Source of the DNA: a phage
DNA length: 64,000 nt
Reading direction: 5' to 3' (one strand)
Sequence record: PV467749.1
Part shown: piece by piece, positions 1-64,000 of the stretch
Layout: every line of letters starts with the position of its first letter
Numbering within the stretch: the first letter of the stretch is position 1
Position numbers and translations under genes: made by a program
Notes under the pieces: generated by a model
What the model saw: the letters and a program-made list of their open reading frames with translations, nothing else
Database searches by the model: none
What the model was told of the DNA's origin: nothing

Positions 1-880
1 GAGCTTGTGGAGCAGGTTTGTTTTCACTAATAGTACCAGTTGTTGGTTTTTGTACACCTGCTGGACGGTAAGCGAAAGCCCAACGTGCAGGGTCATAAGG
101 TTTACCATCAACAGATGCTTCGAACATTTCTTCGATAGCTTTTAGTTCTTCTGGAGTTGGTTGTTTTGGCATAAAATCATTTAGATTATATAGACCAAAC
201 TTTTCAATCGCTGCCAGTTCTTCTTCATTGAGTGGACGCTCGGACATGGAGAATTGAGACATGTCATAGCTATTGTAACCACCACCATTCTTAGTTTTAA
301 CAATACCAAAATCACGACCGTGAATGTAGTGAGTTGGTAGTTCTTTGATGCCTGGGTTTAGCAGGATAGATTTAACTTTATCAAAGATATCTTTGTTAGC
401 TAGGATACGACGGATTGGGTTTTCTGGAGCAATATCGTCTTTTACTGCTACGCTATCAGGAGCAACGAAACATTGCATTAGATAGGTTTTCTTTTTCCAG
501 TAACGACCAGCCATTGCTTTCAGTTCTTCGTTTCCAGTTTCATTCGCACTTTGGAACCATTGACGTACTTCTTTAAGAATTGGACATGATTTAGGAACCC
601 ACATTTCGTTACATGGTACTTGAACGGTAACTTTATCGGTGTGCATACCAACAATACCTTGGAACGTTAGGTTGATCATATCACGTTCACGCCAGAAGAA
701 TGGGTTAGACTCATCAGCATCTGGTAGAAAACGTAGGTTTAGTGGTTCATTGTAAGGGACATTCCAGAAAGCTAGGAAAGAATCGGCTTTACGTTCACCT
801 GTAAATGTACCATTCTTCTGTGCTTCTGCTTTTTCTTGTTCAGCTTTTAGTTTTGCACGAATTTCAGCTAGAGTTTGCAT
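1..880 (-). CDS. gp32: ssDNA-binding protein, gp32-like (partial; C-terminus lies beyond window start)
   Basis: Minus-strand reading frame open from ATG at 880-878 to position 1 (not in ORF track because it has no stop in window). Translation MQTLAEIRAKL...RFLPDADESNPFF...KKTYLMQCFVAPDS...IAPENPIRRIL resembles conserved blocks of T4 gp32; AU-rich leader upstream. Confidence 0.75.
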   Translation of the reverse strand, partial: MQTLAEIRAKLKAEQEKAEAQKNGTFTGERKADSFLAFWNVPYNEPLNLRFLPDADESNPFFWRERDMINLTFQGIVGMHTDKVTVQVPCNEMWVPKSCPILKEVRQWFQSANETGNEELKAMAGRYWKKKTYLMQCFVAPDSVAVKDDIAPENPIRRILANKDIFDKVKSILLNPGIKELPTHYIHGRDFGIVKTKNGGGYNSYDMSQFSMSERPLNEEELAAIEKFGLYNLNDFMPKQPTPEELKAIEEMFEASVDGKPYDPARWAFAYRPAGVQKPTTGTISENKPAPQA

Positions 881-967
881 ATTGGGCTTCCTTGTCATTA
901 GTTTGTTTGTTAAGTTTTAACGGGCTATTAACGTTGATTTGTCTTCATTGACTCATCAACAATTTAC

Positions 968-997
968 ATTATATCATGGGATTTTTAACCGTCCCAA
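968..997 (-). promoter_or_regulatory. candidate sigma70-like promoter upstream of gp32-like gene (-35 TTGGGA, 18-nt spacer, -10 TATAAT)
   Basis: Minus-strand TATAAT (plus 968-973) and weak -35 TTGGGA (plus 992-997); followed by AU-rich leader with UUAA-type repeats before the ATG at 880. Confidence 0.35.
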
Positions 998-1013
998 GGT
1001 TTTTTTACTCTGT

Positions 1014-1040
1014 TTGTCAAGGCTCATTGCCCTGACAAAC
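1014..1040. repeat. inverted repeat / hairpin (TTTGTCAAGGC-N5-GCCCTGACAAA)
   Basis: About 11-bp imperfect stem directly after the stop of the 434-aa gene and upstream of the gp32-like promoter; flanked by A/T runs. Confidence 0.5.
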
Positions 1041-1053
1041 ATCATTATATCAC

Positions 1054-6288
<5,235 letters not shown>

Positions 6289-6421
6289 TCACTTTCCCAG
6301 ATTTGATAAATAATATCATAGAGATCAGGGAATATTGCCTTAAATTTAAATGTGGTTTATATTTTTTGATAAATAATATTAAGCAGGGTGTTCCTGCACA
6401 AAATTTGACAAGGAGATTTTT

Positions 6422-7021
6422 ATGAGTCTTAATTCTTTTAACCGTAACTATGGTATGTCTGCTACTGCTCGTGAATACTGGGGTGGTAACAATGGTTTCG
6501 TAACCATCGTTGTTGATCTACCAGCAGATGTTGAAGTTGGTACTACCGCTGTTACTTCTGACGGTTCCGAAATTCAAGATGAAGCACTACAAACTGCAAT
6601 CAGCAATGCTCAATACAACCAATTCATGATTACCCAACTACTACAACAACGTGCAGTACTAGTTACTACTTCCGTACTAGCTCTAGACACCGCTGTTGTT
6701 ATCCCTGCTGACTTTAAAACCGTTGGTGGTAACGTAATCGCGTTTGGTACTAGTGGTGCTGATGTTACAGGTGGTGCTGGTTCTGTTGCTCTAACCTTCA
6801 TCTGTGAACGTCAAGACGTATTTGACAAACAAGAAGTTCGCCCAGGTGCTGCTTACTCTGTACCAGTTGATCCAACTGTTGAACTAGCTAAAGCTATTGC
6901 ACAAGCTAAATTCTTCCGTACCAAATCTTATGTTGCTCTAGGTACTGATGGTGTTGGTGATGCTGCTGCCGCTGACGCTGTTGCAATTAAAGTTCGTGCT
7001 GCTCTACCAGTACAACTATAA
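6422..7021 (+). CDS. hypothetical abundant protein, paralog A (199 aa)
   Basis: AGGAG RBS 8 nt upstream; Ala/Val/Thr/Gly-rich; shares motifs (QQRAVLV/IIATS, ER-DVFDK) with the next gene; codon usage like the capsid gene (cta Leu, cgt Arg, ggt Gly). Confidence 0.7.
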   Translation: MSLNSFNRNYGMSATAREYWGGNNGFVTIVVDLPADVEVGTTAVTSDGSEIQDEALQTAISNAQYNQFMITQLLQQRAVLVTTSVLALDTAVVIPADFKTVGGNVIAFGTSGADVTGGAGSVALTFICERQDVFDKQEVRPGAAYSVPVDPTVELAKAIAQAKFFRTKSYVALGTDGVGDAAAADAVAIKVRAALPVQL

Positions 7022-7036
7022 TAGGGGGACTACAAT

Positions 7037-7726
7037 ATGTCTAATACTAATACTTCTTTTGAACGTATCAATGGTTATTCCTTTGATAAAATTCTAGGTT
7101 ACTTCTGTGGCAAAAACGCCCTAGCATCTATCGCAATTAGTAAAATTGGTAATGTTAACGTGCGTGTTACTGGTGCAGTTGGTTCTTTCGCTGGTCTACA
7201 ACGTTTCCTAAACACTGATGTAGCTGATGAAATCGTTGCATATCTAAACGAAAAAGGTATCATCCGTATCGATGGTACTCCATTTGAAGCAGCAACTCTA
7301 GAAGCTGATTATAACGCTGCTTACGCTGCACAAACTAACGTTAAACGTATCGTTGATGTTGTTCAACAACGTGCAGTTATCATCGCTACTTCCGAAATCG
7401 CTGGCAACGACGTTGAGCCATTTGCAGTTACTGGTTTTACCAACGCTGCTGACGGTATCCTAAGTGTTGGGTCTGTTGATATCGCTAGTGCTTCAGTAGT
7501 TACTTTCCTCGTTGAACGTGCTAACGTATTTGATAAAGATATTCAATCTTTCCAAGGCGTTCCAAGTACTGAGATCGAAGAAGGCCGTCTACTAATTGAT
7601 GACCTAACCGCAGTTCCACTACTCGCTAAAGATGGTGTTACTGAAGTTGTTCTACGTTCCCAAGCTGCTGATGCTGCTGGTGACTTCGGTATCAAACTAT
7701 TCAAATTCATCCCAGCGATGGTTTAA
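7037..7726 (+). CDS. hypothetical abundant protein, paralog B (229 aa)
   Basis: GGGGGA RBS; paralogous to 6422..7021; same biased codon usage; followed by terminator. Confidence 0.7.
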   Translation: MSNTNTSFERINGYSFDKILGYFCGKNALASIAISKIGNVNVRVTGAVGSFAGLQRFLNTDVADEIVAYLNEKGIIRIDGTPFEAATLEADYNAAYAAQTNVKRIVDVVQQRAVIIATSEIAGNDVEPFAVTGFTNAADGILSVGSVDIASASVVTFLVERANVFDKDIQSFQGVPSTEIEEGRLLIDDLTAVPLLAKDGVTEVVLRSQAADAAGDFGIKLFKFIPAMV

Positions 7727-7747
7727 TAAATTAAAGATAAAAGAAAA

Positions 7748-7773
7748 GGAGAGCTTTTGCTCTCCTTTTTTTA
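7748..7773. terminator. bidirectional rho-independent terminator (A-run, GGAGAGC-TTTT-GCTCTCC, T-run)
   Basis: Perfect 7-8 bp GC-rich stem with 4-nt loop flanked by A-run upstream and T-run downstream; sits between convergent genes ending at 7726 (+) and 7771 (-). Confidence 0.8.
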
Positions 7774-8523
7774 TTTGTATGAACGGAACCCTTCAGGTAA
7801 ACCAGGTAGATTCTCTAACCCTTCGTTCGCATTCACTAGCTTTACGTCATAATCATCACTGAAATCATCCGTAGCTAGTTTACGCCCCATGTCTCTAACG
7901 AAGTTGTCAATAATTTCTTCTTCGTCATTACCTGGATGACCTTCCGCTTTTAACTTTTTCCAAAAGTATTCATTATAATCAAAAACAAATTCAACTTCAT
8001 TTGTTTCTGGATTAAGTACTACATCCAAATCAATCCAAGGTTCTTTACGTAAAGTAAAGATTTCCTTTGAATACTCTTGTTGTGTAATCTCTTCATAACG
8101 ATATGCAAACTCGATAGCTTTAAGACGTTTGTCATCACCATCAGGCATTAGTTCGATTACTTCCATATCATACTCTTTTTGAGTAATTGCACCAGTACTT
8201 AATTTAGCATCAAGTAATTTTACATTATACTCATCACGGGTAATCTTGGAATACTTCAATTGTACATCTGCCTGTGCTATTAGATAATCAAGAGTTTCTA
8301 ATACATTGTATTTCTTTTTGATATCCAACTGTGCTACATCAACTTCATATGGTGTTAGATATGTAAGTTCTGCAACTAACATATCAGCTTCATAATCATC
8401 GTTATAGTAGTATGCTTTCGCAATCTCTTTCGCTTTACCAGAAAGTCCCCAATGAGCGGGGACCATCCAGAAAGGAATAAACCTTTTTTTAGCCATTTGA
8501 TTTCTTACCAAAAATTTCTTCAA
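7771..8523 (-). CDS. hypothetical protein (start uncertain, 241-250 aa)
   Basis: ORF downstream of GroES-like gene on same strand; possible ATG start at 8496. Confidence 0.55.
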   Translation of the reverse strand: MKKFLVRNQMAKKRFIPFWMVPAHWGLSGKAKEIAKAYYYNDDYEADMLVAELTYLTPYEVDVAQLDIKKKYNVLETLDYLIAQADVQLKYSKITRDEYNVKLLDAKLSTGAITQKEYDMEVIELMPDGDDKRLKAIEFAYRYEEITQQEYSKEIFTLRKEPWIDLDVVLNPETNEVEFVFDYNEYFWKKLKAEGHPGNDEEEIIDNFVRDMGRKLATDDFSDDYDVKLVNANEGLENLPGLPEGFRSYK

Positions 8524-8791
8524 TTTTCATCACATAATATGTGTCTTCACCACCACCAAGATCTTCAGTGATAGGAGTGTTTAGTGATGAACGACCGAAT
8601 ACAACCATATCACCAACACAAATATTATGTTCTGCAATTTGCCCATTAGGTAGTACTTTACCTTCACCAACTGAAATCACCATACCAACACATGGTGGTT
8701 CCACGTTTCCTAGGATAATACCACCAGTACTTTTATTCTGTGCTTCAATTTGACGAACCAGTACATAATCGTTAATCATTTTAATTTTCAT
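8489..8791 (-). CDS. groES: GroES/Cpn10-like co-chaperonin (T4 gp31 analog)
   Basis: MKIKMINDYVLVRQIEAQNKSTGGIIL...VGMVISVGEGKVLPNGQ...VGDMVVF matches the GroES pattern; ATG 8791 with GGAGG RBS; start overlaps the stop of the upstream zinc-ribbon ORF (ATGA). Confidence 0.8.
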   Translation of the reverse strand: MKIKMINDYVLVRQIEAQNKSTGGIILGNVEPPCVGMVISVGEGKVLPNGQIAEHNICVGDMVVFGRSSLNTPITEDLGGGEDTYYVMKIEEIFGKKSNG

Positions 8792-8792
8792 A

Positions 8793-8999
8793 TCAGTAAC
8801 CTCCAGTGTTTGCAAACCATTTACCACGGAAATAAAGATTAGCACCTTTATCACCAGGGGTAAAAACTTCCAACTTCATAGTCTTTTCACCATTACATTG
8901 AGGACAATCATGAGGTTCTTCACGATTGGCAATTTTTACAATCTTTTCTAAACTGTGTTTACATTCTTCTTTTTCACAACGATATGTATATAATGGCAT
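8793..8999 (-). CDS. small zinc-ribbon protein (CxxC...CxxC, FmdB-like)
   Basis: 68 aa with YRCEKEECKH...HDCPQCNG cysteine pairs; AAGGAAG RBS; translationally coupled to GroES-like gene. Confidence 0.65.
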   Translation of the reverse strand: MPLYTYRCEKEECKHSLEKIVKIANREEPHDCPQCNGEKTMKLEVFTPGDKGANLYFRGKWFANTGGY

Positions 9000-9020
9000 T
9001 TTTGTCTTCCTTTACTTATT

Positions 9021-9055
9021 TTTAAATCAAAAATTTGGGGAACTCCATGTTCCCC
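9021..9055 (-). terminator. putative terminator hairpin (GGGGAAC-TCCAT-GTTCCCC) after the 243-aa gene
   Basis: 7-bp perfect stem; on minus strand followed by AAAUUUUUGAUUU. A TATAAATA motif sits immediately upstream, so its role is ambiguous. Confidence 0.4.
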
Positions 9056-9057
9056 AT

Positions 9058-9065
9058 TATTTATA
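9058..9065 (-). promoter_or_regulatory. T4-type late promoter motif TATAAATA (minus strand)
   Basis: Exact TATAAATA about 60 nt upstream of the zinc-ribbon/GroES-like operon. Confidence 0.4.
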
Positions 9066-9797
9066 TTAGCAACCAGTTACGTAAATCTTGTATACCGCAA
9101 TACCAGTGTCTAGAGTTACGTTTAGCATACCAGTTTTTGTAATACCAAGGGTAACAGATTCTGCGTTAGAAACGCGGGATAGAGCTTGTAGAACACGATC
9201 AATGTTATAACCAAAACCAAGACCTAGTTCACCTTCAGTTTTAGAGAATGCTAGTGCACCAACGTGGTTACTTTTGTTCTTCTCACCAACGTGGAAGTAA
9301 AGAGTATCACCTTCAGTGTATGGAGTTACTAGAGAACTGAAAGATTTAAACACACCAGAGAAGCTTTTTAGTTCCTGAACTTTAGCTGCACTAGGTGTAA
9401 CCTGTACGTCATATGGTTGTTCGTGGAAACGAGGCTGGGCTGGAATTAGTTTTTCTGGTTGAACCATGAAAGTAGTGCTTGCATCTTCTGCTTTGAATGC
9501 TAGGCTCTTAACTGCACCATCTTTCAAATTAGAAGTGATAGTAGTTCCTTCAGTACTATAAGTTTTTAGAGACATTAGACCCTGTAGAAGACCTATGTTA
9601 CCAAGACCAAAACGACCTTGAACTTCTGGTACGTCTTCTTTAGTGTGAGCACGCATAACTAGGGTGCGGTCATCGGTGTATGCTTCCATGTAAACACGCT
9701 GTCCATCACCACGGTCTTCACTGCTAACTGCGATACAAGAAAAGTCGATGCCGTTGGTAGTGTTAACTAGGTCACGTAGTACGTTGCGTAGATCCAT
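9066..9797 (-). CDS. putative DNA polymerase sliding clamp (gp45-like); otherwise hypothetical
   Basis: 243 aa, similar in size to T4 gp45 (228 aa); weak block similarity (FGLGNIGLLQGLMSL, TTFMVQPEKLIPA) to gp45; downstream of DNA polymerase; highly biased codon usage; GGAG RBS; own sigma70-like promoter. Confidence 0.35.
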   Translation of the reverse strand: MDLRNVLRDLVNTTNGIDFSCIAVSSEDRGDGQRVYMEAYTDDRTLVMRAHTKEDVPEVQGRFGLGNIGLLQGLMSLKTYSTEGTTITSNLKDGAVKSLAFKAEDASTTFMVQPEKLIPAQPRFHEQPYDVQVTPSAAKVQELKSFSGVFKSFSSLVTPYTEGDTLYFHVGEKNKSNHVGALAFSKTEGELGLGFGYNIDRVLQALSRVSNAESVTLGITKTGMLNVTLDTGIAVYKIYVTGC

Positions 9798-9864
9798 TAT
9801 ATAATTCTCCGTTTTATTTGTTAATCAAAAATGTTTTTGTATGCTTCAGATTACTACAAGCACC

Positions 9865-9894
9865 ATTATATCTCGTGAATGATGCTTGTCTCAA
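9865..9894 (-). promoter_or_regulatory. sigma70-like promoter (-35 TTGAGA, 18-nt spacer, -10 TATAAT)
   Basis: Minus-strand TATAAT at plus 9865-9870 and TTGAGA at plus 9889-9894, about 60 nt upstream of ATG 9797. Confidence 0.5.
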
Positions 9895-9901
9895 TTTTTT
9901 A

Positions 9902-10204
9902 TCAGTATTTTGTGTTCCAACGTTTAAGGTACGGCTTATCAGCGTTTGCACCTGCACCAATGTTGAATTTGTAACGTAGATGTTCTAAGTCTTTTAACGT
10001 GTTAACATCTTCAACAATGACAACTTTGCGTTTCTTTTCAATAGAATAGACGTCAACAATCTCACCATCAATTTCAACAGAACCAGTTCTGGTGAAACCA
10101 GCAGACATTAGAACAACTTCATCATCATTATTGTATGCAAGTACTGAATTTACGATAGTACTATCTTCCAGTACTGCACCAACACGCTTATAGATATTTT
10201 CCAT
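9902..10204 (-). CDS. hypothetical protein (100 aa)
   Basis: ATG at 10204 (MENIYKRVG...) with AAGGAG RBS; track ORF extends upstream to a non-ATG start. Confidence 0.55.
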   Translation of the reverse strand: MENIYKRVGAVLEDSTIVNSVLAYNNDDEVVLMSAGFTRTGSVEIDGEIVDVYSIEKKRKVVIVEDVNTLKDLEHLRYKFNIGAGANADKPYLKRWNTKY

Positions 10205-10205
10205 A

Positions 10206-10346
10206 TTACTCTCCTTGGGATGCACTCCATAAAACGTACTGTTCCCACGCCTCGTTAACACTGTCCTCAGACAGTGCTAGTGATTCATCAGAGAATACGT
10301 CATTTACTTCGTCATATTTTAGTTTAGTTTCGTCTGCAATAATCAT
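10206..10346 (-). CDS. small acidic hypothetical protein (46 aa)
   Basis: ATG at 10346 with AAGGAAAA RBS just after the polymerase stop; acidic composition. Confidence 0.4.
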   Translation of the reverse strand: MIIADETKLKYDEVNDVFSDESLALSEDSVNEAWEQYVLWSASQGE

Positions 10347-10356
10347 AATATTTTCC

Positions 10357-13300
10357 TTACCAGGTGAAGAATCCGTTATTAACGGCTGCTGTACTTTTCT
10401 CATGAATACCAATATCCATATCCAGAATACCAAAAATGTTTTCTAATTTTTTAGTTAGAACTATTTCTTCCATTTTCTCTGTATCAAATGGTAGTTCTAG
10501 GAACCATTCAGGTAGATATTCCACACAGTCAATTGGATAACCTACTGCTTTGATACCCATCGGGTTATCTTTTAAGTTACATACAATTACTTTTGTACCG
10601 TCAGTTACTTCAGGTACAGTTTTGTCATCATATACTTCACGTAGACGGTTCCATTGAATACCTGCTAATACATGACCAACTTTACATTTACCAGAAACTT
10701 CATATTCTGCTTCTAAGTTGGTATAGTTCTTAACAGTTTTCGGTGAACCCTTTTCGTGTACTGGCATGTCTTTAAATACCTCTTTAAAGTCACGTACACG
10801 CTGTTTAAGTTGAGCTTCAGACTCACCCACCAGCAATGCAATTAGAGTCTCTTCTAGGAAGTTCTGGATGTATTTTGGCGTATCTGAACGTTTAATTTCA
10901 AGACCCATCGCTTTAATTTCACCAGGTTTACCATCAACATCTTTACGGAAACCATCTTCCCAGTACTTGAGAATTGCATAACGCTTTTTCTTCAGGAATA
11001 GACCACGGGAACCGACCATCTCTAAGTCTGCACCAACAATCTTACCTTTCTCAATACCAGTATTGAACATTTCGTTCATGAATGAAGGGAATGATTCACC
11101 AACTTCATCACCGATTTTGATATACATGTCAACGATTTCTTCTTTAGAAAGATTATATGGAATACCTTGTTCTTTCAGGTAATGAGTTACACTGAAGTAA
11201 ACGGAGTCAGTATCACCGTAAATCACAGAGCCACCTTGATGATTATAAACACCAGTAGTGATTTCATTGATACGGCTTGCCATATGTTTAGTCATAGAAC
11301 GACCAGTTAAGGTAACGGACTGACCTAAACGCTTATCAAAGAAACGTGAACCTTTGTTCAATAGTGCACCATATAGACTGTTTAGAAGAATCTTACGAAT
11401 TTGCTGGTTCTGTTTCCAGAATGCACTTTGCTGTTTGAAGTAATTCTTATCTTCCGGTGCACAGAAAATACGACCATCTTTCAGTACTAAACCATTTTCC
11501 ACAATGAGTTTTGCAACTTCTTCCCATTGACCTTTACCAATAGCAATACGTAATAGATAAACAGGATCATTGTCATGTAAGTTTGTACGGAACATTGTAC
11601 CACTTGTGTAGTTAGATAGCAAAGGTTCAACCTTCTCAGAACCATTGAATTCCCACCCATCACTATACATGTGTTTGTAGTCGATTACCATTTTTTGTTG
11701 TGCTTTACGCTCAGAATACCATTGAGTAAGAATATCTGGAATTACACCATACTTAGACTTATCAAAAAGTGTTCCGTTAGCACTTAGTACAATAGTACTG
11801 TCTTCAGCAAAGATAATATCATACAATTCTTTACCAGTTGCATTGAACGAACTACCATCTTCTAAATCAACAATCAAAGTTTTGTCAGATTTTTCATGAA
11901 CCATTGTAAATTCTACAGCAGCAAATAAACCATGCCATGCAGCGGTCCAATCAGGTTCAAACGCTTTAGATTTGGATTTAGCTTTTTGCTCTTGTACTTT
12001 AGCAGCAAGATATGCATCAGTGTAGTCTTGACGAAGTTGTCCAAGAATACATTCAGTACTCATGCCAAGTGTACGTAGTACAGTTGGATACAATGAGTTA
12101 AAGTCTGTACATCCCAAATCGCTAACAAGGCCAAGAACTGGATCTTGAACCCATGCACCAGCAGCTTTTGCACTGATTTTCTCATCTTCTTCATCACCTT
12201 CTTCACCATAGTACTCCATCTCTGGATCTAACTCAAAATCATCCTTCGGTGCTTTGTTAAAAACAACTTCACCGCGTGAGTGAGCGAGGTTGATAATAGC
12301 AGTGTCGATTAGTGCAACAGAACCCATTGTGGTACTAATTAGTACACATTCTTTATGAGCAAGACGGTTATGCAGGTTGATAAAGTCACATTTAGCATCA
12401 ATTTTCTTTAGAAGAATACTATCCTGCTTAGAATAACGCAAGAATGTAATGTAATCTTCTCGGTATAATTTATCCAAAGAACCTTCATAGGATACTTTGT
12501 TTTCTTTAGTTACTTTTTCAGCAATATAATCTAGTTTGTACGACTGTTCAACTTGACCAGCATGTTTCTTATAAAGAGCAAGATAGTCTAAGTGTACACG
12601 ACCAATAAGATCATATGTTACTACAGTTTTACCAAAGTTATCAGCTTCACGAGCATTTGGTTTTTTATTCCACAAACACCAACGAGCAGTAGTTGCTTCG
12701 TTGAAGATTTTCTTGGTACGGTTTACCATATATGGAATATCAAAGAATTCACTGTTCCAACCTGAAATTACATCAGAGTCATCGATTAGACTAAAGAACT
12801 CCATAAACATTTCTTTCTCATCCGTATAAAGGATGACAGTACTGTTAGGGTCGTTAGTTTCTTCGTTTAACTGACGAACAATATCTTGTGCTTCGTACAT
12901 TTCCATATCTGTTGGTGGCAAAGTAAGTACATAATCCTTACCAGTCCATGATTGATATAGAGAAATTGCAGTTACACGGTTGAATGGATCTGATGGTGGA
13001 GCATAACCAAACTTCTTATGGAAGTCGGTTTCGATATCGAAAAATGCTACGTTCAAATCCGGCGAACCTTTACCCATGTATTCTCTAGCCAACGTTTTGA
13101 AGGTAATGTTGCAATCACTTTCAAAAATACGCAGACCTTCATTTTTATGTTGCTCAACGCTTTTATTCATCTGTGATTGAGTTTCAAACTCCAAATGCTT
13201 TGCGTTAGTTCCATAAATTGTTTTGTGTTCACCAGTAGGACATTCAACATAATATTCATATACTGGGTCCAACTGACGTAGAATACGTTTACCGTTTTTA

Positions 13301-13362
13301 CGTTCTGCTACGTGCAAAATATCACCAGTACGTTTACGTTCCATATAAGCATCGATATACAT
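10357..13362 (-). CDS. gp43: DNA polymerase, family B (T4 gp43-like)
   Basis: 1001 aa; exonuclease motif FFDIETD, blocks ISGWNSEFFDIPYMVNR, DFNSLYPTV, KILLNSLYGAL (motif B), YGDTDSVY (motif C) paralleling T4 gp43; AAAGGAA RBS. Confidence 0.95.
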   Translation of the reverse strand: MYIDAYMERKRTGDILHVAERKNGKRILRQLDPVYEYYVECPTGEHKTIYGTNAKHLEFETQSQMNKSVEQHKNEGLRIFESDCNITFKTLAREYMGKGSPDLNVAFFDIETDFHKKFGYAPPSDPFNRVTAISLYQSWTGKDYVLTLPPTDMEMYEAQDIVRQLNEETNDPNSTVILYTDEKEMFMEFFSLIDDSDVISGWNSEFFDIPYMVNRTKKIFNEATTARWCLWNKKPNAREADNFGKTVVTYDLIGRVHLDYLALYKKHAGQVEQSYKLDYIAEKVTKENKVSYEGSLDKLYREDYITFLRYSKQDSILLKKIDAKCDFINLHNRLAHKECVLISTTMGSVALIDTAIINLAHSRGEVVFNKAPKDDFELDPEMEYYGEEGDEEDEKISAKAAGAWVQDPVLGLVSDLGCTDFNSLYPTVLRTLGMSTECILGQLRQDYTDAYLAAKVQEQKAKSKSKAFEPDWTAAWHGLFAAVEFTMVHEKSDKTLIVDLEDGSSFNATGKELYDIIFAEDSTIVLSANGTLFDKSKYGVIPDILTQWYSERKAQQKMVIDYKHMYSDGWEFNGSEKVEPLLSNYTSGTMFRTNLHDNDPVYLLRIAIGKGQWEEVAKLIVENGLVLKDGRIFCAPEDKNYFKQQSAFWKQNQQIRKILLNSLYGALLNKGSRFFDKRLGQSVTLTGRSMTKHMASRINEITTGVYNHQGGSVIYGDTDSVYFSVTHYLKEQGIPYNLSKEEIVDMYIKIGDEVGESFPSFMNEMFNTGIEKGKIVGADLEMVGSRGLFLKKKRYAILKYWEDGFRKDVDGKPGEIKAMGLEIKRSDTPKYIQNFLEETLIALLVGESEAQLKQRVRDFKEVFKDMPVHEKGSPKTVKNYTNLEAEYEVSGKCKVGHVLAGIQWNRLREVYDDKTVPEVTDGTKVIVCNLKDNPMGIKAVGYPIDCVEYLPEWFLELPFDTEKMEEIVLTKKLENIFGILDMDIGIHEKSTAAVNNGFFTW

Positions 13363-13390
13363 CGTTTGTATTCCTTTACGTTTATTAAGT

Positions 13391-13419
13391 TAAAAATAAA
13401 GCCCCCATTCATTGGAGGC
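13391..13419 (-). terminator. rho-independent terminator (minus strand) between 101-aa gene and polymerase
   Basis: On minus strand GCCUCC-AAUGAAU-GGGGGC (6-bp stem with one G-U pair) followed by UUUAUUUUU; a C-A mismatch on the plus strand makes it strand-specific. Confidence 0.6.
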
Positions 13420-13444
13420 TATAAAGTTTAGTTTTTAGTACTTA

Positions 13445-13750
13445 TTAGTAATCGTCATCTGCTTGTGGCAAATTGTTAGTAACACTTAGGATAGTTTCGA
13501 TGTTATCGAGTTTGTTTTGTTTATCAAAGTAATCGCCTTTGTAGATACGTTGAGCGGCTTGTTTGATATCGGATGCATCAATACCTAGTTCATCAGAGAT
13601 GGAACTAATGAAATCTGCATAGGATGCTTTGGTATCGTCAATAAAAGTAAGTTGTACTACTGCGTTGTTTAGTGCATCACCTAGACGTTTACGTTGTTCA
13701 TCATTTAGGTCACGAATTTCAACTTTAACTTCTTTTTTAGCTTTTGCCAT
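13445..13750 (-). CDS. hypothetical protein (101 aa, acidic C-terminus)
   Basis: ORF with GGAGAAG RBS upstream of the polymerase gene; no assignable motif. Confidence 0.55.
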   Translation of the reverse strand: MAKAKKEVKVEIRDLNDEQRKRLGDALNNAVVQLTFIDDTKASYADFISSISDELGIDASDIKQAAQRIYKGDYFDKQNKLDNIETILSVTNNLPQADDDY

Positions 13751-13774
13751 TTGTTTGCTTCTCCATGTGTTTTG

Positions 13775-13809
13775 AAAAAAATGTCATCTCACAACCGCTG
13801 TAAGATGAC
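13775..13809 (-). terminator. putative terminator (7-bp stem GTCATCT/AGATGAC, 13-nt loop, U-run) after fibre-like gene
   Basis: On minus strand the hairpin is followed by AUUUUUUUC. Confidence 0.4.
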
Positions 13810-13849
13810 TACATTGTATCACTACTTTAAAAGTTGTCTCAATATTTTT

Positions 13850-15559
13850 TTAATAACCAATTGTTGTCCAGTACACGCCCAGTCCACGTGGATTATCATC
13901 ATTTGGGTTAGCTGCACCAACAGCAATCTGTGAGTTACTTAAAATATTACCATGTGATGCCCATGCAGCATCATTATCTGGACGACCTGATACTCTACCA
14001 GTTACTTGTAGATTTAAACAAGCATTTGGGTATGGTATAGGTAATGTTACAGTTACATACGAGTCATCCCCTACTGCCAAGTATCCCCACTGGGTTATCA
14101 TACCAGTATTGTTATCTTTATACCAGCCATTTTGTGTCAACGACGCAGAAGTTGTTGTGGTAGATATAGTTACATTACCACTTGCATCTGCCGCAGTACC
14201 GTTAACTGAACGTACAATGTTTTTACCAGATACTGTTGCAGAGTTAGAACTAACAACCAACGATGGAGAAGTTAGTACACCAGATGAGTTAATTGTAACT
14301 TCCGAACCACCATTACTTCTCAAACGTAATGTATTGTTAGATGAACTATGATAAATTGCTGCACGTTCACCATCAGTAGCGTTACGGAAGTAAAGTACTA
14401 ATGAAGTGTCATTTGAACGTATAGAAGCACTGTTAGCAATAGTCAATGAACCAGTCATTACATCACCAGTTTTAAGTACATAACGGGTGTTTGCAACTTT
14501 TTCACTCAAAGCAACGTTGGACTCAGCAATGTTATATAAGTATGCCACATTGAAGTGTGGTACGTCAATATTACTAATTCCGTGGCTGTGTGCTTGACCA
14601 CTACCAACGGTATTGGTTGAACCACTGAAACTATGCACGTGATCAGGTGCTTCGTTAATGTTATTAATTACAGTTGGGATTCCGTTGTCGTTACTGGATG
14701 TTAACGCATTAAGACCACTTCTGTCCATACCTTTTAGTGCCTGACTATGACCATGACGACCAGCAGCACCAGTAGTTCCACTGAAACTAAATGAGTGCGG
14801 TGGAAGTTGAGCAATTGATATCGCAGTACCACTAATTGATGCACTACTTGCAATCACACTATCAGTTTTAGTTACGCCTGATGTGGTAATGCCTTTCAAG
14901 TATGCTTCTTGGTTAAGATTCGGAACTTGTTTTGTGATTGTACCATTTTCACCAACCCATTGCCACCACATTCCATCAGCAAAACACCAACCATCAGAAG
15001 TTTTCCACGGAGAACCTTGTGAACCATTACGACCACTTTGACCATTGGTTACACCAGACATCTGTTCACGAATACTAGCAACAGTTTGTCCAGAAGTCAA
15101 TGAGTACTGGGTAATTGCACCAGGCTTCATTGAAGTATAAAGACCTGTTGGGCCAGTACCGCTACTTGATGGAGTAGGGAATACGATATTTAAATTCGTA
15201 CCACTAATGCTCGCACTTGGAACAGCACTACTACTATATGTTACAGTTTCAACTTTTAAATTCAGTTTACGGTTCACTTCATCGAGTGAAATACGGATTG
15301 GTTCAAGAATTGTATCAGTATCGTATACTGCAATCCAACTTGTCCCGTTGTGGTATTTTAACACCAACTCATTTCTATCAAATACCATCGCACCTTGCTC
15401 ACCTGCTGGCAATGCCTGTACTGGTAAAATGACAGAAGATGAATTAAAACGAATAGGTCTTGGATTAGTTGGTGTACCACCAAGCACTATTAGTTCTAAA
15501 GATCCATTAGCACCAGTACTAGTCATAGTATCCAGTGGGTTATTAAAACTTATGCTCAT
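13850..15559 (-). CDS. putative tail fibre / receptor-binding protein with HxH motifs
   Basis: 569 aa, Ser/Thr/Gly/Asn-rich; several HxH motifs (GRHGHSQ, PDHVHSF, QAHSHGI) reminiscent of metal-binding HxH motifs in T4 gp12/gp37 fibre tips; AAGGGA RBS. Confidence 0.45.
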   Translation of the reverse strand: MSISFNNPLDTMTSTGANGSLELIVLGGTPTNPRPIRFNSSSVILPVQALPAGEQGAMVFDRNELVLKYHNGTSWIAVYDTDTILEPIRISLDEVNRKLNLKVETVTYSSSAVPSASISGTNLNIVFPTPSSSGTGPTGLYTSMKPGAITQYSLTSGQTVASIREQMSGVTNGQSGRNGSQGSPWKTSDGWCFADGMWWQWVGENGTITKQVPNLNQEAYLKGITTSGVTKTDSVIASSASISGTAISIAQLPPHSFSFSGTTGAAGRHGHSQALKGMDRSGLNALTSSNDNGIPTVINNINEAPDHVHSFSGSTNTVGSGQAHSHGISNIDVPHFNVAYLYNIAESNVALSEKVANTRYVLKTGDVMTGSLTIANSASIRSNDTSLVLYFRNATDGERAAIYHSSSNNTLRLRSNGGSEVTINSSGVLTSPSLVVSSNSATVSGKNIVRSVNGTAADASGNVTISTTTTSASLTQNGWYKDNNTGMITQWGYLAVGDDSYVTVTLPIPYPNACLNLQVTGRVSGRPDNDAAWASHGNILSNSQIAVGAANPNDDNPRGLGVYWTTIGY

Positions 15560-15600
15560 GTATAAATCCCTTTAATGATTAATATATACTATATTTATTA

Positions 15601-15909
15601 CTATAGCAAGTCGTTTTCCATATCGTCAAGAACAGAATCAACGATGTTCGCTGCTATCTTCTTAGGCATCTTGAACCACTCGGTGTTAGGTTGCCTTACT
15701 GCGTTCATTTGTTTTAGTCTTTTGTGAATTTCTTTCTCTGCTAAACGTGCATCTTCAAAGTGTACTTCATGGTATACCACAAAATCTCTAAAAGGTGTAG
15801 CAGTTTGATATGTCCTTAAACGTTCTGTCATTTCAGATTTACTGGTAAATCCTATCTTAACATAATCAGGCCACGCATCATTTACTATAACATAACATAT
15901 CTGTGACAT
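15601..15909 (-). CDS. GIY-YIG superfamily, T5orf172-like domain protein
   Basis: YVIVNDAWPDYVKIGFTS...RLRTYQTATP...ARLAEKEIHKRLK...TEWFKMP fits the T5orf172 pattern; ATG 15909 with GGAGAT RBS. Confidence 0.6.
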   Translation of the reverse strand: MSQICYVIVNDAWPDYVKIGFTSKSEMTERLRTYQTATPFRDFVVYHEVHFEDARLAEKEIHKRLKQMNAVRQPNTEWFKMPKKIAANIVDSVLDDMENDLL

Positions 15910-15948
15910 AGAAAATATCTCCATCAGTAATATGAAGATATTTATTAA

Positions 15949-16299
15949 TCAAGTAATTCGGAAATTTACCCCAGCATCAATTAGGCGTTGGAATGGGTTT
16001 TGTGGCTCGAATTCAGAAGGAGTTTTTGAAATGTTCAGTACTGGAGCATCAGCATGTAACTTTGACATACGTTCTTTGTACTTATCTAAGTATTCTTCAT
16101 ATAACATATCTTCAGTGTTACTATCAAGTATGTCTTCAATAAATGAATCAATACTATAGTCCAGTCTATCATCATTATAATACAAAGTTTCACTAGCTTC
16201 ATCATAACCAACTAAAGTCCCGTATGGAACGTTAATCTCAATTTTTGAGTACTGACTCTTTAAGTACTCTTCTTTCTTAAAAATGTATACAGTTAACAT
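15949..16299 (-). CDS. hypothetical acidic protein (116 aa)
   Basis: ATG 16299 with AAGGAG RBS 9 nt upstream; track ORF starts at an upstream TTG. Confidence 0.5.
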   Translation of the reverse strand: MLTVYIFKKEEYLKSQYSKIEINVPYGTLVGYDEASETLYYNDDRLDYSIDSFIEDILDSNTEDMLYEEYLDKYKERMSKLHADAPVLNISKTPSEFEPQNPFQRLIDAGVNFRIT

Positions 16300-16322
16300 C
16301 CGTGTCAACTCCTTATGGTTGT

Positions 16323-17420
16323 TTACTTAAAAGTATTTACAATTTCTAAAACACTTTCAAGATACTTAGCATCAAAAGTTTCAGTAAATCCTGATGGCAA
16401 CTCTTCAGTACTTACCACACCACTTTCAATGTATTTCTTTATGAACTTTTCCAACAGTAATGGTTGATTGCCATCTTCAAAGTAGCGTTCTATAAGTACT
16501 TCATGCTCGAACTCAGAATTGCGGCTTTGTTCGTTAACACGGCGTTTCATATCACCAGTGATCCCATATTTGTACACCGTCTTGTTATTGTTAGTTAGTT
16601 TTTGTACATAGAAATATCCAGGTTTTGATGGTTGATATCCATATTCACCACATGATGGACATCCTTTACCAGCCATATGTGCTTTTGGTTGTTGGGAGAA
16701 GACACCATGAGTCGGACATACAATATCAATATAATTCTCGCTTAAAGTATATTCAACCAAGCTATAATCATACTTATGGTTATGGATAGGCGACACAAGT
16801 TCAATGAAACGTTCAGTGCTTCTTCCACCTTTACCAGAACATGTACCGCAGCCAGTTTTACCCTTCAATAAAGTTTGGGCTGAAACAGTCCATTCGTGTT
16901 TACCGCGTGTGCAATATACGGTAACTTCCGTTTTATTGTTAACATATTTGGTATTTGGAAATTCAAACGCACCACCATAGTTTTCTTTTACTTTTGCGAT
17001 GAATGATTCAGTACTGTATGCTTCATTTTTATTACAGACAGGACATCCCCTACCAGAAAGAAATTTGTTTGGTGTAATTTCAAAGTAATCGTTATGGTCT
17101 TCATCAGTGCAAAATAGTGTTACTTTTGTTATAGCGTTAGTGTAATTTAGTTTATCAAATTTGAATTTATCTTTACCAAATTTAGTTTCTACAGTACTGA
17201 TGAATGTGTCGTTGTTTGAACGCTGTGACATGTTTGAATAACATGATGCACATGTACATGCAATGTGACGAAGTGCAGACTTGGTGTTTTCTTTCCCACA
17301 CTTGTTACATTTTACTGTTGTTTTACTTGCCTTGAATACTAAAGTACTGAAGTCAAATTCTCCATACTTAGCAGTCATTTGGTTAATAAACTCTTCTTTG
17401 TTGATACTTACGTTTGGCAT
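16323..17420 (-). CDS. homing-endonuclease-like protein: tandem Cys/His zinc-ribbon modules + C-terminal GIY-YIG/T5orf172-like nuclease domain
   Basis: About four repeats of the module (K)YDYSLVEY-x8-IxCPTHGxFxQxPxxHxxGKGCPxC, then GYFYVQKL...VYKYGITGDMKRR...TETF resembling a GIY-YIG/T5orf172 domain; own consensus promoter; sits between capsid gene and downstream genes. Confidence 0.6.
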   Translation of the reverse strand: MPNVSINKEEFINQMTAKYGEFDFSTLVFKASKTTVKCNKCGKENTKSALRHIACTCASCYSNMSQRSNNDTFISTVETKFGKDKFKFDKLNYTNAITKVTLFCTDEDHNDYFEITPNKFLSGRGCPVCNKNEAYSTESFIAKVKENYGGAFEFPNTKYVNNKTEVTVYCTRGKHEWTVSAQTLLKGKTGCGTCSGKGGRSTERFIELVSPIHNHKYDYSLVEYTLSENYIDIVCPTHGVFSQQPKAHMAGKGCPSCGEYGYQPSKPGYFYVQKLTNNNKTVYKYGITGDMKRRVNEQSRNSEFEHEVLIERYFEDGNQPLLLEKFIKKYIESGVVSTEELPSGFTETFDAKYLESVLEIVNTFK

Positions 17421-17452
17421 ATTTTTGTCTCTTTGATAGCGTGTATGTGCGT

Positions 17453-17481
17453 ATTATACATAACCAAAAACATCATGTCAA
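17453..17481 (-). promoter_or_regulatory. consensus sigma70-like promoter (TTGACA, 17-nt spacer, TATAAT) for HEG-like gene
   Basis: Minus-strand TTGACA (plus 17476-17481) and TATAAT (plus 17453-17458) with 17-nt spacer, about 35 nt upstream of ATG 17420. Confidence 0.6.
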
Positions 17482-17491
17482 TGTTTTTAAT

Positions 17492-17526
17492 AAAAAAAGG
17501 GACTCCGAAGAGTCCCTATTGTTTTT
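17492..17526. terminator. bidirectional rho-independent terminator (A-run, GGGACTC-CGAA-GAGTCCC, T-rich)
   Basis: Perfect 7-bp stem; A7 upstream, TATTGTTTTT downstream; immediately after the major capsid gene. Confidence 0.8.
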
Positions 17527-17560
17527 AATTTCTTGATTAAATCTTTTAAATCGATTATAA

Positions 17561-18736
17561 TTACATGAAAGTAACGTTTTTGATAGCGATTTTGCTGTAG
17601 TAGTCAGCAGCGTTACCTAGTGAACTGGTGCTATCGGTCAACTGTACATAGCCATATCTGGTTAGAAAAGTTGTAACGAGTTCCCCAGTGTTAGGGTCCA
17701 TTACAGTACCGGAAGCCATTAGTGGGATGTATGGGCAATAGAACACACCAGCATCAGTTTCAGCGTTACCTTTGTAACCAATTAGGATATCTTCAACATC
17801 ACTTGCATAGGTATCAACGAAGATACGCATGGTGCTGTTTAGAGTACCAACAAATTTAACGTTAGTTGGAGCTTCGAAAGTACCTTCAGTAGTACGTGCA
17901 AAACTAGAAGTAGTTGCAGACTGTAGAATGGTTAGAGCGGTTGGAGAAACAACAGCCCAGTTCGCAGCACCACGTTTGGTACGACGAGCAACTTCGTTCG
18001 CTTGACGGTTGATTAGGGTAGCTAGAGCAGCGTGCTCGTCACCAACGAAGGTCGCAACACCAGTAACTTTAGATTGGTCATAAGTTACAGCAGCAGCACC
18101 AGGTAGTGCACGTAGACGGCTTAGTAGCTCTTGGTCGATTTCAACGGTAACTTCTTGAGCGATTGCAGCCATTAGTTCAGCTTCAACGTCAATACCATGT
18201 TGGGATTGTGCATCTTGTGCAGATTCAACAGTCCAACGTGCAGATAGACGACGAGATTTCGCTTCAACAGTTTCACGTAGAATACGGATGTTAACGCGAC
18301 GACCCATAGTACCTTCTAGTTGGCTAGTAGGAGCAGCTTGTGGGTTGCTGTTGTCTGCGTTTAGGTCACCAGTATAAGACTTAGCGATTTTGTATGGAGA
18401 AAGCATTTCTTCACCAGCGATAACACCAGGAGCGTTGTCAGCATATTGAACACGTAGGGTGTGGATCTGACCAACTGGGCCAGTCATTGGCTGAACACCG
18501 ATGATTTCGTTAGCGATTACGGTTGGCATAACACGACGCATAATTGGTAGAATCACTTTGTTTAGAGTAGCGATGTTACCAGCGGTGGTTGCACCAGAAG
18601 TAGCAGATTCGTTTAGCATTAGTTTACGATGGTTATCAAGTACGGTTTCCATTACGGACTTACGAGTACCTTGTAGACCTTCAACTAGTTTCTCTTTAAC
18701 TGCTACCCATTTGGATTCATTTAGTAGTTGTGACAT
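17561..18736 (-). CDS. gp23: major capsid protein (T4 gp23-like)
   Basis: Blocks IGVQPMTGPVGQIHTLRVQY, EAKSRRLSARW, RGAANWAVVSP, GYKGNAETDAGVFYCPYIPL parallel T4 gp23; synteny portal-core-protease-scaffold-capsid; AAGGAG RBS; TATAAATA upstream; biased codon usage. Confidence 0.9.
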   Translation of the reverse strand: MSQLLNESKWVAVKEKLVEGLQGTRKSVMETVLDNHRKLMLNESATSGATTAGNIATLNKVILPIMRRVMPTVIANEIIGVQPMTGPVGQIHTLRVQYADNAPGVIAGEEMLSPYKIAKSYTGDLNADNSNPQAAPTSQLEGTMGRRVNIRILRETVEAKSRRLSARWTVESAQDAQSQHGIDVEAELMAAIAQEVTVEIDQELLSRLRALPGAAAVTYDQSKVTGVATFVGDEHAALATLINRQANEVARRTKRGAANWAVVSPTALTILQSATTSSFARTTEGTFEAPTNVKFVGTLNSTMRIFVDTYASDVEDILIGYKGNAETDAGVFYCPYIPLMASGTVMDPNTGELVTTFLTRYGYVQLTDSTSSLGNAADYYSKIAIKNVTFM

Positions 18737-18769
18737 TATTATCTCCTTAAAGATGTTATATTCGTTTTT

Positions 18770-18826
18770 CAGTATGATATTATTTATAGAACTGAAAAAT
18801 TTGATTATTAAAATGCTTTAAAATGT
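18770..18826 (-). repeat. conserved ~55-nt intergenic element, copy 1 (contains late promoter)
   Basis: Near-identical to 21510..21566: shared AGTATGATATTATTTA...ACTGAAAAATTT...TTAAAA(T/A)GCTTTAAAA. Confidence 0.6.
18781..18788 (-). promoter_or_regulatory. T4-type late promoter TATAAATA (minus strand) for major capsid gene
   Basis: Exact TATAAATA about 45 nt upstream of ATG 18736, embedded in the extended motif TTTCAGTTCTATAAATAATATCATACTGAAAAA. Confidence 0.65.
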
Positions 18827-19942
18827 TTATTTTTTATTGATACCAGAAAGAACATCGAGTTCTTTTAGGAATGCCATATCGTCAGCGGTCATTTCTTCGC
18901 TTTCAACAATAGCCTGACGGTTGCCAGTGATTACTTTACCTTCTGCAAGAGTTCTCTTAGCGGAAGACTGAACTGCTTGACGAGTGGTAGCAGATTCATT
19001 TACTTTAGTACCGTTAAGTACTGACTTATGGTACTTGCTGAAATCGTCTTTAAGCTTTTCTGTAGGAGAAGTAGCTAGAAGGGATTCCATAATTTGTTTC
19101 TGTTGTGTAGTTAGTGGCTTAACTAGTTCAGACATAATCGCATTACGAGCTTGTGAATCTTCCATAATACGTAGTTTGGTTTTAGCAGCTTTAACTTCAC
19201 TTACAGTTTCATTTAGTTCTTGTTTAACTTGTGCAATTTCGTCTTCTTTAGACTTAATTGATTCAGTTAGGGAACGTAGTAGTGAATTCTCATTAAATTG
19301 TTTGACATTAAACTCTTGAGCAAACGCTTCAAAGATTTTACGACCAAACATATTTTGTTTTGCTTCAACAAGATCTTCTTTCAAAGCGTATAGGTTTTTC
19401 TGAGTAGTTTCTGCAATATATTTAGCAGCACTTTCAGATGTACGTTTGATGAAGTTGTTACGTGCTTCAGCAATTTGACGGGAGCCTTCAGCTAGTAGTT
19501 TAACGCGAGTTTCAACTAGTTGACGTTTCTCGATGTGGAATTCTTTTAGCTCTTCTGCTAGGATACCGTTAGAGAAATTAACGAATTTACCCATGCATTC
19601 TTGAAGATGCTTACGTTCTTTACGCATTTGTTTAACTTCTTCAGCCAAAACAGAGTTAGAAAACGCAGAGAAATTACTTAGGGTTTTACGGAGAGTTACA
19701 CGATCTTCTACAAGACGTTTTTTCTCTTCATATACTGCACCCATTTCTTCAGCGATAACTTGAGTAACCATAGTATTTAGACCTTCGGTTAGCTCAGACA
19801 AATCTTGTTTGTAGCGGCCTTTCATTTCTTCACGCATTTCTGCGGCAAGTGTGTTTTTTTCTTCATTCCATGCTTCCTGAATTAGCTGTTTTGCCTCATC
19901 AGAAAGAGATGATTCTTTTAGAAGCTTTTCTAATTTAGACAT
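18827..19942 (-). CDS. prohead scaffold/core protein (gp22-like by position and composition)
   Basis: 371 aa, E/K/Q-rich, predicted coiled-coil; directly upstream of the capsid gene; AAAGGAGAG RBS. Confidence 0.6.
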   Translation of the reverse strand: MSKLEKLLKESSLSDEAKQLIQEAWNEEKNTLAAEMREEMKGRYKQDLSELTEGLNTMVTQVIAEEMGAVYEEKKRLVEDRVTLRKTLSNFSAFSNSVLAEEVKQMRKERKHLQECMGKFVNFSNGILAEELKEFHIEKRQLVETRVKLLAEGSRQIAEARNNFIKRTSESAAKYIAETTQKNLYALKEDLVEAKQNMFGRKIFEAFAQEFNVKQFNENSLLRSLTESIKSKEDEIAQVKQELNETVSEVKAAKTKLRIMEDSQARNAIMSELVKPLTTQQKQIMESLLATSPTEKLKDDFSKYHKSVLNGTKVNESATTRQAVQSSAKRTLAEGKVITGNRQAIVESEEMTADDMAFLKELDVLSGINKK

Positions 19943-19989
19943 TCGTTCTCTCCTTTAAGTACTGAAATATCTGTACTTCAACATACAAA

Positions 19990-19997
19990 TATTTATA
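19990..19997 (-). promoter_or_regulatory. T4-type late promoter TATAAATA (minus strand) for scaffold gene
   Basis: Exact TATAAATA about 50 nt upstream of ATG 19942; TTTCAGTACT motif lies between it and the RBS. Confidence 0.55.
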
Positions 19998-20008
19998 TTT
20001 TTAAAATG

Positions 20009-20629
20009 TTAACCTTTTAATTTCTTGAAAAAATCGTAAATTTCAGAATCTACATTATTTACTGTTTTAGATTCTGTGATTTTTTTAGGACTATTACAAG
20101 GTGATCCGTACTTACTCATCAGAGATTCAAAAACCGCAGTAGGGTATGCCTCTGGAGCACTAGGTTGAGCAACAATATCAATTGTGATAATTTCAAAATC
20201 AGAAACTATTCCATTGTAATCCACGTTACCGGAACCACGAGAACTTACACCAAGTTTCACACCAGCTTCTAGCATTTTACGAATATTAGTACCATGAGCA
20301 GTATCAAGTAGTTTGATTTCTGCCATGCCGTTAGCACCTTCCATCCAGACCTTAGTAATCATTGCTGCTACACGGTCAAGGTTAATTGTTAGTGTTTCAG
20401 GGTGGTCACATTCAACTAGAATACTTTCACCTTTAGCCAAACGTTGAGCCATATTATTAACAGCTTTAGTAATTTCGGCTAAAGGGTAAATTCTCTCATT
20501 TAAATTTCTTTGATCGGCTTGAATAGCAATACCACGAAGATAGCAATCACGCCCACCAAGTCCATTATCACGATGTTCCAAAACAACTTTAGAATCATTG
20601 AATGAAGACCATTCACGAATCATACTCAT
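20009..20629 (-). CDS. gp21: prohead core protease (T4 gp21-like)
   Basis: 206 aa with CDHPE and GVSSRGSG motifs as in the T4 gp21 family; positioned between core-protein and scaffold genes. Confidence 0.7.
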   Translation of the reverse strand: MSMIREWSSFNDSKVVLEHRDNGLGGRDCYLRGIAIQADQRNLNERIYPLAEITKAVNNMAQRLAKGESILVECDHPETLTINLDRVAAMITKVWMEGANGMAEIKLLDTAHGTNIRKMLEAGVKLGVSSRGSGNVDYNGIVSDFEIITIDIVAQPSAPEAYPTAVFESLMSKYGSPCNSPKKITESKTVNNVDSEIYDFFKKLKG

Positions 20630-20660
20630 AATGATCTCCTTTCCTTTTCTTTATTTAGTG

Positions 20661-21476
20661 TTAGATTTTTGGTTGTGATTTTGGTAGTGGAGAACGAGAT
20701 TTAGAAGCGGTATTTTTTGGCTTCGCAACATCTTTCATTTCGCCACGAGCATTTTTACCTAGGTCTTCATCAGTGTGGGACATAGCATCTTCGTTTTCAA
20801 AATCATAATCTACTTGTTTTTCGGAAGCTTTAGCGAATTTCACTGGAGCAACACCTTGAACTGGAGATTTAGCTTCTGGTGCAACTGGGGACTTGGTATT
20901 AACGCCAGCTTTTTCTTTCTTATCAACCGCAGCAACTTGCTTAAGTTTGAAAGACTCACCAACTTTCTCATCACCGAATTGTACATCAGCAAATTCGTCT
21001 TCAGATTCTTCACCATCAGCACCAACTTCAACTTCTTCGTCGTCAGAACCTAGGTCAACTTCATCACCACCGATTTCGTCAAACATTTGTTGTAGGCCAC
21101 GGAAAGCATCTTGAATAGATTCCCATTGGTCTTCGGAAGGAACTTCTGCACCAACTTCTGCTTCAGCGTCAACTTCTTCGCCATCAGCATCAGCAGAGAA
21201 TTCAACTTCTTCTTCTGCACTTTCATCTTCTTCACCTAGGGTGTATTCGATTTCAGCATTTAGACCAGCGTCTGGTTGAACATCAAAGTCTTCGTCAAGT
21301 TTTTCTTCGTCTTTGACTTCAACTTCACATTCTTCTTCGTCCATGCTTTCTTCTAGTTCTTTATTGATTTCTTGAGCTTGCTCAACAAAGTACTTACGCA
21401 TTTTTTTATCAGCAACATCTTGTTCGCCGTTTGCAAACGCTTCAATTGCTTCTTGTAGTAGTTTTAAATTCGCCAT
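20661..21476 (-). CDS. highly acidic prohead core/internal protein (gp68-like by position)
   Basis: About 271 aa, extremely Asp/Glu-rich; between portal and protease genes; ATG 21476 with GGAGGA RBS. Confidence 0.5.
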   Translation of the reverse strand: MANLKLLQEAIEAFANGEQDVADKKMRKYFVEQAQEINKELEESMDEEECEVEVKDEEKLDEDFDVQPDAGLNAEIEYTLGEEDESAEEEVEFSADADGEEVDAEAEVGAEVPSEDQWESIQDAFRGLQQMFDEIGGDEVDLGSDDEEVEVGADGEESEDEFADVQFGDEKVGESFKLKQVAAVDKKEKAGVNTKSPVAPEAKSPVQGVAPVKFAKASEKQVDYDFENEDAMSHTDEDLGKNARGEMKDVAKPKNTASKSRSPLPKSQPKI

Positions 21477-21509
21477 TATATCCTCCATAGATATATTACA
21501 TTCATATAA

Positions 21510-21566
21510 AGTATGATATTATTTAGTACTGAAAAATTTCGCCATTTTTAAAAGCTTTAAAAAGTG
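21510..21566 (-). repeat. conserved ~55-nt intergenic element, copy 2 (late-promoter-like, TAAATA variant)
   Basis: Matches 18770..18826; promoter core reads CAGTACTAAATAAT (lacks the TA of TATAAATA). Confidence 0.55.
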
Positions 21567-21576
21567 CGATTTTTGT

Positions 21577-21804
21577 TTACATTAATCCTGAACCATCACC
21601 GGATGGTGCTGCTGCATAAACAACAGCGACAACATTTTTGCGTCGTTGTTCTTCATTAGCTTTAAATTCACGGTACTTTCTTAAATTATTAAGTACTTGT
21701 AATGTTAGTTTTGGTTTTCTGGAATCAGTAATTTTATATACGTTCTGATCATCTTCAGGGTCGTATAAAGAATCACTGCTAGATTCAAAGATGTCCTTTA
21801 ACAT
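21577..21804 (-). CDS. small prohead core protein (gp67-like by position)
   Basis: 75-aa ORF between portal and acidic core-protein genes. Confidence 0.4.
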   Translation of the reverse strand: MLKDIFESSSDSLYDPEDDQNVYKITDSRKPKLTLQVLNNLRKYREFKANEEQRRKNVVAVVYAAAPSGDGSGLM

Positions 21805-21877
21805 TTCATCTCCTTTGAATATGCATTATAATGAGGGCAACTAATGTACCCTCATTCTTATACATTGTTATTTATGA

Positions 21878-23614
21878 TTAAAAAGAATCGCCTAAATTAT
21901 TCGGGTTAAAACCTGCACTTCCTTGTTGTTCTTGGTATTCAGCATCGGCACTTTCTAAGTTACCGTCATCATCAATACCCAAATCCATACCAGGATCGTT
22001 AGGAGCATCTATACCAACAGATTGCAACCCAGCAGCATCTTCTTCACCACTTGACGGAGCGGAACCATCTTGTGGATTTTCTTGGAGCCACATTTGCTCA
22101 TTCTTAACAATATCAGCTTTAGAGAAGCCCATTTTTTCAAGAATAGTTTGTTTTGCCATATATGGCAGATCGTTAAGTGGGAGATAGGTGTTAATTAGTT
22201 TAGCATCTAGTTCCGCTTTACGATAAGAAGCCAAGTTAATAGGTGGATTCATAATTACTTCAAAAGATGAAGTACTAATGTTATATCCATTTTTAACCAT
22301 AAAACGTTTAAATTCTGCATCAAATAGTTTTGCAACTAAACGTTGATAACGCATACATTGGTTATTAAAACGTAATTCACTTGCCATTGCTTGTGTTGCA
22401 CCATCACCAAATAGTGATACACCACCATCATCTGGACCTTGCGGTAGATATGAAGCTGGGATTTGCAAACCACGAATCAATTTATTGTTGAAGTAACGCA
22501 AGTCATCAATCTGACCTAAGTTATCACCACCAGGAAGTGTTTGTACATCTGAACCACGACCTTCAGAAGTTTGTGGGAAGAAGTAATCTTCTAGAATACT
22601 TAATGGATTATATGCTGCATCCATTAGTGAAGTACTGCCACCTTTATTTGAAGGAATACGTCTTTGGTGAATTTCATTTTTGAATCGTTCTACGTATGCC
22701 ATTGCTTGGTGAGTTTGCATATCACCAACGTCGATTTTAAATACACGACGCTCTGGAGCACGTTGAACACGATAGATAATAATACTATCTTCAAGTAATT
22801 CTTTTTGTTTATAGACTTTGAAAACATCTTCAAGTATACTAGTACCAAAAGGCCAAACTCCATCTTGTCCTGTATTTAGGGTTAGATGAATTACATGTTC
22901 TGCACCAACTGGAATAACATCAAGACGACCGTTAGTACTGAATGGGTCAGCAGAGTTTCCTTGGTTAGTAAAGCCAGATGCACCACCTGCTGCTACTGAA
23001 CCACCGCCACCTAATGTGGTAGGGATTGCACCAGGATATGCAGTTTTGTCAAAACCAACTTGCAAGTTACTAAACACTTTATCTTTAAGATTCAAAGATA
23101 CGTCACGGATATAATAAATTACAGGGGTTTTTCCGGTTGCTTCGTTAACGAATACTTGTTCAACGTTTTTTGGGCTTACCCAGTACCAGTCAAATGTTTC
23201 TGGGTCACGAATGAAGAATTGGTCACCGTATTTTAATAGGCCACGTACAATTTCATACATTCTGGTTTTAAAATCATTTTGTTCTGTCCATGCATCCAAA
23301 CGGTCTTCAATAGTAGTTACTTCTGTATCACCAATATCATCTTTATATTTGATTTTATATGGAAGACCAAAATCTTCAGTACTTTGTGTACAGAAGTCAG
23401 CAATGATATTAAGTGCTGTTCTAATTTCAGGATCTTGGTCCATCTGTTCATACTGACTATAACGTTCAGTACGGTTAGCTAAACCATTGTATACTACTGG
23501 AAGATAGGAAGCGAAATTGGTTTTCGTTCCTGTTGATTTGTTGCTATTACTGGACTGATTAGGGACGACCGATAACTTCGATCTCCCCATTGTCATATGT
23601 CGTTTCCAACTCAT
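21878..23614 (-). CDS. gp20: portal protein (T4 gp20-like)
   Basis: Blocks SIIIYRVQRAPERRVFKIDVGDM and TLPGGDNLGQIDDLRYFNNKL parallel the T4 gp20 conserved core; 578 aa. Confidence 0.9.
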   Translation of the reverse strand: MSWKRHMTMGRSKLSVVPNQSSNSNKSTGTKTNFASYLPVVYNGLANRTERYSQYEQMDQDPEIRTALNIIADFCTQSTEDFGLPYKIKYKDDIGDTEVTTIEDRLDAWTEQNDFKTRMYEIVRGLLKYGDQFFIRDPETFDWYWVSPKNVEQVFVNEATGKTPVIYYIRDVSLNLKDKVFSNLQVGFDKTAYPGAIPTTLGGGGSVAAGGASGFTNQGNSADPFSTNGRLDVIPVGAEHVIHLTLNTGQDGVWPFGTSILEDVFKVYKQKELLEDSIIIYRVQRAPERRVFKIDVGDMQTHQAMAYVERFKNEIHQRRIPSNKGGSTSLMDAAYNPLSILEDYFFPQTSEGRGSDVQTLPGGDNLGQIDDLRYFNNKLIRGLQIPASYLPQGPDDGGVSLFGDGATQAMASELRFNNQCMRYQRLVAKLFDAEFKRFMVKNGYNISTSSFEVIMNPPINLASYRKAELDAKLINTYLPLNDLPYMAKQTILEKMGFSKADIVKNEQMWLQENPQDGSAPSSGEEDAAGLQSVGIDAPNDPGMDLGIDDDGNLESADAEYQEQQGSAGFNPNNLGDSF

Positions 23615-23626
23615 TATTGTTCGTCC

Positions 23627-25825
23627 TTAACTGTTTCTCTCACCTTGGGTGTTTTCAGAGATAGTTCTTAGATAATTATTTGTCTGTTGTACAGCAGATA
23701 GTGATTGTTCATTAACATCGGCAAGCTTTTTGAGTATTTCTTTCATTTCATCAGAAATCGGTGCTGGTGGTCCAGTTCTCGATGTCACTGCACTACCATT
23801 ATTTATCATCTTCTTAATTGCCTCTGTATCGTCAGGTTTTGGCGGTACTGGTGGTTCACCTGGTGCCCATGCAGTTTTATCAAAATCTTTACGAGATACA
23901 GTTATTTCTGGAGCAACGTTATTGGTTTTTTCAATAACAGGACGAATACGTTCTACTCCTGGACGGTTGAATAAACTGTCAGCATAATCAGATGGTAGTG
24001 GTTTTGGTTCTTTGTAGTTACGTGAGGTGTTCCATTTGTTGAACTTATCCCACATCCCTGCAAAATAATCACTAACACTATTTACACCGTTGTCAATGAT
24101 GTTGTTTACGCTTTCTGCTGGGGTTTCAGTACTGTTATTGAGTTTTATATCATTATCAGAACCACCACCGAACCAACTTTTAACAGAATTCCATAGGTTA
24201 CCAGGTAAATCCATTAAGTTATTCATAAAGGTATCAAATGCTTCTGACACTTTAGAGTAACCTGAACCGAATATATCTGCACCCAATCCATCCAACCAAG
24301 CTGTAAATTCAGCACCAATACGATCAAGGTAAGCAATTGCATCTTTAGCAATAGGTACTAACCCAAATCCATCAAGAGCCAATTCCCCAATAAACTCCCA
24401 TGCACCATCAGTTCTGTCTGCAATGTCTGAAAGATAATCCACAATTGAATTTTGTGTATTAGCATACATTGTATTAAATGGTTCAGTGAATTCTTTACTA
24501 ATCCACATATTGAAGCGGTTAGTAAATTGAGTTAATTTATCAGCGGGATTATTTTTAGGTTCATTTACGGTTGCTTCCATATCCAATAGTTGTTGGTAGA
24601 AGGTTGCAGCAGTTGTGTTTCCTAATTGAATCTGGTTAAGCAAATCTTGCTTAATTAATTCTTTATTCTTTTTAACGAATTCTAATTGTTGGCGACGAAT
24701 TTCTTGTGAATCAGTTACCCCACTACGTACAAGATTTTCACCTAAATCAGCGAACTGGTTCAGTACTGGAGTGAGTAGGTCATCCGGTACGCCACCAATA
24801 GACAATCTGTGTGATATCAAACGGAGGAAATCTGCACCTGCATCACCCATTGCACCCGCAGCTTCGTTGAACGCCTTAGATGTTGCTACAGCAGCTTTAC
24901 TGGATAGTCCAGAGTAGTTCTGCAATGCAATTTGCATAGAACGCGTATCGAGTGATTTATCTAGGTTTTGTGTTTTGTTTAGTAATGCATCTACGGATTC
25001 ACCCATGCTTTTACTGAATTTAGTCATGCTCATGATGAATTGTTCAGTACTTTTAGCTTGGTCCATACTACGAAGAGCTTCACGACCACCATATTGTTTT
25101 TGGAACTTAATGTTTCTTGCAGTTAAATCAGTTAATGTTTTTTGAGAAATACCATAAAGGCCAAGTTCATTTTGAGCTTGTTGAACAGTTCCTAATAATT
25201 TACCAAAGGTAGCAACACCATCACCATATGCACCATCCAATTGAGCTACTACAGAACTATGTGTTTGTAGAGCTTCACTGAATGCATCCATACTCAACAT
25301 AGATGCACCTGCACCTTTCAGTACTGAGCCATAACCTTCAGCCAATGCAACACCAGCACTGTTAATTCTGGTATAAACTTCCAATTGTGCATTAAGGGCA
25401 TTGTATACCGCAAGACCAGCACCAGTAACGAGTTTAAACGCTGCTGCCGCTGCACCAATTGGACCTGGCATCATTGCTAATGAACCAGCAAATGATGATG
25501 CACTAACGCCTAATGAGTTTACTACAGTACTTACGTTGGTACTGGAGTTCATCATTGTTTTGCTTACATTAGAAACTTCAGAAGATAGTGATTTGAACAA
25601 TTTACCAAATGCTTTCCCATCATCGGCTTGTGCACTTCCACGATTTCCACGATTACTGGAAGAACTGGAACTGGAACCATTCTTTTTACTATTTGAACCT
25701 GATTTTTTCTTATCATTCTTTATATTTTCAGCTAATAACTCACGGATAGCAGTCAAACTATCATTGTTATCTTTAGTTTGATTAACCAACTGCTGTAGTA
25801 GGTAATCACTTGTATTGACAGCCAT
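23627..25825 (-). CDS. putative tail tape-measure / large helical virion protein (733 aa)
   Basis: Long low-complexity helical protein with Ser-rich N-terminal stretch; ATG 25825 with AAGGGAA RBS (track ORF extends upstream over likely non-coding sequence); CATAAATA-like motif upstream. Confidence 0.4.
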   Translation of the reverse strand: MAVNTSDYLLQQLVNQTKDNNDSLTAIRELLAENIKNDKKKSGSNSKKNGSSSSSSSNRGNRGSAQADDGKAFGKLFKSLSSEVSNVSKTMMNSSTNVSTVVNSLGVSASSFAGSLAMMPGPIGAAAAAFKLVTGAGLAVYNALNAQLEVYTRINSAGVALAEGYGSVLKGAGASMLSMDAFSEALQTHSSVVAQLDGAYGDGVATFGKLLGTVQQAQNELGLYGISQKTLTDLTARNIKFQKQYGGREALRSMDQAKSTEQFIMSMTKFSKSMGESVDALLNKTQNLDKSLDTRSMQIALQNYSGLSSKAAVATSKAFNEAAGAMGDAGADFLRLISHRLSIGGVPDDLLTPVLNQFADLGENLVRSGVTDSQEIRRQQLEFVKKNKELIKQDLLNQIQLGNTTAATFYQQLLDMEATVNEPKNNPADKLTQFTNRFNMWISKEFTEPFNTMYANTQNSIVDYLSDIADRTDGAWEFIGELALDGFGLVPIAKDAIAYLDRIGAEFTAWLDGLGADIFGSGYSKVSEAFDTFMNNLMDLPGNLWNSVKSWFGGGSDNDIKLNNSTETPAESVNNIIDNGVNSVSDYFAGMWDKFNKWNTSRNYKEPKPLPSDYADSLFNRPGVERIRPVIEKTNNVAPEITVSRKDFDKTAWAPGEPPVPPKPDDTEAIKKMINNGSAVTSRTGPPAPISDEMKEILKKLADVNEQSLSAVQQTNNYLRTISENTQGERNS

Positions 25826-25970
25826 AACATTCCCTTTTAATAGATGTATTATAGAAATATTTATGAATCTATAACGAATAAAAAAGACCCATCTATAACA
25901 TTTGTCCAATTTGTCCCATTTTTTGGTAATAAATACTACAGAGACATTTATTACATGGAGATTTAATAAA

Positions 25971-26807
25971 ATGGCAATGAACCCACTAGCTAAGTATACT
26001 AAAATTGAAGAACTTGGTACAAAATTGGTCACAAATGGCGTGATTCCTTATAAAGAAGGAGTTCTTGGCTCTAAAGGTATCAAATGTGGCATTTGTGCTC
26101 GTAGTGCACGCGATGAAATGACACTCAATACACCAGATATGCTTCTAAATGGTGATGCAATTGCTCGTGTTATTGAAAACTGCGTACCTAACGTACTTGA
26201 TGCAGATGAACTTTATGTAAATGACGTAGAGCAACTACTTATCGCTATTAAAGTAGCTTCTAAAGAAGAATCATATGATATTAATGTGACATGTCCTGAA
26301 TGTAACAAAGAAGGCCGTTTTGAGCGTAGCTTATCATATCTACTAGAAACAGCACATACTTTCAGTGAAGTTCCTACTGTACAATTGGATAATGGACTAA
26401 GTTTAGAGTTTAGACCACTTACTTGGAAGGAATATTCTAACTTCGCAGAAAGAATGTTTACAGAACAACAAAAAACTAAATTCCTTGAAACTGCCGAAAT
26501 GGAGCAGGAAGAAAAAGTTAAAGTGTTTGGTGAAGTATTTGAAAGTATGGCACAACTCAACTTTGATATGATCGCAGGAGTTATTGCTAAAGTAATTACT
26601 CCTGAAGGTGATGAAGTAACTGAAAACGAATTCATTTCTGAATGGCTAGGTCAGCAGTCCAAAGGAACACTTAAAATAATTCGTGAAAAAATGGATGAAG
26701 TACTTGAAATTGGTGTTTCCCATACTATGGAAGTTGAATGCAGTGACTGTAATCATCAATGGGAAATTAATGGACTGAAATATGACCCAAGTCATTTTTT
26801 CGCATAA
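25971..26807 (+). CDS. hypothetical protein with two CxxC zinc-ribbon motifs (279 aa)
   Basis: ATG 25971 with GGAG upstream (track ORF starts at TTG 25902); CGIC...CPEC and CSDC motifs. Confidence 0.6.
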   Translation: MAMNPLAKYTKIEELGTKLVTNGVIPYKEGVLGSKGIKCGICARSARDEMTLNTPDMLLNGDAIARVIENCVPNVLDADELYVNDVEQLLIAIKVASKEESYDINVTCPECNKEGRFERSLSYLLETAHTFSEVPTVQLDNGLSLEFRPLTWKEYSNFAERMFTEQQKTKFLETAEMEQEEKVKVFGEVFESMAQLNFDMIAGVIAKVITPEGDEVTENEFISEWLGQQSKGTLKIIREKMDEVLEIGVSHTMEVECSDCNHQWEINGLKYDPSHFFA

Positions 26808-27016
26808 TGCTTCTCCACTCATCTCCTGAAGAAATACAAGAAGTACTTAAGGAATTTGAGTTGAATAAGTCAGATATTAAAACTGCATTAATGGAGTGTT
26901 CTGTTTATATGGAAAGTGTTGATTACGGAACACTACTTAATATGCCACTAATTGATAGAGACTTATTAGTTAAGTCTTTTAATAAGAAAATTAAAAAACA
27001 AAACGAGAAGCACTAA
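26807..27016 (+). CDS. hypothetical small protein (69 aa)
   Basis: Start overlaps upstream stop (TAATG); followed by a strong terminator. Confidence 0.45.
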   Translation: MLLHSSPEEIQEVLKEFELNKSDIKTALMECSVYMESVDYGTLLNMPLIDRDLLVKSFNKKIKKQNEKH

Positions 27017-27025
27017 CTCACAAGG

Positions 27026-27054
27026 AGCCAGCACATTGTTGCTGGTTTTTTTTT
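27026..27054 (+). terminator. rho-independent terminator (stem CCAGCA/TGCTGG, T9 run)
   Basis: Hairpin followed by nine T residues immediately after the 69-aa ORF. Confidence 0.8.
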
Positions 27055-27055
27055 G

Positions 27056-27854
27056 GTTTTAAACTACAGAATTGATTGAATTGAATTATGAAAGGAATTA
27101 ATTATTTTATAGTGAACTCATCTAACTCATTTCATTCGTTAGCTGAAGAATATTCGTTACTACGTAACTCATATTCATTTCTTATAATTAATTATAAAGA
27201 ACTTTAAAAGATTTAATACTTGACGGGATTTGTTGAAGACATTTTCATCCCCCCGCAGGGGAATGAAGACAATAAAAAAGAGACAATTAAGTCTCTTAAT
27301 TCTTGACGCTGATGGTTTCAGCATTTATTGTATTGCGAATTTCTTAAAATTCATTAAGAACGAAAGCGGGTTGCTCTGTTTCTCTCTATCGCAGTCATGT
27401 GCAACGGTCGTCAGTCTTAATCATCCTGACACTCACCTGAAAGTCTATACAATCAAACTTCAGGCTGTTTATTAAATCACTTAATAAACTCCCTTAGCAA
27501 ATCTGGTAAGGTGCGATCCTTATACATCTATCGAGGAACTCTCTGTATGCTTATCGGAGTTCTTTATTGAGCCGTGTCGCCGTGAGGGGTTCAAACTATG
27601 CCCACATCTAACGGGTTTCTTCTGCTCATCGCACTGTTGAACTGCTCATCTGCCATCTACATTTTCGATAGGATCAGGTTCTAATTTATATGCATTTCTG
27701 CATTCAACAGGATTGTCATCACTACAATTAACATTATAGCACCAAATTCAAAAGTGTCTCACTATTATGATAAAAAATTTATAAAAAGTACATAATTCTT
27801 GAACATTGAAGTAACGCATAAATATTTTGATAAGAATTAGTTTAGTGGGGATTT
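27056..27854. other. 0.8-kb non-coding island; core (about 27230-27720) noticeably more GC-rich than surrounding genome; function unknown
   Basis: No ORF over 81 aa in any frame; stops in all frames; local GC about 48-50% versus about 38-40% elsewhere; strong hairpin TTCATCCCC-CGCAG-GGGGAATGAA at about 27246-27269; TTGACG repeats; no tRNA cloverleaf found by eye. Confidence 0.4.
27071..27180. repeat. cluster of short direct repeats (ATTGA x3; AACTCAT x3) in AT-rich spacer
   Basis: ATTGATTGAATTGAATT at 27071-27087 and AACTCAT at 27115, 27124 and 27166. Confidence 0.35.
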
Positions 27855-28340
27855 ATGAAGAAAAGATTAAAAGATAGTAAAGAAGCTGCAAACTATCGAA
27901 ATGAATTACTAAAGAAGCAAAAAGGAATTGATCCTATAATTAAGGAACCAATAACTAAGCCAGTACTTGATCACTATCACTTCGAGAATCAACATTGTCG
28001 CGGAGTACTCCAGAATGAGATAAACGCCTTTGAGGGTAAGGTTTCCAACGCATGGAACCGATATGGAAAGCATTTAACTGATATGCCATTACATGAAGTA
28101 CTAAGAAACCTTGCAGATTATCTTGAAAAGAACAATAATATCCCACTGGAAGAACAGGTGATTCATCACACGGCACTAACTGTGGATGTAAACAAGTTTA
28201 AAAGGCTCCCTGCAACGCGTCAGAACGAGATATTGGGGTTATGCGGTATAGAGCCATTACCTAATACAAAAGAACGCTCAAAGAGAGCTAGAGAGCTTAT
28301 TAAGAAAGGAATTCTCAATATAAATGAATACAAAAAATGA
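27855..28340 (+). CDS. endonuclease VII-like nuclease (T4 gp49 family), Cys-poor variant
   Basis: VLDHYHFENQHCRGVLQNEINAFEG parallels the T4 endonuclease VII catalytic core (LDHDHELNG...RGLLCNLCNAAEG) but the zinc-ligand cysteines are replaced; GGGGA RBS. Confidence 0.6.
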   Translation: MKKRLKDSKEAANYRNELLKKQKGIDPIIKEPITKPVLDHYHFENQHCRGVLQNEINAFEGKVSNAWNRYGKHLTDMPLHEVLRNLADYLEKNNNIPLEEQVIHHTALTVDVNKFKRLPATRQNEILGLCGIEPLPNTKERSKRARELIKKGILNINEYKK

Positions 28341-29028
28341 TATTTTTATAGATAAAGCAAATATAAAACATAACAACAAATATGAATATACATTAGTTGA
28401 GTATGTAAATAATTACACTAAAGTTAAAATTATATGTAAGAAACATGGTATGTTTTCACAAACTCCAAATCACCATTTAAAAGGAAGTGGATGTAATGAA
28501 TGTTACTTAGAAAGCAAGCACGATACTAAAGATGACTTCATAAAAAAATCCATGAAAGTTCATGGTGAATTATATGATTACTCAAATGTGATATATAAAT
28601 CTTCAAAGAAAAAAGTTGAAATTATATGCAATAAACATGGTTCTTTTTATCAGAGGCCACATGAACATATATCAGGTAAAGGTTGTTCAGAATGTGGAGT
28701 TGGTGGTTACAAGAGAAGTAAACCAGGTCGTTTATATGTATATGAAGTTTTACAAGACGACAAAACTATAGCATACAAATACGGAATAACTAATGGTACT
28801 ATTAATAATAGAAAATATTACCATGAGTATCACTCTAACTTAAAATTTAATTGTGTTTATGAACTATATGATGAAGATGGTAATGTTCCATATAATATAG
28901 AAAAAGCAATAAAAGCTGGCATGAAAAGTGTTTTTTTATCAAAAACTATTTTAGAAGTTGGGTATACCGAAACGATAGAACCGTCTTTATATGAAGATTT
29001 GATTAATATAATAAAAAAAGGGAGCTAA
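28324..29028 (+). CDS. homing-endonuclease-like protein: two Cys/His zinc-ribbon modules + GIY-YIG/T5orf172-like domain
   Basis: Modules KYEYTLVEY...IICKKHGMFSQTPNHHLKGSGCNEC and LYDYSNVIY...IICNKHGSFYQRPHEHISGKGCSEC, then GRLYVYEV...AYKYGITNG...NNRKYYHEY (GIY..YIG..R); overlaps Endo VII-like gene by 17 nt. Confidence 0.6.
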   Translation: MNTKNDIFIDKANIKHNNKYEYTLVEYVNNYTKVKIICKKHGMFSQTPNHHLKGSGCNECYLESKHDTKDDFIKKSMKVHGELYDYSNVIYKSSKKKVEIICNKHGSFYQRPHEHISGKGCSECGVGGYKRSKPGRLYVYEVLQDDKTIAYKYGITNGTINNRKYYHEYHSNLKFNCVYELYDEDGNVPYNIEKAIKAGMKSVFLSKTILEVGYTETIEPSLYEDLINIIKKGS

Positions 29029-29044
29029 GGCTCCCTTTCCTTTT
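29013..29044. terminator. bidirectional terminator (A-run, GGGAGC-TAAG-GCTCCC, T-rich) between convergent genes
   Basis: 6-bp GC stem whose loop contains the stop codon of the + gene; flanked by A7 and TTTCCTTTT. Confidence 0.7.
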
Positions 29045-29046
29045 AA

Positions 29047-31194
29047 TTAGAAAACATCATCCAGAGTTGTATACTCAACAGTACTGAAACCATCCTCTTT
29101 AACTACTTTTAGGATTTTCTCAGTCTTAGAAAGCAATTCTTCTCTGTGAGAAATGGCATATACATTCTTACCACGCACAGCAGCCATATCTTGGAAGATA
29201 GACCACACGCGAAGAACACCACTTGAATCAAGACCTTGGTCAATCATCTCATCAATGATAAGAATATTGATACTTTGATACAATGACTCATATGTATCAC
29301 GGAAAGCACAAGATAAAGCAATGTTTACCCTTGTACGCTCACCACGACTAAGCTGTTTATAGTCAAAGTACTGACCACTTTTCTCAATTTCTACACTCAA
29401 ATCATTCAAGAACACAACATTATGTTCAGAACCACACATATCAATGTAATATTGAAGACGTGTATTCAGATACGAAATGTTTTGTTCAATAATACGCTTA
29501 CGGACATAAGAATCCTTGTTTAACAACAATTTAACCAAGAAATCTTGGTGATTTGCCATCTTATCAAGGTTATTATAGTCACTATAGTCGATTGGTACTA
29601 ATGAATCGGTCGTAAGTGTATTAATTTGTCCAATAAATGTGTTAGTAGTTTTCAATTCACGATCTAATTGCTGTGATAATGAAGTTACTGTCATTTCTAA
29701 CTCTTTTACTTCAGATTTATTCAATGTATCTGGTACTTCTTGAAGAACATGTGCGTTCAGTTCTTCATATGATGACATAAGTTCATTAGCATAGATGTTA
29801 ATTTGCTCTTCTTCACTCTTTTTAATAAGTTCTTGAAGCTTATGCTCATGCATTTGTGCTTCAGTTAGTGTAGAATAGAATGTCACAGGCTTAGGTGGCA
29901 TATCAAAAATCTCAATACTATCAATTTCCTGAAGTATTGTTTCAATTTCAGAAGTGGAACTATCAATTTTCGATTGAAGTTCATTAATAGTATTTTGAAT
30001 TTTATCTTTAATAGACGAAGTATGTTCATTATGTTCTAATTCGGACATACAAAGTGGACATTTACTACTCTCCACTGTTGCTAATTTGTCCACCTCAGCA
30101 CGTAACGAACTCTCATGACCATTTAAAGCCACCTTTAATGCGTTAAGTTTTTGTTCTTTGAAACGTTTTTGGTTATTATTCTCTTTTAGAATACCCTCCA
30201 ACTGTTTCCATATCTCCAACTCATTGTGATTTTCTAATTCAGTACTGATATCAATAGTTTTTAGCTTATCAATACTTACATTTAATGCTAATTTTGCTGT
30301 TGCTAGTTCACGGTCATATGCATCATACTTCAAAGCTAACTCTTGCACACGTCTTTCTATTTGATCACGAGCAGCATTATGAATAAGAGCTTTCTCTTTC
30401 ACTTCTGCCAAATCATAGAGATCGTTGAAGTCTAAAGTTTTGTAGATATTCAATTCTTCAGTCAACTTAGATACTCTATTATTTTTATCAATCTCAAATT
30501 GGTTAGCTTGTTCTTGTAATGATTCAATACTTTTTTGAATACGTTCATTACTTGCAGCCACAGTTTCAATTTTGAACTTTTCTTGTTCAGCTAAACGTTT
30601 AGAATCTTTATACATATCCTTTAATAGTTCAGCTTTCTCTGTTAATTGTGTGATGCCCAGAAGTTCCTCAATCATATCACGTTGTTTCTGTGATGATAAT
30701 GCAAGAAACGGCTCTACGTTAGCATTAAGTACTACAATATGTTCAAATAGTAGTTGAGAAATCCCAAGAATCTCGTTTAGATCTTCTTGTGTATCTTTCT
30801 TCTCCCCTCTTGACTCATCTTCGACCTTATTATCTTTACCTAATGTAATAAAGTTGAAATACGTGGGACTTCTCCCACGCTCGACGAGATATTGTACACC
30901 ATCTTTCTCGAACTCAACAGATACTTCACAGTTTTTAGCATTAGTTTTATTAACTAAGTTTGGAATTTTGATATCGTTACCAATACTTTTTCCAAACAAA
31001 CCAAAAACTAAACCTTGAATGATGGCACTTTTACCAACACCATTACGGCGACCGGAACTATCACCACCTTCAATAACTGCATCATTGTTTTGACCAAGAA
31101 CTAACGATATATCAGCACCAGACAAATCAATTACTTGTGGTGCATTGCCAAATGAAAAGAAGTTCCTCATTGATATACGTGTAATGTTTAGCAC
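29047..31194 (-). CDS. gp46: recombination ATPase, SbcC/Rad50-like (T4 gp46-like)
   Basis: N-terminal P-loop NGVGKS, long coiled-coil with CPLC zinc-hook-like motif, C-terminal QLSRGERTR signature and ILIIDE Walker B. Confidence 0.85.
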   Translation of the reverse strand: MLNITRISMRNFFSFGNAPQVIDLSGADISLVLGQNNDAVIEGGDSSGRRNGVGKSAIIQGLVFGLFGKSIGNDIKIPNLVNKTNAKNCEVSVEFEKDGVQYLVERGRSPTYFNFITLGKDNKVEDESRGEKKDTQEDLNEILGISQLLFEHIVVLNANVEPFLALSSQKQRDMIEELLGITQLTEKAELLKDMYKDSKRLAEQEKFKIETVAASNERIQKSIESLQEQANQFEIDKNNRVSKLTEELNIYKTLDFNDLYDLAEVKEKALIHNAARDQIERRVQELALKYDAYDRELATAKLALNVSIDKLKTIDISTELENHNELEIWKQLEGILKENNNQKRFKEQKLNALKVALNGHESSLRAEVDKLATVESSKCPLCMSELEHNEHTSSIKDKIQNTINELQSKIDSSTSEIETILQEIDSIEIFDMPPKPVTFYSTLTEAQMHEHKLQELIKKSEEEQINIYANELMSSYEELNAHVLQEVPDTLNKSEVKELEMTVTSLSQQLDRELKTTNTFIGQINTLTTDSLVPIDYSDYNNLDKMANHQDFLVKLLLNKDSYVRKRIIEQNISYLNTRLQYYIDMCGSEHNVVFLNDLSVEIEKSGQYFDYKQLSRGERTRVNIALSCAFRDTYESLYQSINILIIDEMIDQGLDSSGVLRVWSIFQDMAAVRGKNVYAISHREELLSKTEKILKVVKEDGFSTVEYTTLDDVF

Positions 31195-31206
31195 AATAAA
31201 TTTCCC

Positions 31207-32238
31207 TTATAGTGATCTGTAAATTTGGATTAGAAGATTTTTATCGAACATAGGTGAATCAATTTCCATGATTTGTTGTAACACAATCTCATCAACTGAC
31301 TCAGTACTTTCAAAGCTTTCACCATCTTCAATAAGTTCTTTGATACTTTGCTTGCTAGTAACAACGTTAAACTCACGAATGTTATAAAGTTTAGTAAAAG
31401 TATCACGAATAAAACTAATCTCATCAGTAGTGATAGCAATATCAACTTGAACCTTTGAAATAGTATTGTCTTGAAGATAATAACTTGGATCTGTTAATAG
31501 TTCTGAAAGTGTAAATGTTCTATATTTTGGTGCTTCTGACCAAGAATGGAAAGTTGGTTCTTTACCATGTTCTAAAATCATCACACCTCTTGCATCATCC
31601 CATGTATCAGAAAAGTTATGTGGGAAACAGTTACCTGTGTAAATTACACGAGTTCCTTTGGATGTTGTTTTTGCTTGTCTCTTGTGGAAATGCCCACTAA
31701 AAACATACTCACAACCACCAAAAGAACCTTCAGTCTCTTTACCATGATCTGGCATCTCAACCATTTTATTGAGCAAGTAGCCAGGTAACTCTAAGTGACC
31801 AAAAACATACTTACTTTTAAGTTGAGGTAGAACTTTGTATTCATCTTCAATCATAAATGGAATGAAAGTACAATCATCAAATGTTGTGATTTCATTAATG
31901 AACTCGATGTTCTCATAAACTTGTGCCATATTAATACTAGTAATGTCACGTTTATTTTTATGATACATGTCATGGTTCCCAACTAAGAAGTAAACCTTAT
32001 CAAAGTTGTCATTTAGTAATTGTAGAATTTGTAAACCATAGTTTAATGTTTGAATGTTAATATTACTGCGGTTATGGAAGTAATCTCCCATAAACACGCA
32101 TACAGTAATACCATTTTTCTTAGCAAGTTCAATCATAAACTTGATGAAGTTCAAACAATCTTCGTTGTGCTGCTTGCTGTTATTCTTTAATCCTAAATGA
32201 ATATCAGTAAATGTAATTGCTTTATCAAATAGAGCCAT
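31207..32238 (-). CDS. gp47: recombination nuclease, SbcD/Mre11-like (T4 gp47-like)
   Basis: Metallophosphatase motifs DIHLG, GDYFH, GNHD; ATG 32238 with AAAGGAAAAA RBS; overlaps stop of gp55-like gene; track ORF uses an upstream TTG. Confidence 0.85.
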   Translation of the reverse strand: MALFDKAITFTDIHLGLKNNSKQHNEDCLNFIKFMIELAKKNGITVCVFMGDYFHNRSNINIQTLNYGLQILQLLNDNFDKVYFLVGNHDMYHKNKRDITSINMAQVYENIEFINEITTFDDCTFIPFMIEDEYKVLPQLKSKYVFGHLELPGYLLNKMVEMPDHGKETEGSFGGCEYVFSGHFHKRQAKTTSKGTRVIYTGNCFPHNFSDTWDDARGVMILEHGKEPTFHSWSEAPKYRTFTLSELLTDPSYYLQDNTISKVQVDIAITTDEISFIRDTFTKLYNIREFNVVTSKQSIKELIEDGESFESTESVDEIVLQQIMEIDSPMFDKNLLIQIYRSL

Positions 32239-33064
32239 CTTCGTTTTTCCTTTCAATCATGTTCATTTCAATTTCGATTTGACGAGTGTGTGATGGTGTA
32301 AAACCATGCATCTCAAGTAAATCGTCTCGGATGTTACGAACATTTTTCTCACTATTAAGAATCGAACGGAAACTATTGTTAACGAACGAAGTATAGTAAG
32401 AGAAAGGATTCAACTGTACTGCTGGTTTATCTTTTTTGTAAAGAATACTCTCTTTAAAGAGAAGTGCGTTTTTAACTAATTGTATTCTGGCATCACCCAT
32501 CATTTCATCCAAATATGTATAGTTTCTATAGTTGGATTTGTGTGAGATTTCCTCTGCCAGTTTAATGAACATTTTACCTAGTTCATTAGTGATTTTACCA
32601 TGAACAGTGCTGAATTCTCCGTCTTCAAGATCACCTTTCCAGTGAGAACGAACGACTTCGTACAGAATACCTTCTTCATCTACAATGTAATGTTTGAATG
32701 GTTCAAAATTAACTCTTGTATCTGCTGGGATATGTTCATCGGTAATTACACGAATAACCACCTCATCGATAGGTACATCAGTCAGTACTAAATTGTGCTC
32801 ATCTGCGTATTCCTTCGCTTTCTTCGCACTCATACCTTCTTTTTCACGAATTGCATCAAGCATTTCATTGTTGAGACGTTTAATACGTGCTGCTTTAGCT
32901 TTATCTAAAAGTTCTGCTGTGATTTCGGATTCATCAAAAACGATATAATCGTACATACTGTAGCACTTATCAAGTAACCAGCAATATGAGATTTTACTTT
33001 TTTGTATCTCACGAAGTAAATCAGCATTGTTAAGATACTTTTTACGCTTCGGCCTATTTGTCAT
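32225..33064 (-). CDS. gp55: late-transcription sigma factor, gp55-like, with large internal insertion
   Basis: N-terminus MTNRPKRKKYLNNADLLREI and C-terminal NPFSYYTSFVNNSFRSILNSEKNVRN parallel T4 gp55 ([38 protein letters not shown]); about 110 extra residues between; ATG at 33064. Confidence 0.6.
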   Translation of the reverse strand: MTNRPKRKKYLNNADLLREIQKSKISYCWLLDKCYSMYDYIVFDESEITAELLDKAKAARIKRLNNEMLDAIREKEGMSAKKAKEYADEHNLVLTDVPIDEVVIRVITDEHIPADTRVNFEPFKHYIVDEEGILYEVVRSHWKGDLEDGEFSTVHGKITNELGKMFIKLAEEISHKSNYRNYTYLDEMMGDARIQLVKNALLFKESILYKKDKPAVQLNPFSYYTSFVNNSFRSILNSEKNVRNIRDDLLEMHGFTPSHTRQIEIEMNMIERKNEDGSI

Positions 33065-33152
33065 TATTTCAACTCTCCATGTTTTAAATCCAATAGGTAC
33101 ATTCCTTGTACCATCAATGTTATTATAGCACCAAAAACGTCTTTGTCCCACG

Positions 33153-33160
33153 TATAAATA
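33153..33160 (+). promoter_or_regulatory. T4-type late promoter TATAAATA for baseplate gene cluster
   Basis: Exact TATAAATA 36 nt upstream of ATG 33196 in the divergent region between gp55-like and baseplate genes. Confidence 0.55.
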
Positions 33161-33195
33161 CATCAAATGTTCCCTTCTTATGGAGAATCAAAAAG

Positions 33196-33927
33196 ATGAT
33201 TGATCGTAGAATCCGATTAAGACCTAAAACCGCAGGTGCTAACTATGTGTATGGTGATTTTGGCAACAGTTCAGAGCCAACATTGCTGTCGTTTCTGCGT
33301 CCAACAAATGGTTTGGTTTGGACTGTAACCCCAACTGTAACTGAACAAAGGTCGGTTCAATATGAAACACAGTCCCCTATACATACTAACAGTAACTACA
33401 ACAACTACAAGAATACAACAAACACAATTTTCACTATCCAAGGTGAGTTTTATGCAAACACTGCTGCTGAAGCAATGTATGCATTGGCTTGTGTTCATTT
33501 TATTCGTTCCGTGTCCTTAATGGACTTTGGTCGTCAAGCAGCATCTGCTAATAATCCCGAACTAGCAATTGCAGGTGCACCACCGCCAATTTTACTATTA
33601 AGTGGGTATGGTCGTTATACATATAATGATATTCCTGTTATTTTGAAAGCATATAATTTTACATATCCAAATGATGTTTCTTACATTCAGGTTCCATTGA
33701 ATAGTAGTGATAGTACTTTTAATTTATCTGATATGGATAGTCGTCAATTCTTCGAACAGCTTAGAAGTACTGGATATATGAATCCACAAGATGAGGTATG
33801 GGTTCCACAGAAAATATCTGTAATGCTTCAACTTGAAGAACAACCAACATCTGATTACATGACTAAAAAGTTCAACCTAAATGCATTTAAGCGTGGTGAA
33901 CTATTACGTAATGGAGGATTTATCTAA
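33196..33927 (+). CDS. putative baseplate / tail-tube-family structural protein (243 aa)
   Basis: ATG 33196 with GGAGAA RBS; first gene of a + strand array ending in gp5-, gp25- and gp6-like genes; family assignment tentative. Confidence 0.45.
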   Translation: MIDRRIRLRPKTAGANYVYGDFGNSSEPTLLSFLRPTNGLVWTVTPTVTEQRSVQYETQSPIHTNSNYNNYKNTTNTIFTIQGEFYANTAAEAMYALACVHFIRSVSLMDFGRQAASANNPELAIAGAPPPILLLSGYGRYTYNDIPVILKAYNFTYPNDVSYIQVPLNSSDSTFNLSDMDSRQFFEQLRSTGYMNPQDEVWVPQKISVMLQLEEQPTSDYMTKKFNLNAFKRGELLRNGGFI

Positions 33928-34241
33928 TGTCCAATTATAGTCAATACTCTCCTTATGCAAAGGTTAAACAAACGTGGTATCTTGGTTACAATTTACCACG
34001 TGATATGGTTCCTGCTGATACTGACGACTTCTATGTAATTCCATTGAAGTATGAGCATCAACCTTGGCGTTTAGCATACGAAATGTATGGTAATGAACGT
34101 CTGTATTATGTATTTGCCCTATTGAATCCTGATATATTAGGAGAAGACCCAATATACAATTTTAATAGTGGTATCACAATTCGTGTTCCCTCAAATCAAC
34201 GAGTGCAAAACTATTTGAACGGTACTCGTAACATAGGTTAA
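33927..34241 (+). CDS. putative small baseplate protein, possibly LysM-like (104 aa)
   Basis: Start overlaps upstream stop; DDFYVIPLKYEHQPWRLAYEMYG...ITIRVP loosely resembles LysM-like tail protein X / gp53-type proteins. Confidence 0.35.
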   Translation: MSNYSQYSPYAKVKQTWYLGYNLPRDMVPADTDDFYVIPLKYEHQPWRLAYEMYGNERLYYVFALLNPDILGEDPIYNFNSGITIRVPSNQRVQNYLNGTRNIG

Positions 34242-34252
34242 TGGAGTAAAGT

Positions 34253-36508
34253 ATGGCAGATTTACAAAGTTCTGTTGATAATTTTAAAAATGATATTTCA
34301 AACATCACAAGTTCTGCAAAGGCAGCAAAAGAAACTGCAACAAGTACTATTGAAAGCTTAAAAGCCACTGCTAATACTTTGCAAAATGATCTTGAAAAAG
34401 TAAAAAACAATTTTAAAGCTAAGGTTAGTAACGTACAGTCTTTACCAAAGCAAAGTGCAAGCGTTGACCAAGTGTATGAAGACTTGGATCTAAGTGAGTT
34501 TGTTATTCCTTATGACAATAAATTGTTAAAGTATGACAATCCAACTTGGCACTTTTCCCTTTTCGCATTAGACAAGGATGATTTCAAAAACTTCTGGCTT
34601 TACCCAGATGCTGAAGTTCAACGTCATGTCATCTCTGAAAGTGGTGTAACTGGAAAGTATAATATCACAAGTGTTCAGATGACACAAGCTGGTCCTTCAA
34701 CTCCAGGGATGACAACCAACTATTGCTTCAACACAGCAGTACTGAACCTTTCAGAAAACAATAGTATGAGTTTATATGATGAACTAATTTCTTTAAGTAA
34801 TAAACTAAGGTATCATAAGTTCATGGACTTACCTTTGATATTAGAATTGAAATTTATTGGATTCAATACTAATGGTGTACCTGAAACTATACCAGAAACA
34901 ACTCGTAGATGGTCCGTGAAGATTAACAGTGTTACCGCTAGTGCATCACAAAGTGGTAGTACTATGCTGTATTCTATGAGTCTTGTTCATAACCGTGCGG
35001 CTCTAGTGGATAATGTGGAATGGACTCTTAAAGAACCATTTACCTGCACAGCAGAAAACTTTGGTGATTTTTGTTTTGATTTGGAAGATAAATTGAATCA
35101 AATGGCAGACCAGCAATATGGTTATTTGCGTTATAAATTTGGTGAGTTAGCAGAAGGGAAGTTCTTTGAATTCAAAGTTGCACCAGATTTACAGGATTTG
35201 TTTATAAACTATGATTCTAAACAGATGGCAGAAGCTGGAGCTACAAAAAGTGGTGCACAGGGTTCTAAAAACTTTTCATGGAATCCAAGTACTCCAATTT
35301 CTCGAATTATCGATGACGTAATAGATACCTGTACTGTACAGGCTGATGATAGTACTAGTGTTCGTCAATTTGTTAATATAATCCCACTTAAACAGTATGT
35401 TGGATTTGATAATTACCGAAACACGTCAGTTTATAAAGTTGTTTTCTATATAGTTCGTTTTAAAATTGGTGATATTGTTCATGAATCCGATTTACAGCCA
35501 GAAAACTTTACATTTGAGTATTTCTTTGAAAATGCCGAGAAATATGTAGACCCAAATGACCAAAAACCAAAGATTAACATGAAAACTTACAATTATCAGT
35601 TTAGTGGACTCAATAGTGAGATTCTAGACCTTGATTTGAAGTTTGATCAGCAATTCTTTGTAGCTACAACTCGTAACCCTGGTCCAATACAGGACGTTGC
35701 GAACCATGCTGGTACACACACATCACAAGAATTGAATATCCAAGGTGTTCAGTACAACAGTATACCAGATGCGTGGGCAAAAACAAGTGATTTACGCGTC
35801 ACACGTGATCTTGGTGGTATATTAACACAGGCACAAGAGCAACTTTTAAATCGAGTAGAAACTTTAGCAAGAGAACAAATGCAGGTTGGTAATGCTGAAG
35901 AACAGGATCGTTATAATAACTATCAAGTAAACGTTCTACCACAGTATATTGAAGATTATGTAACCACATATGAAGAAAATGACGGTGGAACCGATGGAAT
36001 TGGTCATCGATATGGTGAAGTATTCACAATGCCAACTGAAGCAACCAATAATGAAACAACATTATCTGCATCATTGAACGATAACAGTAGTACATATGAA
36101 ATGGACCGCCGTAAAATTCGTGACAACTATTACAATCGTCCATTCTTGTGTAAATTGGATATGCGTGTAGTTGGTGACCCATATTGGTTAGGTTGGAGTG
36201 ATTATTCATATATCCAATATCTTGAACAGGTAATTAATGGAGAAGATATGGAAATTAATCCAGAAGATTACCATGTAGCAAACTACATTACATCTGAAGC
36301 ATATCTTTTATTGAAATTACAACCTGTAGTTTCTATAAATGATAACACTGGTGTTCTTGATATTAATACCCCAACTACATTTAACCAAACTGTTTATCGT
36401 GTAAACAAAATTGTTCATGATTTTGGTGCAGGTGGTTCATTTACACAACAAATTCAGGCTGCAATTGTAATTCGTGCACTCAAACGTCACGATAGTATAA
36501 TTGAATAA
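34253..36508 (+). CDS. putative baseplate hub / structural protein (751 aa)
   Basis: Large ORF immediately upstream of gp5-like spike gene; N-terminal coiled-coil-like region; function inferred from position only. Confidence 0.35.
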   Translation: MADLQSSVDNFKNDISNITSSAKAAKETATSTIESLKATANTLQNDLEKVKNNFKAKVSNVQSLPKQSASVDQVYEDLDLSEFVIPYDNKLLKYDNPTWHFSLFALDKDDFKNFWLYPDAEVQRHVISESGVTGKYNITSVQMTQAGPSTPGMTTNYCFNTAVLNLSENNSMSLYDELISLSNKLRYHKFMDLPLILELKFIGFNTNGVPETIPETTRRWSVKINSVTASASQSGSTMLYSMSLVHNRAALVDNVEWTLKEPFTCTAENFGDFCFDLEDKLNQMADQQYGYLRYKFGELAEGKFFEFKVAPDLQDLFINYDSKQMAEAGATKSGAQGSKNFSWNPSTPISRIIDDVIDTCTVQADDSTSVRQFVNIIPLKQYVGFDNYRNTSVYKVVFYIVRFKIGDIVHESDLQPENFTFEYFFENAEKYVDPNDQKPKINMKTYNYQFSGLNSEILDLDLKFDQQFFVATTRNPGPIQDVANHAGTHTSQELNIQGVQYNSIPDAWAKTSDLRVTRDLGGILTQAQEQLLNRVETLAREQMQVGNAEEQDRYNNYQVNVLPQYIEDYVTTYEENDGGTDGIGHRYGEVFTMPTEATNNETTLSASLNDNSSTYEMDRRKIRDNYYNRPFLCKLDMRVVGDPYWLGWSDYSYIQYLEQVINGEDMEINPEDYHVANYITSEAYLLLKLQPVVSINDNTGVLDINTPTTFNQTVYRVNKIVHDFGAGGSFTQQIQAAIVIRALKRHDSIIE

Positions 36509-36521
36509 GGAATAATTTAAG

Positions 36522-39185
36522 ATGGCAGATACAAGTAAGAAATATGCCCAACAACAGTTGGGTCGTTTTGACCCTTCGTATCCACAACTAGCAACCGTGA
36601 TGGATAACCGTGACCCAACTAAATCCGGTAAGCTAAAAGTGTGGATTCAAGGTTCACAAAGTGATAAAAATTCAAAAGAGTCATGGATTGAAGCATCATA
36701 CATGTCTCCATTCGCTGGTAAAACTCCAGGGATACCAAGTGCTGATGCTTATGGTCAATATCCAAAGGGATATGGTTTTTGGGCGGTTCCACCTGATGTC
36801 GGATGTACTGTTGTTGTTATATTTGCACAAGCAAGAACATTCCAAGCGTATTGGATTGGTTGTGTTTATGACCAACGTATGAATACGATGGTTCCTGGGA
36901 TGGCTACTGAAATAAGCAATTATGCAGGTACTGATATGCCATTACCCGTAACTGATTATGACCGTAATACAATTTCTACCAGTACTCAAGACAAATATGC
37001 AAACGTTCCAATTATTGCAGGTCTGAAAAAACAAAACTTACTTTATGATGAGGAAGCGGGTGTTGCTAACCGTAGTAGTACTCGCCAGACCACCAGTACT
37101 GTTTATGGTCTTTCCTCACCTCGTGGTAACAGTTTTATTATTGATGATGGTTACACAGAAGAAGAATTAACAGCACCTACATGGGATCAAGATCCAGATG
37201 GTTATCAGGATACCCAATTCAATAACCCAGTGAACGATACTCGTGTTGGTTCTCGTAAAAATGAAGGCGTTGTAATTAAAACACGTAGTGGTGCACAGTT
37301 GTTGTTATCTGAAGCCTCTGGTGATGTTCTTTTAATTAACCGTGATGGTACTGCACGTATTAAATTCACTGGTGAAGGTGATATTGAAATGCACTGTGAT
37401 AAGAATATTAACATTCGTGCAGGTCAAGATATTAACATGGTTGCTGGACGCTCATATAATATTGAAAGTGGAGCAGACTTCAATGCTCGTGTTGGTGCAA
37501 ACACTAAACTAGATTTGGTTGGTGCATTGGATGCTAAAGTTGGTGGTCAGGTTGTTATTAACGCTGGAGCAGATTTACGTTTAGTAACAGCAGCTTCATT
37601 ACGTATGCAAAGTGGTAGCAGTACTGATATAACTGCTGGTTCTAATGCGTCAATCTCTGCTGCTACCAGTGCTAATCTTATTGGTTCTTCATCAGCTATT
37701 ATTAGTGGTGGTGGTCAAACCCTTACTGTTAACAGTGGTGGTAATAGTGGTACTGCTGAATTTAATGCACCAAACTTCCGCACCCCATCTGCTGGCTTGA
37801 ATGATCATATACATGATATATCGGCTTGGGTTGATGCAGAGAATCACGGCAGTACTGTTGAACCTCCACGTCAAGGTGGTGGTAGTGGGAATAGTGAATC
37901 CCCAGTTCAACCTGAACCTGCTAATGATGTAGCTCCAACTTTAGCTCCAGTACAGGACACTGAAGCAATTCAATATGTAAATTATACAACAGAAACAGAA
38001 CAAGTTCAAACACAAGATTTAATGACTTCTGATCCTAGTATGACTGGTTATAGCATTACTTATGAAGGTCTTCATATGTTCATGCCGTGTAGTGGAACCA
38101 TTCGCCAATACGGTTATTGGGGGAAAGGTGTCCCGACTAGTGGTGGTGGTAAAGCTGATAGAAGTGGCTGGGAAATACAGTGCAAGGGTGATGTTGTAGC
38201 TCCAGATGGCGGTGTAGTTGTTATCACTAATGGTGCTTTATTGGTTCAACATAAGTCTGGATATAAATCTGTATTTTATAATATTCAATCAGATTTGCTC
38301 AATAAAGACGTTGTTCAAAAAGGTCAAGTTATCGGTAAAGCTAATGGTGTTATTCAATTTGAAATAAGAGTCACCTCTGCCAACGTACTAGGATTTAGTG
38401 GTTCTGTTGACCCTGGATTATTCTATGCATCCCAGACTGGTACAGGTTCTGAAGCGGGAAATAAAACATTAATTGCAGGACAAGCAACGAACCAAGCAGC
38501 ACCGAAAGCTGTTGTTCAACCTTCTGTTGATAGTGATGAATTAGTTGTAACAACTAAAATTAAAACTATCGGTACTGGGTATTCTCAACGTGGTTCTCGT
38601 CATGTCCCTCGTCGTAGAAGAACACAACGTTCAGGTGGTACTCCAGCACCTACTGCACAAGAATCATACAATGTGGGTAATGTTGATAAGACTGCAATTG
38701 ATTGGAAAGTTGTTCCGGGTGATTCACAATTTATTTCTGAATTGAAAGAATATGAAGGAACAATGGCGTATCAACAAGCTAAAGGATATTACCGCAATGG
38801 TAAATTTTGGAGATATTTGGATAGTCGTGGATTCCCAACTATTGGTTACGGTCACTTGATTGTTGGTGGTGAAAACTTCTCTGGTGGGATTACCGAACAG
38901 GAAGCCAATGATATGTTGGTGCGTGATAGTAGTAAGGCTATATATGACGCAAAATCCATTTACGCTTCTTATAAGATGAAAACACCTTACATGGCACAAC
39001 AAGTTCTATGTCAAATGGTATTCCAGATGGGTAAAGGTGGTGTAATGAAATTTAAGTCAATGCTATCTGAAATGGCTAAAGGTAACTACAAGCAAGCTGC
39101 TGCTCAAATTCGAAATTCAGCTTGGTATCGTCAAACTACACGCCGTGCTGAATTAATGGCACGTAGATTAGAGGCATGTCAATAA
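36522..39185 (+). CDS. gp5: baseplate central spike, gp5-like, with C-terminal T4-lysozyme (GH24) domain
   Basis: N-terminal gp5/VgrG OB-fold pattern (GKLKVWIQG...GYGFWAVPPDVGCTVVVIF...YWIG); central Gly/Ser/Ala-rich repeats; block GQVIGKANGVIQFEIRV resembling a LytM/M23 fold without His ligands; C-terminal EYEGTMAYQ...PTIGYGH...VFQMGKGG...SAWYRQTTRRAE matching T4 lysozyme. Confidence 0.75.
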   Translation: MADTSKKYAQQQLGRFDPSYPQLATVMDNRDPTKSGKLKVWIQGSQSDKNSKESWIEASYMSPFAGKTPGIPSADAYGQYPKGYGFWAVPPDVGCTVVVIFAQARTFQAYWIGCVYDQRMNTMVPGMATEISNYAGTDMPLPVTDYDRNTISTSTQDKYANVPIIAGLKKQNLLYDEEAGVANRSSTRQTTSTVYGLSSPRGNSFIIDDGYTEEELTAPTWDQDPDGYQDTQFNNPVNDTRVGSRKNEGVVIKTRSGAQLLLSEASGDVLLINRDGTARIKFTGEGDIEMHCDKNINIRAGQDINMVAGRSYNIESGADFNARVGANTKLDLVGALDAKVGGQVVINAGADLRLVTAASLRMQSGSSTDITAGSNASISAATSANLIGSSSAIISGGGQTLTVNSGGNSGTAEFNAPNFRTPSAGLNDHIHDISAWVDAENHGSTVEPPRQGGGSGNSESPVQPEPANDVAPTLAPVQDTEAIQYVNYTTETEQVQTQDLMTSDPSMTGYSITYEGLHMFMPCSGTIRQYGYWGKGVPTSGGGKADRSGWEIQCKGDVVAPDGGVVVITNGALLVQHKSGYKSVFYNIQSDLLNKDVVQKGQVIGKANGVIQFEIRVTSANVLGFSGSVDPGLFYASQTGTGSEAGNKTLIAGQATNQAAPKAVVQPSVDSDELVVTTKIKTIGTGYSQRGSRHVPRRRRTQRSGGTPAPTAQESYNVGNVDKTAIDWKVVPGDSQFISELKEYEGTMAYQQAKGYYRNGKFWRYLDSRGFPTIGYGHLIVGGENFSGGITEQEANDMLVRDSSKAIYDAKSIYASYKMKTPYMAQQVLCQMVFQMGKGGVMKFKSMLSEMAKGNYKQAAAQIRNSAWYRQTTRRAELMARRLEACQ

Positions 39186-39197
39186 ATATTTCAGTAC

Positions 39198-39205
39198 TAT
39201 AAATA
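39198..39205 (+). promoter_or_regulatory. T4-type late promoter TATAAATA for endolysin gene
   Basis: TTTCAGTACTATAAATAATAAT about 18 nt upstream of ATG 39223; same extended motif as upstream of the capsid gene. Confidence 0.6.
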
Positions 39206-39222
39206 ATAATGAGGAAATCTTT

Positions 39223-39711
39223 ATGAGTAAATGGGAAATCAAAAATACCGACGAACAATTTTTTAAAGAAATTAAAGAATTTGAAGGTACTATTGCGTAT
39301 CAGAAAAAACTTGGTTATTTTAAAAATGATAAGTTTTGGGTATATAAAGACAGTCTAGGTCTTGATACCATTGGTTACGGTCACCTTGTACTTAAGGGTG
39401 AAAGTTTCAAAAATGGACTCACTGAAGCAGAAGCTGATGCTCTCCTTATAAAAGATGCTCAGACCGCTTACAATGACGCAAAATCAATCTATGATCAATT
39501 TGGAATGACTGCTCCAGTACAGGTTCAGCGTGTATTGTGGTTTATGGTGTTCCAAATGGGTAAATCAAAAGTTTTAAATTTCAAAAAAGCGATGGCTGCT
39601 CTCGGTCGTGGTGATTATAAAACTGCTGGTAAAGAAATGCGTGATAGTTCGTGGTACAAACAAACCACATCCAGAGCGGAGAAGATGGCTCGCATCGTCG
39701 AATCCGTATAA
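39223..39711 (+). CDS. e: endolysin, T4 lysozyme-like (GH24)
   Basis: EFEGTIAYQ...YKDSLGLDTIGYGH (catalytic Glu/Asp/Thr equivalents), FMVFQMGKS, SSWYKQTTSRAEK; GAGGAAA RBS; close paralog of the C-terminal domain of the adjacent spike protein. Confidence 0.9.
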   Translation: MSKWEIKNTDEQFFKEIKEFEGTIAYQKKLGYFKNDKFWVYKDSLGLDTIGYGHLVLKGESFKNGLTEAEADALLIKDAQTAYNDAKSIYDQFGMTAPVQVQRVLWFMVFQMGKSKVLNFKKAMAALGRGDYKTAGKEMRDSSWYKQTTSRAEKMARIVESV

Positions 39712-39726
39712 TAAAGGAAACACATA

Positions 39727-40122
39727 ATGGCAATTGTTTTTAAAGGTTTTTCAACTCCAGTAGTTGGAAGAACTGAAACATTGTATGACAGTGAATTGGT
39801 TCGTCAGGATTTAATGAATCATTTCAATACAAAAAAAGGTGAACGTGCATTTGATGCTGATTATGGGTTCATTGCGTGGGATTTGCTATTTGAATTGGAT
39901 GGTTATAATACAATCAACCTTTTGGAAGCAGATGCCCGTAGAATTATTAGCTTGGACCCACGTTTAAGCTTAAAGAAACTTCAAATATCAAGAATTGAGT
40001 ACGGTTATCAGATGGATATAGTACTTGAATATGTTGTTCTCAATACTCTTGAAGAATTAACTATAGTTTTTGATGCAAGAAGTAACAACAGAATGGCTAC
40101 CTATTCTGTATCATCTTTGTAA
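39727..40122 (+). CDS. gp25: baseplate wedge protein, gp25-like
   Basis: 131 aa; block RIISLDPRLSLKKLQISRIEYGYQMDIVLEY typical of the gp25/GPW family; AAAGGAAA RBS; upstream of gp6-like gene. Confidence 0.7.
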   Translation: MAIVFKGFSTPVVGRTETLYDSELVRQDLMNHFNTKKGERAFDADYGFIAWDLLFELDGYNTINLLEADARRIISLDPRLSLKKLQISRIEYGYQMDIVLEYVVLNTLEELTIVFDARSNNRMATYSVSSL

Positions 40123-40127
40123 ATTAT

Positions 40128-40157
40128 AAAAGCACTCTTCGGGGTGCTTTTCTTTTT
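40128..40157 (+). terminator. rho-independent terminator with UUCG tetraloop (AGCACTC-TTCG-GGGTGCT, T-run)
   Basis: 7-bp stem (one G-U), UUCG loop, followed by TTTTCTTTTT after the gp25-like gene. Confidence 0.75.
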
Positions 40158-40194
40158 GGATAAATATTTCTATATATAATTTATAGGATGATGT

Positions 40195-40959
40195 ATGAAA
40201 TATGCAACAACCAGATCAACAAAATACAAATTTGTAACCAACGCCATTAGAGTGCATGGTATGCGTTATGATTATAGTATGGTTAAATATCATAATGCTA
40301 AAACAAAGGTGTGGATCGGATGTGAGAAGCATGGGTTTTTCCTACAAACACCAAATGACCATACATGTGGCAAAGGATGCATGGAATGCTCGGTTGAGTA
40401 TAATGCGAATCGTCAGAAAAGTCCACAGAACTTTATAAATTTTCTTAATAAGGCTAATTTAAAGTTTAGAAATAAATTTGATTATAGCACAGTAGAATAT
40501 GTTAATAATAAAACTCACATATCCATAATATGCCCAACACATGGGTCTTTTTTACAAAGACCTGATAATCATTTGTCAAGTAAGTATGGTTGTGAGAAAT
40601 GTATGATTGAATCAACGCAATCAAAAGCAGTAACTGATATTGAAAAAATGATATCTTTCACTAATTATGTTAAAGAAAAGCGTTTTGATGATTGTAGAAA
40701 CATATTAACTTTGCCATTTGATTTTTATATTGAAGATTTAAACTTGTGTATTGAATATGATGGTGAACAACACTTTCGATGTTCTGAACATTGGGGTGGT
40801 GACAAATCGCTAAAACAAACTCAACACAATGATAAAATTAAAAACACGTACTGTGCTGACCATGATATTAACTTACTTCGTATCAAATACGATGAAGATC
40901 ATATCATCGTACTAAAAAAGTACTTTTATGATAATTTTAACATAATATTAAAGGATTAA
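40195..40959 (+). CDS. homing-endonuclease-like protein: two Cys/His zinc-ribbon modules + C-terminal PD-(D/E)XK-like domain
   Basis: Modules RYDYSMVKY...IGCEKHGFFLQTPNDHTCGKGCMEC and KFDYSTVEY...IICPTHGSFLQRPDNHLSSKYGCEKC; C-terminus LPFDFYIEDLNLCIEYDGEQH...KIKNTY resembles DUF559/Vsr-like PD-(D/E)XK nucleases; inserted between gp25- and gp6-like genes. Confidence 0.6.
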   Translation: MKYATTRSTKYKFVTNAIRVHGMRYDYSMVKYHNAKTKVWIGCEKHGFFLQTPNDHTCGKGCMECSVEYNANRQKSPQNFINFLNKANLKFRNKFDYSTVEYVNNKTHISIICPTHGSFLQRPDNHLSSKYGCEKCMIESTQSKAVTDIEKMISFTNYVKEKRFDDCRNILTLPFDFYIEDLNLCIEYDGEQHFRCSEHWGGDKSLKQTQHNDKIKNTYCADHDINLLRIKYDEDHIIVLKKYFYDNFNIILKD

Positions 40960-40963
40960 TACA

Positions 40964-43900
40964 ATGTCACAACAAAAAAGACAGTCTAATTTATATAGTG
41001 GTGAGGATTGGACTCAAGTATATGAAAGTTTCTATAAAATCAATCTTACGGCATATGATTTTGATACCATTCGTCAAAGTATGATTGATTATCTACGTGC
41101 TACGTACCCCGATTCTTTCAACGATTGGATCGAAAACGACCAGTTTATCTTTATTCTAGATACCATTTCTATGCTAGGCCAGAACTTAGCATTCCGCATG
41201 GACTTAAACACCCGTGAGAACTTCCTAGATACTGCTACTCGTCGTGCATCAGTACTGAAACTCGCAAAAATGATTTCTTACTCTCCACGCCGTTCATATC
41301 CAGGTCGTGCAGTTGCTAAATTAACAGAAATAAAAACCAACCAAGACGTTCGTAATAGTTTTAACGAATCACTTAAGGATAAAATCATTCGTTGGAATGA
41401 CCCAATGGACACAAACTGGTATGAGAACTTCATTCTAGTTATGAACAGTTCATTTGTCAGTACTAACCAGTTTGGTAATCCGGTTAAACGTATCGATATC
41501 AATGGTGTTTCTCGTCAGCTATATCGTATGAATACAATTCCAATGTCAGCACCAAGTCTTCCATTCACAGCTACAGTTAATGGTGAATCGATGACATTTG
41601 AAGTTGTCAACCCTGATATTACCGCAGTTGGTGTTGAAGAGCGTCACCCTGAACCACAAGAGCAAAAATATATCGTTTATCAGAATGATGGTAACGGATT
41701 TAGTTCTCCAAATACTGGTTTCTTCGTTTATTTTGTTCAAGGGACATTGACATACCAAGATTACCAATATAATATTCGTGAAGAAAACCGTATCCAAGAC
41801 ATCAACGTAGATAATATCAACGAAACTGATGTTTGGGTTCAGGAAATCAACGAAGATGGTATTGTACGTACTAAATGGACCAAAGTTCCATCTATGGAAA
41901 GTATCGCATACAATACTGTTAACCGTCAACTAAAAACAATCTTTGCTGTCACAACTCGTGATAAAGACCAGATTACTATTAAGTATCCTGATTCTCGTAG
42001 TGGTGTTGTTCCTCGTGGGACATATCGTGTATGGTATCGTGTTAGTAATGGTGAAACATACAACATTAAAACGTCTGAAATCCAGAACAAAAGTGTAAAA
42101 TACACCTATAGAACCAAAACACAATCAAGCTACGAATCCAGTACTTTGGATATTCGTTTCACATTGCAATATGAATCAGATCGTGCACAAAGTGCAGAAA
42201 CAATTGAACAAATTAAGGCTCGTGCTCCACAAATGTATTACACTCAAAACCGTTTTGTTAACGGCGAAGACTATAACATTGCTCCGTTGAGTTTGGGTAA
42301 CACAGTTCTTAAATCTAAAGCAATTAACCGTTTATATAGTGGACAGTCACGATTCATTGATATTAATGATCCAACTGGTAAGTATCAAAACACTGATGTG
42401 TTTAGTGATGATGGATCAATGTATCAAGAAAACACACAATTTAATAAATCTTTACAATTACCAACTACCAAAACAAATGCTAGTATTGTAATTGATAATA
42501 TTCAGCCATTGATTGGTGAGAATGCTGTAATCCAACGTTATCAAGCATATCCACCGAATACAATTGGTATTGAAATTCAACAAAAATGGACACCTGAATA
42601 CAATTCTAATTACGCAACTAATACGTATGGTCGTATTATGGGGGCAACAGGTAACGTATTCGGAAATTATCAAGTTGGTACGTTGATTAAGTTTTCAAAT
42701 GCCGGAACTACTGTGTGGGCTAGTATTGTTAGTGTTCTTGATAATGGATATTACGTTCTAAGTACTTCAGTTTCATCAAATATGCAAGCACAAGAGTACA
42801 TTTTACAATACAGAACACGTTTTAATAGTGTCGAAGTGCAAGCAATCGCCGCAATGCTTGATAAAAAGACAGATTTTGTTATTATTCATGATAAAGAAAC
42901 AACTTCTTGGATTCCATTAGAAATCAGTACTGATGAAGATACTATTTCTTATAATGGAAATGAAGTTCTTGTTATGATTAACATCAAATATACTGCTGAA
43001 ACATGGGAATTTGATGCGAATGGCGTTGAATATGTGTTCGTTGGTGGTGATAAAGTTCGTTTTTACTTCGTTTCTTCTAAAAAGATAACTGATATTAGTA
43101 CTGGTAGTGTTCAAAGTGACAAAATTGAAATTTTATCATCAAATACCACAAGCAATAGTAATGCTGGGTTGACAAGTAACATAGATTTCCAAATTTATGA
43201 CACAATTCAACAAGAAAACGGGTATCTTGATGGTTCTCGTGTGGTTATCACCTCTGAAAACGTTGATAGTAATGGAATCCCACTAGAACCTAATCAATTC
43301 AGAGAAATTGTACCAAATTGGACTGGTGAAGATTCAGTTAAATATGGTGGTATATTGGTTTTCCAAGAAAACGATGATTTCACTATATCAGTACTGTCAT
43401 TACCGAACGATACTTTCACTATTCTTGATTCTTCATGGGCTTATACAATGGATCAGGCACTTGCAGAAACTAATGCGTATAAGAGAAGTGAATTTGTTCG
43501 CAACAATGCTATTCGCTCAACAACATTGAGTGGTATCTATAGTAAAGGTTCAGGCTTTATGGTTGGCTTTAAATATGATGGTAAATATTACTTCATTGAA
43601 CAAACTGTTGGTAATAATAATGACCGTTTAAACCAATTAATTGAGAACTTGACCTATTCTGATGATACAACTGCTGCAACTCCTGAACTTGCGTTTTATC
43701 GTGCTATTGTTAATATCGGTACTAATGCTGATGTTAACCAAAAGTTAGATTATTATGGTTATAAAGATGTAACTTCACAATATACCGTAAAAACGAATGC
43801 AAGAACTGGTATTGATTTCCACTGGAAACATTATGCACCAGATGATAATCGCATTGACCCAAGTAGAACAAACTTGATTGACATGTATGTATTAACCAAT

Positions 43901-44425
43901 TCATACAAAACTGAAGTTGATGTATGGTTGAAGAATGGAACACAAGGTAATATGCCTAAACCGCCAACATCTGTTGAATTGAAAGACATTTTTAAAGAAG
44001 TTGAACAAAAAATAGTCATCAGTGACAGTATTATTTGGCATAGTGCAGAATATCTACCATTATTTGGTGCGAGTGCTGCTGAAGATTATAAAGCAGATTT
44101 CAAAGTCGTCAAATTGCCTAACAGTACAATGAGTGATGATGAAATTCGTCAAAATGTCGTAGCACTAACTAACGAGTATTTTAATGTTGACAACTGGGAT
44201 TTTGGTGAAAGTTTCTATTACACAGACTTGTGTACATACATTCACTCCCAATTAGGACGACATATTAGTACTATTGTTATCGTAGCTCAAAACCCTAACT
44301 CTAAATTTGGTTCACTATTTGAAATACCTTCACGTTCTGACCAGATTTTCTTAAGTACTGCATCAGTTGATAACGTACAGATAGTCAATTCCTTGGCTAA
44401 GAGTAACATTAACATTGGTTCATAA
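40964..44425 (+). CDS. baseplate wedge protein, gp6-like (1153 aa)
   Basis: Large ORF following gp25-like gene (conserved gp25-gp6 synteny); AAGGA RBS; assignment mainly positional. Confidence 0.5.
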   Translation: MSQQKRQSNLYSGEDWTQVYESFYKINLTAYDFDTIRQSMIDYLRATYPDSFNDWIENDQFIFILDTISMLGQNLAFRMDLNTRENFLDTATRRASVLKLAKMISYSPRRSYPGRAVAKLTEIKTNQDVRNSFNESLKDKIIRWNDPMDTNWYENFILVMNSSFVSTNQFGNPVKRIDINGVSRQLYRMNTIPMSAPSLPFTATVNGESMTFEVVNPDITAVGVEERHPEPQEQKYIVYQNDGNGFSSPNTGFFVYFVQGTLTYQDYQYNIREENRIQDINVDNINETDVWVQEINEDGIVRTKWTKVPSMESIAYNTVNRQLKTIFAVTTRDKDQITIKYPDSRSGVVPRGTYRVWYRVSNGETYNIKTSEIQNKSVKYTYRTKTQSSYESSTLDIRFTLQYESDRAQSAETIEQIKARAPQMYYTQNRFVNGEDYNIAPLSLGNTVLKSKAINRLYSGQSRFIDINDPTGKYQNTDVFSDDGSMYQENTQFNKSLQLPTTKTNASIVIDNIQPLIGENAVIQRYQAYPPNTIGIEIQQKWTPEYNSNYATNTYGRIMGATGNVFGNYQVGTLIKFSNAGTTVWASIVSVLDNGYYVLSTSVSSNMQAQEYILQYRTRFNSVEVQAIAAMLDKKTDFVIIHDKETTSWIPLEISTDEDTISYNGNEVLVMINIKYTAETWEFDANGVEYVFVGGDKVRFYFVSSKKITDISTGSVQSDKIEILSSNTTSNSNAGLTSNIDFQIYDTIQQENGYLDGSRVVITSENVDSNGIPLEPNQFREIVPNWTGEDSVKYGGILVFQENDDFTISVLSLPNDTFTILDSSWAYTMDQALAETNAYKRSEFVRNNAIRSTTLSGIYSKGSGFMVGFKYDGKYYFIEQTVGNNNDRLNQLIENLTYSDDTTAATPELAFYRAIVNIGTNADVNQKLDYYGYKDVTSQYTVKTNARTGIDFHWKHYAPDDNRIDPSRTNLIDMYVLTNSYKTEVDVWLKNGTQGNMPKPPTSVELKDIFKEVEQKIVISDSIIWHSAEYLPLFGASAAEDYKADFKVVKLPNSTMSDDEIRQNVVALTNEYFNVDNWDFGESFYYTDLCTYIHSQLGRHISTIVIVAQNPNSKFGSLFEIPSRSDQIFLSTASVDNVQIVNSLAKSNINIGS

Positions 44426-44433
44426 CACATTAA

Positions 44434-44457
44434 GGCGTTCTTCGGAACGTCTTTTTT
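44434..44457 (+). terminator. rho-independent terminator with UUCG tetraloop (GGCGTTC-TTCG-GAACGTC, T6)
   Basis: Stem-loop followed by TTTTTT directly after the gp6-like gene stop. Confidence 0.65.
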
Positions 44458-44461
44458 ATAT

Positions 44462-44469
44462 CATAAATA
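44462..44469 (+). promoter_or_regulatory. late-promoter-like motif CATAAATA upstream of the giant ORF
   Basis: One mismatch to TATAAATA, about 35 nt upstream of ATG 44506. Confidence 0.35.
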
Positions 44470-44505
44470 AATCAAATGAATGAACGAATTATATGGAGTC
44501 CAAAA

Positions 44506-47500
44506 ATGACTAATAATTTTAAGTTTCAACCTACACAGATGGCTGAAGCAGTACAGAAGAAGCTTTTCATAAAAAGATTGCCTGAGTGGATGCAAGGCTT
44601 AGAAGATATTCAGAAAGTCAGTGATGATGTTATCCAACAATGGTTTAATCCGGCTGAAAACGAATTAGTTGACGGCTACATTGGTGACATGGGTTCTCCG
44701 GCAGCAGCAGGGAACATCTTCTTACACGAGTCAACAGTCGCACGTCAACTATATCAGTTGTCCACTGCGTATGTCTCAAGAAATGATGACTCCAGCATTC
44801 GTTCAATTCAATTTTATGATGATCTAGTTGGCTATATGAATCATTACGGGGCACTAACCGAAAATGAAAGCCGTTTGTTTAATGGTAAGTTCTATTCATG
44901 GACCCCACCAATTAACCCTAACAAAATGAACAACTACAGTTCATATCTATGGGATTCCAAGAATAGCTATAATATCGCAACTCCAGATTATATTGTAATG
45001 GAACGTGGTGCAGAAAATGGAAACACTTGGTCACTACAAAACTTCTGGTACACATTAGGTGAAACTTTAGAAGATGGTACAATCCTAACTGAAGAACTAA
45101 TGCAAGATTCCCGTTTTGTTCGTGCTCGTGCTCCAATTATCGAATACAATAAAAATATCGAACTAATGAACTACGGTACTAAATTCCGTGGGACAGTTGA
45201 TTTGTTCTCTGATATTATTAAACCTGAAGATATCGTACAAAAAGATATTAACAGCGGTATACGTATTGATGGTATTATTCCACAAGATGGTATGCGTATT
45301 CTTTTCACCAGTATTGGTAACAATGGTGAAAACAACCGAATTTATAAAGTATATGTTAAACGTATGCAAGATGGAACACGTGTGTATGGTCTAGCATTAG
45401 ACCCAGACGAAGAATCTGAAAGCCGTCCGAGTGGTGAACCACAAGATGGTGACGTAGTTCTTATTATCAAAGGTAATGAATTTGGTAACAGTTCCATGTA
45501 TTGGGACGGTTCTCATTGGATTCAAGCACAGTCTAAAACTTCTGTGAACGTATTTCCACAATTCCAATTGTATGACCGTAATGGTGTTAAACTAAACAAC
45601 ACTACTACCTATCCATCAAGTACTTTTACTGGTTCTTCATTATTTGGTTTTAAAATTAACTATAATTATGCAACCGATAGCGTTTATGGTTATAACATTG
45701 AACTGGGTGATTACAATTATTACACCTATGAGAATTTCCTACAATCAACTCGTTATACCTACGAGCATTTGGGTGTGGAAGTTGAAATTGATGGACTATA
45801 TTACTATAACGTAATTGGTGAAGGTAATACAATGAACCTAGAAACTGATTGGGTTCGTAGTACTGAATACTCCAAACAATATGTTAAACAAACTCCACAG
45901 GTTGAACGTACAGTAATGTTCCGCGTGTTCAGTACTGTTTATGACATGGAAAGTTTCAAAGATCCAGTTGAAGGAATGTATGCTTATGTAATTGAAGTTG
46001 ACAGAACTTATCAATATTACAAAGCAGAACGTGAAACATATCTTGATTGGCATGTTATCGTTGGTGATGGGGTACAAAGCGTTAAGTACAATCATACATT
46101 TGAATTGGCACAAAAAGTACTAGATAATTCTGATGATATTATCGAACTAGTTGTTGATGGTGTGGAAATAAAAGAATACACCAAAACTGTAGTTAATAAT
46201 CAAGTACAAAGTATTACAATTGATAGCTCTGTTGATTTGGATGAAGATTCTGTTGTACAAATAAGAACTTATAGTAGCACTATCACTCCTAATAAAGAGT
46301 TGGGTGCATATGAAGTTCCAATTAACCTACAAAATAACCCATATAATTCAAACATTGAATACATCAATCAAGGTGATTACACCCTGCACTTCCAAGATAT
46401 TATTCAAAAGAATATTACATCTGGTTCTGCTGATGACTTTAACAATTACGAAGAACGTTTGGCTGCTGGTTTGGTTAATAATGGTGTAGGCACTAAAATT
46501 ATTCAAAACGAAGCGTCCATGTTACCACTAATGGCACATACCGCTAATGAAGATATTGATTTGTTTGAATCAATCATGTTTATGCAAGCAGAATACTTCC
46601 GCTTCATTAACAAGTTCAACACTCAAATGCTTCGTTTGTATGAAGAAGACCCAAGTGCTTTTCTTGGTAATAGTGCATCAAACATCGTAGATGCGATTCT
46701 AACAGCTATTAATATGGGACGTGATAGTTCATTCCCATTCTACTATGACAACGTTGCAAGCACTGCTGGGTTTATTCGTGCATTTGTCCCACCAACTCCA
46801 CAGTTCTTGGGTATTTTGCAAGCTTATACACCACAAAAAGCAACATTCTTAACTGCTGGTAGTAAATCTAGCTGTTATAATATCAGTCATACTGGTGTTA
46901 TTTCAAAAGCATACCGTGTTATCAATGGTGTTGATAAAATGGATGACGTAGTTTTTGAATTGGAAAATCGTATCTTTAATAGTATTGACCTTACTTTCAA
47001 GGATATTGATTATAAACCAGTACTAAACAGTGAAGACCTATTCCCAACTCCATATTTCACTGGTACTGATTATAGTGCAGAAGAAAAGAAAACTCTATTA
47101 CTACGTGGTTACATTAACTTCACAGCAACCAATGGTATTAGTAACAGTACTCATGATTATGATGCAAATAACTGGAGAACTTGGAACTATACTGGTAGTT
47201 ATTATGTTGTTGATGGTCAACGTACTGAAATTCCTGCTCGTGGTTCATGGCGTGCAATCTATACTGACCAATATGGCACATATCGTCCAGCAACCCATCC
47301 GTGGGAAATGATGGGCTTCTCTCAACGTCCTACTTGGTGGAACCAAGAATACGAACCAACCGCAGTTCAAGTTGGTGAACGTGAGGGTGATGTTGTTTAT
47401 GTGTATGAAGCACTAGTAATGAATGAAAATGGTGATTTGGTCCCAAGTGGATTGTGGGATATTGATGGTACTATCGGTGACAGCAGCACTGGTACTATTT

Positions 47501-50500
47501 TGTCCGGTGAACGCCGTGGTCAATATGACAAATACAAGCGTTTCGGTGTACAGCCATTTAAAATCACTAAGACTGGCGAGAAAACCAGTACTGGTATTGA
47601 TATTTGTGAAGTTGAGTATATTGCACCTGAAGTTTTAGGTCTTGTTAGTGGTAATTTAGATCATCGTGCAGAACCGTGGGCTTATGGTGACATGGGTGAC
47701 ATGGAATTCACTTACATGAACACTGCGATGTTTGCTTATGACCAAATGCTTCTTCTATACAAAGCAAAACCAGCACAGTTTGCAAACTATTACTGGGATA
47801 CCCGTAATGATAACCTTAAACCAGTTTATACTGATGGTTCACAGTTCCTTTATGGTGAAACCCGTAAGCGTCTAAACTTTGACAGTGCTACATTAGTACA
47901 TGGTGAGAAAAATACCCGTACTATCGGTTATCAAATGTTTGTTAGTGACTATTTGATGTATCAGAATAAGAACATTACCACCAAATACGGTGACGTTGTT
48001 CGTTCTTCTTATGTCAATGTCGCTCACAAAATTGGTGGCTTTACTAAAGCAGACCAATTGACATTCACTGCTAAATCTTTCGGTTTGATTTCACAAGAAA
48101 ACCAAACTATCGGTCTAGTTCGTTCCAATAACATTCGCGATGAGCAAATGAGTGCAGTAAAAATTACTTGGAATGGTAGTGCATATCAAATTGATGGTTA
48201 TGATTTAGTTGGTGCTAAATTTAAATATAAAATTCCAGTTAAAAATGGAAGAAAAGTAACTCTTAAATTGGAAGACAGAACTGTTGTTCATTACAATGAA
48301 TGGAAATCTGAAGGTACATTAGAATATGGTAAAATATTCAATACATACCAAGAAGTTTATACTTTCATTTGTGGATATGGTGAATATCTAAAAGAACATG
48401 GCTGGATTTTTGAAGATGTAAATGATAGTGGTGCTCAACAAGACTGGACAACTATTGCTAAAGACTTTGTTATTTGGAGTCAGAATAATTTAAGTACTGG
48501 TGAGTTCATCTCCTGTACTCCAAGTGCAGCTAATGCTAAATTTGGTGCAGATTTTGGTTCAGTTCAATCTGTTACACAGAACAGTGGTGGTGTTTGGTCA
48601 CTACTCGATGATGAAAACCAAGGTATCCGTCAATATGAAATCGAAACTTCGCGTATCGGTAACGTATTCACAGTGAGAACTACATCTGAATCACAAAAAC
48701 GTATGGCGTTGATTCGTTTGAGCCTAAGTTCATATGAACACGCAGTTGTTTTTGATGATAAAACTATCTTTGGTGATTACATTTACCAACCAACTTATGG
48801 TGCTATTCAAGAATTGATTAAAATGTATGGTTACATTACTGGGGCATGGACTGGTCGCCTACAAGCACCTGGTTTCATTATCCTAGAAGCAGGAACTTTA
48901 CCATCATTTGAAAAATTAGTAACTGATTTTGAATTATATTATAATAGTGAAACTCCTGTGAGTGATGTTCAGCTTCAAGAGTTATCAAATCACTTGATTG
49001 GCTATCAAACTCGTGATTATCTACAACGTATGATTAGTAGTGATGTTAGTCGTGTTGATTTCTATAAAGGATTCATTCATGACAAAGGTACTAACCAAGT
49101 AATGGAAAAAGTACTACGCGTTTCTAAATCTTACGACACTGATGAATATAAAGCACTACAGGAATGGGCATTTAAGATTGGCACTTATGGTAATATCAAT
49201 GGTAAGAAAAATCTACAATTTAAACTAATCAATGACCAATTTAAACAACAACCACAGATGGTTTCGTTTGATGTTAATGCTACATCAAATGGTACTGGTA
49301 ATGGTATTGTTTATTACGGTGAACAAGGGGTTGACTCACGCTGGATTACTCGTCCAAATGGTAAGTTTTCATTCCCAATGCGTAGTGGAAGAAGTGAGAA
49401 TATCCAACTTCCAGACATTGGCCCAGTAACACTAGATGAAATTTCATACGTTACTAAAGATTTCAGTACTGCATATAATGATCGTATCAATTATATGAAT
49501 AACAGTGGTGAAATACCAGATTCTGTATGGATGTTTAAAGATGGTAATGATTTGTGGAATATTTTCGAACTAGTAGACACTGAAGTTGAGATGCTCTCTA
49601 TCGTTCCAATTGAAAATACCGATGTATATGCAGAACAATTCTGTAAAGTAACTCTAAGTGATGATATCCCACTAAATGATGGTGATTATTATTACTTTGT
49701 TGATGAAACTAACTTTATGCCAGATACATTGACTATAGAAAGTCAATATTATACTGCGGGTAATGACCCTAGAGTTATGGTAGTTCCGTTTGACACTTCA
49801 ATAACTATTGACTTCACTGATCCTGATACTCGCCCACGCTTGTATCGTTATGTTTCACGATTCAGTACTGAAGAGATGCGTCAGGAATACATTGACAGAA
49901 AATATAGTTTTAAAGCTCCACAAAGTACTTTGTTTGACCGCCCAACCACATATGATGAGCGTACTAACATTACTGCGTTGTACCTAAACGTGTTTGACCC
50001 AATCAACGGTGTTATTCCTGGTGCAGCGATGCAGAACGTTACCTACACATCTCCAGTTGACCCAGCACAATACAACAGCAATGGTGAATTGATTCAAGCA
50101 TGGGGTGCTGATAAAGTTGGTCAGGTTTGGTGGAACACCAGCACTGCTTTCTACTTAGATTACACTCGTGCAATCTATGATGCTGATGGTAATGTGGATG
50201 TTGATGCAACAAATGAATATAAACGTTATAACTGGGGCAGATTGCTACCGCACAGTACTGTTGATGTTCTTGAATGGGTATGTTCGCCAGTGGAACCATA
50301 TAACTGGGACAAATACTGTAAAGACGTTGCTAACAAAAATAAAAACAATACTATGTACCTACCAAGCGGAACCGCATTGGAAGATAATTATAGTACGTTC
50401 TTAGAATATGATAGCACAACTGATACTTATGTTACAAAATACTATTTCTGGGTTCGTGATACAATCTATGTACCACCATTGCATTCCAGAACTAAATCTT

Positions 50501-53500
50501 GTACTGATATTGCTCGTATTATTAAAGAACCAGCACAGCTTAACATTCCTTGGTTTGCACCAATCAATGAAAGCTCGTTCATTCTAAGTAATATGCAATT
50601 TGAAGTCAACGATGACACAAGTATTTTAACTGTTTCTTATTACATGGATAATACTGAAGTTATTAAACATGACCAGTATCAATTATGTAAAGAAGGTGAT
50701 AGCTATAACTTCAATCCATCAATCTGGACTTCTATGTGGAATTCTATGATTGGTCAAGAAACTACTGAATCAGGAACTGTTATTGATTTACTATATCCTT
50801 TAGTACCAAACGGTTTAGGTTCTAATAAGACTTGGTTCCAAGATGTAATTGAAGCTCGTAGAAACTTTGTAGAAAGTGCAAATAACTATTATCGCTCACA
50901 GAATATAACAACTAACACTGTTCTAATGGACGAAGTGTTTAATGTTAAAACTACTGAAGTTAACCCGAATGAAGTATCATATCGTGTACTAACTTACAAT
51001 AGTGAATTAGTCATTGCACCTGAAAGTGACAAGTTCAAAGAAAACGACGCAGTACTAGTAAGTACTAGTGGTGTATTACCTAACCCACTATCAACTAGCT
51101 CTGTATATTTTGTGCATATTGATGCTAATGGTTATATTCATCTAATGAATAGTCCATCAAGTGCTGGTAGTGTGGTTACCATTACATTGGAAAACCGTGG
51201 TGAAGGTCAACAGAAAATGATTAAACAATCAGACTATGTTGAAGCACTAGGAACTTCATTGGACATGACCCAGTACTGGTCACTAGCAGATTGGTATGAT
51301 ATTGGTTACGATAAAAATACTGCATATACACAAGAATCCAGCCTAGAAGATGCAAACACTAAGAACTATCAAGTTGGTGACATTATCAGAATTACAGATG
51401 TTGATGGCATCTGGACATTGTACATTAAAGCACAATCACGTGATTCAGTTTACTGGAAAGCAATTGGTCGTGAAAATAGTACAGTTGAATTGAATGATAT
51501 GTTATACGCTGACTATACAGTTCGTGATGCTAATGGTTCGTTGAGTAATCGTGAGATTAACGTTCGTAAAGCACTAGCTTTATTGAAGAACTCATTCGAC
51601 TTACATCAGAGTGAAATTGTGTTTGATATGGTTAAGTATGTTCACGTAGAACAAAGCGTTGTTGATTGGGTATTCAAAACATCTTACATTTATATTGTAG
51701 GTTTAGAACAATCATTAGTACAGAACTATTCCAACGACAACTTGATTAATCAAATCGTTGAGTACTTTGAAGAAGTTAAACCATATAGAACTAAGATTCG
51801 TTCCCAGATTGAACAGAAAACATCAGATGATGATTTAATTAAAGGTTTGTGTAATGATTTAGATCCTAATGGCTATATATTTGCAGATGGGACTTGGGTT
51901 AAAACGGAAAAAGACATTTGGGATTATGAATATGCTCAATTCAATGAGGTAACTCAACGTTGGGAGCAAGTTGGTGAATTGCCAAGTGATTTCGTAACAC
52001 CTAATCGCCGTTTCCAAGAAATTGATGTTATCATGCACTACGACAACACTCAATGTAAACCAAATGATAATTTGGCAAGTGTTGATGTATTGGAAGAAGT
52101 GAATAAGAAATATCAATCTAATGCACAAGATGTTGTTAGTAATTTTGAATTACAACGTTACAAATATACATTCCCAGAATACAGTGATGAAGATTTCGAC
52201 CTATTGGTTGCTTATCAGATGCAATTGTATTACCCAGAATTGAACGTAACTCTAGGGATTGCTTACGGTGTTAACCAATGGTATGCAGACCATGCAGATG
52301 ATTTGGTAGCAACCGCAGAATTCACAGAAACGTTGAATCGTGTATATAAAGAATCAACACAAAATGAAATGTTTAATGACGTAAATCATTACGTTCAGTA
52401 TAACACACTCTCTAACCGTTTGAAATTGTACACAGGTGCAGATGATGAAGTAATTCATGATGAAGTTGGATGTGGATTTAGTGGGTTAACCTATGATGAT
52501 AATCCAAGCACCAGACTACCGTTTGGTTATGCATCCAGTACTGATTATAACTTTGGTTACTTTGAAGTTAGTAGTGAGTTGTATAAAAAGTATGTTTCTT
52601 TAATTAAAGAAAACAATACTACTGCAACTGATGATGAAGTTAGAATTATACTTGAAGTTGAATATGGTGTTTATTCATATCGCCATGTAGATGAAGATGG
52701 AAATCAACGATTCTACAATGACGCAATTCATGTATTGTCCGGTATGCGTGGTTTGTATGACAAAGATGCTACCGACCATTATGAAAAGGCTGAAGAAATA
52801 CTAAGTAGAATGCCTATTGATATTCATGCATTTACTATGATGCCACGAAAATATGTTTATGTTAATGTTAATGGTGTATACGAGAGTATCCCAGATGACC
52901 AAAGCATTGATGATTTCATGGAAGACAAATTCATAACTGACGGTCAACTAGTTCAATTGGCAGAAATAAATCTTGATGACTTACCTCTTGATAGAAATAA
53001 CCCAATGTACAGTGATTATCAGCACATCCTAGATAGCATCACCGATGCTAAGTACTACGATGATATGAATGCATTTGATAACCTAGCACTTGAATCACAA
53101 ACTTCCGAGTTAAAATGGGAAGTTGAAGGTGACGAAGTAGATCCGTACATAATCGACATTTCTGATATTAACCCATCAGGAAGAAAGATTGGTCAGATTC
53201 GCTTCACAGTTGATGGTTATGGATTCAATAGTGTTTCACTAGTTCAATTGAGAGACAATAGTAGATATAAAACTGAAGGTATGGTTATTATCAACCCTTA
53301 TAAAACAACAGAAGCAATTGTTAGTATTCCTTCTTACGCTAAGATTGAAAATGATATTAGTAAATCATACAGTAAGTATGATGAAAAATACTTCTATAAA
53401 ATTAAATCAATTGTTAGTGATACAGAAGCTGAAGTAATTGACAATACCCTATCTGATGGTGATAAGGTTATGATATTCACAACTGATGGTGAAGATTATG

Positions 53501-54477
53501 TGAGATACCAAAACAATGCATGGGAAACCATCTTGAGTGTATCAAAAATCAAAACTGACACCACACCAACCTTGTACACAGTAAGAAACACTGCGAACGG
53601 AACTGTAGAACTACTAGATAGTACTGGAGTTGTACTTCGTTATGATAACATCACTAAACAACAACAAAATGAACCAGCAATACCTCTAGCATTGAACATC
53701 GTTCGTATTAGAACCTTTGCTGATCCAGAATTCTTGGTTGATGGTGTTAAGTTGTATGAAACAAATAGAAACTATGCTATCGACGCAATGAACTATGAAG
53801 TATTCTACGACACAACACTATACGGTGGTTCTTATAATGATGGAATTACACCAGATGACGTTGATGTTTGGGTAGTGTCTAACGAGATATTTGAAGTTGA
53901 TGGTGTTACCATTGATAACGGATATAACTTACCAATTACTGGTGCAGGTGTTCTTAGTGAGTTAGTGAGAACCAAAATGACTGATAGTGTGGAAATTAAC
54001 GTGTTCGAGTATGATGTTGGTATTATTCAACCAGTACTGAATACTGAAGGGGTATGGGAATATGCATATCCACTAGTTAGTGATACATATATTGGTGTAG
54101 TTGGTGGAACAGTAACTAACATTACTGCTATCAGTGAAGAAAATGCTACTTATGTTTCACAACCAGATTCAGTTAGTCCATATAGTGTTACTAATAATGT
54201 TCTATCTGGTGCTGGTGCAAGTATGAATGATATTATTTCTCTTGGTTTTGAAAAAGTTGAAGTACGATTTGCAAATAACTTACTCCGTGGGGTAATGTAT
54301 AGTGCAGAACACGACTTTAAAGAGAATGTGACATATTCATTTAATGGCTTGAACTTAGGTAAAGTTAATTTACTAAAACGTTATAGTGTTAACAGTTATC
54401 CAATCGAACTATCTGTTTACTCCGATAGTTTGCAAATAAGTGGTAATGACATTAAAAATCTATTAGAAGTTAAATAA
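44506..54477 (+). CDS. giant virion structural protein (about 3323 aa), putative baseplate/fibre component
   Basis: Uninterrupted 10-kb ORF; ATG 44506 with GGAG RBS (alternative in-frame ATG at 44476); Asn/Tyr/Asp/Thr-rich; follows gp25- and gp6-like genes; ends at a strong terminator. Confidence 0.6.
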   Translation: MTNNFKFQPTQMAEAVQKKLFIKRLPEWMQGLEDIQKVSDDVIQQWFNPAENELVDGYIGDMGSPAAAGNIFLHESTVARQLYQLSTAYVSRNDDSSIRSIQFYDDLVGYMNHYGALTENESRLFNGKFYSWTPPINPNKMNNYSSYLWDSKNSYNIATPDYIVMERGAENGNTWSLQNFWYTLGETLEDGTILTEELMQDSRFVRARAPIIEYNKNIELMNYGTKFRGTVDLFSDIIKPEDIVQKDINSGIRIDGIIPQDGMRILFTSIGNNGENNRIYKVYVKRMQDGTRVYGLALDPDEESESRPSGEPQDGDVVLIIKGNEFGNSSMYWDGSHWIQAQSKTSVNVFPQFQLYDRNGVKLNNTTTYPSSTFTGSSLFGFKINYNYATDSVYGYNIELGDYNYYTYENFLQSTRYTYEHLGVEVEIDGLYYYNVIGEGNTMNLETDWVRSTEYSKQYVKQTPQVERTVMFRVFSTVYDMESFKDPVEGMYAYVIEVDRTYQYYKAERETYLDWHVIVGDGVQSVKYNHTFELAQKVLDNSDDIIELVVDGVEIKEYTKTVVNNQVQSITIDSSVDLDEDSVVQIRTYSSTITPNKELGAYEVPINLQNNPYNSNIEYINQGDYTLHFQDIIQKNITSGSADDFNNYEERLAAGLVNNGVGTKIIQNEASMLPLMAHTANEDIDLFESIMFMQAEYFRFINKFNTQMLRLYEEDPSAFLGNSASNIVDAILTAINMGRDSSFPFYYDNVASTAGFIRAFVPPTPQFLGILQAYTPQKATFLTAGSKSSCYNISHTGVISKAYRVINGVDKMDDVVFELENRIFNSIDLTFKDIDYKPVLNSEDLFPTPYFTGTDYSAEEKKTLLLRGYINFTATNGISNSTHDYDANNWRTWNYTGSYYVVDGQRTEIPARGSWRAIYTDQYGTYRPATHPWEMMGFSQRPTWWNQEYEPTAVQVGEREGDVVYVYEALVMNENGDLVPSGLWDIDGTIGDSSTGTILSGERRGQYDKYKRFGVQPFKITKTGEKTSTGIDICEVEYIAPEVLGLVSGNLDHRAEPWAYGDMGDMEFTYMNTAMFAYDQMLLLYKAKPAQFANYYWDTRNDNLKPVYTDGSQFLYGETRKRLNFDSATLVHGEKNTRTIGYQMFVSDYLMYQNKNITTKYGDVVRSSYVNVAHKIGGFTKADQLTFTAKSFGLISQENQTIGLVRSNNIRDEQMSAVKITWNGSAYQIDGYDLVGAKFKYKIPVKNGRKVTLKLEDRTVVHYNEWKSEGTLEYGKIFNTYQEVYTFICGYGEYLKEHGWIFEDVNDSGAQQDWTTIAKDFVIWSQNNLSTGEFISCTPSAANAKFGADFGSVQSVTQNSGGVWSLLDDENQGIRQYEIETSRIGNVFTVRTTSESQKRMALIRLSLSSYEHAVVFDDKTIFGDYIYQPTYGAIQELIKMYGYITGAWTGRLQAPGFIILEAGTLPSFEKLVTDFELYYNSETPVSDVQLQELSNHLIGYQTRDYLQRMISSDVSRVDFYKGFIHDKGTNQVMEKVLRVSKSYDTDEYKALQEWAFKIGTYGNINGKKNLQFKLINDQFKQQPQMVSFDVNATSNGTGNGIVYYGEQGVDSRWITRPNGKFSFPMRSGRSENIQLPDIGPVTLDEISYVTKDFSTAYNDRINYMNNSGEIPDSVWMFKDGNDLWNIFELVDTEVEMLSIVPIENTDVYAEQFCKVTLSDDIPLNDGDYYYFVDETNFMPDTLTIESQYYTAGNDPRVMVVPFDTSITIDFTDPDTRPRLYRYVSRFSTEEMRQEYIDRKYSFKAPQSTLFDRPTTYDERTNITALYLNVFDPINGVIPGAAMQNVTYTSPVDPAQYNSNGELIQAWGADKVGQVWWNTSTAFYLDYTRAIYDADGNVDVDATNEYKRYNWGRLLPHSTVDVLEWVCSPVEPYNWDKYCKDVANKNKNNTMYLPSGTALEDNYSTFLEYDSTTDTYVTKYYFWVRDTIYVPPLHSRTKSCTDIARIIKEPAQLNIPWFAPINESSFILSNMQFEVNDDTSILTVSYYMDNTEVIKHDQYQLCKEGDSYNFNPSIWTSMWNSMIGQETTESGTVIDLLYPLVPNGLGSNKTWFQDVIEARRNFVESANNYYRSQNITTNTVLMDEVFNVKTTEVNPNEVSYRVLTYNSELVIAPESDKFKENDAVLVSTSGVLPNPLSTSSVYFVHIDANGYIHLMNSPSSAGSVVTITLENRGEGQQKMIKQSDYVEALGTSLDMTQYWSLADWYDIGYDKNTAYTQESSLEDANTKNYQVGDIIRITDVDGIWTLYIKAQSRDSVYWKAIGRENSTVELNDMLYADYTVRDANGSLSNREINVRKALALLKNSFDLHQSEIVFDMVKYVHVEQSVVDWVFKTSYIYIVGLEQSLVQNYSNDNLINQIVEYFEEVKPYRTKIRSQIEQKTSDDDLIKGLCNDLDPNGYIFADGTWVKTEKDIWDYEYAQFNEVTQRWEQVGELPSDFVTPNRRFQEIDVIMHYDNTQCKPNDNLASVDVLEEVNKKYQSNAQDVVSNFELQRYKYTFPEYSDEDFDLLVAYQMQLYYPELNVTLGIAYGVNQWYADHADDLVATAEFTETLNRVYKESTQNEMFNDVNHYVQYNTLSNRLKLYTGADDEVIHDEVGCGFSGLTYDDNPSTRLPFGYASSTDYNFGYFEVSSELYKKYVSLIKENNTTATDDEVRIILEVEYGVYSYRHVDEDGNQRFYNDAIHVLSGMRGLYDKDATDHYEKAEEILSRMPIDIHAFTMMPRKYVYVNVNGVYESIPDDQSIDDFMEDKFITDGQLVQLAEINLDDLPLDRNNPMYSDYQHILDSITDAKYYDDMNAFDNLALESQTSELKWEVEGDEVDPYIIDISDINPSGRKIGQIRFTVDGYGFNSVSLVQLRDNSRYKTEGMVIINPYKTTEAIVSIPSYAKIENDISKSYSKYDEKYFYKIKSIVSDTEAEVIDNTLSDGDKVMIFTTDGEDYVRYQNNAWETILSVSKIKTDTTPTLYTVRNTANGTVELLDSTGVVLRYDNITKQQQNEPAIPLALNIVRIRTFADPEFLVDGVKLYETNRNYAIDAMNYEVFYDTTLYGGSYNDGITPDDVDVWVVSNEIFEVDGVTIDNGYNLPITGAGVLSELVRTKMTDSVEINVFEYDVGIIQPVLNTEGVWEYAYPLVSDTYIGVVGGTVTNITAISEENATYVSQPDSVSPYSVTNNVLSGAGASMNDIISLGFEKVEVRFANNLLRGVMYSAEHDFKENVTYSFNGLNLGKVNLLKRYSVNSYPIELSVYSDSLQISGNDIKNLLEVK

Positions 54478-54478
54478 C

Positions 54479-54512
54479 AAAAAGGAGAGCATTTGCTCTC
54501 CTTTTCTTTTTT
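54479..54512. terminator. bidirectional terminator (A-run, AGGAGAGC-ATTT-GCTCTCCT, T-run)
   Basis: 8-bp stem nearly identical to the terminator at 7748..7773; between convergent giant gene and ClpA-like gene. Confidence 0.8.
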
Positions 54513-56799
54513 ACGCAATAACTTTTTCTACTGCTTTAGTTCGTTTAGGTTTGATAGCCAATTTACCATCAATCACATCAAACGTTACGTTACCACCATT
54601 AACCAGAGAACCACACAACATCTCTTTAGCTAGTGGAACACGGATGTTTTGCTCAATAGTGCGTTTCATTGGACGTGCACCCATCCCAACTTTAACACCA
54701 TTTGTTGCCAACCACTCACGTGCCGCTTTGGTTAGTGAAACTTTAACTTTGCGGTCTTTGATTTGTTCATTCAAACTTCCCATGAACTTATCAATGATGC
54801 TGTCAATCGCTTCGCTGCTTAGGTCTTTGAATGTCACAATACTATCGATGCGGTTGATGAATTCAGGTGGCAAGAATGCTTTAATCGCTTTATCTTGTGC
54901 TGTATCACTACCGCTCATCCCAATACTACGCTTGGTTGAATCTGCTGCACCAAGGTTAGTTGTCATAATAACAGTTACGTTATTGAAGTAAACAGTTTTA
55001 CCTTGTGAACCAGTCAAACGTCCTTCGTCCAGAACCTGTAGGAAGGTTAGTAGTACTTTACGATCAGCTTTTTCGATTTCATCAAGCAACAGTACTGCAT
55101 TCGGGAACTGCTCAATCTTGTCGAGTAGCAGACCGTTACCGGAATCGTGACCAACATAGCCTGGAGGTGAACCAATCAGTTTAGCAACAGTATGTTCCTG
55201 TGAAAACTCGGACATATCGAAACGAATCAGTTCAGAGCCAGTTGCATCAGCCAGTGCTTTGGTAATTTCAGTTTTACCAGTACCAGATGGCCCAACAAAC
55301 ATGAATGCACCTTGAACACTTGATTTATCACGCAGACCAGCACGAGCTACCATCACGTTATCAACCAGTTTCTGTACTGCTTCTTCTTGACCGTATACAC
55401 GAGAACGTAGTGCATCTGGTAGATTACGCATACGCTCACTTTCAGTGCAAGCAACCACGTTAATATCTAGGTTTGCGATACCTGCAACAACTTCTTGAAT
55501 CAGTGCAACAGTGATGATGTTATCATCAGTTTCACGAGAACGTACTTTCGCTGCCGCCGCATCCATTAGGTCGATTGCTTTGTCAGGGAAGTGTTTGTTC
55601 TTCAGGAACTTATCACTTAGTGTAATAACTGCATCCATTGCTTCAGTACTGAACTCTACGTTATGGAAAGTTTCATAAGTAGATTTCAAACCATTCACAA
55701 TCGCACGGGTTTCATCAATTGTTGGCTCAACTACATCAATTTTCATGAAACGGCGAGTTAGTGCACTATCTTTTTCGATGTTTTTACGATATTCATCGTA
55801 AGTTGTTGCACCGATTACACGAATCTCACCACGAGATAGTGCAGGTTTGAGCATGTTACTCATATCCATAGAACCGTTGCTTGCTGAACCAGCACCAACC
55901 ATAATATGGATTTCATCGATGAACACAATAGTGTTTTCACGTTTCTTCAGTTCTTTGAGTAGGTTATCGATACGTTCTTCGAACTCACCACGGTACTTAG
56001 TACCAGCAGTCAGTGCACCTACGTTCAGAGACAGAATTTCAACATCTTTAAGATGCTCTGGTACTTCACCATCAGCGATTGCCTGTGCTAGACCATCAAT
56101 GATTTGAGTTTTACCAACACCAGCTTCACCAGTCAGGATGGCATTCTTCTTAGTCTTACGGGCCAGAGTTTCAATCAGTGCAGAAAGCTCTTTCTGGCGA
56201 CCAATCATTGGGTCAAGTTTACCTTCTTTTGCAAGTGCGGTTAGGTTAGTGGTGTAATCTTCTAAACCTTTTTGTTTGGACGATGGTTGCTGTTGTGCCA
56301 CTTTTTTCTCCCCAGTTGGCTCATCACTAATGCTTTGAAGGTTGATTCCGTTGTCGATTGCTTCTACGTGCTTCTGTAGAGTTCGTGCTGCTTCAGTACA
56401 AGTGATACCCTCTTCACGCAATGCTGCTTCTAGTGCAGTATTTGGGAAGGACAAACACTCAAACAGTACAAAATAAGCATCAATTGAGAAATCATCACGT
56501 TTAAGTTGCTCAATTACTGATTTCTTAGAAAGTTCCTGAACTACACGGTTCACGAGAAGTGATGTGCGGTTCGCTTCATCACCATCAGCACTTTTAGGTG
56601 CATGTGGGAATGTTGTATTCTTCAGATATGCAATCAAACGACTGTGTAGGTTGTCTGCATCGATGTTCATATCTTCAAATACTGCTTTGATGCTATCGAT
56701 TGTCAGTACTGTAGCACTTAGATGGTCAATAGTCAAGAATGTATGACCCAGAGAAGTTGCCAGTTCGTCGCTTTTTTTGAATAATTGGGTAAGATTCAT
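54511..56799 (-). CDS. clpA: ClpA-like AAA+ unfoldase (two AAA+ modules plus Clp N-domain)
   Basis: 762 aa; D1 Walker A GEAGVGKT and Walker B IVFIDEIH; D2 Walker A GPSGTGKT and Walker B LLLDEIEKA; conserved VYGQEEAV, RFDMSEF, GSPPGYVG blocks; no ClpB-type middle domain; IGM tripeptide at the ClpP-docking loop position; ATG 56799 with AGGAGA RBS (track ORF starts at upstream GTG). Confidence 0.9.
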   Translation of the reverse strand: MNLTQLFKKSDELATSLGHTFLTIDHLSATVLTIDSIKAVFEDMNIDADNLHSRLIAYLKNTTFPHAPKSADGDEANRTSLLVNRVVQELSKKSVIEQLKRDDFSIDAYFVLFECLSFPNTALEAALREEGITCTEAARTLQKHVEAIDNGINLQSISDEPTGEKKVAQQQPSSKQKGLEDYTTNLTALAKEGKLDPMIGRQKELSALIETLARKTKKNAILTGEAGVGKTQIIDGLAQAIADGEVPEHLKDVEILSLNVGALTAGTKYRGEFEERIDNLLKELKKRENTIVFIDEIHIMVGAGSASNGSMDMSNMLKPALSRGEIRVIGATTYDEYRKNIEKDSALTRRFMKIDVVEPTIDETRAIVNGLKSTYETFHNVEFSTEAMDAVITLSDKFLKNKHFPDKAIDLMDAAAAKVRSRETDDNIITVALIQEVVAGIANLDINVVACTESERMRNLPDALRSRVYGQEEAVQKLVDNVMVARAGLRDKSSVQGAFMFVGPSGTGKTEITKALADATGSELIRFDMSEFSQEHTVAKLIGSPPGYVGHDSGNGLLLDKIEQFPNAVLLLDEIEKADRKVLLTFLQVLDEGRLTGSQGKTVYFNNVTVIMTTNLGAADSTKRSIGMSGSDTAQDKAIKAFLPPEFINRIDSIVTFKDLSSEAIDSIIDKFMGSLNEQIKDRKVKVSLTKAAREWLATNGVKVGMGARPMKRTIEQNIRVPLAKEMLCGSLVNGGNVTFDVIDGKLAIKPKRTKAVEKVIA

Positions 56800-56837
56800 G
56801 TATTCTCCTAAATGAGTAGTCACTCTAATTAATAAAC

Positions 56838-56865
56838 ATTATATCACATTCTTTGCGTTTGTCAA
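56838..56865 (-). promoter_or_regulatory. consensus sigma70-like promoter (TTGACA, 16-nt spacer, TATAAT) for ClpA-like gene
   Basis: Minus-strand TTGACA (plus 56860-56865) and TATAAT (plus 56838-56843), about 40 nt upstream of ATG 56799. Confidence 0.6.
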
Positions 56866-56907
56866 CAAGGTAAATAAAGATATACCCGATTTATTTTGGA
56901 GACAAAC

Positions 56908-58404
56908 ATGGCATATAGAATGTGGAAAAAAGGTAGAACCAATGATTACAAGTTCATTGACTCTGCCATAGCAGAACAATACAACATCGGTGGTGTTGAC
57001 ATGTGGCTTTATGCCTATGTCGGACCAAAACAAGTCGCTGATAACACTGATTTATCATACGGCGGTGATTATTATGGATCAGATAGTACCGTTGTGTCAA
57101 GCATTGGTGATTTAATTTTTGGTGACACTCCAAGTCGTAACTATAATCTCGAAGCTATCACCTTAAGTTGCGTCTACCAAGTCCAAGAAGCAACTCCTGA
57201 CTTGAAAATCCCAGGATTGTTCTTCAATTTTAACACAATGGACATCACAATTCATTATAACACAATGATTCAGCGTTTGGGAAGAAAAATTATGCCAGGT
57301 GACGTAATCGAACTTCCTAACTTACGTGATTTTGATGTACTTGGTAAAGATTCTGGTTTAAACCGCTTCTATGTAGTACAAGATGGGTTTAGAACGTCAG
57401 AAGGTTACTCAGTTACATGGCAACATCACATTTACAAACTCCGTGTTAAACCTCTTACTGATTCACCAGAGTACTCTGACCTTCTAGGTAACAATAACTA
57501 CCCTGATGACCCAGATGATCCAAACAACGGCAATGGTAATACTGATGATGGCTCTTCAGAGAACAGCAGTTATGGTAATGAAATGGATATTATGAACCGT
57601 ATCATTATGCAAGCTGATGATGAAGTACCATACATTCATTTTACTAACGAACACTTGTTCGATGACAGACCAGATACTGTTGATTTGTCTAAGTATATGC
57701 TAAATGGATACGAATTACCAGAGGAACCGGCAAATAAAATGTATTTCCTCAAGAAAACTTACCCAGTACTGAAAGAACTATCTAATGATACATGGATTTC
57801 TGTAGAAGTCAAGCGTGGAACAATCTTTCCTCGCAAACCGATGGATGGTGACTTCTTCTTTAAAGAAAACGAGGCTGATGTCACTGGCTTCTCATTGTAT
57901 CAATACGATAAATCTGCCAAAAAGTGGCTAAATTGTGATGTTGAGTATACTACAGAAAGCACACCACCACAAGGGGTTGATGATTTTTATATTGAATACA
58001 AAGAACCACACATTTATCAGTACTTAAATGGTAAATGGGGAGAACCAGAAGTAACTTACGTTAATGACCCATTCACTTCTAATAGTGTTTATGGAAATAT
58101 CGATTCACAACAAGATTATCGTCCTAAGATTCCTCCAGCACGAGGTACAGTTCCTGAAGGTAACATGTTCCCAAGTGATGCAGTTGATGGTGATTACTAC
58201 TATCGTACCGATTATACACCAGTAACCCTATGGGAATACAGTGCGTCCAAGAATTCTTGGGTGATTTTCGATTACGGTGGTAGAAAACCGTGGGAAGGTG
58301 CAGATCTTGCTCTAACAGAATTTGTTAATAGCCCGAACCGTGTGCCATTACATGATGCAGTTAAACCTAATACAGTGTATCGTATACATAAGGATTCAGA
58401 ATGA
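56908..58404 (+). CDS. hypothetical protein, probable virion/tail component (499 aa)
   Basis: ATG 56908 with GGAG RBS (track ORF starts at upstream GTG/TTG); internal DGDFFF/DGDYYY repeat; acidic Asn/Asp-rich linker. Confidence 0.6.
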   Translation: MAYRMWKKGRTNDYKFIDSAIAEQYNIGGVDMWLYAYVGPKQVADNTDLSYGGDYYGSDSTVVSSIGDLIFGDTPSRNYNLEAITLSCVYQVQEATPDLKIPGLFFNFNTMDITIHYNTMIQRLGRKIMPGDVIELPNLRDFDVLGKDSGLNRFYVVQDGFRTSEGYSVTWQHHIYKLRVKPLTDSPEYSDLLGNNNYPDDPDDPNNGNGNTDDGSSENSSYGNEMDIMNRIIMQADDEVPYIHFTNEHLFDDRPDTVDLSKYMLNGYELPEEPANKMYFLKKTYPVLKELSNDTWISVEVKRGTIFPRKPMDGDFFFKENEADVTGFSLYQYDKSAKKWLNCDVEYTTESTPPQGVDDFYIEYKEPHIYQYLNGKWGEPEVTYVNDPFTSNSVYGNIDSQQDYRPKIPPARGTVPEGNMFPSDAVDGDYYYRTDYTPVTLWEYSASKNSWVIFDYGGRKPWEGADLALTEFVNSPNRVPLHDAVKPNTVYRIHKDSE

Positions 58405-59744
58405 AAATAGATTATTATTATGATGGTCAATTTCGTCGAGTACTGAAACATCTTATCAGAGTGTTTGGTGAATTTCAAGTACAAAATGGTGTTGATGCTG
58501 ACGGAAAACCAAAATATAAGAAAGTTCCTTGCCGCTATGCAGATATTTCACGTATGGCAGCAGCAATTATTAATGGTAACAGTGAGAACGTGCTTCCAAC
58601 AGCACCAATCATGACCATTAGTGTAAACCAACTTAAACTAGATCGCAAGTCAGTTCGTTCAAACGCAAATGAAACATTGGTTATGGGGACTAACAAGTCC
58701 CCTGGAATTAACGAATATACTAAAGACTTAGATAAACAGTATAAAGTAACTCGTCATAACCCAGTACCTTGGACATTTACTTTTGATGTTAATATTTGGG
58801 TTACACAAACACAAACCAAAATGGAACTATTTGAGCAAATTTCAACATTGTTTGCTCCTAGTATTCAATTACAACTCTCCGAGAACCCATTGGATTGGAC
58901 ATCATTGAGTGATGTGGAGTTAATTGACTGTCAATTTACTACTCGTGGTTTCCCACAAGGAACCGATAGTGATTTGGATATAATGGTTTTGACATTTGAA
59001 ACAACAATTTGGTTCTCTTTGCCAGCTATTGTTGAGAAACCAAAACTTATTCAACAAATTACCACCAATATTAAAGGTGCTCGTGATGAACTTGATTTTG
59101 AAATTGGTAATTACTCGGATATCATTACTGATGTATTCACACCAAAGAACTTATGTATTAAAGTTGATGAAATAACAAACTCTGAACTTAATATTCCAGA
59201 TACTTACCAACTCACTCTTGTTAGTCAATCACTATCAGAAACATCACCAAATGGTGGAATTTATTCATGGGAAAAATACCTTAAGTACTTGGACCCAGAA
59301 TATGAAGACAAGACGGTTGGTATCAAATTCCAACAAGCTATAGAAGAGGACAACCCACTAAAAGGACACATCTCTTCATTTGGTGAAGGTGCTGAATCTA
59401 ACAAGATTGTAGTTCAGCTTGATAATAGTAATTATACTGTTGATTATACAATACATGGATTCATTAGTAAAAGCTCTTTGTTATATAACGCACTGCCTGA
59501 ACAATATTATGTAAATAATAGCATACATAACATCATTTACAAAGAGACTGAAATCCCAGCGAACTATTTGTTTAAAATTACCAATGATGGAGCAGAACTT
59601 ATTGAGCCATCACTAGTACACAACTATGTTTATAATATGGAAGATAGTGGGTATTATAGATATAATGACAAATTCAAATGGCATAAGAGTATTATGTCAG
59701 TATATCGTCAGGGGTATTGGAAAATAACTTTCACTGACAAATAA
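58401..59744 (+). CDS. hypothetical protein, probable virion/tail component (447 aa)
   Basis: Start overlaps upstream stop (ATGA), suggesting translational coupling. Confidence 0.6.
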   Translation: MKIDYYYDGQFRRVLKHLIRVFGEFQVQNGVDADGKPKYKKVPCRYADISRMAAAIINGNSENVLPTAPIMTISVNQLKLDRKSVRSNANETLVMGTNKSPGINEYTKDLDKQYKVTRHNPVPWTFTFDVNIWVTQTQTKMELFEQISTLFAPSIQLQLSENPLDWTSLSDVELIDCQFTTRGFPQGTDSDLDIMVLTFETTIWFSLPAIVEKPKLIQQITTNIKGARDELDFEIGNYSDIITDVFTPKNLCIKVDEITNSELNIPDTYQLTLVSQSLSETSPNGGIYSWEKYLKYLDPEYEDKTVGIKFQQAIEEDNPLKGHISSFGEGAESNKIVVQLDNSNYTVDYTIHGFISKSSLLYNALPEQYYVNNSIHNIIYKETEIPANYLFKITNDGAELIEPSLVHNYVYNMEDSGYYRYNDKFKWHKSIMSVYRQGYWKITFTDK

Positions 59745-59756
59745 GGAGGTGTTGTT

Positions 59757-60221
59757 ATGAATGAAGCAGTAGGTGCTATATTTTTATCTAAAAGTACTGG
59801 ACACATGATGTTAAACTTGAGATCAGAAAGAAGTACGTATTCTAACAACTGGGCATTTGTTGGTGGGAAGCTTGAGTATAATGAAACTCCTTTACAGGGT
59901 CTTATGCGTGAGATTAAAGAAGAACTAGGTGATTCTATTCCAACGATAATAGATATTATACCATTTGATGTGTTCTGCACTAAGAATGGTAAATTTAAAT
60001 ACTATTCATTTGTCATTGTAGTTGAAAATGAATTCGTACCTACTTTAAATCATGAGAGTTCTGGTTATGCATGGGTTAAGATTGGCTCATGGCCTAAACC
60101 GTTACATCCTGGTGCAAAAAACACATTACTCAACGCAAATTTAATGAAGGATTTTTATTCATTGTGGGAAAGTATACGACAAGGTACACAGTTTGTCAAC
60201 AGCTTACCATATCGATATTAA
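59757..60221 (+). CDS. NUDIX hydrolase
   Basis: Nudix box GGKLEYNETPLQGLMREIKEELG (GX5EX7REUXEEXGU); AAGGAGG RBS. Confidence 0.85.
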   Translation: MNEAVGAIFLSKSTGHMMLNLRSERSTYSNNWAFVGGKLEYNETPLQGLMREIKEELGDSIPTIIDIIPFDVFCTKNGKFKYYSFVIVVENEFVPTLNHESSGYAWVKIGSWPKPLHPGAKNTLLNANLMKDFYSLWESIRQGTQFVNSLPYRY

Positions 60222-60252
60222 TAAAAAAAGGAGCCATTGGCTCCTTTTTTCT
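60222..60252. terminator. bidirectional terminator (A-run, GGAGCC-ATT-GGCTCC, T-run)
   Basis: GC stem flanked by A7 and T6; between convergent NUDIX gene and minus-strand 366-aa gene. Confidence 0.7.
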
Positions 60253-60254
60253 TT

Positions 60255-61355
60255 TTATACCCCAATCAGTGGGATACCTGTTATATTAAGTAGAACAGAT
60301 GCTTGAAGCTTAACTGACTCACCTGCCGAAAGGTTGTTTACTATACCATCGACGCGGAACCCTAAGTTTTTATTAGAGTTGAGAGAGTTAATCACCCAGT
60401 TTTCGTAATCCGCTTTTGTAATACCATTCGGATTTGGGAGAGTTGGGTCAACATCATTAATTACCATAGAAACATCCCAATTCGGGCGACTACTTGTAAT
60501 TACATCCTTGATTGATTCTAGTTGTGTAATGCGACGTGGATCTGGAATCTGACTTGCACCAATTGAACCAGGAACAAATGTACCTTGATTATCAACATAG
60601 AACTGACCTTTAATGAAAAATGTTTTTGAATTATACGGAAGAGAAACAATTTCACCTGATGAATCACTAACTTCACGAATCATAATTTTCAATTCATAAA
60701 AATAGTTACTACCAAATTCAAACACACCAGTACCATTTGTGAATGTTGTCCAGTTATTTGAATCAACCTGTGAAGTACCACCCATATTGAAGTACGCTAA
60801 TGGCTTAGTACTGTTACTTTGTGTAAATTCAATATATTTCTTACCTGTATCATAGTTGATATCAAGTAGTGTGGAGTACTCTTTATTTTCTGGACGAGAT
60901 GTTTGAATTTCACGCCATTCTTTATTTTTCATTAGGACACGAAGGGAATCACCATTACTGGTAAGAACCATACGACCCATAATACTATTTTCACCATCTG
61001 GTACTGTGTTGAAAATTGAAATCATTGGGATAGATGCCCAGTCAGCTTCAGATGCAGTATCTACTGGCTGACGAGCATTATCAACTAATGCAAGAAGTAG
61101 TTCGCCAGTGTTGCCAGTATTTCTGTACCAAATCTGACCATTAACGTTACCACGAGGTGCAGTAGCTCCACTGAAGTTCTCAACCAAGTGGAGGAAGTTT
61201 TCGTTCCATGCTTGACCGTAACCAACTTTATTTCGACCTGCAAAGTTTAACGGTACTGGGTTACTACCAGGTTGGTTTGGTCCTAATATTACGTTATTTG
61301 GAATGGTAGCATAAACGCTACCATTACTTCTATAAATTGTATAACTTACACTCAT
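60255..61355 (-). CDS. hypothetical protein, possibly tail fibre/baseplate-associated (366 aa)
   Basis: Ser/Asn/Gly/Thr-rich ORF, last in a three-gene minus-strand array. Confidence 0.5.
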   Translation of the reverse strand: MSVSYTIYRSNGSVYATIPNNVILGPNQPGSNPVPLNFAGRNKVGYGQAWNENFLHLVENFSGATAPRGNVNGQIWYRNTGNTGELLLALVDNARQPVDTASEADWASIPMISIFNTVPDGENSIMGRMVLTSNGDSLRVLMKNKEWREIQTSRPENKEYSTLLDINYDTGKKYIEFTQSNSTKPLAYFNMGGTSQVDSNNWTTFTNGTGVFEFGSNYFYELKIMIREVSDSSGEIVSLPYNSKTFFIKGQFYVDNQGTFVPGSIGASQIPDPRRITQLESIKDVITSSRPNWDVSMVINDVDPTLPNPNGITKADYENWVINSLNSNKNLGFRVDGIVNNLSAGESVKLQASVLLNITGIPLIGV

Positions 61356-61367
61356 ATCATCACCTTA

Positions 61368-61976
61368 TTATTGTAGTTGGACACGAACTGTGTATTTGAT
61401 TTGCAAAACACGGTTAGCACTTTTCTCAACTGGGTGAAAAATAATATGGGTAAGTGGAATACCGCTATCACCATTTGTATATAAACCCAATTCGTCAAAT
61501 ACATATGTCCCATCCATGCTAGTACCAGAGCTAACACCTTGGTCAGATGGCTCACCTAAACCTAATGTACAAATACAGACGATATCAGTGTAAGCTTGAC
61601 CTGGAATGTGAACAGTTGTAATGTTGTTATATTGTGAATCAATACCAGCAGAGATACGTGGGTTGATTTTTTTCAGATAAGTCTGAGAATATAGACCACC
61701 GAAAGAAGTAACGCGTGGTTTCTTGTATGTGATACGACCAGTACTCAAAACTACTGTTCCACCATTACCAAAACGCATCTCACTAATAGATCCAATAGGA
61801 ATACCAGTACTATCTTGATTATAAGCCAACGCATTAGCAATAGCAGTACTCATATTTTCAGGGTGAATTGCGTTTGATTTATCCAAAACGATTTTTTGGT
61901 TAGATGGATCAGTAACGTCAGTAATTAGTACATGACCCTTAACAAATAGTTTTGGTTGTTCTGTTTCTAATTTCAT
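61368..61976 (-). CDS. hypothetical protein (202 aa)
   Basis: ORF tightly packed between neighbours. Confidence 0.5.
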   Translation of the reverse strand: MKLETEQPKLFVKGHVLITDVTDPSNQKIVLDKSNAIHPENMSTAIANALAYNQDSTGIPIGSISEMRFGNGGTVVLSTGRITYKKPRVTSFGGLYSQTYLKKINPRISAGIDSQYNNITTVHIPGQAYTDIVCICTLGLGEPSDQGVSSGTSMDGTYVFDELGLYTNGDSGIPLTHIIFHPVEKSANRVLQIKYTVRVQLQ

Positions 61977-61985
61977 TTCTAATCC

Positions 61986-62483
61986 TTAGTAGTTAATTAA
62001 AATTTGTTCTAACTTACCAGCTAAACTTTTTTGTACATCAGATGGATACTTGCTAATGTAATCACGGTCAATACCAACTTTCAGATAGGTAAAGTTTCCG
62101 GTTAAGGTTTCAGCGAATGTACCAGTTGTACCTTGTTCTCTAATAAGGTCGCCGCCATTTGGGTTAAGAATGACATTATCAGTAAATTCAAGATAGAAGT
62201 TGCAGCTTTCGGTAAATTTAATTGGGAACCAATCATCGTCAGATGGATTACTTGCCAGTGTAGCGAGTACGTAAATTCTACCAATGAAGTTACGTAGGGT
62301 AAAGGATATTGTATGTAATCCTGTAGTACTACCATAATAGCCGCCACTAGCTAATGGTAATGTTTGTTCGTTCCAATGATAATCTAAGTTAGCAGGATAC
62401 CAGCTATCTGATTCAGGAAATTCTTGCCATGAACCATCTTTAGTTTTTCTTTTGAAGAGGAAGTCTTTTGATCTTAATGCCAT
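61986..62483 (-). CDS. hypothetical protein (165 aa)
   Basis: First gene of the minus-strand array; ATAAATAAAT late-promoter-like motif upstream. Confidence 0.5.
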   Translation of the reverse strand: MALRSKDFLFKRKTKDGSWQEFPESDSWYPANLDYHWNEQTLPLASGGYYGSTTGLHTISFTLRNFIGRIYVLATLASNPSDDDWFPIKFTESCNFYLEFTDNVILNPNGGDLIREQGTTGTFAETLTGNFTYLKVGIDRDYISKYPSDVQKSLAGKLEQILINY

Positions 62484-62592
62484 TGTTAAGCCCTTTTAGT
62501 AGTGAACTTTCATTTATTTATTAATGGCAACGAAATGTATTTTGTACTGATAAATATTGGTATATGACATTAACTCATACAAGGGAAATATT

Positions 62593-63720
62593 ATGACAAT
62601 TTCATTCAACAATGGGTCAGGTGGTTCATGTAATAATTCTGGCATCAAAAGTTTAGTTATTAACGCTGCTGGACATTTAATTGTAACCTATTCCGACAAT
62701 ACAATCCAAGACCTAGGTCTAGTGGTTGGACAAAATGGTGCTAACGGTAGAAACTTTTATCCAAATGAGATAGGTTTTGAAGTTCCTAATGAACTCTTCC
62801 GTGTTGGTGAAGAACTAGGGTGGTGTTATCTTAGTCTTGCAAACGGCACTAGTACTTTATATTTTAAATCAAACGATGCCCAAGAAACAATTAGTACTTG
62901 GAACCGTGTAGAGTTTGGTAAAGGTGATACTGGTGAAGCTGGTAAACCATTCCACATTGACAGTTCTGGTACGGCGTTTCCAACAACTGGTCTTTTCGAT
63001 AATTACACATTCTATAATACTGAAGATGGTAAATTATATTTCTATCAAAGCGTAACTGCAACATGGAGTGATGGTATTCCTTTCCGTGGTGAACAAGGTC
63101 TACGTGGTCGTTTCCATATTGATAGTACTGGTAGTCAATTCCCAAGCATTGATAATCTACCACAAGATTATTGCTTCTATAACACGACAGATGGTAATTT
63201 GTATTATGTCGATATCGTAACTACATCATCAACCCCAACTAAAGAGTGGAGTGCTGGTATCTTATTCCGTGGAAAAGACGGTGAAGAAGGTAAGCAAGGT
63301 GAACAAGGTATTCAGGGTGAACCAGGTAAAGATACAGTTGTTATTATCAACACTATTGATCATTCATGGACTAACGCATTGTTAGTTATTGGTACATGCC
63401 CTGCTGGATACCTAGTAACTAATATCGAAGTTGATATTAACCAAGCATATGATGAACCAGTAAATGAAATGTTTGTACGTTTCGGTGGTGAAGCACAAGA
63501 AGATATTGGTGGTACTGTAATTGCACCTGTTGATTATTTCGATATCAACCGCAAAATGCGTTACATTGTTAACGAAACCAACCACGAAGTATCAAGTAAA
63601 GATGAAATCATTTCTTGTGTATTCAATGATTCCGTAAACAACAGTTCATTTGGTGAAATGAAGATCGTTTGTACTTTATCATGGCAAGCACCTATTCAGC
63701 CTATTCAAGATAACATTTAA
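62593..63720 (+). CDS. putative fibre-like protein with short collagen-like Gly-X-Y repeats
   Basis: ATG 62593 with AAGGGA RBS (track ORF starts at TTG 62557); GKDGEEGKQGEQGIQGEPGKD; two tandem ~45-aa modules (GEAGKPFHIDSSGTAFP...FYNTEDGKLYF / GLRGRFHIDSTGSQFP...FYNTTDGNLYY). Confidence 0.6.
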   Translation: MTISFNNGSGGSCNNSGIKSLVINAAGHLIVTYSDNTIQDLGLVVGQNGANGRNFYPNEIGFEVPNELFRVGEELGWCYLSLANGTSTLYFKSNDAQETISTWNRVEFGKGDTGEAGKPFHIDSSGTAFPTTGLFDNYTFYNTEDGKLYFYQSVTATWSDGIPFRGEQGLRGRFHIDSTGSQFPSIDNLPQDYCFYNTTDGNLYYVDIVTTSSTPTKEWSAGILFRGKDGEEGKQGEQGIQGEPGKDTVVIINTIDHSWTNALLVIGTCPAGYLVTNIEVDINQAYDEPVNEMFVRFGGEAQEDIGGTVIAPVDYFDINRKMRYIVNETNHEVSSKDEIISCVFNDSVNNSSFGEMKIVCTLSWQAPIQPIQDNI

Positions 63721-63734
63721 AAGAGGGTTGATAA

Positions 63735-64000
63735 ATGGCAGTTTTTTCCAATTTAGAAGGGACCATGATGCCAACATTCAAGTTGGGTAAACGTGGTGCT
63801 TCTATTAATTTTGTAAACGATTCTGTCGCAATCAAAGACTTTTTAGGCGAAACGTTCCTACCTGTTAAGGTGGGAACTCCTAATGACGATGATTCCGCAG
63901 TAAACGTTAGGTATCTTGAAGATAACCCAAATGCTTTATTTGGCGTACTTCCACCAACAAATGACATTGGTAAAAATAACAACACTTATTTTCAAGTTGA
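63735..64000 (+). CDS. hypothetical protein (partial; continues beyond window end)
   Basis: ATG 63735 preceded by AGAGGG RBS; frame open to window end; not in ORF track because it has no stop. Confidence 0.5.
   Translation, partial: MAVFSNLEGTMMPTFKLGKRGASINFVNDSVAIKDFLGETFLPVKVGTPNDDDSAVNVRYLEDNPNALFGVLPPTNDIGKNNNTYFQV

Follow-up and report, generated by a model that had tools for sequence, protein, structure and literature searches.

A window of 64,000 nucleotides of phage DNA (sequence record PV467749.1; "the window" throughout) carries two adjacent genes with very strong codon bias, and the question raised by this locus is what their products do and where in the phage particle they reside. 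Gene A (6422..7021, + strand) encodes a protein of 199 aa (20.8 kDa, pI 4.5), and gene B (7037..7726, + strand) encodes its paralogue of 229 aa (24.3 kDa, pI 4.5), which has an additional 29-aa helical insertion; an earlier note on this DNA had given the coordinates and lengths of both reading frames exactly. The 3.4 kb around the pair is 99.6-99.8% identical to Escherichia phages BF17, WPEC5, EC.P1, Turkey3, and fEgEco12 (350-385 kb), and about 82% identical to the Asteriusvirus phages 121Q, PBECO4, and phAPEC6. As judged from sequence identity, the window is thus part of the genome of a Rak2-like (Asteriusvirus-related) jumbo myovirus of E. coli. The genes near the pair encode terminase, RNase H, GroES, sliding clamp, and DNA polymerase, while farther along the window there are baseplate genes and a head module with portal, protease, and the major capsid protein (17561..18736, - strand; match to phrog_138 with E 6e-98). 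A and B are the lone + strand pair within a long run of - strand genes. The sheath gene lies outside the window; in fEgEco12 it is located about 85 kb from the A-B pair, and tube-family genes follow directly after it.

Among these neighbors, the gene of the terminase large subunit is broken by a single extra C within the Walker A codons, which read ATG-C-GGA AAA ACA ACC here and ATG GGC AAA ACT ACT in phAPEC6. The 0-frame codon at this site is CGG, one of only three CGG codons among the 774 arginine codons of the window, and the surrounding 201 nt are identical in nine independently deposited phages. The simplest route to a functional terminase ATPase would be a programmed +1 frameshift.

The relationship between A and B is only weakly visible in a pairwise BLASTP comparison (34% identity over 93 aa, E 1e-6). 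When the relatives of each protein were gathered (43 for A and 78 for B) and joined in one alignment of 123 sequences, the A group and the B group were 27-30% identical across their full length, with N66, R77, S84, E129, and R130 (A numbering) invariant in all 123 sequences. The hhalign comparison of the A-orthologue and B-orthologue profiles gave a probability of 99.0% and an E value of 6.4e-18 over 177 columns, with the 29-aa insertion in B. Both proteins also matched the phrog_9326 profile over essentially their entire length, A with residues 1-199 on profile positions 1-195 of 195 (E 2.6e-82), and B with residues 4-229 on profile positions 2-195 (E 3.4e-81). The motifs QQRAV(L/I)xxTS and TF(I/L)xER(Q/A)(D/N)VFDK are common to A and B. 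The paralogy of A and B, as read from these alignments, is real, and the claim of paralogues with common internal motifs is borne out by the profile comparison and by the full-length placement of both in phrog_9326. A is the orthologue of RaK2 gp107, 121Q gp618, phAPEC6 gp210, and CBB_271, and B is the orthologue of RaK2 gp106, 121Q gp617, phAPEC6 gp211, and CBB_270, with GAP32 gp265/gp264 as further orthologues of the pair. On all testable criteria A and B belong to the PHROG 9326 / RaK2 gp106-gp107 virion protein family. Their richness in alanine, valine, and threonine, which had also been noticed before, holds as well: these residues make up 36% of A, 30% of B, and 30% of the major capsid protein, which are the top three of the 47 open reading frames in the window. 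Both proteins are mildly hydrophobic (GRAVY +0.2 to +0.3).

For either protein the search hit 74 phage records, spread over the host genera in equal numbers for A and B, and the matches listed are all Rak2-like genomes, mostly of 310-386 kb; phage phiKp24, whose capsid has been solved, is not among these listed matches. A profile search of 1.84 billion representative proteins returned only 42 clusters, nearly all of 140-300 aa, and the family is therefore narrow. Both proteins of the window are 100% identical to deposited proteins, and A is 100% identical to the proteins of fEgEco12, BF17, and EC.P1, and 80-82% identical to that of 121Q. Between the Escherichia lineage and the Klebsiella and other lineages, A diverges in its C-terminal ~30 residues (84% coverage). 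Here and in fEgEco12, 121Q, phAPEC6, RaK2, and CBB, the tandem pair lies on the + strand and is flanked by - strand genes, with RNase H before it and a virion protein and then GroES after it; the same arrangement occurs in Vibrio phage 2.275.O, which has three copies. Some distant members of the family (P0146, P0150) carry an extra domain of ~90 aa inserted before the last strand. Another protein, P0158 (1054 aa, with LamG and He_PIG domains), was considered as a fusion pointing to surface display, and it was rejected as the match lies in a repeated linker (hhalign probability only 29%).

Codon usage places A and B beside the capsid gene. The effective number of codons (Nc) was 30.0 for A and 28.7 for B, the two lowest values among the 47 open reading frames of the window (32.4 for the capsid gene), and also the two lowest among 425 open reading frames of at least 90 aa, a set that covers practically the whole genome by combining the near-identical fEgEco12 record with the window. 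In a CAI-type index with the capsid gene (17561..18736, - strand) as the reference, A ranked first, the capsid gene second, and B third. The preferred codons are the same in A, B, and the capsid gene (GCT, GTT, ACT/ACC, GGT, CGT, ATC, and CTA), and CTA accounts for 87-92% of their leucine codons versus 23% in other open reading frames of the window. As A and B lie on the strand opposite to the capsid gene, strand composition cannot explain the common bias, and the low GC3 of A and B (0.20-0.25) means that the bias does not come from foreign DNA. The index falls from the capsid gene, A, and B to the head protein encoded at 20661..21488, then to the sliding clamp, SSB, and tail sheath (0.60), and then to a tube-like gene (0.575), so that the bias of A and B is stronger than that of the sheath and tube-like genes. 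This order fits the prediction from the link between codon bias and expression level. The capsid-like codon usage claimed in the earlier note is thus confirmed, both in the lowest Nc values of 425 open reading frames and in the codon preferences common with the capsid gene. By several measures only the capsid gene equals or exceeds A and B in expression.

The preference for CTA is an observation in its own right, and CTA is the rarest leucine codon of E. coli. Its share of leucine codons is 64-74% in the sheath, clamp, and SSB genes and 21% genome-wide, and the preference was found again in the 121Q and CBB orthologues. No phage tRNA-Leu(UAG) that could account for it was found in the window or in fEgEco12, where the tRNAs are only Ser (two), Met, Asn, and Thr (two), with no tRNA-Leu.

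The sequences flanking the pair resemble those of a dedicated late transcription unit. Two copies of the late-promoter-like motif GATAAATAATAT, which is of the T4-type TATAAATA class, precede gene A on the + strand, the distal one at 6305..6316 (116 nt 5' of the A ATG) and the proximal one at 6368..6379 (53 nt 5' of the ATG). The 11-mer ATAAATAATAT occurs four times in the window versus 0.22 expected, and each copy lies just 5' of a virion gene in the proper orientation; A has two of them, and the capsid gene and the gene at 1054..2358 have one each. The distal motif and its position are kept in 121Q, phAPEC6, RaK2, and CBB, and the proximal motif is kept at -53 to -63 in the same four phages and in Vibrio phage 2.275.O. 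The sequence ATAAATA has been put forward as a late promoter before structural genes in CBB and GAP32 (PMC5259590), and we infer that the GATAAATAATAT motifs act as T4-like late promoters. Directly after the proximal motif there is a 5'-leader hairpin, GCAGG-GTGTT-CCTGC (6383..6397, + strand), which is present in the minimum-energy fold with an unexceptional energy (z -1.47). Its position is conserved, and the RaK2 version, GTAAG/CTTAC, keeps the pairing via changes on both sides; the hairpin could possibly serve as an mRNA-stabilizing 5' stem-loop. The Shine-Dalgarno sequence AAGGAGA of gene A, as read from the sequence (6410..6416, + strand), is kept in all relatives inspected, and a Shine-Dalgarno-like AGGGGGA of gene B, read in the same way, lies within the 15-nt spacer between A and B (7023..7029, + strand). 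At 7741..7779 the terminator scan located a bidirectional intrinsic terminator, in which a 14-bp stem, AAGAAAAGGAGAGC/GCTCTCCTTTTTTT, is followed by a T-run, and which closes both the A-B unit and the convergent gene at 7771..8523. Its fold has an energy of -20.3 kcal/mol (z -5.96), and none of 200 shuffled sequences folded as well. An equivalent hairpin lies 3' of B in 121Q, phAPEC6, RaK2, CBB, and the Vibrio phage; 2.275.O has the same layout with one promoter motif and three paralogues. Together, A and B appear to form a conserved two-gene late unit that has strong ribosome-binding sites and extends from tandem T4-type promoter motifs to a strong terminator.

The presence of both proteins in virions has been documented for their orthologues. 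SDS-PAGE and MS-MS identified gp106 and gp107 of RaK2 as virion proteins, which were called abundant and described as "two distantly related proteins," and which migrate at their predicted masses, with no sign of processing (PMC3622015). In phAPEC6 virions the MS sequence coverage was 69.8% for gp210 and 69.9% for gp211, as compared to 74.9% for the capsid protein and 68% for the sheath (PMC7247149), and in the CBB virion CBB_270 had a coverage of 91.3%, the highest of the 55 proteins reported, with 56.4% for CBB_271 (PMC5259590); such coverage values, like codon bias, reflect copy number only roughly. The virion proteomics proposed in the earlier note as a check has, hence, already been published for the orthologues in RaK2, phAPEC6, and CBB, which are among the best-covered virion proteins, and these data agree with its expectation of very high expression and an abundant structural role. 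The pair is already known in this sense, and its sequence adds nothing to the deposited and published record. The description of the function as not assigned is also still correct, as the label deposited for the pair in the 121Q, fEgEco12, and RefSeq records is only "virion structural protein." Two further labels, "hemagglutinin repeat-containing protein" for the B orthologue of phAPEC6 and "recombination protein" for the A orthologue of CRJP21, were considered and found to be without support. The Sharanji and JP4 papers contain nothing further on these proteins.

Structure prediction gave confident models for A (pLDDT 89.3, pTM 0.84) and B (pLDDT 81.6, pTM 0.77), both computed with AlphaFold2 from the 123-sequence alignment. 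In each model a flexible arm of ~25 residues at the N-terminus leads into a strand and then a 26-residue helix, which packs on a four- to five-stranded sheet, and the predicted fold of both proteins is a ferredoxin-like alpha/beta sandwich. The N-terminal 25 residues are conserved in both paralogue families (R8, G11, G22, and N24) and have low pLDDT, as is expected of an arm that becomes ordered only on a partner. The searches with these models and sequences did not lead to a known family. The Pfam search of A and B returned sub-threshold noise only (OxRdtase_C, GLMA_C), the PDB search with sequences and profiles gave no match, the best Foldseek hit of the models against the PDB had an E value of 0.12, and the BFVD structure search returned only family members and uncharacterized proteins. 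The order of the strand, 26-residue helix, and sheet had suggested an HK97 fold, which was ruled out when the fold searches did not support it. The Ig-like similarity that the earlier note had proposed for fold comparison was not found in that comparison, and no fold or sequence match was detected between A or B and the decoration proteins of the beta-tulip (gpD), Soc, Hoc/Ig-like, or Dec/OB types.

In 2013 one of the two proteins was proposed to be the tail tube protein, which is the only function suggested for them in print. The RaK2 authors based this guess for gp106/gp107 on protein size, on abundance, and on the beta-sheet content that was predicted, before any tube gene could be recognized (PMC3622015). 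The data now available largely refute this proposal, which we regard as very improbable. In fEgEco12, three genes directly downstream of the sheath (g297-g299) match tail-tube families (phrog_4542 with E 7e-86 and 1e-80, and phrog_13438 with E 2e-225), and show weak links to the T4 gp19-like phrog_45. The phAPEC6 proteins gp273c-gp275c, which have matching predicted masses and are encoded beside the sheath gene, are present in the virion with 9-30% coverage (PMC7247149). A jumbo phage of more distant relationship, phiKp24, also has its tube gene beside the sheath gene. The A and B genes are not adjacent to the sheath gene, neither protein has a tube-family match in Pfam or PHROG, and the beta-sandwich with a protruding hairpin that characterizes the tube fold is not seen in their predicted models. 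Additionally, a tail of 25 rings with six subunits each requires 150 subunits, about tenfold below the capsid protein, while the bias of A and B exceeds that of the sheath. Of the three options raised in the earlier note, the tube-like one is therefore contradicted by the tube-family genes that adjoin the sheath elsewhere and by the predicted fold, while a decoration protein and an internal protein would both be compatible with the data.

The reading that we favor, tentatively and at slightly less than an even chance, is that A and B are abundant late virion proteins forming the second capsid layer, or surface cement, of the head, a reading reached by stoichiometric elimination. The shells of Rak2-like phages (121Q, phAPEC6, RaK2, CBB) are among the largest of the HK97 type, with T=28 and about 1620 capsid subunits. 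[quoted passage not shown] The 121Q map contains zig-zag ridges across the local two-folds, described as "possibly an independent decoration protein," and another protein at each hexamer center. The phAPEC6 authors allowed that this layer might instead belong to the capsid protein, as an additional domain. Any protein with one copy per capsid subunit has to rank among the most abundant virion proteins and to be encoded by one of the strongest late genes. Among the small proteins, only A and B fit both expectations on every measure, which favors the cement role. This role is also favored by the lack of processing in RaK2, the acidic character, the N-terminal arm fit for docking, and the tolerance of an extra domain; the ~90-aa insertion in P0146 and P0150 is easier to fit on an outer surface. 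The ATAAATAATAT element common to A and the capsid gene, and an operon layout kept from E. coli phages to a Vibrio phage, also speak for the cement reading.

If so, A and B would constitute the second protein layer of the T=28 capsid and would strengthen this very large shell as a cement. The monomer models leave the conserved N-terminal arm disordered, and this arm would dock onto the capsid protein or onto a neighboring subunit. The sites taken by the two paralogues could be non-equivalent, or A could pair with B at the two-fold contact. A more specific version, which we consider possible but rather doubtful, is that A-B pairs, probably placed across the local two-folds, represent a new structural class of cement that forms the hexagonal outer network with ~800-1700 copies of each protein per head.

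The main rival explanation, which we consider unlikely, is that A and B are major components of the inner body, present in hundreds of copies and possibly ejected with the DNA. The heads of 121Q and phAPEC6 contain such a body. It is a radiation-sensitive protein rod of ~91 x 18 nm that is surrounded by the DNA, and hundreds of copies of some protein are required to build it. We estimated from the published dimensions and typical protein density that a rod of this size would hold ~400-900 subunits of 21-24 kDa, which fits the high abundance of A and B. This location would also agree with the absence of similarity between A or B and any known external decoration protein, and with their being tandem paralogues, as is typical of phiKZ, whose inner-body proteins reportedly also form sets of tandem paralogues. 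On the other hand, the prohead protease cleaves the inner-body proteins of phiKZ and the internal proteins of T4, and proteins that pass through the prohead core are usually processed. The orthologues in RaK2 migrate at the predicted mass and show no such processing (PMC3622015). An (L/I)xE site is absent near the N-terminus of A and, in B, before residue 70. Acidic, mildly hydrophobic proteins are not what is expected to be embedded in DNA, and a codon bias equal to that of the capsid protein, with its 1620 copies, is more than an inner body seems to need. The phAPEC6 authors found no similarity to any phiKZ inner-body protein, and preferred RCC1-like paralogues as the inner-body proteins.

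The maps of 121Q and phAPEC6 contain further densities to which A and B could belong, including the anchor of a fiber at the hexamer center (270 hexamers), a dome-like vertex protein, elongated proteins at the collar and distal tail, and fiber rings. A placement of A and B at one of these sites, as the hexamer-center fiber anchor, the vertex density, a coat of the sheath, or the "hairy" fiber rings, also seems improbable to us. The hexamer-center anchor, at 2-6 copies per hexamer, would be a high-copy protein as well. However, the decorations of the collar and tail are low-copy (12 per ring), which is a misfit with capsid-level abundance, and nothing in the A and B sequences suggests a fiber or a fiber-binding module.

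Assigning A and B to the second layer would, if true, give a gene to a density that has been without an assignment since 2017-2020, and would provide an example of a heteromeric decoration lattice. Linking them to either the second layer or the inner body would complete a missing part of the virion map for phages that are now studied for therapy. A survey of jumbophage capsids states that the role of jumbophage decoration proteins is unknown, and in the literature no near-atomic structure of any Rak2-like capsid was found. If the cement role were proven, the fold would be new, and the pair would be a heteromeric version of an already known type of function.

When compared to known systems, A and B show no substantive difference from the RaK2 gp107/gp106 family, with which they share homology, order, synteny, and the layout of promoters and terminator. 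Their likeness to tail tube proteins (T4 gp19/phrog_45/phrog_4542) is in the size of 20-25 kDa and the presence in the virion, while the tube proteins belong to another family, have another predicted fold, and are encoded beside the sheath. The inner-body families of phiKZ and the internal proteins of T4 are similar to A and B as abundant head proteins, tandem paralogues, and proteins of a jumbo phage with an inner body, but they have no sequence similarity to A and B, which are acidic rather than DNA-friendly and whose RaK2 orthologues lack any sign of processing. The cement proteins of tailed phages are small and abundant, and bind about 1:1 with the capsid protein at capsomer contacts on an HK97-fold shell. 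The likeness of A and B to lambda gpD, T4 Soc/Hoc, phage L Dec, and T5 pb10 is in the proposed role only; they differ from the known cement proteins in sequence and fold, in being two paralogues instead of one protein, and in that their binding to the capsid is putative. The pair may act as a cement although it falls outside all known cement families.

The proteins A and B, two paralogous virion proteins of the family phrog_9326, share an unusual leucine codon preference with the major capsid gene. The codon comparison covered the segments 17561-18736 (minus strand; major capsid gene), 6422-7726 (plus strand; A and B) and 9066-9797 (minus strand) of the window, as well as the regions L005 (2426-5089), L001 (632-1699) and L011 (17325-21573) of the near-identical Escherichia phage fEgEco12. 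Among the leucine codons, the share of CTA is 87-92% for A, B and the capsid gene, 64-74% for the genes of the sheath, the clamp and SSB, and 21% over the whole genome, so that CTA use tracks expected expression. CTA is the rarest leucine codon of E. coli. No tRNA-Leu is encoded in fEgEco12, where the tRNAs are only those for Ser (two), Met, Asn and Thr (two). The orthologues from the related jumbo phages 121Q and CBB showed the same preference, and those from RaK2 and the Vibrio phage showed it less strongly.

In Vibrio phage 2.275.O, the most distant sequenced relative, the family is represented by three tandem members rather than two (NVP2275O_488/487/486; L013, 1135-3206), located at the same position adjoining GroES. 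The presence of three copies indicates that the A/B family expands by local duplication. The distantly related metagenomic proteins P0146 and P0150, each about 300 aa long, contain an additional segment of ~90 aa directly ahead of the conserved last strand, with repeated GG(S/T)GY motifs. This segment had no Pfam match, and its match to phrog_460 (head closure Hc2) was only marginal.

A tandem duplication also involves the 887-aa baseplate hub/tail lysozyme (36522-39185, plus strand), which is followed by a 162-aa ORF (39223-39711, plus strand). The latter matches only positions 727-885 of phrog_13211, which correspond to the C-terminal lysozyme part of the family of the 887-aa protein, and has its own copy of the TATAAATA motif 18 nt upstream. 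The 162-aa ORF represents a second, tandem copy of the lysozyme domain. A single ORF of 3333 aa (44476-54477, plus strand) is located in the baseplate/tail region. Two HNH/homing-endonuclease genes (phrog_681/559) reside in the structural modules of the window, one directly downstream of the major capsid gene (16323-17420, minus strand) and the other (40195-40959, plus strand) flanked by the baseplate wedge genes on one side and by a 1153-aa ORF on the other.

The terminase large-subunit gene is broken into ORFs of 114 aa (3691-4035) and 445 aa (2391-3728), both on the minus strand, by one surplus C within the Walker A codons (~3768-3775, minus strand). The window reads CAG ATG C GGA AAA ACA ACC at this site, while phAPEC6 has CAG ATG GGC AAA ACT ACT (Q M G K T T). 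Read in the 0 frame, the site gives CGG, a codon found only three times among the 774 arginine codons of the window. Over the 201 nt around the site, nine independently deposited phages are 100% identical, and each has its terminase annotated as two ORFs. This site is a candidate for programmed +1 ribosomal frameshifting at a hungry codon; the terminase ATPase would have its P-loop only if such a shift took place.

A separate 228-aa gene (4007-4693, minus strand), located upstream of the main terminase ORF, encodes the N-terminal part of the gp17-like terminase. This part is likewise annotated as its own gene in fEgEco12 and CBB, and a similar-sized gene is found at the matching position in phAPEC6 and RaK2. 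The split of the packaging ATPase, with a separate N-terminal gene, is conserved in the Rak2-like group.

Follow-up and report, generated by a model that had tools for sequence, protein, structure and literature searches.

[quoted passage not shown] The window, the whole 64,000-nucleotide stretch of record PV467749.1, belongs by DNA similarity to an Asteriusvirus of the 121Q/PBECO4 type, a jumbo coliphage type of ~350-380 kb. Gene A (16323..17420, minus strand) encodes 365 aa, with four zinc modules and a C-terminal T5orf172 domain of the GIY-YIG superfamily. Gene B (28324..29028, plus strand) encodes 234 aa, with two modules and a T5orf172 domain, and gene C (40195..40959, plus strand) encodes 254 aa, with two modules and a Vsr-like / EDxHD-like PD-(D/E)xK domain. 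A first-pass annotation had proposed these three open reading frames, with two to four module copies each, as free-standing homing endonucleases. The frames and the copy numbers were confirmed, and the proposed role is supported by residue conservation, by presence and absence of the genes in ~99%-identical relatives and by one-sided substitution tracts in flanking DNA.

The zinc-module arrays occupy 16635..17402 in A (minus strand, aa 7-262), 28333..28710 in B (plus strand, aa 4-129) and 40222..40617 in C (plus strand, aa 10-141). Individual copies were delimited at aa ~7-66, 70-134, 136-199 and 201-262 of A (A1 to A4), 4-65 and 68-129 of B (B1 and B2), and 10-70 and 79-141 of C (C1 and C2). 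The repeat unit measures ~60-65 aa and consists of an N-terminal helix (FIxKaxxxHG) followed by a core of ~43 aa with the consensus xYDYSxVxY ... IxC-x2-HGxFxQxPxxHLxGKGC-x2-C. The module length of ~43 aa given initially holds for this conserved core, but not for the repeat unit. Alignment of the eight copies identified one Phe and three Cys as invariant; the fourth ligand position is occupied by His in every copy except A1, which has Cys. The single Cys/His motif first described fits the five copies, A4 included, that read C-x2-H...C-x2-C, but not A1 (C-x2-C...C-x2-C), nor A2 and A3 (C-x4-H...C-x2-C). Candidate zinc ligands are kept at all four positions in all eight modules, arranged as elsewhere in the family in two pairs ~15-26 residues apart, and these positions predict that the eight modules may bind zinc. 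Local alignment against 200 shuffles gave pairwise z-scores of 19.6-25.3 among A4, B1, B2, C1 and C2, of 6.9-15.2 for pairs involving A2 or A3, and of 1.1 to 9.7 for A1, the most divergent module. No further module copies were found in the 64 kb window by a six-frame HMM scan.

When modules were scanned singly against Pfam, five of the eight matched DUF4379, three DUF723 and two CapR. At the level of whole proteins, C exceeded the gathering cut-off of DUF723 (31.9 versus 20.9 bits) and B that of DUF4379 (29.0 versus 24.5 bits); A lay below the module-family gathering cut-offs, and close homologues of A have precomputed PF05265 matches. By these profile matches, the modules of A, B and C can be assigned to the CapR/DUF723/DUF4379 zinc-module family. 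In the two AlphaFold models, both confident (pLDDT above 91), a beta-hairpin turn holds the first ligand pair, and the second pair lies where a helix begins. This placement of ligands corresponds to a treble clef and not to the classical zinc ribbon originally suggested, in keeping with the Pfam description of DUF4379 as a 'probable treble clef zinc finger'. The search for solved structures gave no match for the zinc module, and the fold is read only from the secondary structure of the models. CapR, a satellite PLE repressor of the ICP1 capsid operon, binds DNA in gel shifts in a manner dependent on four Cys (PMC8096241). Its zinc module is of the kind seen in A, B and C, but CapR works as a repressor and lacks a nuclease head; its ligands read CxxC...CxC, compared with C-x2-H...C-x2-C as the commonest pattern here (5/8). 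By analogy with CapR, the one case with an experimental demonstration, the modules of A, B and C would be expected to bind DNA.

The C-terminal domains had been assigned as GIY-YIG/T5orf172-like in two of the proteins and PD-(D/E)XK (Vsr-like) in the third, and these assignments proved correct. The nuclease domain of A (16326..16634, minus strand, aa 263-365) carries the motifs GYFYV, YKYGIT, KRR and FTETF, and that of B spans 28711..29025 (plus strand, aa 130-234). The Pfam T5orf172 model matched A weakly (E = 4e-3, 17.9 bits, cut-off 20) and gave no match to B. The head of A scored 156.7 bits against the family profile, and PHROG 681 ('endonuclease') spans the full length of both A (phrog_681, E = 1e-76) and B (4e-50). 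T5orf172 motifs are visible across the heads as GYFYV/RLYVY, YKYGIT and (F/Y)TET, and these heads show the GIY-YIG alpha/beta fold. Across 45 T5orf172-type homologues, Y138, G154, I155, R163, E193 and E216 (B numbering) are invariant; judged by motif position, R163 and E216 would be the GIY-YIG catalytic Arg and Glu. Odn, a T5orf172 protein, cleaves DNA in vitro, and its activity is abolished by E180A, a change in the Glu matched by motif position to E216 of B.

Near A lies the stand-alone T5orf172-like gene noticed in the first-pass annotation. This gene, D (15601..15924, minus strand, or to 15909 if translation begins at the second Met), encodes a 107-aa T5orf172/MUG113 protein (phrog_15085) that matched Pfam T5orf172 above the gathering score (E = 3e-13, 50.6 bits). 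The module HMM did not match D, which is without a DNA-binding module. Between D and A, a 116-aa open reading frame (15949..16299, minus strand) gave no Pfam/NCBIfam match.

The head of C (40618..40956, plus strand, aa 142-254) has the Vsr-like PD-(D/E)xK catalytic fold. Structure comparison ranked first the catalytic domain of I-Bth0305I (3r3p; 9.7, 90/98 residues aligned), then E. coli Vsr (1cw0; 9.5) and a DUF559 protein (3hrl; 8.9), followed by RAP domains, VRR-NUC, TnsA and Hjc. D176, E187, D189, H193, D213 and K216 are invariant among 51 homologues of C. The spacing between D176 and H193 is 17 residues, the same as between D196 and H213 of I-Bth0305I, an active homing endonuclease in which these were the two residues mutated to inactivate the enzyme. 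Together, the structural matches and this spacing identify C as a Vsr-like PD-(D/E)xK nuclease. The label 'HNH endonuclease' attached to its orthologue gp584 of 121Q and to phrog_559 is consequently wrong, these proteins being Vsr-like. Searches of PDB sequences, with single proteins or the 51-sequence profile, returned nothing relevant, and NCBIfam had a model for none of the proteins; the heads are tied to known nucleases by structure comparison only. Alignment of homologues showed the expected catalytic residues to be retained in both head classes, contrary to the degeneracy that the first-pass annotation had named as grounds for refutation. Nuclease activity of A, B and C would follow by analogy with Odn and I-Bth0305I, the two enzymes for which it is experimental.

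Comparison with relatives lacking the insertions, as the first-pass annotation had advised, revealed empty sites in fEgEco12 (for A) and in vB_Ec-M-J (for B and C). The latter was the best DNA match, with 98.5% identity over 4 kb around A and 99.06% over 48 kb; between 3510 and 53476 of the window, the only indels relative to it are B, C and a tail-fibre segment. All three genes are therefore patchily present, at precise sites, in ~99%-identical relatives. The tail-fibre indel (13828..14273; 446 bp versus 882 bp in vB_Ec-M-J) overlaps the 3' end of the tail-fibre gene (13850..15559, minus strand) and is probably a swap of a host-range determinant. Elsewhere in the window, the large terminase subunit is apparently split (2391..3728, minus strand, up to ~4030): a 445-aa open reading frame matches Terminase_6N only from profile position 33, and at this location the annotation of vB_Ec-M-J has two overlapping genes, 'terminase large subunit A' and 'B'. 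A frameshift, an intron or an artefact of annotation could explain the split.

Cassette A (16300..17491) is a 1192-bp insertion replacing 41 bp of the empty site of fEgEco12, which lacks A though its flanks are 99% identical. At least 12 relatives carry A at this site, and homologues at the same locus in many relatives share 87-97% amino acid identity. A perfect sigma-70 consensus promoter (TTGACA-17-TATAAT, 12/12; 17453..17481, minus strand) lies inside the cassette, 33 nt upstream of the ATG of A. Just outside the cassette is a resident terminator hairpin of the major capsid gene (17498..17517, minus strand), also present in the empty-site relative. The cassette supplies a new ribosome-binding site for the downstream gene; that of the 15949..16299 frame is cassette-derived here and differs in sequence in the empty-site relative.

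Cassette B (28215..29010) stands in place of 114 bp of vB_Ec-M-J. The actual point of insertion lies three codons ahead of the endonuclease VII stop, such that the ATG of B overlaps a new endonuclease VII stop and the end of B (...KKGS and stop) is the old one. B ends inside a resident bidirectional terminator hairpin (29013..29042) located between it and a convergent SbcC-like gene. None of 50,697 phage records contained a close DNA relative of B, and an identical protein turned up in two places only, a record labelled E. coli and a contig of 353 kb. Cassette C (40182..40947) lies between the gp25-like and gp6-like baseplate genes, where it takes the place of 28 bp present in vB_Ec-M-J, and the last codons of C rebuild the ribosome-binding site of the downstream gene. 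Upstream of C lie a resident terminator-like hairpin (40128..40151, plus strand) and an AT-rich promoter-like stretch (40152..40181), also resident, since the empty site has the same stretch. C is present in 121Q, JP4 and JNE01 and absent from ~30 other relatives, including the closest ones. 121Q itself was ruled out as the direct donor of C and its flank, identity being only ~75-92%. The GC content of cassettes B (28.3%) and C (30.7%), compared with 36.5% for the window, suggests that they may have originated in AT-richer phages.

These maps bear on two local signals claimed earlier for each gene. A position next to a terminator holds for A, B and C, but a promoter-like signal of its own belongs to A alone: B overlaps the endonuclease VII stop, and C lies 3' of promoter-like sequence that is resident at the empty site.

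Each cassette is flanked, on one side only, by a tract of clustered substitutions in the neighbouring conserved gene, beyond which the DNA is 98-100% identical. The tract beside A (17553..17680) is at the 3' end of the major capsid gene. Compared with fEgEco12, 15 of the 16 differences in this 1176-nt gene fall at gene nt 1057-1119, with no amino acid change; all substitutions of the tract within the gene are synonymous, and two more lie just past the stop. We consider 17553..17680 a candidate co-conversion tract or target-site region. The tract beside B (28000..28214) covers the 3' part (last third) of the endonuclease VII gene, where identity drops to 68-73% in surroundings of 98-100% and amino acid changes are present; the relative TH47 is 99% identical to the window over this tract up to ~28100, then 87%. 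Beside C, the tract (40981..41212) is at the 5' end of the gp6-like baseplate gene and is nearly all synonymous: 24 of the 30 differences in the 1500 nt compared are within the first 249 nt, with one amino acid change. One-sided tracts such as these would be expected of free-standing homing endonuclease genes, either by co-conversion from a diverged donor or through target-site immunity. Ordinary recombination with diverged phages, ending at these sites, could also generate them; the nuclease gene would then mark a boundary of exchange without cutting. Homing endonuclease genes at the boundaries of sequence exchange are a published theme (PMC10448857).

Under the homing reading, the N-terminal array of two to four zinc modules would read an extended DNA site, like beads on a string, and the C-terminal head, T5orf172/GIY-YIG in A and B or Vsr-like/EDxHD-like PD-(D/E)xK in C, would cut nearby. 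During mixed infection, the enzyme would cleave the allele lacking the gene, within the adjacent conserved gene or close to it. The putative targets are the genes for the major capsid protein (A), endonuclease VII (B) and the gp6-like baseplate protein (C). Recombinational repair from the genome carrying the gene would then copy across both the nuclease gene and a short flanking stretch. The seg and mob genes of T4 are intergenic nuclease genes of patchy distribution that cleave in a neighbouring conserved gene and co-convert flanking markers. The biology proposed for A, B and C resembles that of T4 seg/mob and I-TevI, which likewise combine a nuclease with a DNA-binding region (PMC10448857, PMC8263062). 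Seg and I-TevI, however, have an N-terminal GIY-YIG head and C-terminal NUMODs, one small zinc finger or a helix-turn-helix, whereas in A, B and C the order is reversed and DNA binding would be entrusted to an array of repeated zinc modules.

One or more of these genes, most plausibly A, might instead have been domesticated and be maintained for the DNA binding of its array, as a transcriptional regulator in the manner of CapR or as a weapon against rival phages or satellites in the manner of Odn. CapR is indeed a repressor derived from this kind of gene, and in Odn a T5orf172 nuclease has been turned against a satellite. A could moreover be fixed, given its occurrence at the same locus in many relatives and its perfect promoter of early type. 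Yet the nuclease head of A is complete and retains the Arg and Glu that are invariant in the family, and A carries no RepA_N-like or other borrowed targeting domain. Its absence from fEgEco12 and the 15 synonymous changes clustered in the adjacent capsid gene also speak for mobility, as does the variation in module number between alleles, a feature of mobile genes. We therefore regard domestication as improbable. Still less credible is the view that the genes are catalytically dead, decaying remnants, with patchiness arising from loss and tracts from unrelated recombination: a cycle of invasion, fixation and decay is expected of homing endonuclease genes, and A1 is divergent with low z-scores, but the three frames are intact and full length relative to homologues, all family-invariant nuclease residues and all four ligand positions in 8/8 modules are retained, the models are confident, and the GC content of B and C (28-31% versus 36.5%), with B lacking a close DNA relative in the phage collection, fits recent gain.

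The idea of exchangeable nuclease heads on a shared array, advanced in the first-pass annotation as domain shuffling, is supported by the Vsr-type modules of B and by a second gene at its site. All 356 homologues retrieved with A, B and C contain the module; the head is Vsr-like in 227 and of the T5orf172 type in 70, and the remainder match neither profile. Nearest-neighbour comparison grouped the modules of A with T5orf172-type proteins, whereas for the two modules of B, Vsr-type proteins made up 21/30 and 20/30 of the top matches, at 60-70% identity. TH47 has, at the exact site of B between the endonuclease VII and SbcC-like genes, a T5orf172 gene of 340 aa (MT446416 1847..2869) whose head is 46% identical to that of B. 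Since its modules are closest to Vsr-type proteins and its head resembles that of the TH47 gene at the same site, B is probably a chimera of a Vsr-family-type module array and a T5orf172 head. The Cys-rich N-terminal region of the TH47 protein gave no BLASTP match to the B array and no match to the module profile. Across the insertion, the 3' end of the TH47 SbcC gene (window 28900-29300) is 71-77% identical to the window, a divergent tract on the other side.

If B and the TH47 enzyme both act on the same empty allele, it is conceivable, though we hold this only tentatively, that the head sets much of the site choice, or that arrays can swap in place with homing kept. Were this true, the B/TH47 locus would be a natural experiment on how specificity is split between head and array in a very large and almost unstudied enzyme class.

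Variation in array length was observed at the site of A. WPEC5 encodes there an allele of 305 aa with three modules (PV654397 1824..2741), which lacks module 1 and has diverged in modules 2-3 but closely resembles A in its last module and head: a natural case of array-length variation at one locus. DNA similarity among A, B and C is confined to stretches of 19-84 bp with 71-95% identity and is thus negligible, leading us to reject recent exchange among them within the genome.

The idea of modular nucleases is correct and already published for both architectures (PMC10448857, PMC12350094). Barth, Dunham and Seed (2023) reported repeated CapR/DUF723/DUF4379 zinc fingers in 200 of 229 T5orf172 homing endonuclease genes, and described a 'beads on a string' design with domain shuffling in T5orf172 genes of ICP1 and other phages (PMC10448857). 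A and B resemble those genes in their N-terminal tandem zinc modules and C-terminal T5orf172 domain, in being free-standing, beside essential genes and at exchange boundaries, and in showing allelic variation in repeat number and domain swaps. They differ in their hosts, the Asteriusvirus jumbo coliphages, and in that B, with its Vsr-type modules, would represent a swap across nuclease classes, whereas the published swaps are among T5orf172 genes and with RepA_N.

For the other head class, a 2025 NAR study described proteins with 3-5 CapR/DUF4379/DUF723-like domains (~60 aa) followed by an EDxHD/Vsr-like head, as a 'large unrecognized outgroup of EDxHD/Vsr HEGs' (PMC12350094). C likewise has ~60-aa CapR/DUF4379/DUF723-like modules followed by a C-terminal Vsr-like domain of ~100 aa, but only two of these modules, and it is free-standing between baseplate genes rather than inside group I/II introns. 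The EDxHD prototype I-Bth0305I (PDB 3r3p, PMC3239194) is intron-encoded and binds DNA through NUMOD2/helix-turn-helix, neither of which applies to C. In place of a NUMOD2/helix-turn-helix N-terminal region C has its two zinc modules, which place it in the CapR-like outgroup and not in the core EDxHD family. C shares 19% sequence identity with I-Bth0305I, which its sequence profile fails to detect.

Searched against 1.84 billion proteins, a profile built from the eight modules matched 36,980 cluster representatives (E <= 0.001), in which a single protein can contain as many as 14 copies. Of the 150 best matches listed, 147 were new, and among these 68 have a Vsr-type head and 26 a T5orf172 head, the others including further Vsr/MTES_1575-like heads. 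One metagenomic protein of 1218 aa (P0427) combines six modules with a superfamily-2 helicase (ResIII/DEAD/Helicase_C) and a methyltransferase domain, indicating that the array is not restricted to nuclease heads.

The overall significance of these findings is modest. What is new are three well-delimited jumbo-coliphage members of the class, the matching empty-site alleles and B as a probable chimera across head classes. For annotation, the analysis makes plain that genes of the C type are widely mislabelled 'HNH endonuclease'. Each insertion can be paired with the empty-site allele of a sequenced relative and with a candidate target region, providing ready substrates for biochemistry, and A, B and C could become the first biochemical test cases of module-array nucleases outside the ICP1 system. 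Such modular arrays may be programmable DNA readers, which would give well-defined test cases practical value.

Follow-up and report, generated by a model that had tools for sequence, protein, structure and literature searches.

Candidate T4-type late promoters and two paralogous promoter-leader cassettes at the capsid and core genes of an Asteriusvirus

Results

The stretch of DNA analysed here (the window) comprises 64,000 nucleotides of the sequence record PV467749.1 and belongs to an Asteriusvirus, that is, a 121Q/Rak2-like jumbo coliphage. Non-coding sequence makes up 8.1% of the window. The closest genome is that of vB_Ec-M-J, with 98.9% identity to the window; our genome-wide scan of it covered 274 of 379 kb (all record positions other than 50-100 kb and 324-379 kb).

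The capsid and core elements of interest lie on the minus strand. The whole scaffold-MCP intergenic region (18737-18826) forms the promoter-leader cassette of the capsid (MCP) gene. It is paralogous to the p75-core intergenic region (21477-21576), the promoter-leader cassette of the core/virion structural protein gene. The core protein matches phrog_15696 (virion structural protein), the true start codon of its gene is the ATG at 21476 and not at 21488, and its ribosome-binding site (RBS), GGAGGA-N5-ATG, is conserved in relatives. The MCP cassette carries the late promoter box TATAAATA at 18781-18788 (-) and the core cassette the variant box ACTAAATA at 21520-21527 (-). A further TATAAATA box precedes the scaffold gene (19990-19997, -) in an intergenic region that is 98.5% identical to that of 121Q. 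Transcription probably starts about 6 nt 3' of the box, which for the capsid and core promoters would be the A of CATAC, at ~18775 and ~21514, respectively. A literature search found no transcript 5'-end mapping for any Asteriusvirus.

Five exact matches to TATAAATA were found in the window, against a chance expectation of 7.8, so that their number is not above chance. Their placement is, however, far from random: besides the capsid and scaffold sites they lie at 9058-9065 (-), 33153-33160 (+) and 39198-39205 (+), and all five are non-coding, in sense orientation and 17-58 nt 5' of late genes (P = 3e-6). The genes behind them are an FmdB-like/GroES operon, the capsid gene, the scaffold gene, a virion/baseplate operon and a lysozyme-domain hub gene, in agreement with a preliminary description of this DNA that had placed late promoters upstream of the capsid, scaffold, endolysin, baseplate and GroES operons. 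NATAAATA showed the same pattern. Seventeen of its 20 occurrences in the window are non-coding and two more are located at a gene end; 19 of the 20 point to a gene start 6-109 nt away, mostly of virion genes (P = 2e-16). The heptamer ATAAATA is avoided within genes on both strands (1 vs 7.1 and 0 vs 9.3 in synonymous-codon shuffles). A matrix built from 31 candidate late promoters contained information only in ATAAATA, with nothing upstream and nothing at -35; an A is found 6 nt past the heptamer in 21 of the 31. The first position of the box is degenerate in this clade (A11 C3 G10 T7, n=31), so that the consensus is NATAAATA and nothing sets TATAAATA apart.

The variant motifs listed in the preliminary description were recovered at their places. 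GATAAATAATAT occurs at 6305-6316 and 6368-6379 (+), with two GATAAATA boxes (6305-6312 and 6368-6375) 5' of the virion gene 6422-7021. CATAAATA is located at 44462-44469 (+), after a GC hairpin and T-run and 5' of the gene for a 3333-aa virion protein, and at 25858-25865 (-), 5' of the tape-measure gene. Their proposed status as weaker promoters has no basis, given the degenerate first box position at the 31 sites. The missing TA that had been noted in the core box was borne out: the box is ACTAAATA, which is conserved in Asteriusvirus and RaK2 and recurs 5' of the head protease gene (20652-20659, -). In fENko, Hallingskeid, CBB, GAP32 and Yen9-04 the core promoter has TATAAATA or AATAAATA in the same place, and the positions orthologous to the protease promoter are occupied by AATAAATA or CATAAATA in A4, fENko and Hallingskeid. 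ACTAAATA fits the late-promoter consensus of the Aeromonas phage Aeh1, which has (a/g)C at -13/-12 (PMC2988020). The lysozyme-domain gene (39223-39711; Phage_lysozyme) is preceded by two boxes in tandem, AATAAATA and TATAAATA, which are separated by TTTCAGTAC (39181-39205, +). Sigma-70 promoters and simple terminators were considered as well, and none relevant to the duplicated blocks was found; the sole perfect sigma-70 promoter and GC-rich terminator flank an endonuclease gene.

The phage encodes a gp55-family late sigma factor (32225-33064, -) of 279 aa, whose gp55-like part comprises residues 128-262 and which has an extra N-terminal region of ~125 aa. It matched phrog_12791 (E = 9e-153) and phrog_234, 'late sigma transcription factor' (E = 1e-16), and its ortholog in vB_Ec-M-J is annotated as late sigma. 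Pfam gave no match for the sigma, core, scaffold and p75 proteins; PHROGs was informative. A sigma factor of this family would direct the host RNA polymerase to the 8-bp, -10-like box NATAAATA without a -35 element. The position and orientation of the boxes, their avoidance within genes, the sigma gene and the ATAAATA late-promoter motif predicted earlier for the related phages CBB and GAP32 (Buttimer et al. 2017, PMC5259590) bear out the T4-type identity that had been proposed. Judged from their sequence, the sites are T4-type late promoters, with a TATAAATA-like box and no conserved -35, before late genes. The phage also encodes a clamp loader; no sliding clamp was matched among the six neighbouring proteins scanned, and for CBB, too, homologues of gp33 and gp45 are reported to be absent (PMC5259590). 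As neither a gp33 nor a sliding-clamp homologue was recognised, activation may differ from that in T4.

The regions upstream of the capsid and core genes had been described as nearly identical over about 55 nt. The duplication is real and extends downstream through the 5'UTR and RBS, but 'nearly identical' is somewhat overstated: positions 18771-18786 match 21510-21525 in 16/16 nt and positions 18787-18802 match 21524-21539 in 15/16 nt with a 2-nt offset, whereas 18808-18838 and 21547-21577 share only 74% identity. The two paralogous cassettes, of ~90-100 nt, comprise promoter, 5'UTR and RBS, and the ~55-nt block is where they resemble each other most. Among 1029 intergenic pairs in vB_Ec-M-J the capsid/core pair ranks first, with a local score of 67 compared with 43 for the next-best pair and a median of 16. 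The window's own pair scores 72 (18.8 +/- 3.1 in shuffles).

Both cassettes are strongly conserved. The MCP cassette is identical to that of 121Q in 90/90 positions, as against 83-85% at third-codon positions of the adjacent genes (P = 8e-8); the core cassette is 95% identical, compared with 70-78% at third-codon positions. Across ~30 Asteriusvirus genomes 97-100 nt are identical at two places per genome. ATAAATAAnnnCATAC is common to the MCP and core promoters in most genera, with RaK2 departing from it. By these comparisons the cassettes are old, being found in every Rak2-like genus sampled, and under strong purifying selection. Recombination or gene conversion between mobile regulatory cassettes could instead be the only cause of their likeness, the shared sequence beyond the -10 box then having no function. 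This would suit a pair that is by far the most similar of all intergenic pairs, and also the extra upstream similarity TTTTTCAGTAC, which is Asteriusvirus-specific at the core site, as homogenisation would give. We regard it as most improbable, since across the genus synonymous sites are less conserved than either region, and most sampled genera share ATAAATAAnnnCATAC, an upstream hairpin or T-run and the context of the RBS, which argues for selection and not just recent copying.

Upstream of the core promoter, 21532-21574 (-) can fold into a terminator-like hairpin that consists of an A-tract, a stem with apical TTTTTAAAGCTTTTAAAAA and a U-tract, the latter being the TTTTT of TTTTTCAGTAC. A core hairpin followed by 5-6 U is found in every genus, with energies of -7 to -27 kcal/mol, and its stems differ between genera in a covarying manner (TCGC/GCGA, TCCG/CGGA, GCCA/TGGT, GGCAT/ATGCC). 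In Asteriusvirus the hairpin is weak, with 4 G-C pairs and -10 kcal/mol, and a simple terminator consensus scan did not call it. Such a hairpin would end the upstream transcript just before the core promoter. Many late promoters of the phage show this order of terminator and then promoter.

A different hairpin (19965-19994, -) overlaps the predicted start of scaffold transcription as well as the 3' end of the box. Across the compared sequences 94.7% of its cells are paired, against 26-60% with the partners slid, and in five pairs the variation passes through sense-strand G.U; in the shuffle control the observed value was reached in 164/500 cases and is thus not significant. Located 3' of this promoter and directly 5' of the scaffold RBS is a fourth copy of TTTCAGTACT (19958-19967, -). 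The string CAGTACTT(T)AAAGGAG, which in fENko takes the form AAGTACTTTACAGGAG, is retained by 8/9 genera.

The capsid promoter is enclosed by an inverted repeat. Its left arm TTTTTCAGT (18791-18799, -; about -23 to -15), which holds the 'TTTCAGT' of the preliminary description, can pair across the promoter with the right arm ACTGAAAAA (18765-18773, -), at about +3 to +11 of the predicted late mRNA. With 9 bp it is the second-longest flanking repeat among 30 candidate late promoters, and 9 bp were reached in ~0.2% of shuffles. The hairpin is the minimum-energy fold of a 45-nt segment (-6.7 kcal/mol, z = -3.2). When the capsid region was aligned with MAFFT and folded with RNAalifold, no consensus structure resulted, owing to AU-rich stems and to arms that do not stay in register; the arms were therefore compared by stem searches in each sequence in place of consensus folding. 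Across genera these gave TTTTCTGT/ACAGAAAA, TTTTGT/ACAAAA and CTTTTTCA/TGAAAAAG. Five arm variants still pair over 5-10 bp, and two of the changes appear to be double: CAGT/ACTG is replaced by CTGT/ACAG in Mimasvirus, and C:G by T:A in L027. U.G pairs extend the stem in Hallingskeid and Mimasvirus. Rfam detected nothing above noise in 17400-22000.

As the predicted start lies between the two arms, a primary transcript would contain the right arm only and could not form the hairpin. It would form only in RNA reading through from the scaffold gene, where it would enclose the promoter box and the start site. The capsid and scaffold hairpins are short and AU-rich (-6 to -9 kcal/mol), and such read-through hairpins would be likely to serve at the cistron boundary, where transcripts could be marked, processed, stabilised or attenuated. 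Sequestration of the capsid RBS, with which an upstream TTTTAAAGC pairs in the window fold, was rejected: in 11 relatives the RBS was about as likely to be unpaired in read-through as in promoter-initiated RNA, the probabilities being only 0.00-0.16 apart. Nor are inverted repeats a general rule at late promoters, as only the capsid repeat and one 16-bp, terminator-like case were conspicuous at the 30 sites.

In a symmetric site, compensatory changes could equally well stem from a protein that binds DNA as a dimer. The capsid repeat might accordingly act in DNA, either as the operator of a dimeric regulator over the -10 box and start or as a structure (cruciform or melting aid) that lays the box open to a weak minimal sigma. 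Its arms flank exactly the region to be melted, concerted arm changes are also expected of a co-evolving dimeric binding site, and basal gp55 transcription in T4, with weak binding and slow opening, favours supercoiled DNA (PMC2988020). The arm spacing is variable, however (loop 15-22 nt; CAG to CTG 17-19 nt), which is awkward for a rigid dimer; the U.G extensions of the capsid stem and the sense-strand G.U pairs of the scaffold hairpin point to RNA; a 9-bp AT stem with a 17-nt loop would make a poor cruciform; and the one other late promoter with a clearly long flanking repeat is the terminator-like case. We therefore consider action in DNA quite unlikely and prefer hairpins that may act in read-through RNA.

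The preliminary description had presented TTTCAGTWC together with TATAAATAAT as a recurrent extended promoter element, with the box lying several times inside a longer motif. The 19-mer TTTCAGTWCTATAAATAAT occurs exactly at 18779-18797 (-) and 39189-39207 (+), with 0.17 occurrences expected at up to three mismatches. The core-gene copy (21516-21534, -) is the same minus 2 nt, so that 'several times' amounts to two exact copies and a third that is a variant only. TTTCAGTWC has only three sites in 274 kb of vB_Ec-M-J, the same as those described before. With so few sites, no upstream information in the 31 promoters and poor conservation, a recurrent extended element could not be upheld. The longer TTTTTCAGTWC is instead a composite of a terminator U-tract, a hairpin arm and a palindrome and not a promoter extension. 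Its TTTTT would be the U-tract of the conserved terminator-like hairpin in the core cassette, TTTTTCAGT the left arm of the conserved inverted repeat in the capsid cassette, and CAGTAC(T) one copy of a genome-wide palindrome, (C)AGTACT(G). We take the reverse complement of TAAAGCATTT to resemble the T4 MotA box; this candidate was rejected for its wrong orientation, the lack of a properly spaced -10 and the mismatched core copy.

The palindrome (C)AGTACT(G) occurs ~2 times per kb genome-wide, in all three reading frames and across Rak2-like genomes. AGTACT is ~4x commoner than in synonymous-codon shuffles, and its density is ~10x that of a 50-kb sample of E. coli K-12, with a maximum in the terminal repeat of the phage. 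At a few late promoters an AGTACT-like hexamer lies against the box; one of these is the capsid promoter, where the two arms of the hairpin correspond to the two halves of TTCAGT|ACTGAA. In early promoters AGTACT is found exactly 7 nt before TATAAT in 14/74 and another copy exactly 27 nt before it in 21/74, that is, at -19 to -14 and directly 5' of the -35 hexamer. By a post hoc count it abuts the late box at 2 of ~22 promoters in the window, against ~0.08 expected (a rough estimate from density), so that a promoter-linked role is conceivable. A literature search revealed nothing relevant on over-representation of AGTACT or CAGTACTG in phages. The Mimasvirus arm change was also compared with a shift of the palindrome to CTGTACAG, and this explanation was dropped as CBB, GAP32 and Yen9-04 carry AGTACT and no CTGTACAG.

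CAGTAC(T) may function as one copy of a DNA signal that is specific to the phage and kept by selection, read by an AGTACT-binding factor that marks DNA and acts in early and late promoters, a view we hold to be rather unlikely; within it, the putative factor perhaps replaces the missing gp33/clamp activation. A related proposal, which we judge unlikely, is that TTTCAGTWC or an AGTACT-like core (~-19 to -14) is a true upstream element boosting a subclass of late promoters, its reader being the N-terminal region of the sigma or an AGTACT-binding co-activator. It would account for the 100% conservation of the capsid cassette within the genus, for AGTACT, AGTACC or AGTTCT at -19 to -14 in the capsid promoters of RaK2, A4 and the window, for the same placement in early promoters and for the unexplained N-terminal extension of the late sigma; another activator is also plausible, neither gp33 nor a clamp having been recognised (PMC5259590). 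On the other hand, TTTCAGTWC is missing at 28/31 candidate late promoters, and its absence from the tail sheath and tube promoters led us to reject it as the mark of a strong-promoter subclass. The lysozyme-site spacer in 121Q is TTTTAGCAC, with two changes and both boxes kept, and the core-site copy is not kept outside Asteriusvirus. Capsid promoters of Mimasvirus have CTGTGA or CTGTAA at the same place, and outside the terminal repeat AGTACT is no denser in non-coding than in coding sequence.

Discussion

Overall, the locus contains ordinary late promoters together with some unexplained, well-conserved detail. We consider it probable that a single joint explanation covers these observations, with T4-type late promoters, paralogous capsid and core cassettes and a three-part composite TTTTTCAGTWC.

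For annotation of Asteriusvirus and other Rak2-like jumbo phages this gives a simple rule: late promoters are to be sought as intergenic NATAAATA or ACTAAATA, often just past a terminator. TATAAATA should not be taken as the sole 'canonical' form, nor TTTCAGTWC as a promoter part. Hairpins that enclose the capsid and scaffold promoters, predicted in read-through RNA only, represent a compact and previously undescribed design; if confirmed, they would reveal how nested transcripts are kept apart in a phage whose late operons are very long. The excess of AGTACT is a separate lead, which could bear on DNA marking or organisation and on promoters without a recognisable gp33 or clamp.

T4 gp55 has ~185 aa, whereas the sigma of this phage has 279 aa with its extra N-terminal region. 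T4 activation involves the gp33 co-activator and the gp45 sliding clamp, for neither of which a homologue was recognised here. T4 late promoters have an 8-bp box and no -35, and tolerate A(-13) variants (PMC2988020). Our sites resemble them in the TATAAATA-type 8-bp box about one helical turn before the predicted start, the lack of a -35, the position before virion genes on either strand, the encoded gp55-family sigma and the occurrence of A(-13) variants. They differ in the first box position, which is fully degenerate here, while 32/50 T4 sites are perfect. The core and protease promoters, with ACTAAATA, share the two-position departure of Aeh1; in this phage, however, it is a minority variant beside NATAAATA and not the consensus. 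A close match is the prediction for CBB and GAP32 (PMC5259590), with the same heptamer in the same clade, the same place before structural genes, AT-rich sequence downstream and a gp55-like sigma. The paralogous cassettes, the capsid inverted repeat, the scaffold hairpin and the AGTACT excess are not mentioned in the consulted passages of that paper.

At the core gene and several other late genes, a hairpin with a U-tract directly 5' of NATAAATA resembles an insulating terminator-promoter junction, although the Asteriusvirus core hairpin is AU-rich and weak. The capsid and scaffold hairpins depart from such junctions in that they enclose or overlap the promoter and have no U-tail.

Finally, PeSL (promoter-early stem-loop) regulatory cassettes of T4-type phages were reportedly described by Arbiol et al. 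in 2010. The early region of our phage contains many PeSL-like repeats (stem-loop or terminator plus promoter). The capsid and core cassettes differ from PeSLs in being present in two copies only, at essential head genes and not at mobile accessory ORFs, in having a late and not an early promoter and in showing no sign of mediating shuffling. They resemble them in being intergenic modules that recur and in which a promoter is coupled to a stem-loop or terminator, and the capsid/core pair can be seen as their late-promoter analogue.

Gene order and the late sigma factor

The closest relative of the window is Escherichia phage vB_Ec-M-J, with 98.9% identity over window 17000-22000, where 121Q, phAPEC6 and PBECO4 showed ~90%. 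These relatives belong to the genus Asteriusvirus, made up of 'Rak2-like' jumbo myoviruses ~350-380 kb in size. In the relative's annotation the minus-strand gene order is portal, p75 (75 aa), a 271-aa virion/core protein, head protease, a 371-aa scaffold-like protein and the major capsid protein (MCP). The same annotation has a gene for a 'sigma factor for late transcription' in the window. The product of this gene (32225-33064, -; 279 aa) matched the PHROG late sigma families as a gp55-family member. The gp55 family profile aligned to residues 128-262 only; the N-terminal ~125 aa had no family match in PHROG or Pfam, and a Pfam search of the protein returned no match. The clamp loader is present, and no sliding clamp was detected among six scanned proteins neighbouring it.

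Within the head cluster, conservation is lowest for the acidic core protein gene, at 81% identity to 121Q, and the gene varies in length among close relatives (+39 nt in 121Q, +30 in A4). It contains an imperfect repeat family at 20984-21343, with a 36-nt reference unit and successive copies 12-102 nt apart. A 365-aa 'endonuclease' gene region (16323-17517, -) lies directly downstream of the capsid gene and has its own perfect sigma-70 promoter (TTGACA-17-TATAAT, 17453-17481, -), with a GC-rich bidirectional terminator upstream of the gene (17498-17517). This gene looks like a mobile insertion, because window 17000-17490 is unmatched in several close relatives. For the terminase large subunit (2391-4035) the closest relative's annotation gives a pair of overlapping ORFs, A at 3691-4035 and B at 2391-3728; splitting of the gene, a frameshift or what is left of an intron could account for this.

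The late-promoter box

The sequences read on the minus strand as the preliminary description had given them, and its observation as such was correct. TATAAATA, which it had placed upstream of late operons, occurs five times in the window, no more than expected by chance (7.8). All five copies lie between genes and are oriented towards those for the MCP, scaffold, FmdB-like/GroES, virion/baseplate and lysozyme-domain proteins, so that placement, but not count, is far from random. Relaxing the first base gave NATAAATA, with 20 copies in the window; 17 lie wholly within the 8.1% of non-coding DNA, two others are located right at the end of an upstream gene, and these 19 all face a start codon 6-109 nt away (P = 2e-16). 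Coding sequences avoid the heptamer on either strand (1 vs 7.1 and 0 vs 9.3 expected from 300 synonymous-codon shuffles). Across 274 kb of vB_Ec-M-J, ATAAATA was non-coding in 28/48 cases, and the total counts of comparable AT-rich heptamers were two to three times higher.

The matrix built from 31 candidate late promoters of vB_Ec-M-J carried information in ATAAATA only, and nothing upstream of it was conserved. A was weakly preferred (21/31) six bases beyond the heptamer, at the position expected of a T4-like start. The first box position was A11 C3 G10 T7; boxes starting with G, C or A, singled out earlier as variants, are therefore the norm here. The box of the core gene is ACTAAATA, with a second occurrence at the protease gene. 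At the core promoter ACTAAATA is kept in Asteriusvirus and RaK2, and other genera have TATAAATA or AATAAATA there.

The duplicated cassette and the extended motif

The regions upstream of the MCP and core genes had been described as nearly identical over about 55 nt. A repeat search bore out the duplication, and the 55-nt block proved to belong to a paralogous cassette that is larger and strongly conserved. The MCP (18737-18826, -) and core (~21477-21576, -) intergenic regions can be aligned almost from end to end, 5'UTR and RBS included, with a local score of 72 vs 18.8 +/- 3.1 in shuffles. In the closest relative this pair was the best of 1029 intergenic pairs (next-best score 43). Comparison with 121Q showed 90/90 identical positions for the scaffold-MCP spacer, 98.5% identity for the protease-scaffold spacer and 95% for the p75-core spacer, vs 70-85% at third-codon positions of neighbouring genes and 74-80% in two other spacers. 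The MCP spacer is identical in ~30 genomes, with two matches per genome, and ATAAATAAnnnCATAC is common to the MCP and core promoters in most genera, RaK2 departing from it. The two intergenic regions are old paralogous promoter-leader cassettes under selection.

The recurrent extended late-promoter element proposed earlier proved not to be general. Exact copies of the 19-mer lie at 18779-18797 (-) and 39189-39207 (+); the core gene copy is short by 2 nt. Throughout 274 kb of vB_Ec-M-J, TTTCAGTWC(TA)TAAATA was confined to the three sites already known from the window, and the extension is absent from the tail sheath and tube promoters. Nor is it conserved at the lysozyme site (tandem boxes at 39181-39205, +), where 121Q has TTTTAGCAC between two conserved boxes, or at the core promoter, where the bases that follow the T-run are quite unlike in other genera. 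Rather than a promoter extension, the 'extended element' is a composite: the TTTTT of the core copy is the U-tract of a hairpin, the MCP copy contributes the left arm of an inverted repeat, and CAGTAC(T) belongs to a genome-wide signal, (C)AGTACT(G).

Hairpins at the late promoters

The 43 nt before CAGTAC in the core cassette fold into an A-tract/stem/apical-stem/U-tract hairpin. It is found at the same place in every genus, with differing stems (TCGC/GCGA, TCCG/CGGA, GCCA/TGGT with G.U, GGCAT/ATGCC) and energies of -7 to -27 kcal/mol. A hairpin and T-run directly before NATAAATA are common at other late genes. Upstream of p75 (21805-21877), a GC hairpin (ATGAGGG...CCCTCAT) lies 14 nt beyond CATAAATA (21869-21876) and is kept across genera with wholly different stem sequences; as a putative 5' stem-loop or attenuator it follows a late promoter. 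Outside the window (OQ718158.1, ~253,319-253,385), a 16-bp perfect inverted repeat (AAAAAACTCCAAGATT ... AATCTTGGAGTTTTTT), then a T-run, encloses a GATAAATA box 29 nt before the gene start and looks like a terminator whose loop carries a late-promoter box.

At the MCP promoter, TTTTTCAGT (18791-18799) is complementary to ACTGAAAAA (18765-18773), and the box and predicted start lie in the 17-nt loop between them. Only one other of the 30 candidate late promoters, a 16-bp terminator-like case, has a flanking repeat to match these 9 bp, and shuffles reached 9 bp in ~0.2% of cases. Relatives keep the pairing with other sequences (TTTTTCAG/CTGAAAAA, TTTTCTGT/ACAGAAAA, TTTTGT/ACAAAA, CTTTTTCA/TGAAAAAG), with 15-22 nt between the full arms; a U.G pair extends the stem in Hallingskeid and Mimasvirus. 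The variant arms of Mimasvirus go with no corresponding shift in the genome-wide palindrome, which is unchanged there. The MCP promoter is limited to the Rak2-like clade; relatives further off have scaffold and capsid genes that adjoin directly. An analogous hairpin at the scaffold promoter (19965-19994, -) overlaps the box end and start site. It is kept in 8/9 genera, mostly via U-A, U.G and C-G exchanges on the sense strand, with 94.7% of cells paired vs 26-60% with partners slid; the shuffle control was not significant.

The predicted starts lie inside the MCP and scaffold hairpins, so these could form only in RNA reading through from upstream. We infer that they act on such read-through transcripts, which they would process, stabilise or attenuate. 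The same sequences may instead act at the DNA level, as an operator or melting aid. RBS sequestration in read-through RNA was unsupported. An Rfam scan of 17400-22000 gave no family, and no relevant sigma-70 promoter or canonical terminator was detected at the blocks.

The AGTACT palindrome

AGTACT occurs 132 times in the window vs ~22 from base composition, and CAGTACTG 31 times vs 0.7 (e.g. 1398, 5787, 10169, 12837, 16036, 17009, 17192, 24127 ... 57764). Coding DNA contains 122 AGTACT vs 31.7 +/- 4.7, and 31 CAGTACTG vs 2.6, in synonymous shuffles, with AGTACT in all three reading frames. G-flanked GAGTACTC is rare (4/714 sites in vB_Ec-M-J). Along the genome there are ~2 AGTACT sites per kb; every Rak2-like genus has a similar density, with positions that turn over from one genus to another. 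A 7.5-kb PA5oct locus has no copy, and 50 kb of E. coli K-12 has 0.22 per kb, the phage being ~10 times denser. We found no published description of this excess.

In the terminal repeat the density rises to 4.8 (coding) to 11.4 (non-coding) per kb. The early sigma-70-like promoters in the vB_Ec-M-J terminal repeat (L012:1-21525, outside the window) are repeated cassettes of the form AAAAAGTAC-TTGCAA/TTGACA ... tAGTACTG-TATAAT. AGTACT lies exactly 7 nt before TATAAT in 14/74 cases of the early region and exactly 27 nt before it in 21/74, spacings that yield AGTAC-TTGCAA ... AGTACTG-TATAAT. Outside the terminal repeat AGTACT is not enriched in non-coding DNA. Three of the six non-coding copies in the window are those adjoining late promoters, and AGTACT abuts a late box at 2 sites vs ~0.08 expected by our post hoc estimate, so this piece may have a role linked to promoters. 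An intergenic hairpin at 4700-4730 (GGGAAGTACTCGTTAAAGTACTCCCC) has two AGTACT copies inside.

Comparison with known late promoters

The hairpins enclosing the MCP and scaffold promoters and the AGTACT excess are the new details and are solid as observations. The NATAAATA-type motif is a late promoter, as had been proposed for the window and is already published for the clade (CBB, GAP32; PMC5259590). That study describes ATAAATA upstream of CBB structural genes at 35 places, detected by MEME, notes the same motif in GAP32, compares it with the T4 late promoter, and gives CBB a gp55-like sigma with no gp33 or gp45 homologue (PMC5259590). The T4 late promoter consists of an 8-bp box, placed roughly a helical turn ahead of the start, and an AT-rich downstream stretch, with no -35 element, and A occupies -13 in 9/50 sites (PMC2988020). 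Phage Aeh1 has the consensus (a/g)C at -13/-12 (PMC2988020), and the core box ACTAAATA is a variant of this Aeh1 type.

Follow-up and report, generated by a model that had tools for sequence, protein, structure and literature searches.

The interval 27056-27854 of the window, by which we mean the whole analysed stretch of 64,000 nt of phage DNA (PV467749.1), is non-coding, yet more than a spacer, since its minus strand carries a conserved RNA gene. This large structured non-coding RNA gene, which runs from about 27726 to about 27115 and was delimited with nhmmer homologs, covariation and folding, is the paralog adjoining endonuclease VII, referred to here as c1, the other paralog types being c2 to c5. 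Its length is about 610 nt in the window and 520-680 nt in the relatives, both ends being predicted from sequence, and the single-sequence fold of the window RNA reaches -154.2 kcal/mol (z = -4.9). A structured ncRNA was in fact the first candidate of an earlier, sequence-only reading of this region; covariation upholds that part of it, and the minus strand, the promoter of its own, the extent of about 610 nt and the multi-copy family are additions which that reading had not seen.

The conclusion is carried by an alignment of 47 family sequences (A2). At least 13 helices are present, two of them forming pseudoknots, and over the 65 pairs scored, standard pairs occupy 98.3% of the cells, compared with 77% in shuffles and 40-46% (about 42%) when the partners are slid. 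Compensatory changes are found in 50 of the 65 pairs, amounting to 549 cells, and not one of 500 shuffles reaches any observed measure. Moreover, G-U pairs outnumber A-C combinations by 215 to 14, and by 308 to 65 in a larger set, an excess which assigns the RNA to the minus strand. The copies in integrated elements, described below, hold the helices of the 3' domain with new compensatory changes. By the generic marks of compensatory pairs and G-U strand asymmetry, a structured ncRNA gene on the minus strand is strongly supported.

The RNA folds into a 5' three-way-junction domain, central hairpins and a 3' domain which has an H-type pseudoknot inside it and a long-range loop-to-strand helix closing it, followed by a G/C hairpin whose loop is of UNCG type and by two more hairpins, and long unpaired stretches are invariant across the family. 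All elements that follow lie on the minus strand. In the 5' domain (27634..27710), helix H1 (27710-27703 with 27641-27634), with double-sided changes in 7 of its 8 pairs, closes the three-way junction, which contains a GAAA-capped hairpin (27702-27691) and a second hairpin (27677-27650); these inner hairpins covary and are also recovered by the MFE fold, and GNRA loops recur in other family copies. The central helices (27507..27628) comprise H2 (27628-27624 with 27572-27568; 100% paired, 3 covarying pairs), the hairpin H3 (27562-27557 with 27541-27536; 99.6% paired, all 5 pairs covarying) and the hairpin H4 (27522-27518 with 27511-27507), whose covariation was read from A2, where the stem takes the versions UAAGG/CCUUA, UAGG/CCUA, UGAG/CUCA and UUGAGU/ACUCAA. 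Among the invariant unpaired blocks of this central region are AAGAAACCCGUUAG, CACGGCRAYRYGGC and GAUAGAYRUAU. Further along, the single-stranded UAAGGGAG (27489..27496) is invariant and Shine-Dalgarno-like, its AAGGGA being unchanged in 47 of 47 copies, and no conserved partner strand or conserved downstream ORF was found for it.

The 3' pseudoknotted domain (27327..27466) is built from H5 to H11. The loop of hairpin H5 (27465-27435) pairs through positions 27453-27447 with the distant strand 27333-27327 to form H6, which is 99.7% paired with 6 of 7 pairs covarying. H7 (27431-27428 with 27412-27409) is followed by H8, in which 27405-27401 pairs with the H10 loop at 27374-27370 as an H-type pseudoknot, by H9 (27393-27389 with 27338-27334) and by H10 (27386-27382 with 27366-27362), these three being 100% paired with 3-4 covarying pairs each; H11 (27359-27357 with 27344-27342) completes the domain. 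Downstream of it, the terminator scan marked the element 27272..27297, where a G+C-containing stem (27297-27278) is followed by a U tract (27277-27272), which is the make-up of an intrinsic terminator in the window copy. Where the hairpin exists, all 5 pairs of its stem covary. In A2, however, 23 of 47 rows have gaps at its place, so that about half of the copies lack it, the c3 and c4 types among them, and therefore it is neither a universal 3' end nor a family-defining element.

The G/C hairpin, helix 13, reads UUCAUUCCCC-UGCG-GGGGGAUGAA (27244..27267) and is 99.5% paired. The strong 10-bp hairpin noticed in the earlier reading is thus real, with a 10-bp stem at 27267-27244 and a UGCG loop, and it is kept in all copies. 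Its stem varies solely by C-G becoming U-G, a change that only a minus-strand RNA would tolerate, and the loops among the copies (UGCG, UGUG, UUCG, AGCG) are tetraloops of RNA type. There are also two AUC(N)CGUCA(A/G) motifs (27220..27313), with CGUCAA at 27308-27303 and 27225-27220 and an invariant GUCA at both sites; a third copy of the motif lies inside an insertion module of other paralogs. These motifs account for the TTGACG repeats that had been pointed out, which are two in number (27220-27225 and 27303-27308) and are the complements of the conserved RNA motif CGUCA(A/G). Taking TTGACG as -35 boxes of the plus strand was rejected, because the plus strand reads CTGACG in most relatives and the strand evidence is opposite. 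A hairpin with a GUUAA loop after the second CGUCA motif was seen in only 21 of 65 sequences and is not counted as core. The 3' extension (27118..27176) consists of a long hairpin (27176-27148; GAAUAU..GUUAC-GUA-GUAAC..AUAUUC) and a terminal hairpin (27148-27118), both recovered in the fold of the window RNA, with a median MFE z-score of -2.6 over 61 sequences. This two-hairpin module is kept, with differing stem sequences, in the copies of jumbo phages and of integrated elements. The TTGCCT-N16-TATAAT block of the 3' part and the TTGACA of the terminal hairpin were considered as promoters for downstream genes, and this was rejected as the main explanation since the integrated-element copies keep the hairpins with different sequences.

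As regards coding content, the longest ORFs in 27056-27854 have 81 aa (TTG start, plus strand) and 49 aa (minus strand); Pfam gave no match and no domain remnant for the three ORFs of 39-81 aa in the interval, and the 49-aa ORF (27324-27175, minus strand), the sole one traced in A2, is not kept in other family copies. Indels in the family alignments include lengths that are not multiples of three, and no ORF remnant was found. The earlier judgement that no credible ORF exists here therefore stands. The claim of a GC content about 10 points above the background is overstated: the whole interval has 34.0% GC, below the window mean of 36.5%, and the 515-nt core (27212-27726) has 40.0%, only 3.5 points over that mean, a value reached by 13.5% of equal-sized windows and distinct only against its own flanks (23% GC). 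The short direct repeats mentioned with it turned out to be two-copy matches of 9-18 nt, at chance level within the interval, and a repeat search found no second copy of the RNA element within the 64-kb window.

Both flanks had been described correctly. On one side the terminator scan found, outside the RNA, an intrinsic terminator on the plus strand (27022..27051), belonging to the convergent upstream gene (a 69-aa ORF, 26807-27016) and also listed as such in the annotation of phages G17 and UE-S1. On the other side, the pair read as endonuclease VII and a homing-endonuclease-like gene consists of the endonuclease VII gene (27855..28340, plus strand), divergent from the RNA promoter, and of an ORF at 28324-29028 which a domain search showed to carry a treble-clef zinc finger resembling a homing endonuclease. 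The former was assigned from a Pfam Endonuclease_7 match below the curated cut-off, and its protein is 77% identical to gp594 of 121Q; the adjacency of RNA and endonuclease VII is kept in every jumbo genome sampled.

The promoter of the RNA gene (27733..27761, minus strand) was located by a promoter scan and combines a -35-like TGAGAC(A) at 27761-27755 with the extended -10 element TGCTATAAT at 27741-27733, which has the sigma-70 form TGnTATAAT together with a conserved upstream position. Of 47 family copies, 46 have a perfect TATAAT, the TG before it is likewise kept in 46, and the upstream element occurs among the copies as TGAAAC, TGAGACA or GGGACA. From this extended -10 promoter, the host RNA polymerase would start transcription near 27726. 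The same class of promoter motif lies upstream of the SSB, primase, exonuclease and late-sigma genes in 121Q, and the RNA promoter agrees with the TGAAACG class that has been reported from CBB and GAP32 (PMC5259590). In copies of the c3 type and some of the c2 type, the -10 element is directly followed by a hairpin with a U tract, which separates it from H1 and is odd for a simple unit of promoter and RNA. The copies also differ at their other end: no co-oriented gene follows the RNA in the c1 copies and the integrated-element copies, whereas the terminal hairpin of the c2-c5 paralogs is followed, within 15-30 nt and with no intervening terminator, by the start of a co-oriented ORF, so that judging from this arrangement the c2-c5 RNA may be a long leader or may be processed from a longer transcript.

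Family homologs confirmed by nhmmer are found at about 130 loci, and nhmmer recovered all copies; one locus picked up by a short pattern (L059) was left out, the match being fortuitous and lying within a 185-aa ORF. The RaK2-like jumbo phages (121Q, PBECO4, GAP32, CBB) carry 4-5 ancient paralogs each, co-oriented and placed at intervals of 55-110 kb in genomes of 350 kb; 121Q has four copies, all in the same orientation. The position of each paralog in the gene order is conserved and the paralogs form orthologous groups, the window copy belonging to the group next to endonuclease VII. Across phage genera a 480-nt core shows 68-76% nucleotide identity, whereas the flanking proteins are only 26-60% identical. 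All family copies are intergenic, lying between complete genes. Homing-endonuclease genes are seen near three copies, namely the HNH genes g170 and g513 in 121Q and the ORF 28324-29028 in the window.

The family also extends beyond the jumbo phages. A further 80 loci were all confirmed as members, and full-length members occur, one copy each, in small integrated elements of Enterobacteriaceae chromosomes; a plasmid search gave no family match. The layout of these elements is an integrase, the RNA and then a convergent CI-like repressor, the repressor being present in most of those examined. One such member is carried by an island of about 10 kb at ffs in E. coli LR-29-1, in which no recognisable replication gene was found; elements of Citrobacter and Enterobacter lie next to ppdD. 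Defence cargo lies nearby: KwaB of the Kiwa system in one element (L081), and DUF4326, DUF488 and DuOB genes in the E. coli island. A comparison of 12 proteins, taken from two integrated elements, with the jumbo-phage DNA examined gave a homolog for a DUF4326 protein only, and no protein gene was seen to accompany the RNA regularly in the two settings alike.

On the whole, we hold it somewhat probable that the product of this minus-strand gene acts in trans as a folded RNA, and that its partner is most likely a conserved host component. The partner is sought on the host side because jumbo phages and integrated elements share the RNA and the host clade and not a consistent neighbour protein, an argument for which the protein comparison covers only two integrated elements against the phage DNA examined. 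Under this explanation the RNA would serve as a ribonucleoprotein core, a multimeric RNA or a ribozyme aimed at a host factor; by analogy with other ornate RNAs, a compact tertiary core, made by its invariant junctions and loops, would bind the partner or catalyse a reaction, and its promoter class would be one that also drives phage replication genes. No partner, ligand or catalytic motif of the RNA came to light. A more specific version, which we put forward tentatively and hold to be somewhat short of probable, is that of a new class of ornate RNA with its own activity (ribozyme, ribonucleoprotein core or multimeric assembly), exchanged between giant lytic phages and integrated elements and acting on a conserved host component, with the paralogs giving distinct specificities or assembly subunits.

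Nevertheless, the four to five dispersed, co-oriented and positionally fixed copies fit a role in cis at least as well as one in trans. Each copy could be a replication origin whose structured primer transcript forms an R-loop and primes the leading strand, after the models of the T4 middle-promoter origins oriF/oriG and ColE1 RNA II, the integrated elements then being satellites replicated by a helper jumbo phage. We consider this unlikely, though several observations speak for it besides the 55-110-kb spacing of 4-5 copies per 350-kb genome: the promoter class is that preceding the SSB, primase and exonuclease genes, and T4 origins use middle-mode promoters; a conserved hairpin of a G run and a C run lies near the 3' part, and the flanks are AT-rich (23% GC); the phages encode RNase H and a UvsW-like helicase; and the E. 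coli island of about 10 kb is without a recognisable replication gene. However, known primer transcripts do without a pseudoknotted structure of about 600 nt in which many unpaired blocks are invariant, the G run is taken up by pairing inside the hairpin, and in the integrated elements the RNA sits in the integrase/repressor module, away from replication functions. The cumulative GC skew of 121Q has no inflection at the copies, but the skew follows the direction of transcription and is uninformative. An origin had been among the candidates of the sequence-only reading, and it survives only as this rival, in the form of a primer transcript. Another role in cis, a long regulatory leader for downstream genes (riboswitch-like, attenuator or antiterminator), is suggested by the ORF of the c2-c5 paralogs, which has a ribosome-binding site within 15-30 nt of the terminal hairpin, and by the internal terminator-like hairpin of some copies. 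It is very improbable in our view, since the c1 copies including that of the window and all integrated copies have no co-oriented downstream gene, the genes that follow the various paralogs are unrelated to one another, the c3 and c4 types lack the internal hairpin, and the size and pseudoknot content of the RNA are far beyond those of known leaders.

The surroundings of the integrated copies raise a further alternative, that of a trans-acting RNA in conflicts of mobile elements, either a decoy or sponge against host defence or an element-borne mimic against incoming jumbo phages. These copies adjoin the immunity module and lie near the defence cargo, the RNA has been exchanged between unrelated mobile elements, and the several diverged paralogs of a phage could match several targets; on the other hand, no similarity to a defence-system RNA was found in Rfam, and such an RNA would be a special case of the favoured trans-acting RNA rather than a separate anatomy, which leaves it, as a distinct reading, decidedly unlikely. 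Least credible of all, and in our opinion extremely improbable, is the view that the element was left behind by an intron, a mobile element or a decayed protein-coding gene, or acts at the DNA level as a packaging (pac) or recombination site. This would agree with the multi-copy nature of the family and with the homing-endonuclease genes near three copies, but the place of each copy in the gene order is older than the divergence of the genera, the element is intergenic with its own promoter, no group I or group II intron model matched at E = 10, and neither an ORF remnant nor a Pfam match was found. The earlier suggestions of a decayed intron, a mobile-element remnant or a degraded gene are not supported, given these fixed intergenic positions and the missing ORF remnants, Pfam matches and intron-model matches, and there is no evidence for the pac-like site proposed with them. 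Furthermore, the strand-specific tolerance of G-U pairs together with the compensatory changes excludes a site of double-stranded DNA.

The large, highly structured RNAs of bacteria and phages make up, as far as is known, no more than about a dozen classes, and the older classes of large RNA (rRNA, RNase P, tmRNA and self-splicing introns) proved to be central machines. The carriers of this family include E. coli phages that can be grown in culture (121Q, PBECO4, phAPEC6, G17 and others) as well as an island in the E. coli chromosome, which brings the RNA directly within reach of genetics, RNA-seq, structure probing and cryo-EM. Its presence both in lytic jumbo phages and in integrated elements which otherwise share almost no genes with them points to a function at the interface of phage and host or of element and element, and such a function, if so, has been missed by protein-centred annotation. 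Should the RNA mark origins after all, the origins of this phage group would be mapped for the first time, and a way in which satellites may exploit them would be indicated. At the same time, the RNA gene corrects the database annotation, since several GenBank records annotate "hypothetical proteins" across it.

With regard to known RNAs, Rfam 15 (4227 models at gathering thresholds, including group I/II introns, RNase P, tmRNA, 6S, ROOL, GOLLD, OLE, HEARO, raiA and riboswitches) gave no match over the whole window on both strands, and at E up to 10 the region and 12 other family loci gave only terminator-like fragments against small-RNA models. ARAGORN found no tRNA or tmRNA gene in the window, in agreement with the earlier failure to fold a tRNA cloverleaf by eye. 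The literature, searched by name, topic and sequence string, yielded no description of the RNA family, and having found neither an Rfam match nor a published description we regard the family as new. The group I introns of T4-like phages resemble it as pseudoknotted RNAs of a few hundred nt, multi-copy and with homing-endonuclease genes nearby. However, the family element is intergenic, with its own promoter and no flanking exons, its H8 crosses H9 and H10 and its H5 loop pairs distantly, which is not the P3-P7 arrangement, and the group I intron model RF00028 gave no match at E up to 10.

In the Pseudomonas jumbo phage PA5oct, which is related to 121Q, RaK2 and GAP32, four ncRNAs of 236-619 nt (ncRNA001-004) were defined by RNA-seq, two of them being very abundant (Lood et al. 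2020, PMC7318152). As candidate sequence homologs they were set aside, nhmmer --max giving no significant match within the four annotated ncRNA regions. The R-loop RNAs of T4 oriF/oriG and ColE1 RNA II are likewise non-coding transcripts from strong promoters, the former using middle-class promoters common to replication genes, with several origins per genome, and the latter being about 550 nt long and dependent on its folding for function. We know of no evidence, however, that the T4 origin RNAs are conserved structured RNAs or that the T4 origins are homologous to each other. ROOL and GOLLD frequently have their genes in phages or prophages. Together with OLE they represent the large ornate ncRNAs, which have been the subject of cryo-EM work (PMC12286853). 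The new family has no covariance-model match to any of them, and its hosts, Gammaproteobacteria and their jumbo phages, differ from theirs. It also occurs as 4-5 diverged paralogs per genome, a situation that, to our knowledge, is not known for ROOL, GOLLD or OLE. Yet it is like all three in that its function is not evident from sequence, and in its anatomy: all measure 500-800 nt, are rich in helices and pseudoknots and contain extended unpaired blocks that do not vary.

We are highly confident that in the interval 27056-27854 the minus strand of the window encodes a structured RNA. The interval is bordered on one side by a 69-aa ORF (26807-27016) followed by a terminator (27022-27051), the same one that the sequence-only reading had placed there, and on the other side by the endonuclease VII gene (27855-28340). 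That reading was also right in seeing no credible ORF, the longest having 81 aa and none of them a Pfam match; its hairpin lies at 27267-27244, and both of its TTGACG copies are present. However, it took the interval as GC-richer than the background, whereas GC is 34.0% over the whole of it and averages 36.5% over the window; 40.0% is reached only in a 515-nt core, and 13.5% of windows of that size have as much. The short direct repeats inside the interval, also listed in that reading, are at the level of chance.

The window belongs to an Asteriusvirus-type jumbo coliphage, with 99.8% identity to Turkey3, BF17 and fEgEco12 and 92% to 121Q and PBECO4. By low-stringency blastn, the RNA core of about 480 nt (27212-27696) is found with 68-76% identity in distant Rak2-like jumbo phages, at 4-5 places per record, including GAP32, CBB, Serratia BF, Yersinia fHe-Yen9-04, Salmonella Munch and 7t3, together with Erwinia, Klebsiella and Xanthomonas phages. 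The whole genome of 121Q carries four copies in identical orientation, namely c1 between endonuclease VII and gp595 (326.5-327.3 kb), which is the ortholog of the window copy, c2 between gp515 and gp517 (247.5-248.1 kb), c3 between gp415 and gp416 (192.8-193.3 kb) and c4 after the sigma factor gp167 (90.3-90.7 kb); a fifth paralog type is found in the GAP32/CBB/BF/Yen clade. Of 52 loci from pattern scans of IMG/VR, nhmmer confirmed 49 as full-length copies, 47 of them unique, and matches in the phage collection were confined to Rak2-like jumbo phages. Clustering and comparison of flanks showed each paralog to be represented once per genome, as an orthologous group whose neighbours are kept across genera though the neighbouring proteins are just 26-60% identical, and thus the paralogs are ancient. 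In some GenBank records up to four "hypothetical proteins" lie under the match (e.g. PV611058, PP886230, OR699282 and PQ390715), counted with queries that also extended into the beginning of endonuclease VII; in 121Q, g516 is annotated on the c2 copy, and part of the UE-S1 copy is labelled repeat_region. Such protein calls on the RNA gene are probably spurious. A gap of about 2 kb without annotated gene in 121Q (135194-137161; 35194-37161 of the locus L005), amid tandemly arranged small ORFs, has just two short tandem repeats and no match to the profile of the RNA family.

A covariation scan of the alignment revealed local and long-range helices with many compensatory changes. Ten helices contain 2192 Watson-Crick and 215 G-U pairs and only 14 A-C pairs, and from this asymmetry the folded strand is the minus strand of the window. 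The structure of 13 helices and 65 pairs was then tested on the alignment of 47 family sequences, where 98.3% of cells hold standard pairs, compared with 77.3% after shuffling and 40-46% with slid partners, double-sided changes occur at 50 pairs (549 cells) and none of 500 shuffles matches any observed measure, although the test is biased in favour of the structure, which was derived from the same sequences. That bias falls far short of producing pairs with three or four Watson-Crick types, for instance 27559/27539 (GC 25, CG 9, AU 7, UA 6). The structured non-coding RNA, one of several candidates in the earlier reading, is borne out by the covariation. Two helices cross the others: H6 pairs the hairpin loop of H5 (27453-27447) with 27333-27327, and H8 pairs 27405-27401 with the hairpin loop of H10 (27374-27370); H5 and H6 could be alternative conformers. 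Tetraloops of the GNRA and UNCG types are found repeatedly across copies, which favours RNA over single-stranded DNA. The 612 nt of the minus strand are predicted to fold at -154.2 kcal/mol (z = -4.9), with most of the helices that covariation supports; the plus-strand fold has -147.4 kcal/mol and z = -4.1. A module of about 40 nt, GCGAU..GAUUUUUGUACAAUAUAGAUCCGUCCAAAAUUU, missing in the window copy, is inserted at two different sites in different paralogs (alignment columns about 370-400 and 535-565, e.g. in the loci L001 of UE-S1 and L024, c2 of 121Q); UACAAU in its loop complements the H6 5' strand, and the insert may be a structural unit that moves or may offer an alternative partner for pairing.

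The promoter of the RNA lies at 27761-27733 on the minus strand. A perfect TATAAT is shared by 46 of 47 copies, likewise the upstream TG, and the -35 region varies among TGAAAC(G/A), TGAGACA and GGGACA. It belongs to the second promoter class (-35 TGAAACG) described in CBB and GAP32 by Buttimer et al. (PMC5259590), many of whose CBB instances lie in the genome region for DNA-synthesis proteins. The motif TG[GA][GA]ACA-N13-14-TGnTATAAT has 17 sites in 121Q, among them sites directly 5' of the SSB, primase, exonuclease and late-sigma genes and others that precede three RNA copies, and these promoters probably define a temporal class; the window has it also at 968 (-) and 33122 (-). A terminator-like hairpin with a U tract (27297-27272, minus strand) lies within the conserved unit, is gapped in 23 of the 47 aligned rows, including c3- and c4-type paralogs, and is followed by further conserved sequence. 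Comparison with more sequences showed a conserved module 3' of the second CGUCA motif, with a long hairpin (27176-27148) and a terminal one (27148-27118), both on the minus strand, whose stems vary among copies while the loop motif ACGAAGUGA is shared by many of them (median MFE z-score -2.6, n=61). Hence the RNA unit extends from about 27726 to about 27115, most of the interval. In c3-type and some c2-type copies (e.g. the loci L026, c3 of 121Q, L032 and L054), a hairpin followed by U6-7 stands directly between TGnTATAAT and H1; it could serve as a 5' attenuator, or could terminate the upstream gene from a place 3' of the RNA promoter.

On the plus strand, ATAAATA at 27818-27824, 5' of endonuclease VII, matches a late-promoter-like motif type of CBB and GAP32 (PMC5259590), and therefore endonuclease VII is probably a late gene, divergent from the RNA promoter. 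Between it and an SbcC-like gene, an ORF of 234 aa (28324-29028, plus strand) with a treble-clef zinc-finger domain (DUF4379) resembles a homing endonuclease, and since it is missing at the corresponding site in 121Q, G17 and UE-S1, it is a lineage-specific insertion. Elsewhere in the window, 20984-21343 holds six imperfect 36-nt direct repeats, CTTC- and CAGC-rich, with 64-75% identity to the reference copy.

One scan each of genome and metagenome collections led to 80 loci, all confirmed by nhmmer as family members. Seven are from bacterial assemblies: Citrobacter amalonaticus, Enterobacter chinensis, Silvania, Buttiauxella, the Enterobacteriaceae isolate RIT714, an uncultured Enterobacteriaceae MAG and a 2.8-kb contig labelled Clostridium. 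The gene order in Citrobacter and Enterobacter is hofB, ppdD, a large serine recombinase, the RNA and a convergent CI/LexA-like repressor, beyond which a metagenomic element (L081) encodes a Cro-like HTH protein together with the Kiwa defence component KwaB. E. coli LR-29-1 (L145; NZ_AP027515.1, 3472260-3486515) has a full-length copy (E = 6e-152) within a 1.4-kb unannotated gap of a ~10-kb island between ffs, the SRP RNA gene, and ybaA; the island, in which IS3 interrupts a tyrosine integrase and which also has unknown ORFs, a DUF4326/DUF488/DuOB trio and about 600 nt more of non-coding DNA after the RNA, could be a satellite or defence island. Copies from integrated elements share the promoter type of those in jumbo phages and keep all helices with fresh compensatory changes; for H6, the window has AUUGUAU/AUACAAU and the Buttiauxella copy (L065) UUCAUAC/GUAUGAA. 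Among 5426 complete E. coli genomes just 2 match the prophage-type query and the plasmids searched gave no match; the family is rare outside jumbo phages and such elements.

The fold is thus conserved, strand-specific and pseudoknotted, has its own conserved promoter, and is retained in jumbo phages by several ancient paralogs and in integrated elements by a single copy. Long invariant unpaired blocks, among others GAUAGAYRUAU, CACGGCRAYRYGGC, AAGAAACCCGUUAG, UAAGGGAG, CGACCGUUG and GAAACNGNNNAACCCGC, and two or three AUC(N)CGUCA motifs per RNA suggest a compact tertiary core or a binding platform. The RNA would act in trans as a folded molecule, because of these blocks and motifs, because stand-alone copies have no downstream gene, and because jumbo phages and integrated elements, in a comparison of limited scope, share little beyond the RNA and the host clade; on the same basis its target would be a host component. 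Our confidence in this trans-acting, host-directed mechanism by itself is moderate to low, and the reading that joins it to the structured minus-strand RNA gene is slightly favoured.

The main rival, that the RNA is a cis-acting origin primer, fits the copy number, spacing, co-orientation and fixed positions as well as the replication-type promoter, and would make the integrated elements candidate satellites, but it leaves the structural complexity unexplained and we regard it as rather unlikely. At c2-c5 loci, where a co-oriented ORF begins 15-30 nt 3' of the terminal hairpin, a role as a long leader is possible; it cannot serve as the general function, and c1 loci and integrated elements have no such ORF. 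An intron, a pseudogene and a double-stranded DNA site are excluded by conserved gene order, promoter, covariation and G-U asymmetry.

As for known RNAs, Rfam 15 gave no match in the whole window at gathering thresholds and nothing but terminator-like fragments at E up to 10, and ARAGORN found no gene. Four ncRNAs were defined by RNA-seq in the related phage PA5oct (PMC7318152), and they show no sequence homology with the present family. No earlier account of this large structured RNA family turned up in the literature, whether searched by topic, by phage name or by sequence string; the family can be studied in E. coli systems.

Follow-up and report, generated by a model that had tools for sequence, protein, structure and literature searches.

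A zinc-site-less endonuclease VII homologue overlapped by a putative T5orf172-type homing endonuclease gene in an Asteriusvirus-like jumbo phage

The DNA analysed here, a stretch of 64,000 nucleotides from sequence record PV467749.1 (the window), is Asteriusvirus-like jumbo phage DNA, and its segment 26800–29100 is matched in Escherichia phages EC.P1, BF17, WPEC3, TH47, 121Q, and PBECO4. A first-pass annotation made from the sequence alone had described in this segment an overlapping pair of nuclease genes, one resembling endonuclease VII (Endo VII) and one resembling a homing endonuclease gene (HEG), and both reading frames exist as described. The locus comprises the following features:

27855–28340, plus strand: ORF A (endoVII), ATG start, 161 aa, by sequence and model a homologue of the T4 gp49-type recombination endonuclease VII, of a zinc-site-less lineage
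27960–28064, plus strand: beta-beta-alpha-Me catalytic core of endoVII, approximately residues 36–70, with D39, H40, H42, R49, N57, and E60
27995–29010, plus strand: putatively imported (co-converted) tract, made up of the 3′ two-thirds of endoVII and the HEG, the sole differing block relative to HEG-less BF17
28324–28340, plus strand: overlap of ORF A and ORF B, 17 nt, the HEG start codon lying within the last codons of the endoVII allele probably transferred with it
28324–29028, plus strand: ORF B, a free-standing putative HEG, ATG start, 234 aa, of T5orf172-family architecture
28324–28698, plus strand: two tandem DUF723/DUF4379 treble-clef zinc-ribbon modules of ORF B, approximately residues 1–63 and 66–125
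28711–29025, plus strand: predicted C-terminal nuclease domain of ORF B, approximately residues 130–234, GIY-YIG superfamily, T5orf172/MUG113 branch
29011–29042, not assigned to one strand: right junction microhomology (ATAAAAAAAGG) and bidirectional intrinsic terminator common to ORF B and the convergent gp46-like gene

Upstream of ORF A lie a gp26-like baseplate hub gene, an ORF of 69 aa that has a terminator of its own (27022–27051), and an 839-nt gap in which no credible ORF was found. The pair lies, as had been noted earlier, downstream of a GC-richer non-coding island, the GC content being 36–43.5% over approximately 27200–27700 against about 27–35% on either side. An ATAAATA element at about 27818–27824, picked out by eye, resembles a T4 late promoter and is a candidate for one. 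The terminator proposed at the 3′ end of the pair is also present, as a stem-loop at 29017–29038 followed by a T run, which may be read on the minus strand as well, and beyond it come the convergent gp46-like (SbcC-type) gene and then gp47. Since neither a terminator nor a predicted sigma-70-type promoter was found between ORF A and ORF B, and the HEG start codon, preceded by AAGGAA, sits inside the endoVII tail, the two genes are likely to be co-transcribed. ORF B is GC-poor, at 22–32% compared with 33–41% in the neighbouring genes. Because both reading frames have many homologues (118 for ORF A, and 329 for ORF B in a word-indexed search), the pair is not a chance pattern.

The island itself spans about 27215–27700 and is 94–100% identical to its counterpart in 121Q, the flanking genes being about 80–89% identical. 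Diverged Rak2-like phages have it at 68–76% identity, each genome matching in several places; a scan with a 25-nt motif gave three to four copies per genome, in orientations that vary relative to the neighbouring genes, and neither BLAST nor a covariance model found a second copy within the window. Folding 23 copies to a consensus gives 56 pairs, of which 25 show compensatory double changes; the share of paired cells is 95.5%, falling to 81% on shuffling and to 40–51% on sliding, and none of 500 shuffles reached its covariation score of 0.413. The A-U/G-U alternation in its long-range helix fits the plus strand only and so points to that strand for the RNA, and a minus-strand reading based on RNAalifold energy was set aside on the same ground. 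A search of Rfam 15 with the island gave no match, and the island does not match the region with the RNA-seq-defined PA5oct ncRNA001 and ncRNA002. It looks, from these comparisons, like an apparently undescribed structured RNA family of about 480 nt with several copies per genome, separate from the nuclease pair. The expectation that pair and island would together be absent from related phages was not borne out: every Asteriusvirus relative examined has both island and endoVII, as do Munch and GAP32, and ORF B alone varies, so that an insertion of pair and island as one unit was rejected too.

ORF A matches the PHROG family phrog_423, endonuclease VII, at E=5.4e-35, and as a single sequence it scores 17.8 bits against the Pfam family Endonuclease_7 (PF02945; E=0.0032), which is below the gathering threshold of 23.6. 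A database search returned 118 homologues, nearly all of them 150–170 aa long and many on contigs of about 350 kb. When a clade profile of 54 homologues was run against the PDB, it recovered the T4 Endo VII chains (1e7d) at E=1.2e-17 over T4 residues 10–143. The AF2 model built on the 54-sequence alignment has a pLDDT of 95.2, and Foldseek aligned it with 1e7l_A over 157 columns (E=1e-6, TM 0.69/0.70). Its sole significant PDB matches are three T4 Endo VII entries (1e7l, 2qnf, and 1en7), which align end to end with TM values of 0.58–0.69 at about 20% identity, the match spanning the catalytic module and the C-terminal helical domain. A phmmer alignment against the PDB equates D39, H40, H42, R49, N57, and E60 of ORF A with T4 D40, H41, H43, R54, N62, and E65, the catalytic residue set of Endo VII being known as 'DHHRN' (PMC6083498). 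The columns of D39, H40, H42, R49, and N57 are invariant in the 54-sequence alignment, and across the homologues the catalytic D, H, H, and N are kept in 118 of 118 and E in 117, which confirms the catalytic core that the first-pass annotation had read from a single sequence.

Sequence and structure model together show ORF A to be genuinely homologous to T4 endonuclease VII (gp49; PDB 1en7, 1e7l, 2qnc; PF02945). The two proteins fall in the same length class (157 aa in T4) and share the full-length fold, the DHHRN(+E) active-site residues, and the kind of part played in the genome, each being encoded by a core gene close to genes for recombination; they differ in their low overall identity and in the zinc ligands discussed below. 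Synteny of the gene holds in all relatives examined, BF17, 121Q, TH47, RaK2, and GAP32 among them, and in Asteriusvirus, RaK2, and GAP32 it keeps its place with the gp26-like hub gene on one side and gp46/gp47 on the other; no second endoVII copy was found within the window. Earlier work had noted a resolvase resembling T4 Endo VII in jumbo phages (PMC7824862), and by analogy with the T4 enzyme ORF A would be expected to have Holliday-junction resolvase activity.

The zinc ligands of the T4 enzyme, C23, C26, C58, and C61, are replaced in ORF A by D26, I29, Q53, and I56, the first two being aligned by the clade profile and the last two by phmmer against the PDB. The loss of the cysteines reported in the first-pass annotation is real, but it is not local to the window phage. 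Among the 118 homologues the C23 position holds D in 113, the C58 position Q in 95, and the C61 position V in 85 and Cys in 16; at the C26 position I, T, or L occurs across the clade, with Cys in one homologue, and the complete set of four (CxxC...CxxC) is found in one member only, the distant P0115. Judged by these counts, the loss is a conserved state of a Rak2-like jumbo phage clade of more than 110 sequences under purifying selection, and the missing Cys4 site is a lineage variant of a homologous family that gives no ground for excluding ORF A from the Endo VII family. The T4 single mutants C23S and C61S are cited in PMC6083498 as being inactive and failing to bind DNA, from which it follows that the zinc site of the Cys-less clade must have been structurally replaced, in a manner that can only be inferred. 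A zinc-free active Endo VII enzyme is plausible from the conservation pattern, though unproven, and the clade-wide loss of ligands of which two are essential in T4 makes these phages a natural experiment in the replacement of a structural zinc site.

The same T4 mutants could be taken to mean that the Cys-less ORF A is a relic, either without catalytic activity or impaired in structure. A relic is scarcely credible, however, given that the active-site residues are invariant or nearly so throughout the homologues, that the D and Q standing in for two of the cysteines are themselves conserved, and that the AF2 model is confident (pLDDT 95). Another reading would make ORF A a site-specific nuclease of homing or defence that carries the DHHRN motif and is no resolvase. 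The Endo VII motif does occur in a homing endonuclease and in the restriction enzyme Hpy99I (PMC6083498; PMC5714182), and the score of ORF A below the Pfam threshold speaks in the same direction. F-CphI of cyanophage S-PM2 (ORF177; PMC6083498) has the D-H-H-R-N catalytic motif, as ORF A does, but it is a site-specific HEG with which ORF A has the catalytic module alone in common, whereas ORF A shows the whole Endo VII architecture. The full-length match of the model to T4 Endo VII, including the C-terminal helical domain, and the fixed synteny beside gp46/gp47 of a gene that has no other copy in the window leave a site-specific nuclease highly improbable, and ORF A is best regarded as the Endo VII-type core enzyme of these phages.

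ORF B matches the PHROG family phrog_681, endonuclease, at E=3.7e-50. Its N-terminal half matches the Pfam family DUF4379 in two stretches (E=1.2e-6) and, in precomputed matches, PF05265 twice. The zinc-ribbon ligands follow the pattern C-x2-H...C-x2-C, as C38/H41...C57/C60 and C102/H105...C121/C124, with C57, C102, C121, and C124 nearly invariant among homologues, and the AF2 model of the full-length protein (pLDDT 95.9) repeats a helix/beta-hairpin/helix pattern. These ribbons are presumed to be the sequence-specific DNA-binding part. Most of the 329 homologues share the N-terminal half alone and continue into a different C-terminal domain, which several sources name a 'very-short-patch-repair endonuclease'. 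Two more HEG-like genes with the same zinc-ribbon modules occur in the window, at 16323–17420 on the minus strand and at 40195–40959 on the plus strand.

The C-terminal domain of ORF B is more diverged. A word-indexed homologue search with this domain alone found nothing, and an exhaustive HMMER search returned 232 cluster representatives; in nearly all of the listed ones the domain lies at or near the C-terminus. Among 47 aligned family members, MUG113 is matched by 21, T5orf172 by 18, and GIY-YIG (PF01541) by two. The domain of ORF B itself has no Pfam match at E≤0.1 and no usable NCBIfam match, and it is 46–52% identical to the closest two positional homologues or family members that do match MUG113/T5orf172. 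Its positional homologue in TH47 matches MUG113 at 1e-5 and T5orf172 at 8e-4, and that in RaK2 matches MUG113 at 2.7e-9, T5orf172 at 3.8e-8, and PF01541 at 0.058. The residues that are invariant in the family (Y16, K30, G32, G64, E71, G91, E94, and T95, in domain numbering) are all present in ORF B, as is the near-invariant R41, and the domain combines a predicted GIY-YIG fold with the conserved Tyr, (K/Y)xG, Arg, and Glu. Comparison of the nuclease-domain profile with PDB sequences yielded nothing real, the real matches coming from fold comparison alone.

The earlier description of ORF B as a zinc-ribbon/GIY-YIG-like HEG holds as far as the HEG-like character and the superfamily are concerned, but the nuclease domain is C-terminal and probably of the T5orf172/MUG113 type. 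In the classical layout of I-TevI and SegA–G, an N-terminal PF01541 domain precedes C-terminal DNA binding; ORF B gives no PF01541 match and has its predicted nuclease at the C-terminus. By domain content and model, ORF B is a putative homing endonuclease of the T5orf172 architecture already described in phages, which consists of repeated CapR/DUF723/DUF4397-type Zn fingers and a T5orf172 nuclease (Barth et al. 2023, PMC10448857; DUF4397 as printed there). As in the T5orf172 HEGs of vibriophage ICP1 and other phages, Zn-finger repeats occupy one terminus and a GIY-YIG-superfamily nuclease the other, and the gene stands between conserved genes where it marks a boundary of genetic exchange. ORF B differs from these HEGs in being short (234 aa with two ribbons), in having a diverged nuclease that misses Pfam T5orf172/MUG113, and in residing in Rak2-like jumbo phages.

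The presence of ORF B varies between close relatives. BF17 is 96–100% identical to the window in every compared 100-nt bin of 24500–32100 outside 27995–29010; clusters of differences are confined to that interval, with a few single-base differences elsewhere. Within it, ORF B is absent from BF17, and the endoVII DNA is 59–70% identical over 28000–28299 (sliding identity), the BF17 protein of 163 aa ending in ...DIKKGS* and the gene reaching the common terminator directly. TH47 has the BF17/window backbone with a different, 340-aa HEG in place of ORF B, and RaK2, which belongs to another genus, has a long HEG of 343 aa at the endoVII site; no HEG follows endoVII in 121Q, BF17, GAP32, and most relatives. 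The short HEG was found in no record among 50,697 GenBank phages. A total of 21 contigs from assemblies or metagenomes encode a 234-aa product protein-identical to ORF B, in each case right after a 161-aa endoVII; they fall into two backbones, some of the contigs having the window/BF17 backbone and others (L004, L005, L006, and L011) a 121Q-like backbone that is about 85% identical.

The boundaries of the transferred segment differ on its two sides. The short-HEG tract in the 121Q-like backbones is near-identical to that of the window (three SNPs), and its left end falls at about 27783 in L004, L005, and L011, at about 27960 in L006, and at about 27995 in the comparison of the window with BF17, while the right end always lies at 29010–29029, that is, at the HEG stop codon and terminator. 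Three left ends, each joining the HEG to a variable length of upstream endoVII, indicate that at least three transfers have been recorded. The C-terminal tail of endoVII changes with the type of HEG, being ...DIKKGS where there is none, ...KRDTK or ...RDQK with a long HEG, and ...NINEYKK-like with the short one; a further contig, L014, encodes a 297-aa three-ribbon relative of the HEG with the same 17-nt overlap and an ...NINEYKK-like endoVII tail, and the long HEGs of TH47 and RaK2 overlap endoVII by ATGA. An A(T/C)AAAAAA microhomology is found at both HEG junctions, and HEG-less endoVII alleles keep the same terminator. Since the tail ...IKKGS* equals the last HEG residues, the empty allele of BF17 was considered as a deletion derivative; the microhomology fits insertion or deletion alike, so that HEG-less alleles may be ancestral or may be precise deletions. 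When a donor was sought for the 3′ segment of diverged endoVII, no sequence outside its own cluster proved closer than 82%.

In intronless homing, a free-standing HEG cuts a conserved neighbouring gene, and repair copies the HEG together with flanking markers (summarised in PMC6083498). As read from these alignments, a variable left boundary inside endoVII combined with a fixed right boundary at the ORF B stop is a homing signature, and the long variable tracts on the left, with none on the right, suggest a cut site in endoVII 3′ of about 27995. The free-standing HEGs SegF, SegG, and MobE of T4 perform intronless homing with marker exclusion. ORF B resembles them in being a HEG between two conserved genes, with a probable cut in the neighbour and a co-converted flank of variable ends; the T4 Seg proteins differ in their N-terminal canonical GIY-YIG domain and C-terminal DNA binding, the order being reversed in ORF B, whose cleavage is putative. 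The pattern also fits the observation that nuclease genes sit at boundaries of genetic exchange (PMC10448857). The proposal that the locus is a mobile unit consequently survives for ORF B with the 3′ part of endoVII, but not for the endoVII core and the island, which are present across relatives.

The first-pass annotation had raised the possibility of a resolvase plus targeting nuclease cassette, in which ORF B would target or nick DNA and ORF A would resolve the product under joint selection. The overlap of the genes, by 17 nt here and by ATGA in TH47 and RaK2, the undivided stretch between them, the occurrence of a nuclease pair at the endoVII site in two genera (Asteriusvirus and Alcyoneusvirus), and the proposal that T5orf172 proteins act in recombination (PMC7824862) all speak for such a unit. 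In 121Q, BF17, GAP32, and most relatives, however, no nuclease gene follows endoVII, another HEG takes the place of ORF B in TH47 and RaK2, genomes that are nearly isogenic carry no HEG, a short one, or a long one, and ORF B is a low-GC gene that moves between backbones, all of which renders a functional cassette very unlikely. ORF B might instead be a domesticated derivative of a HEG that has lost homing and serves as a repressor or as an anti-competitor or anti-satellite nuclease, in the manner of ICP1 Odn or PLE CapR. The ICP1/PLE system offers examples of domesticated proteins of the T5orf172/CapR type (PMC10448857; also PMC8096241 and PMC8263062), and the phage has several paralogues of ORF B. 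This, too, appears unlikely, if somewhat less so than a cassette, as ORF B keeps all family-invariant nuclease residues, is dispensable in close relatives, and is protein-identical in diverged backbones with co-converted flanks, which points to a recent horizontal spread, always into the one site. In principle, such recombination tracts could also stem from ordinary homologous recombination where the locus is divergent, with no cut by the HEG.

The locus is probably made up of two independent adjacent genes, a core Endo VII-type enzyme and a selfish free-standing T5orf172 HEG that homes by cutting and co-conversion. By analogy with T4 gp49, ORF A would remove branches from the intermediates of recombination and replication ahead of packaging; in its lineage D/I/Q/I(V) has taken the place of the Cys4 zinc site, while the T4 fold is kept in full and the DHHRN(E) residues of the active site remain. 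The two zinc-ribbon modules of ORF B would recognise a DNA site that its C-terminal GIY-YIG-type domain would cut. During co-infection ORF B would cut the allele that lacks the HEG, the likeliest place being the 3′ two-thirds of endoVII, and repair off the HEG-carrying genome would copy the HEG along with a variable stretch of the diverged donor endoVII allele, which is presumably cut-resistant.

Both genes fit described families, and the pair as such has little weight for new biology. The Endo VII clade without zinc ligands departs modestly from the known kind and merits biochemical study. Because the mobile tract takes in the 3′ end and stop codon of endoVII, the HEG that is present can be told from how long Endo VII is and how it ends, a point of use in annotation. 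The window with its short HEG, BF17 with none, and TH47 with a long one form a natural near-isogenic series, and together with the same HEG in a backbone about 15% diverged they provide a clean system for studying homing and co-conversion in jumbo phages. More tentatively, and with considerable doubt, the HEG target may lie in the coding region of the putative resolvase itself: the 30–40% diverged endoVII 3′ segment (from about 27995) would then be an immunity allele, rival HEGs (short, three-ribbon, and long) would repeatedly overwrite the DNA-binding/dimerisation half of Endo VII, and homing would drive the evolution of a core repair enzyme. If that were true, endoVII with its zinc-free scaffold would make a tractable system both for the co-evolution of a HEG with its target and for the replacement of a Cys4 site.

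Besides ORF B, the short homing endonuclease gene (HEG) that forms a nuclease pair with the endonuclease VII homologue ORF A, the window carries two further HEG-like genes:

16323-17420, minus strand: HEG paralogue, 365 aa, with several DUF723-type zinc ribbons and a T5orf172-like C-terminal domain
40195-40959, plus strand: HEG-like protein, 254 aa, with two DUF723 zinc ribbons and a C-terminal domain unlike that of ORF B

The 365-aa protein is 36% identical to ORF B over the full length, and its C-terminal domain contains the motifs GYQPSKPGYFYVQKL...YKYGITGD...GFTET. In the 254-aa protein, the zinc ribbons share 42% identity with the N-terminal half of ORF B, while the C-terminal domain, judged by eye, resembles Vsr/DUF559. 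Ribbons of the ORF B type are thus joined to a different C-terminal domain, so that two apparent nuclease types are built on the same DNA-binding modules within one phage. Most database homologues of ORF B also pair their zinc-ribbon modules in that other way.

In phage TH47, which has a long HEG at the ORF B site, the long-HEG tract also reaches into the convergent gp46-like gene, where it takes the place of about 280 nt at the 3' end (window 29029-29311). Identity between TH47 and the window is 73-76% across this segment and 99-100% beyond it, and about 75 C-terminal residues of the encoded SbcC-like protein are changed. Because the tract replaces the 3' end of this gene as well, co-conversion by the long HEG is two-sided, a feature in which the short HEG, ORF B, differs from it here.

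Upstream of the nuclease pair lies the GC-richer island, which shows stronger conservation than the genes on either side and contains a hairpin:

~27215-27700, plus strand: structured non-coding element (the island), about 480 nt
27272-27297, within the island: hairpin GAGAC...GTCTC, showing compensatory changes from phage to phage

The 5' domain of the island gives a covariance-model match at 27301-27468. Diverged Rak2-like jumbo phages (Munch, GAP32, CBB, fHe-Yen9-04, Serratia BF, RaK2, XaC1) hold three to five island copies per genome, in differing orientations and contexts. The consensus structure comprises 56 pairs, 25 of them with compensatory changes; 95.5% of cells are paired, compared with 81% after shuffling, and the covariation score of 0.413 was equalled by none of 500 shuffles. 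The island is a conserved structured element, probably RNA, and A-U/G-U alternation favours the plus strand. The hairpin, absent from some paralogous copies, sits between an A-run and a T-run and reads as an intrinsic terminator on the minus strand; it could be either an internal RNA element or a minus-strand terminator. Neither a search of Rfam 15 nor comparison with the region holding PA5oct ncRNA001 and ncRNA002 gave a match to the island. The element is apparently undescribed so far and more of a novelty than the nuclease pair.
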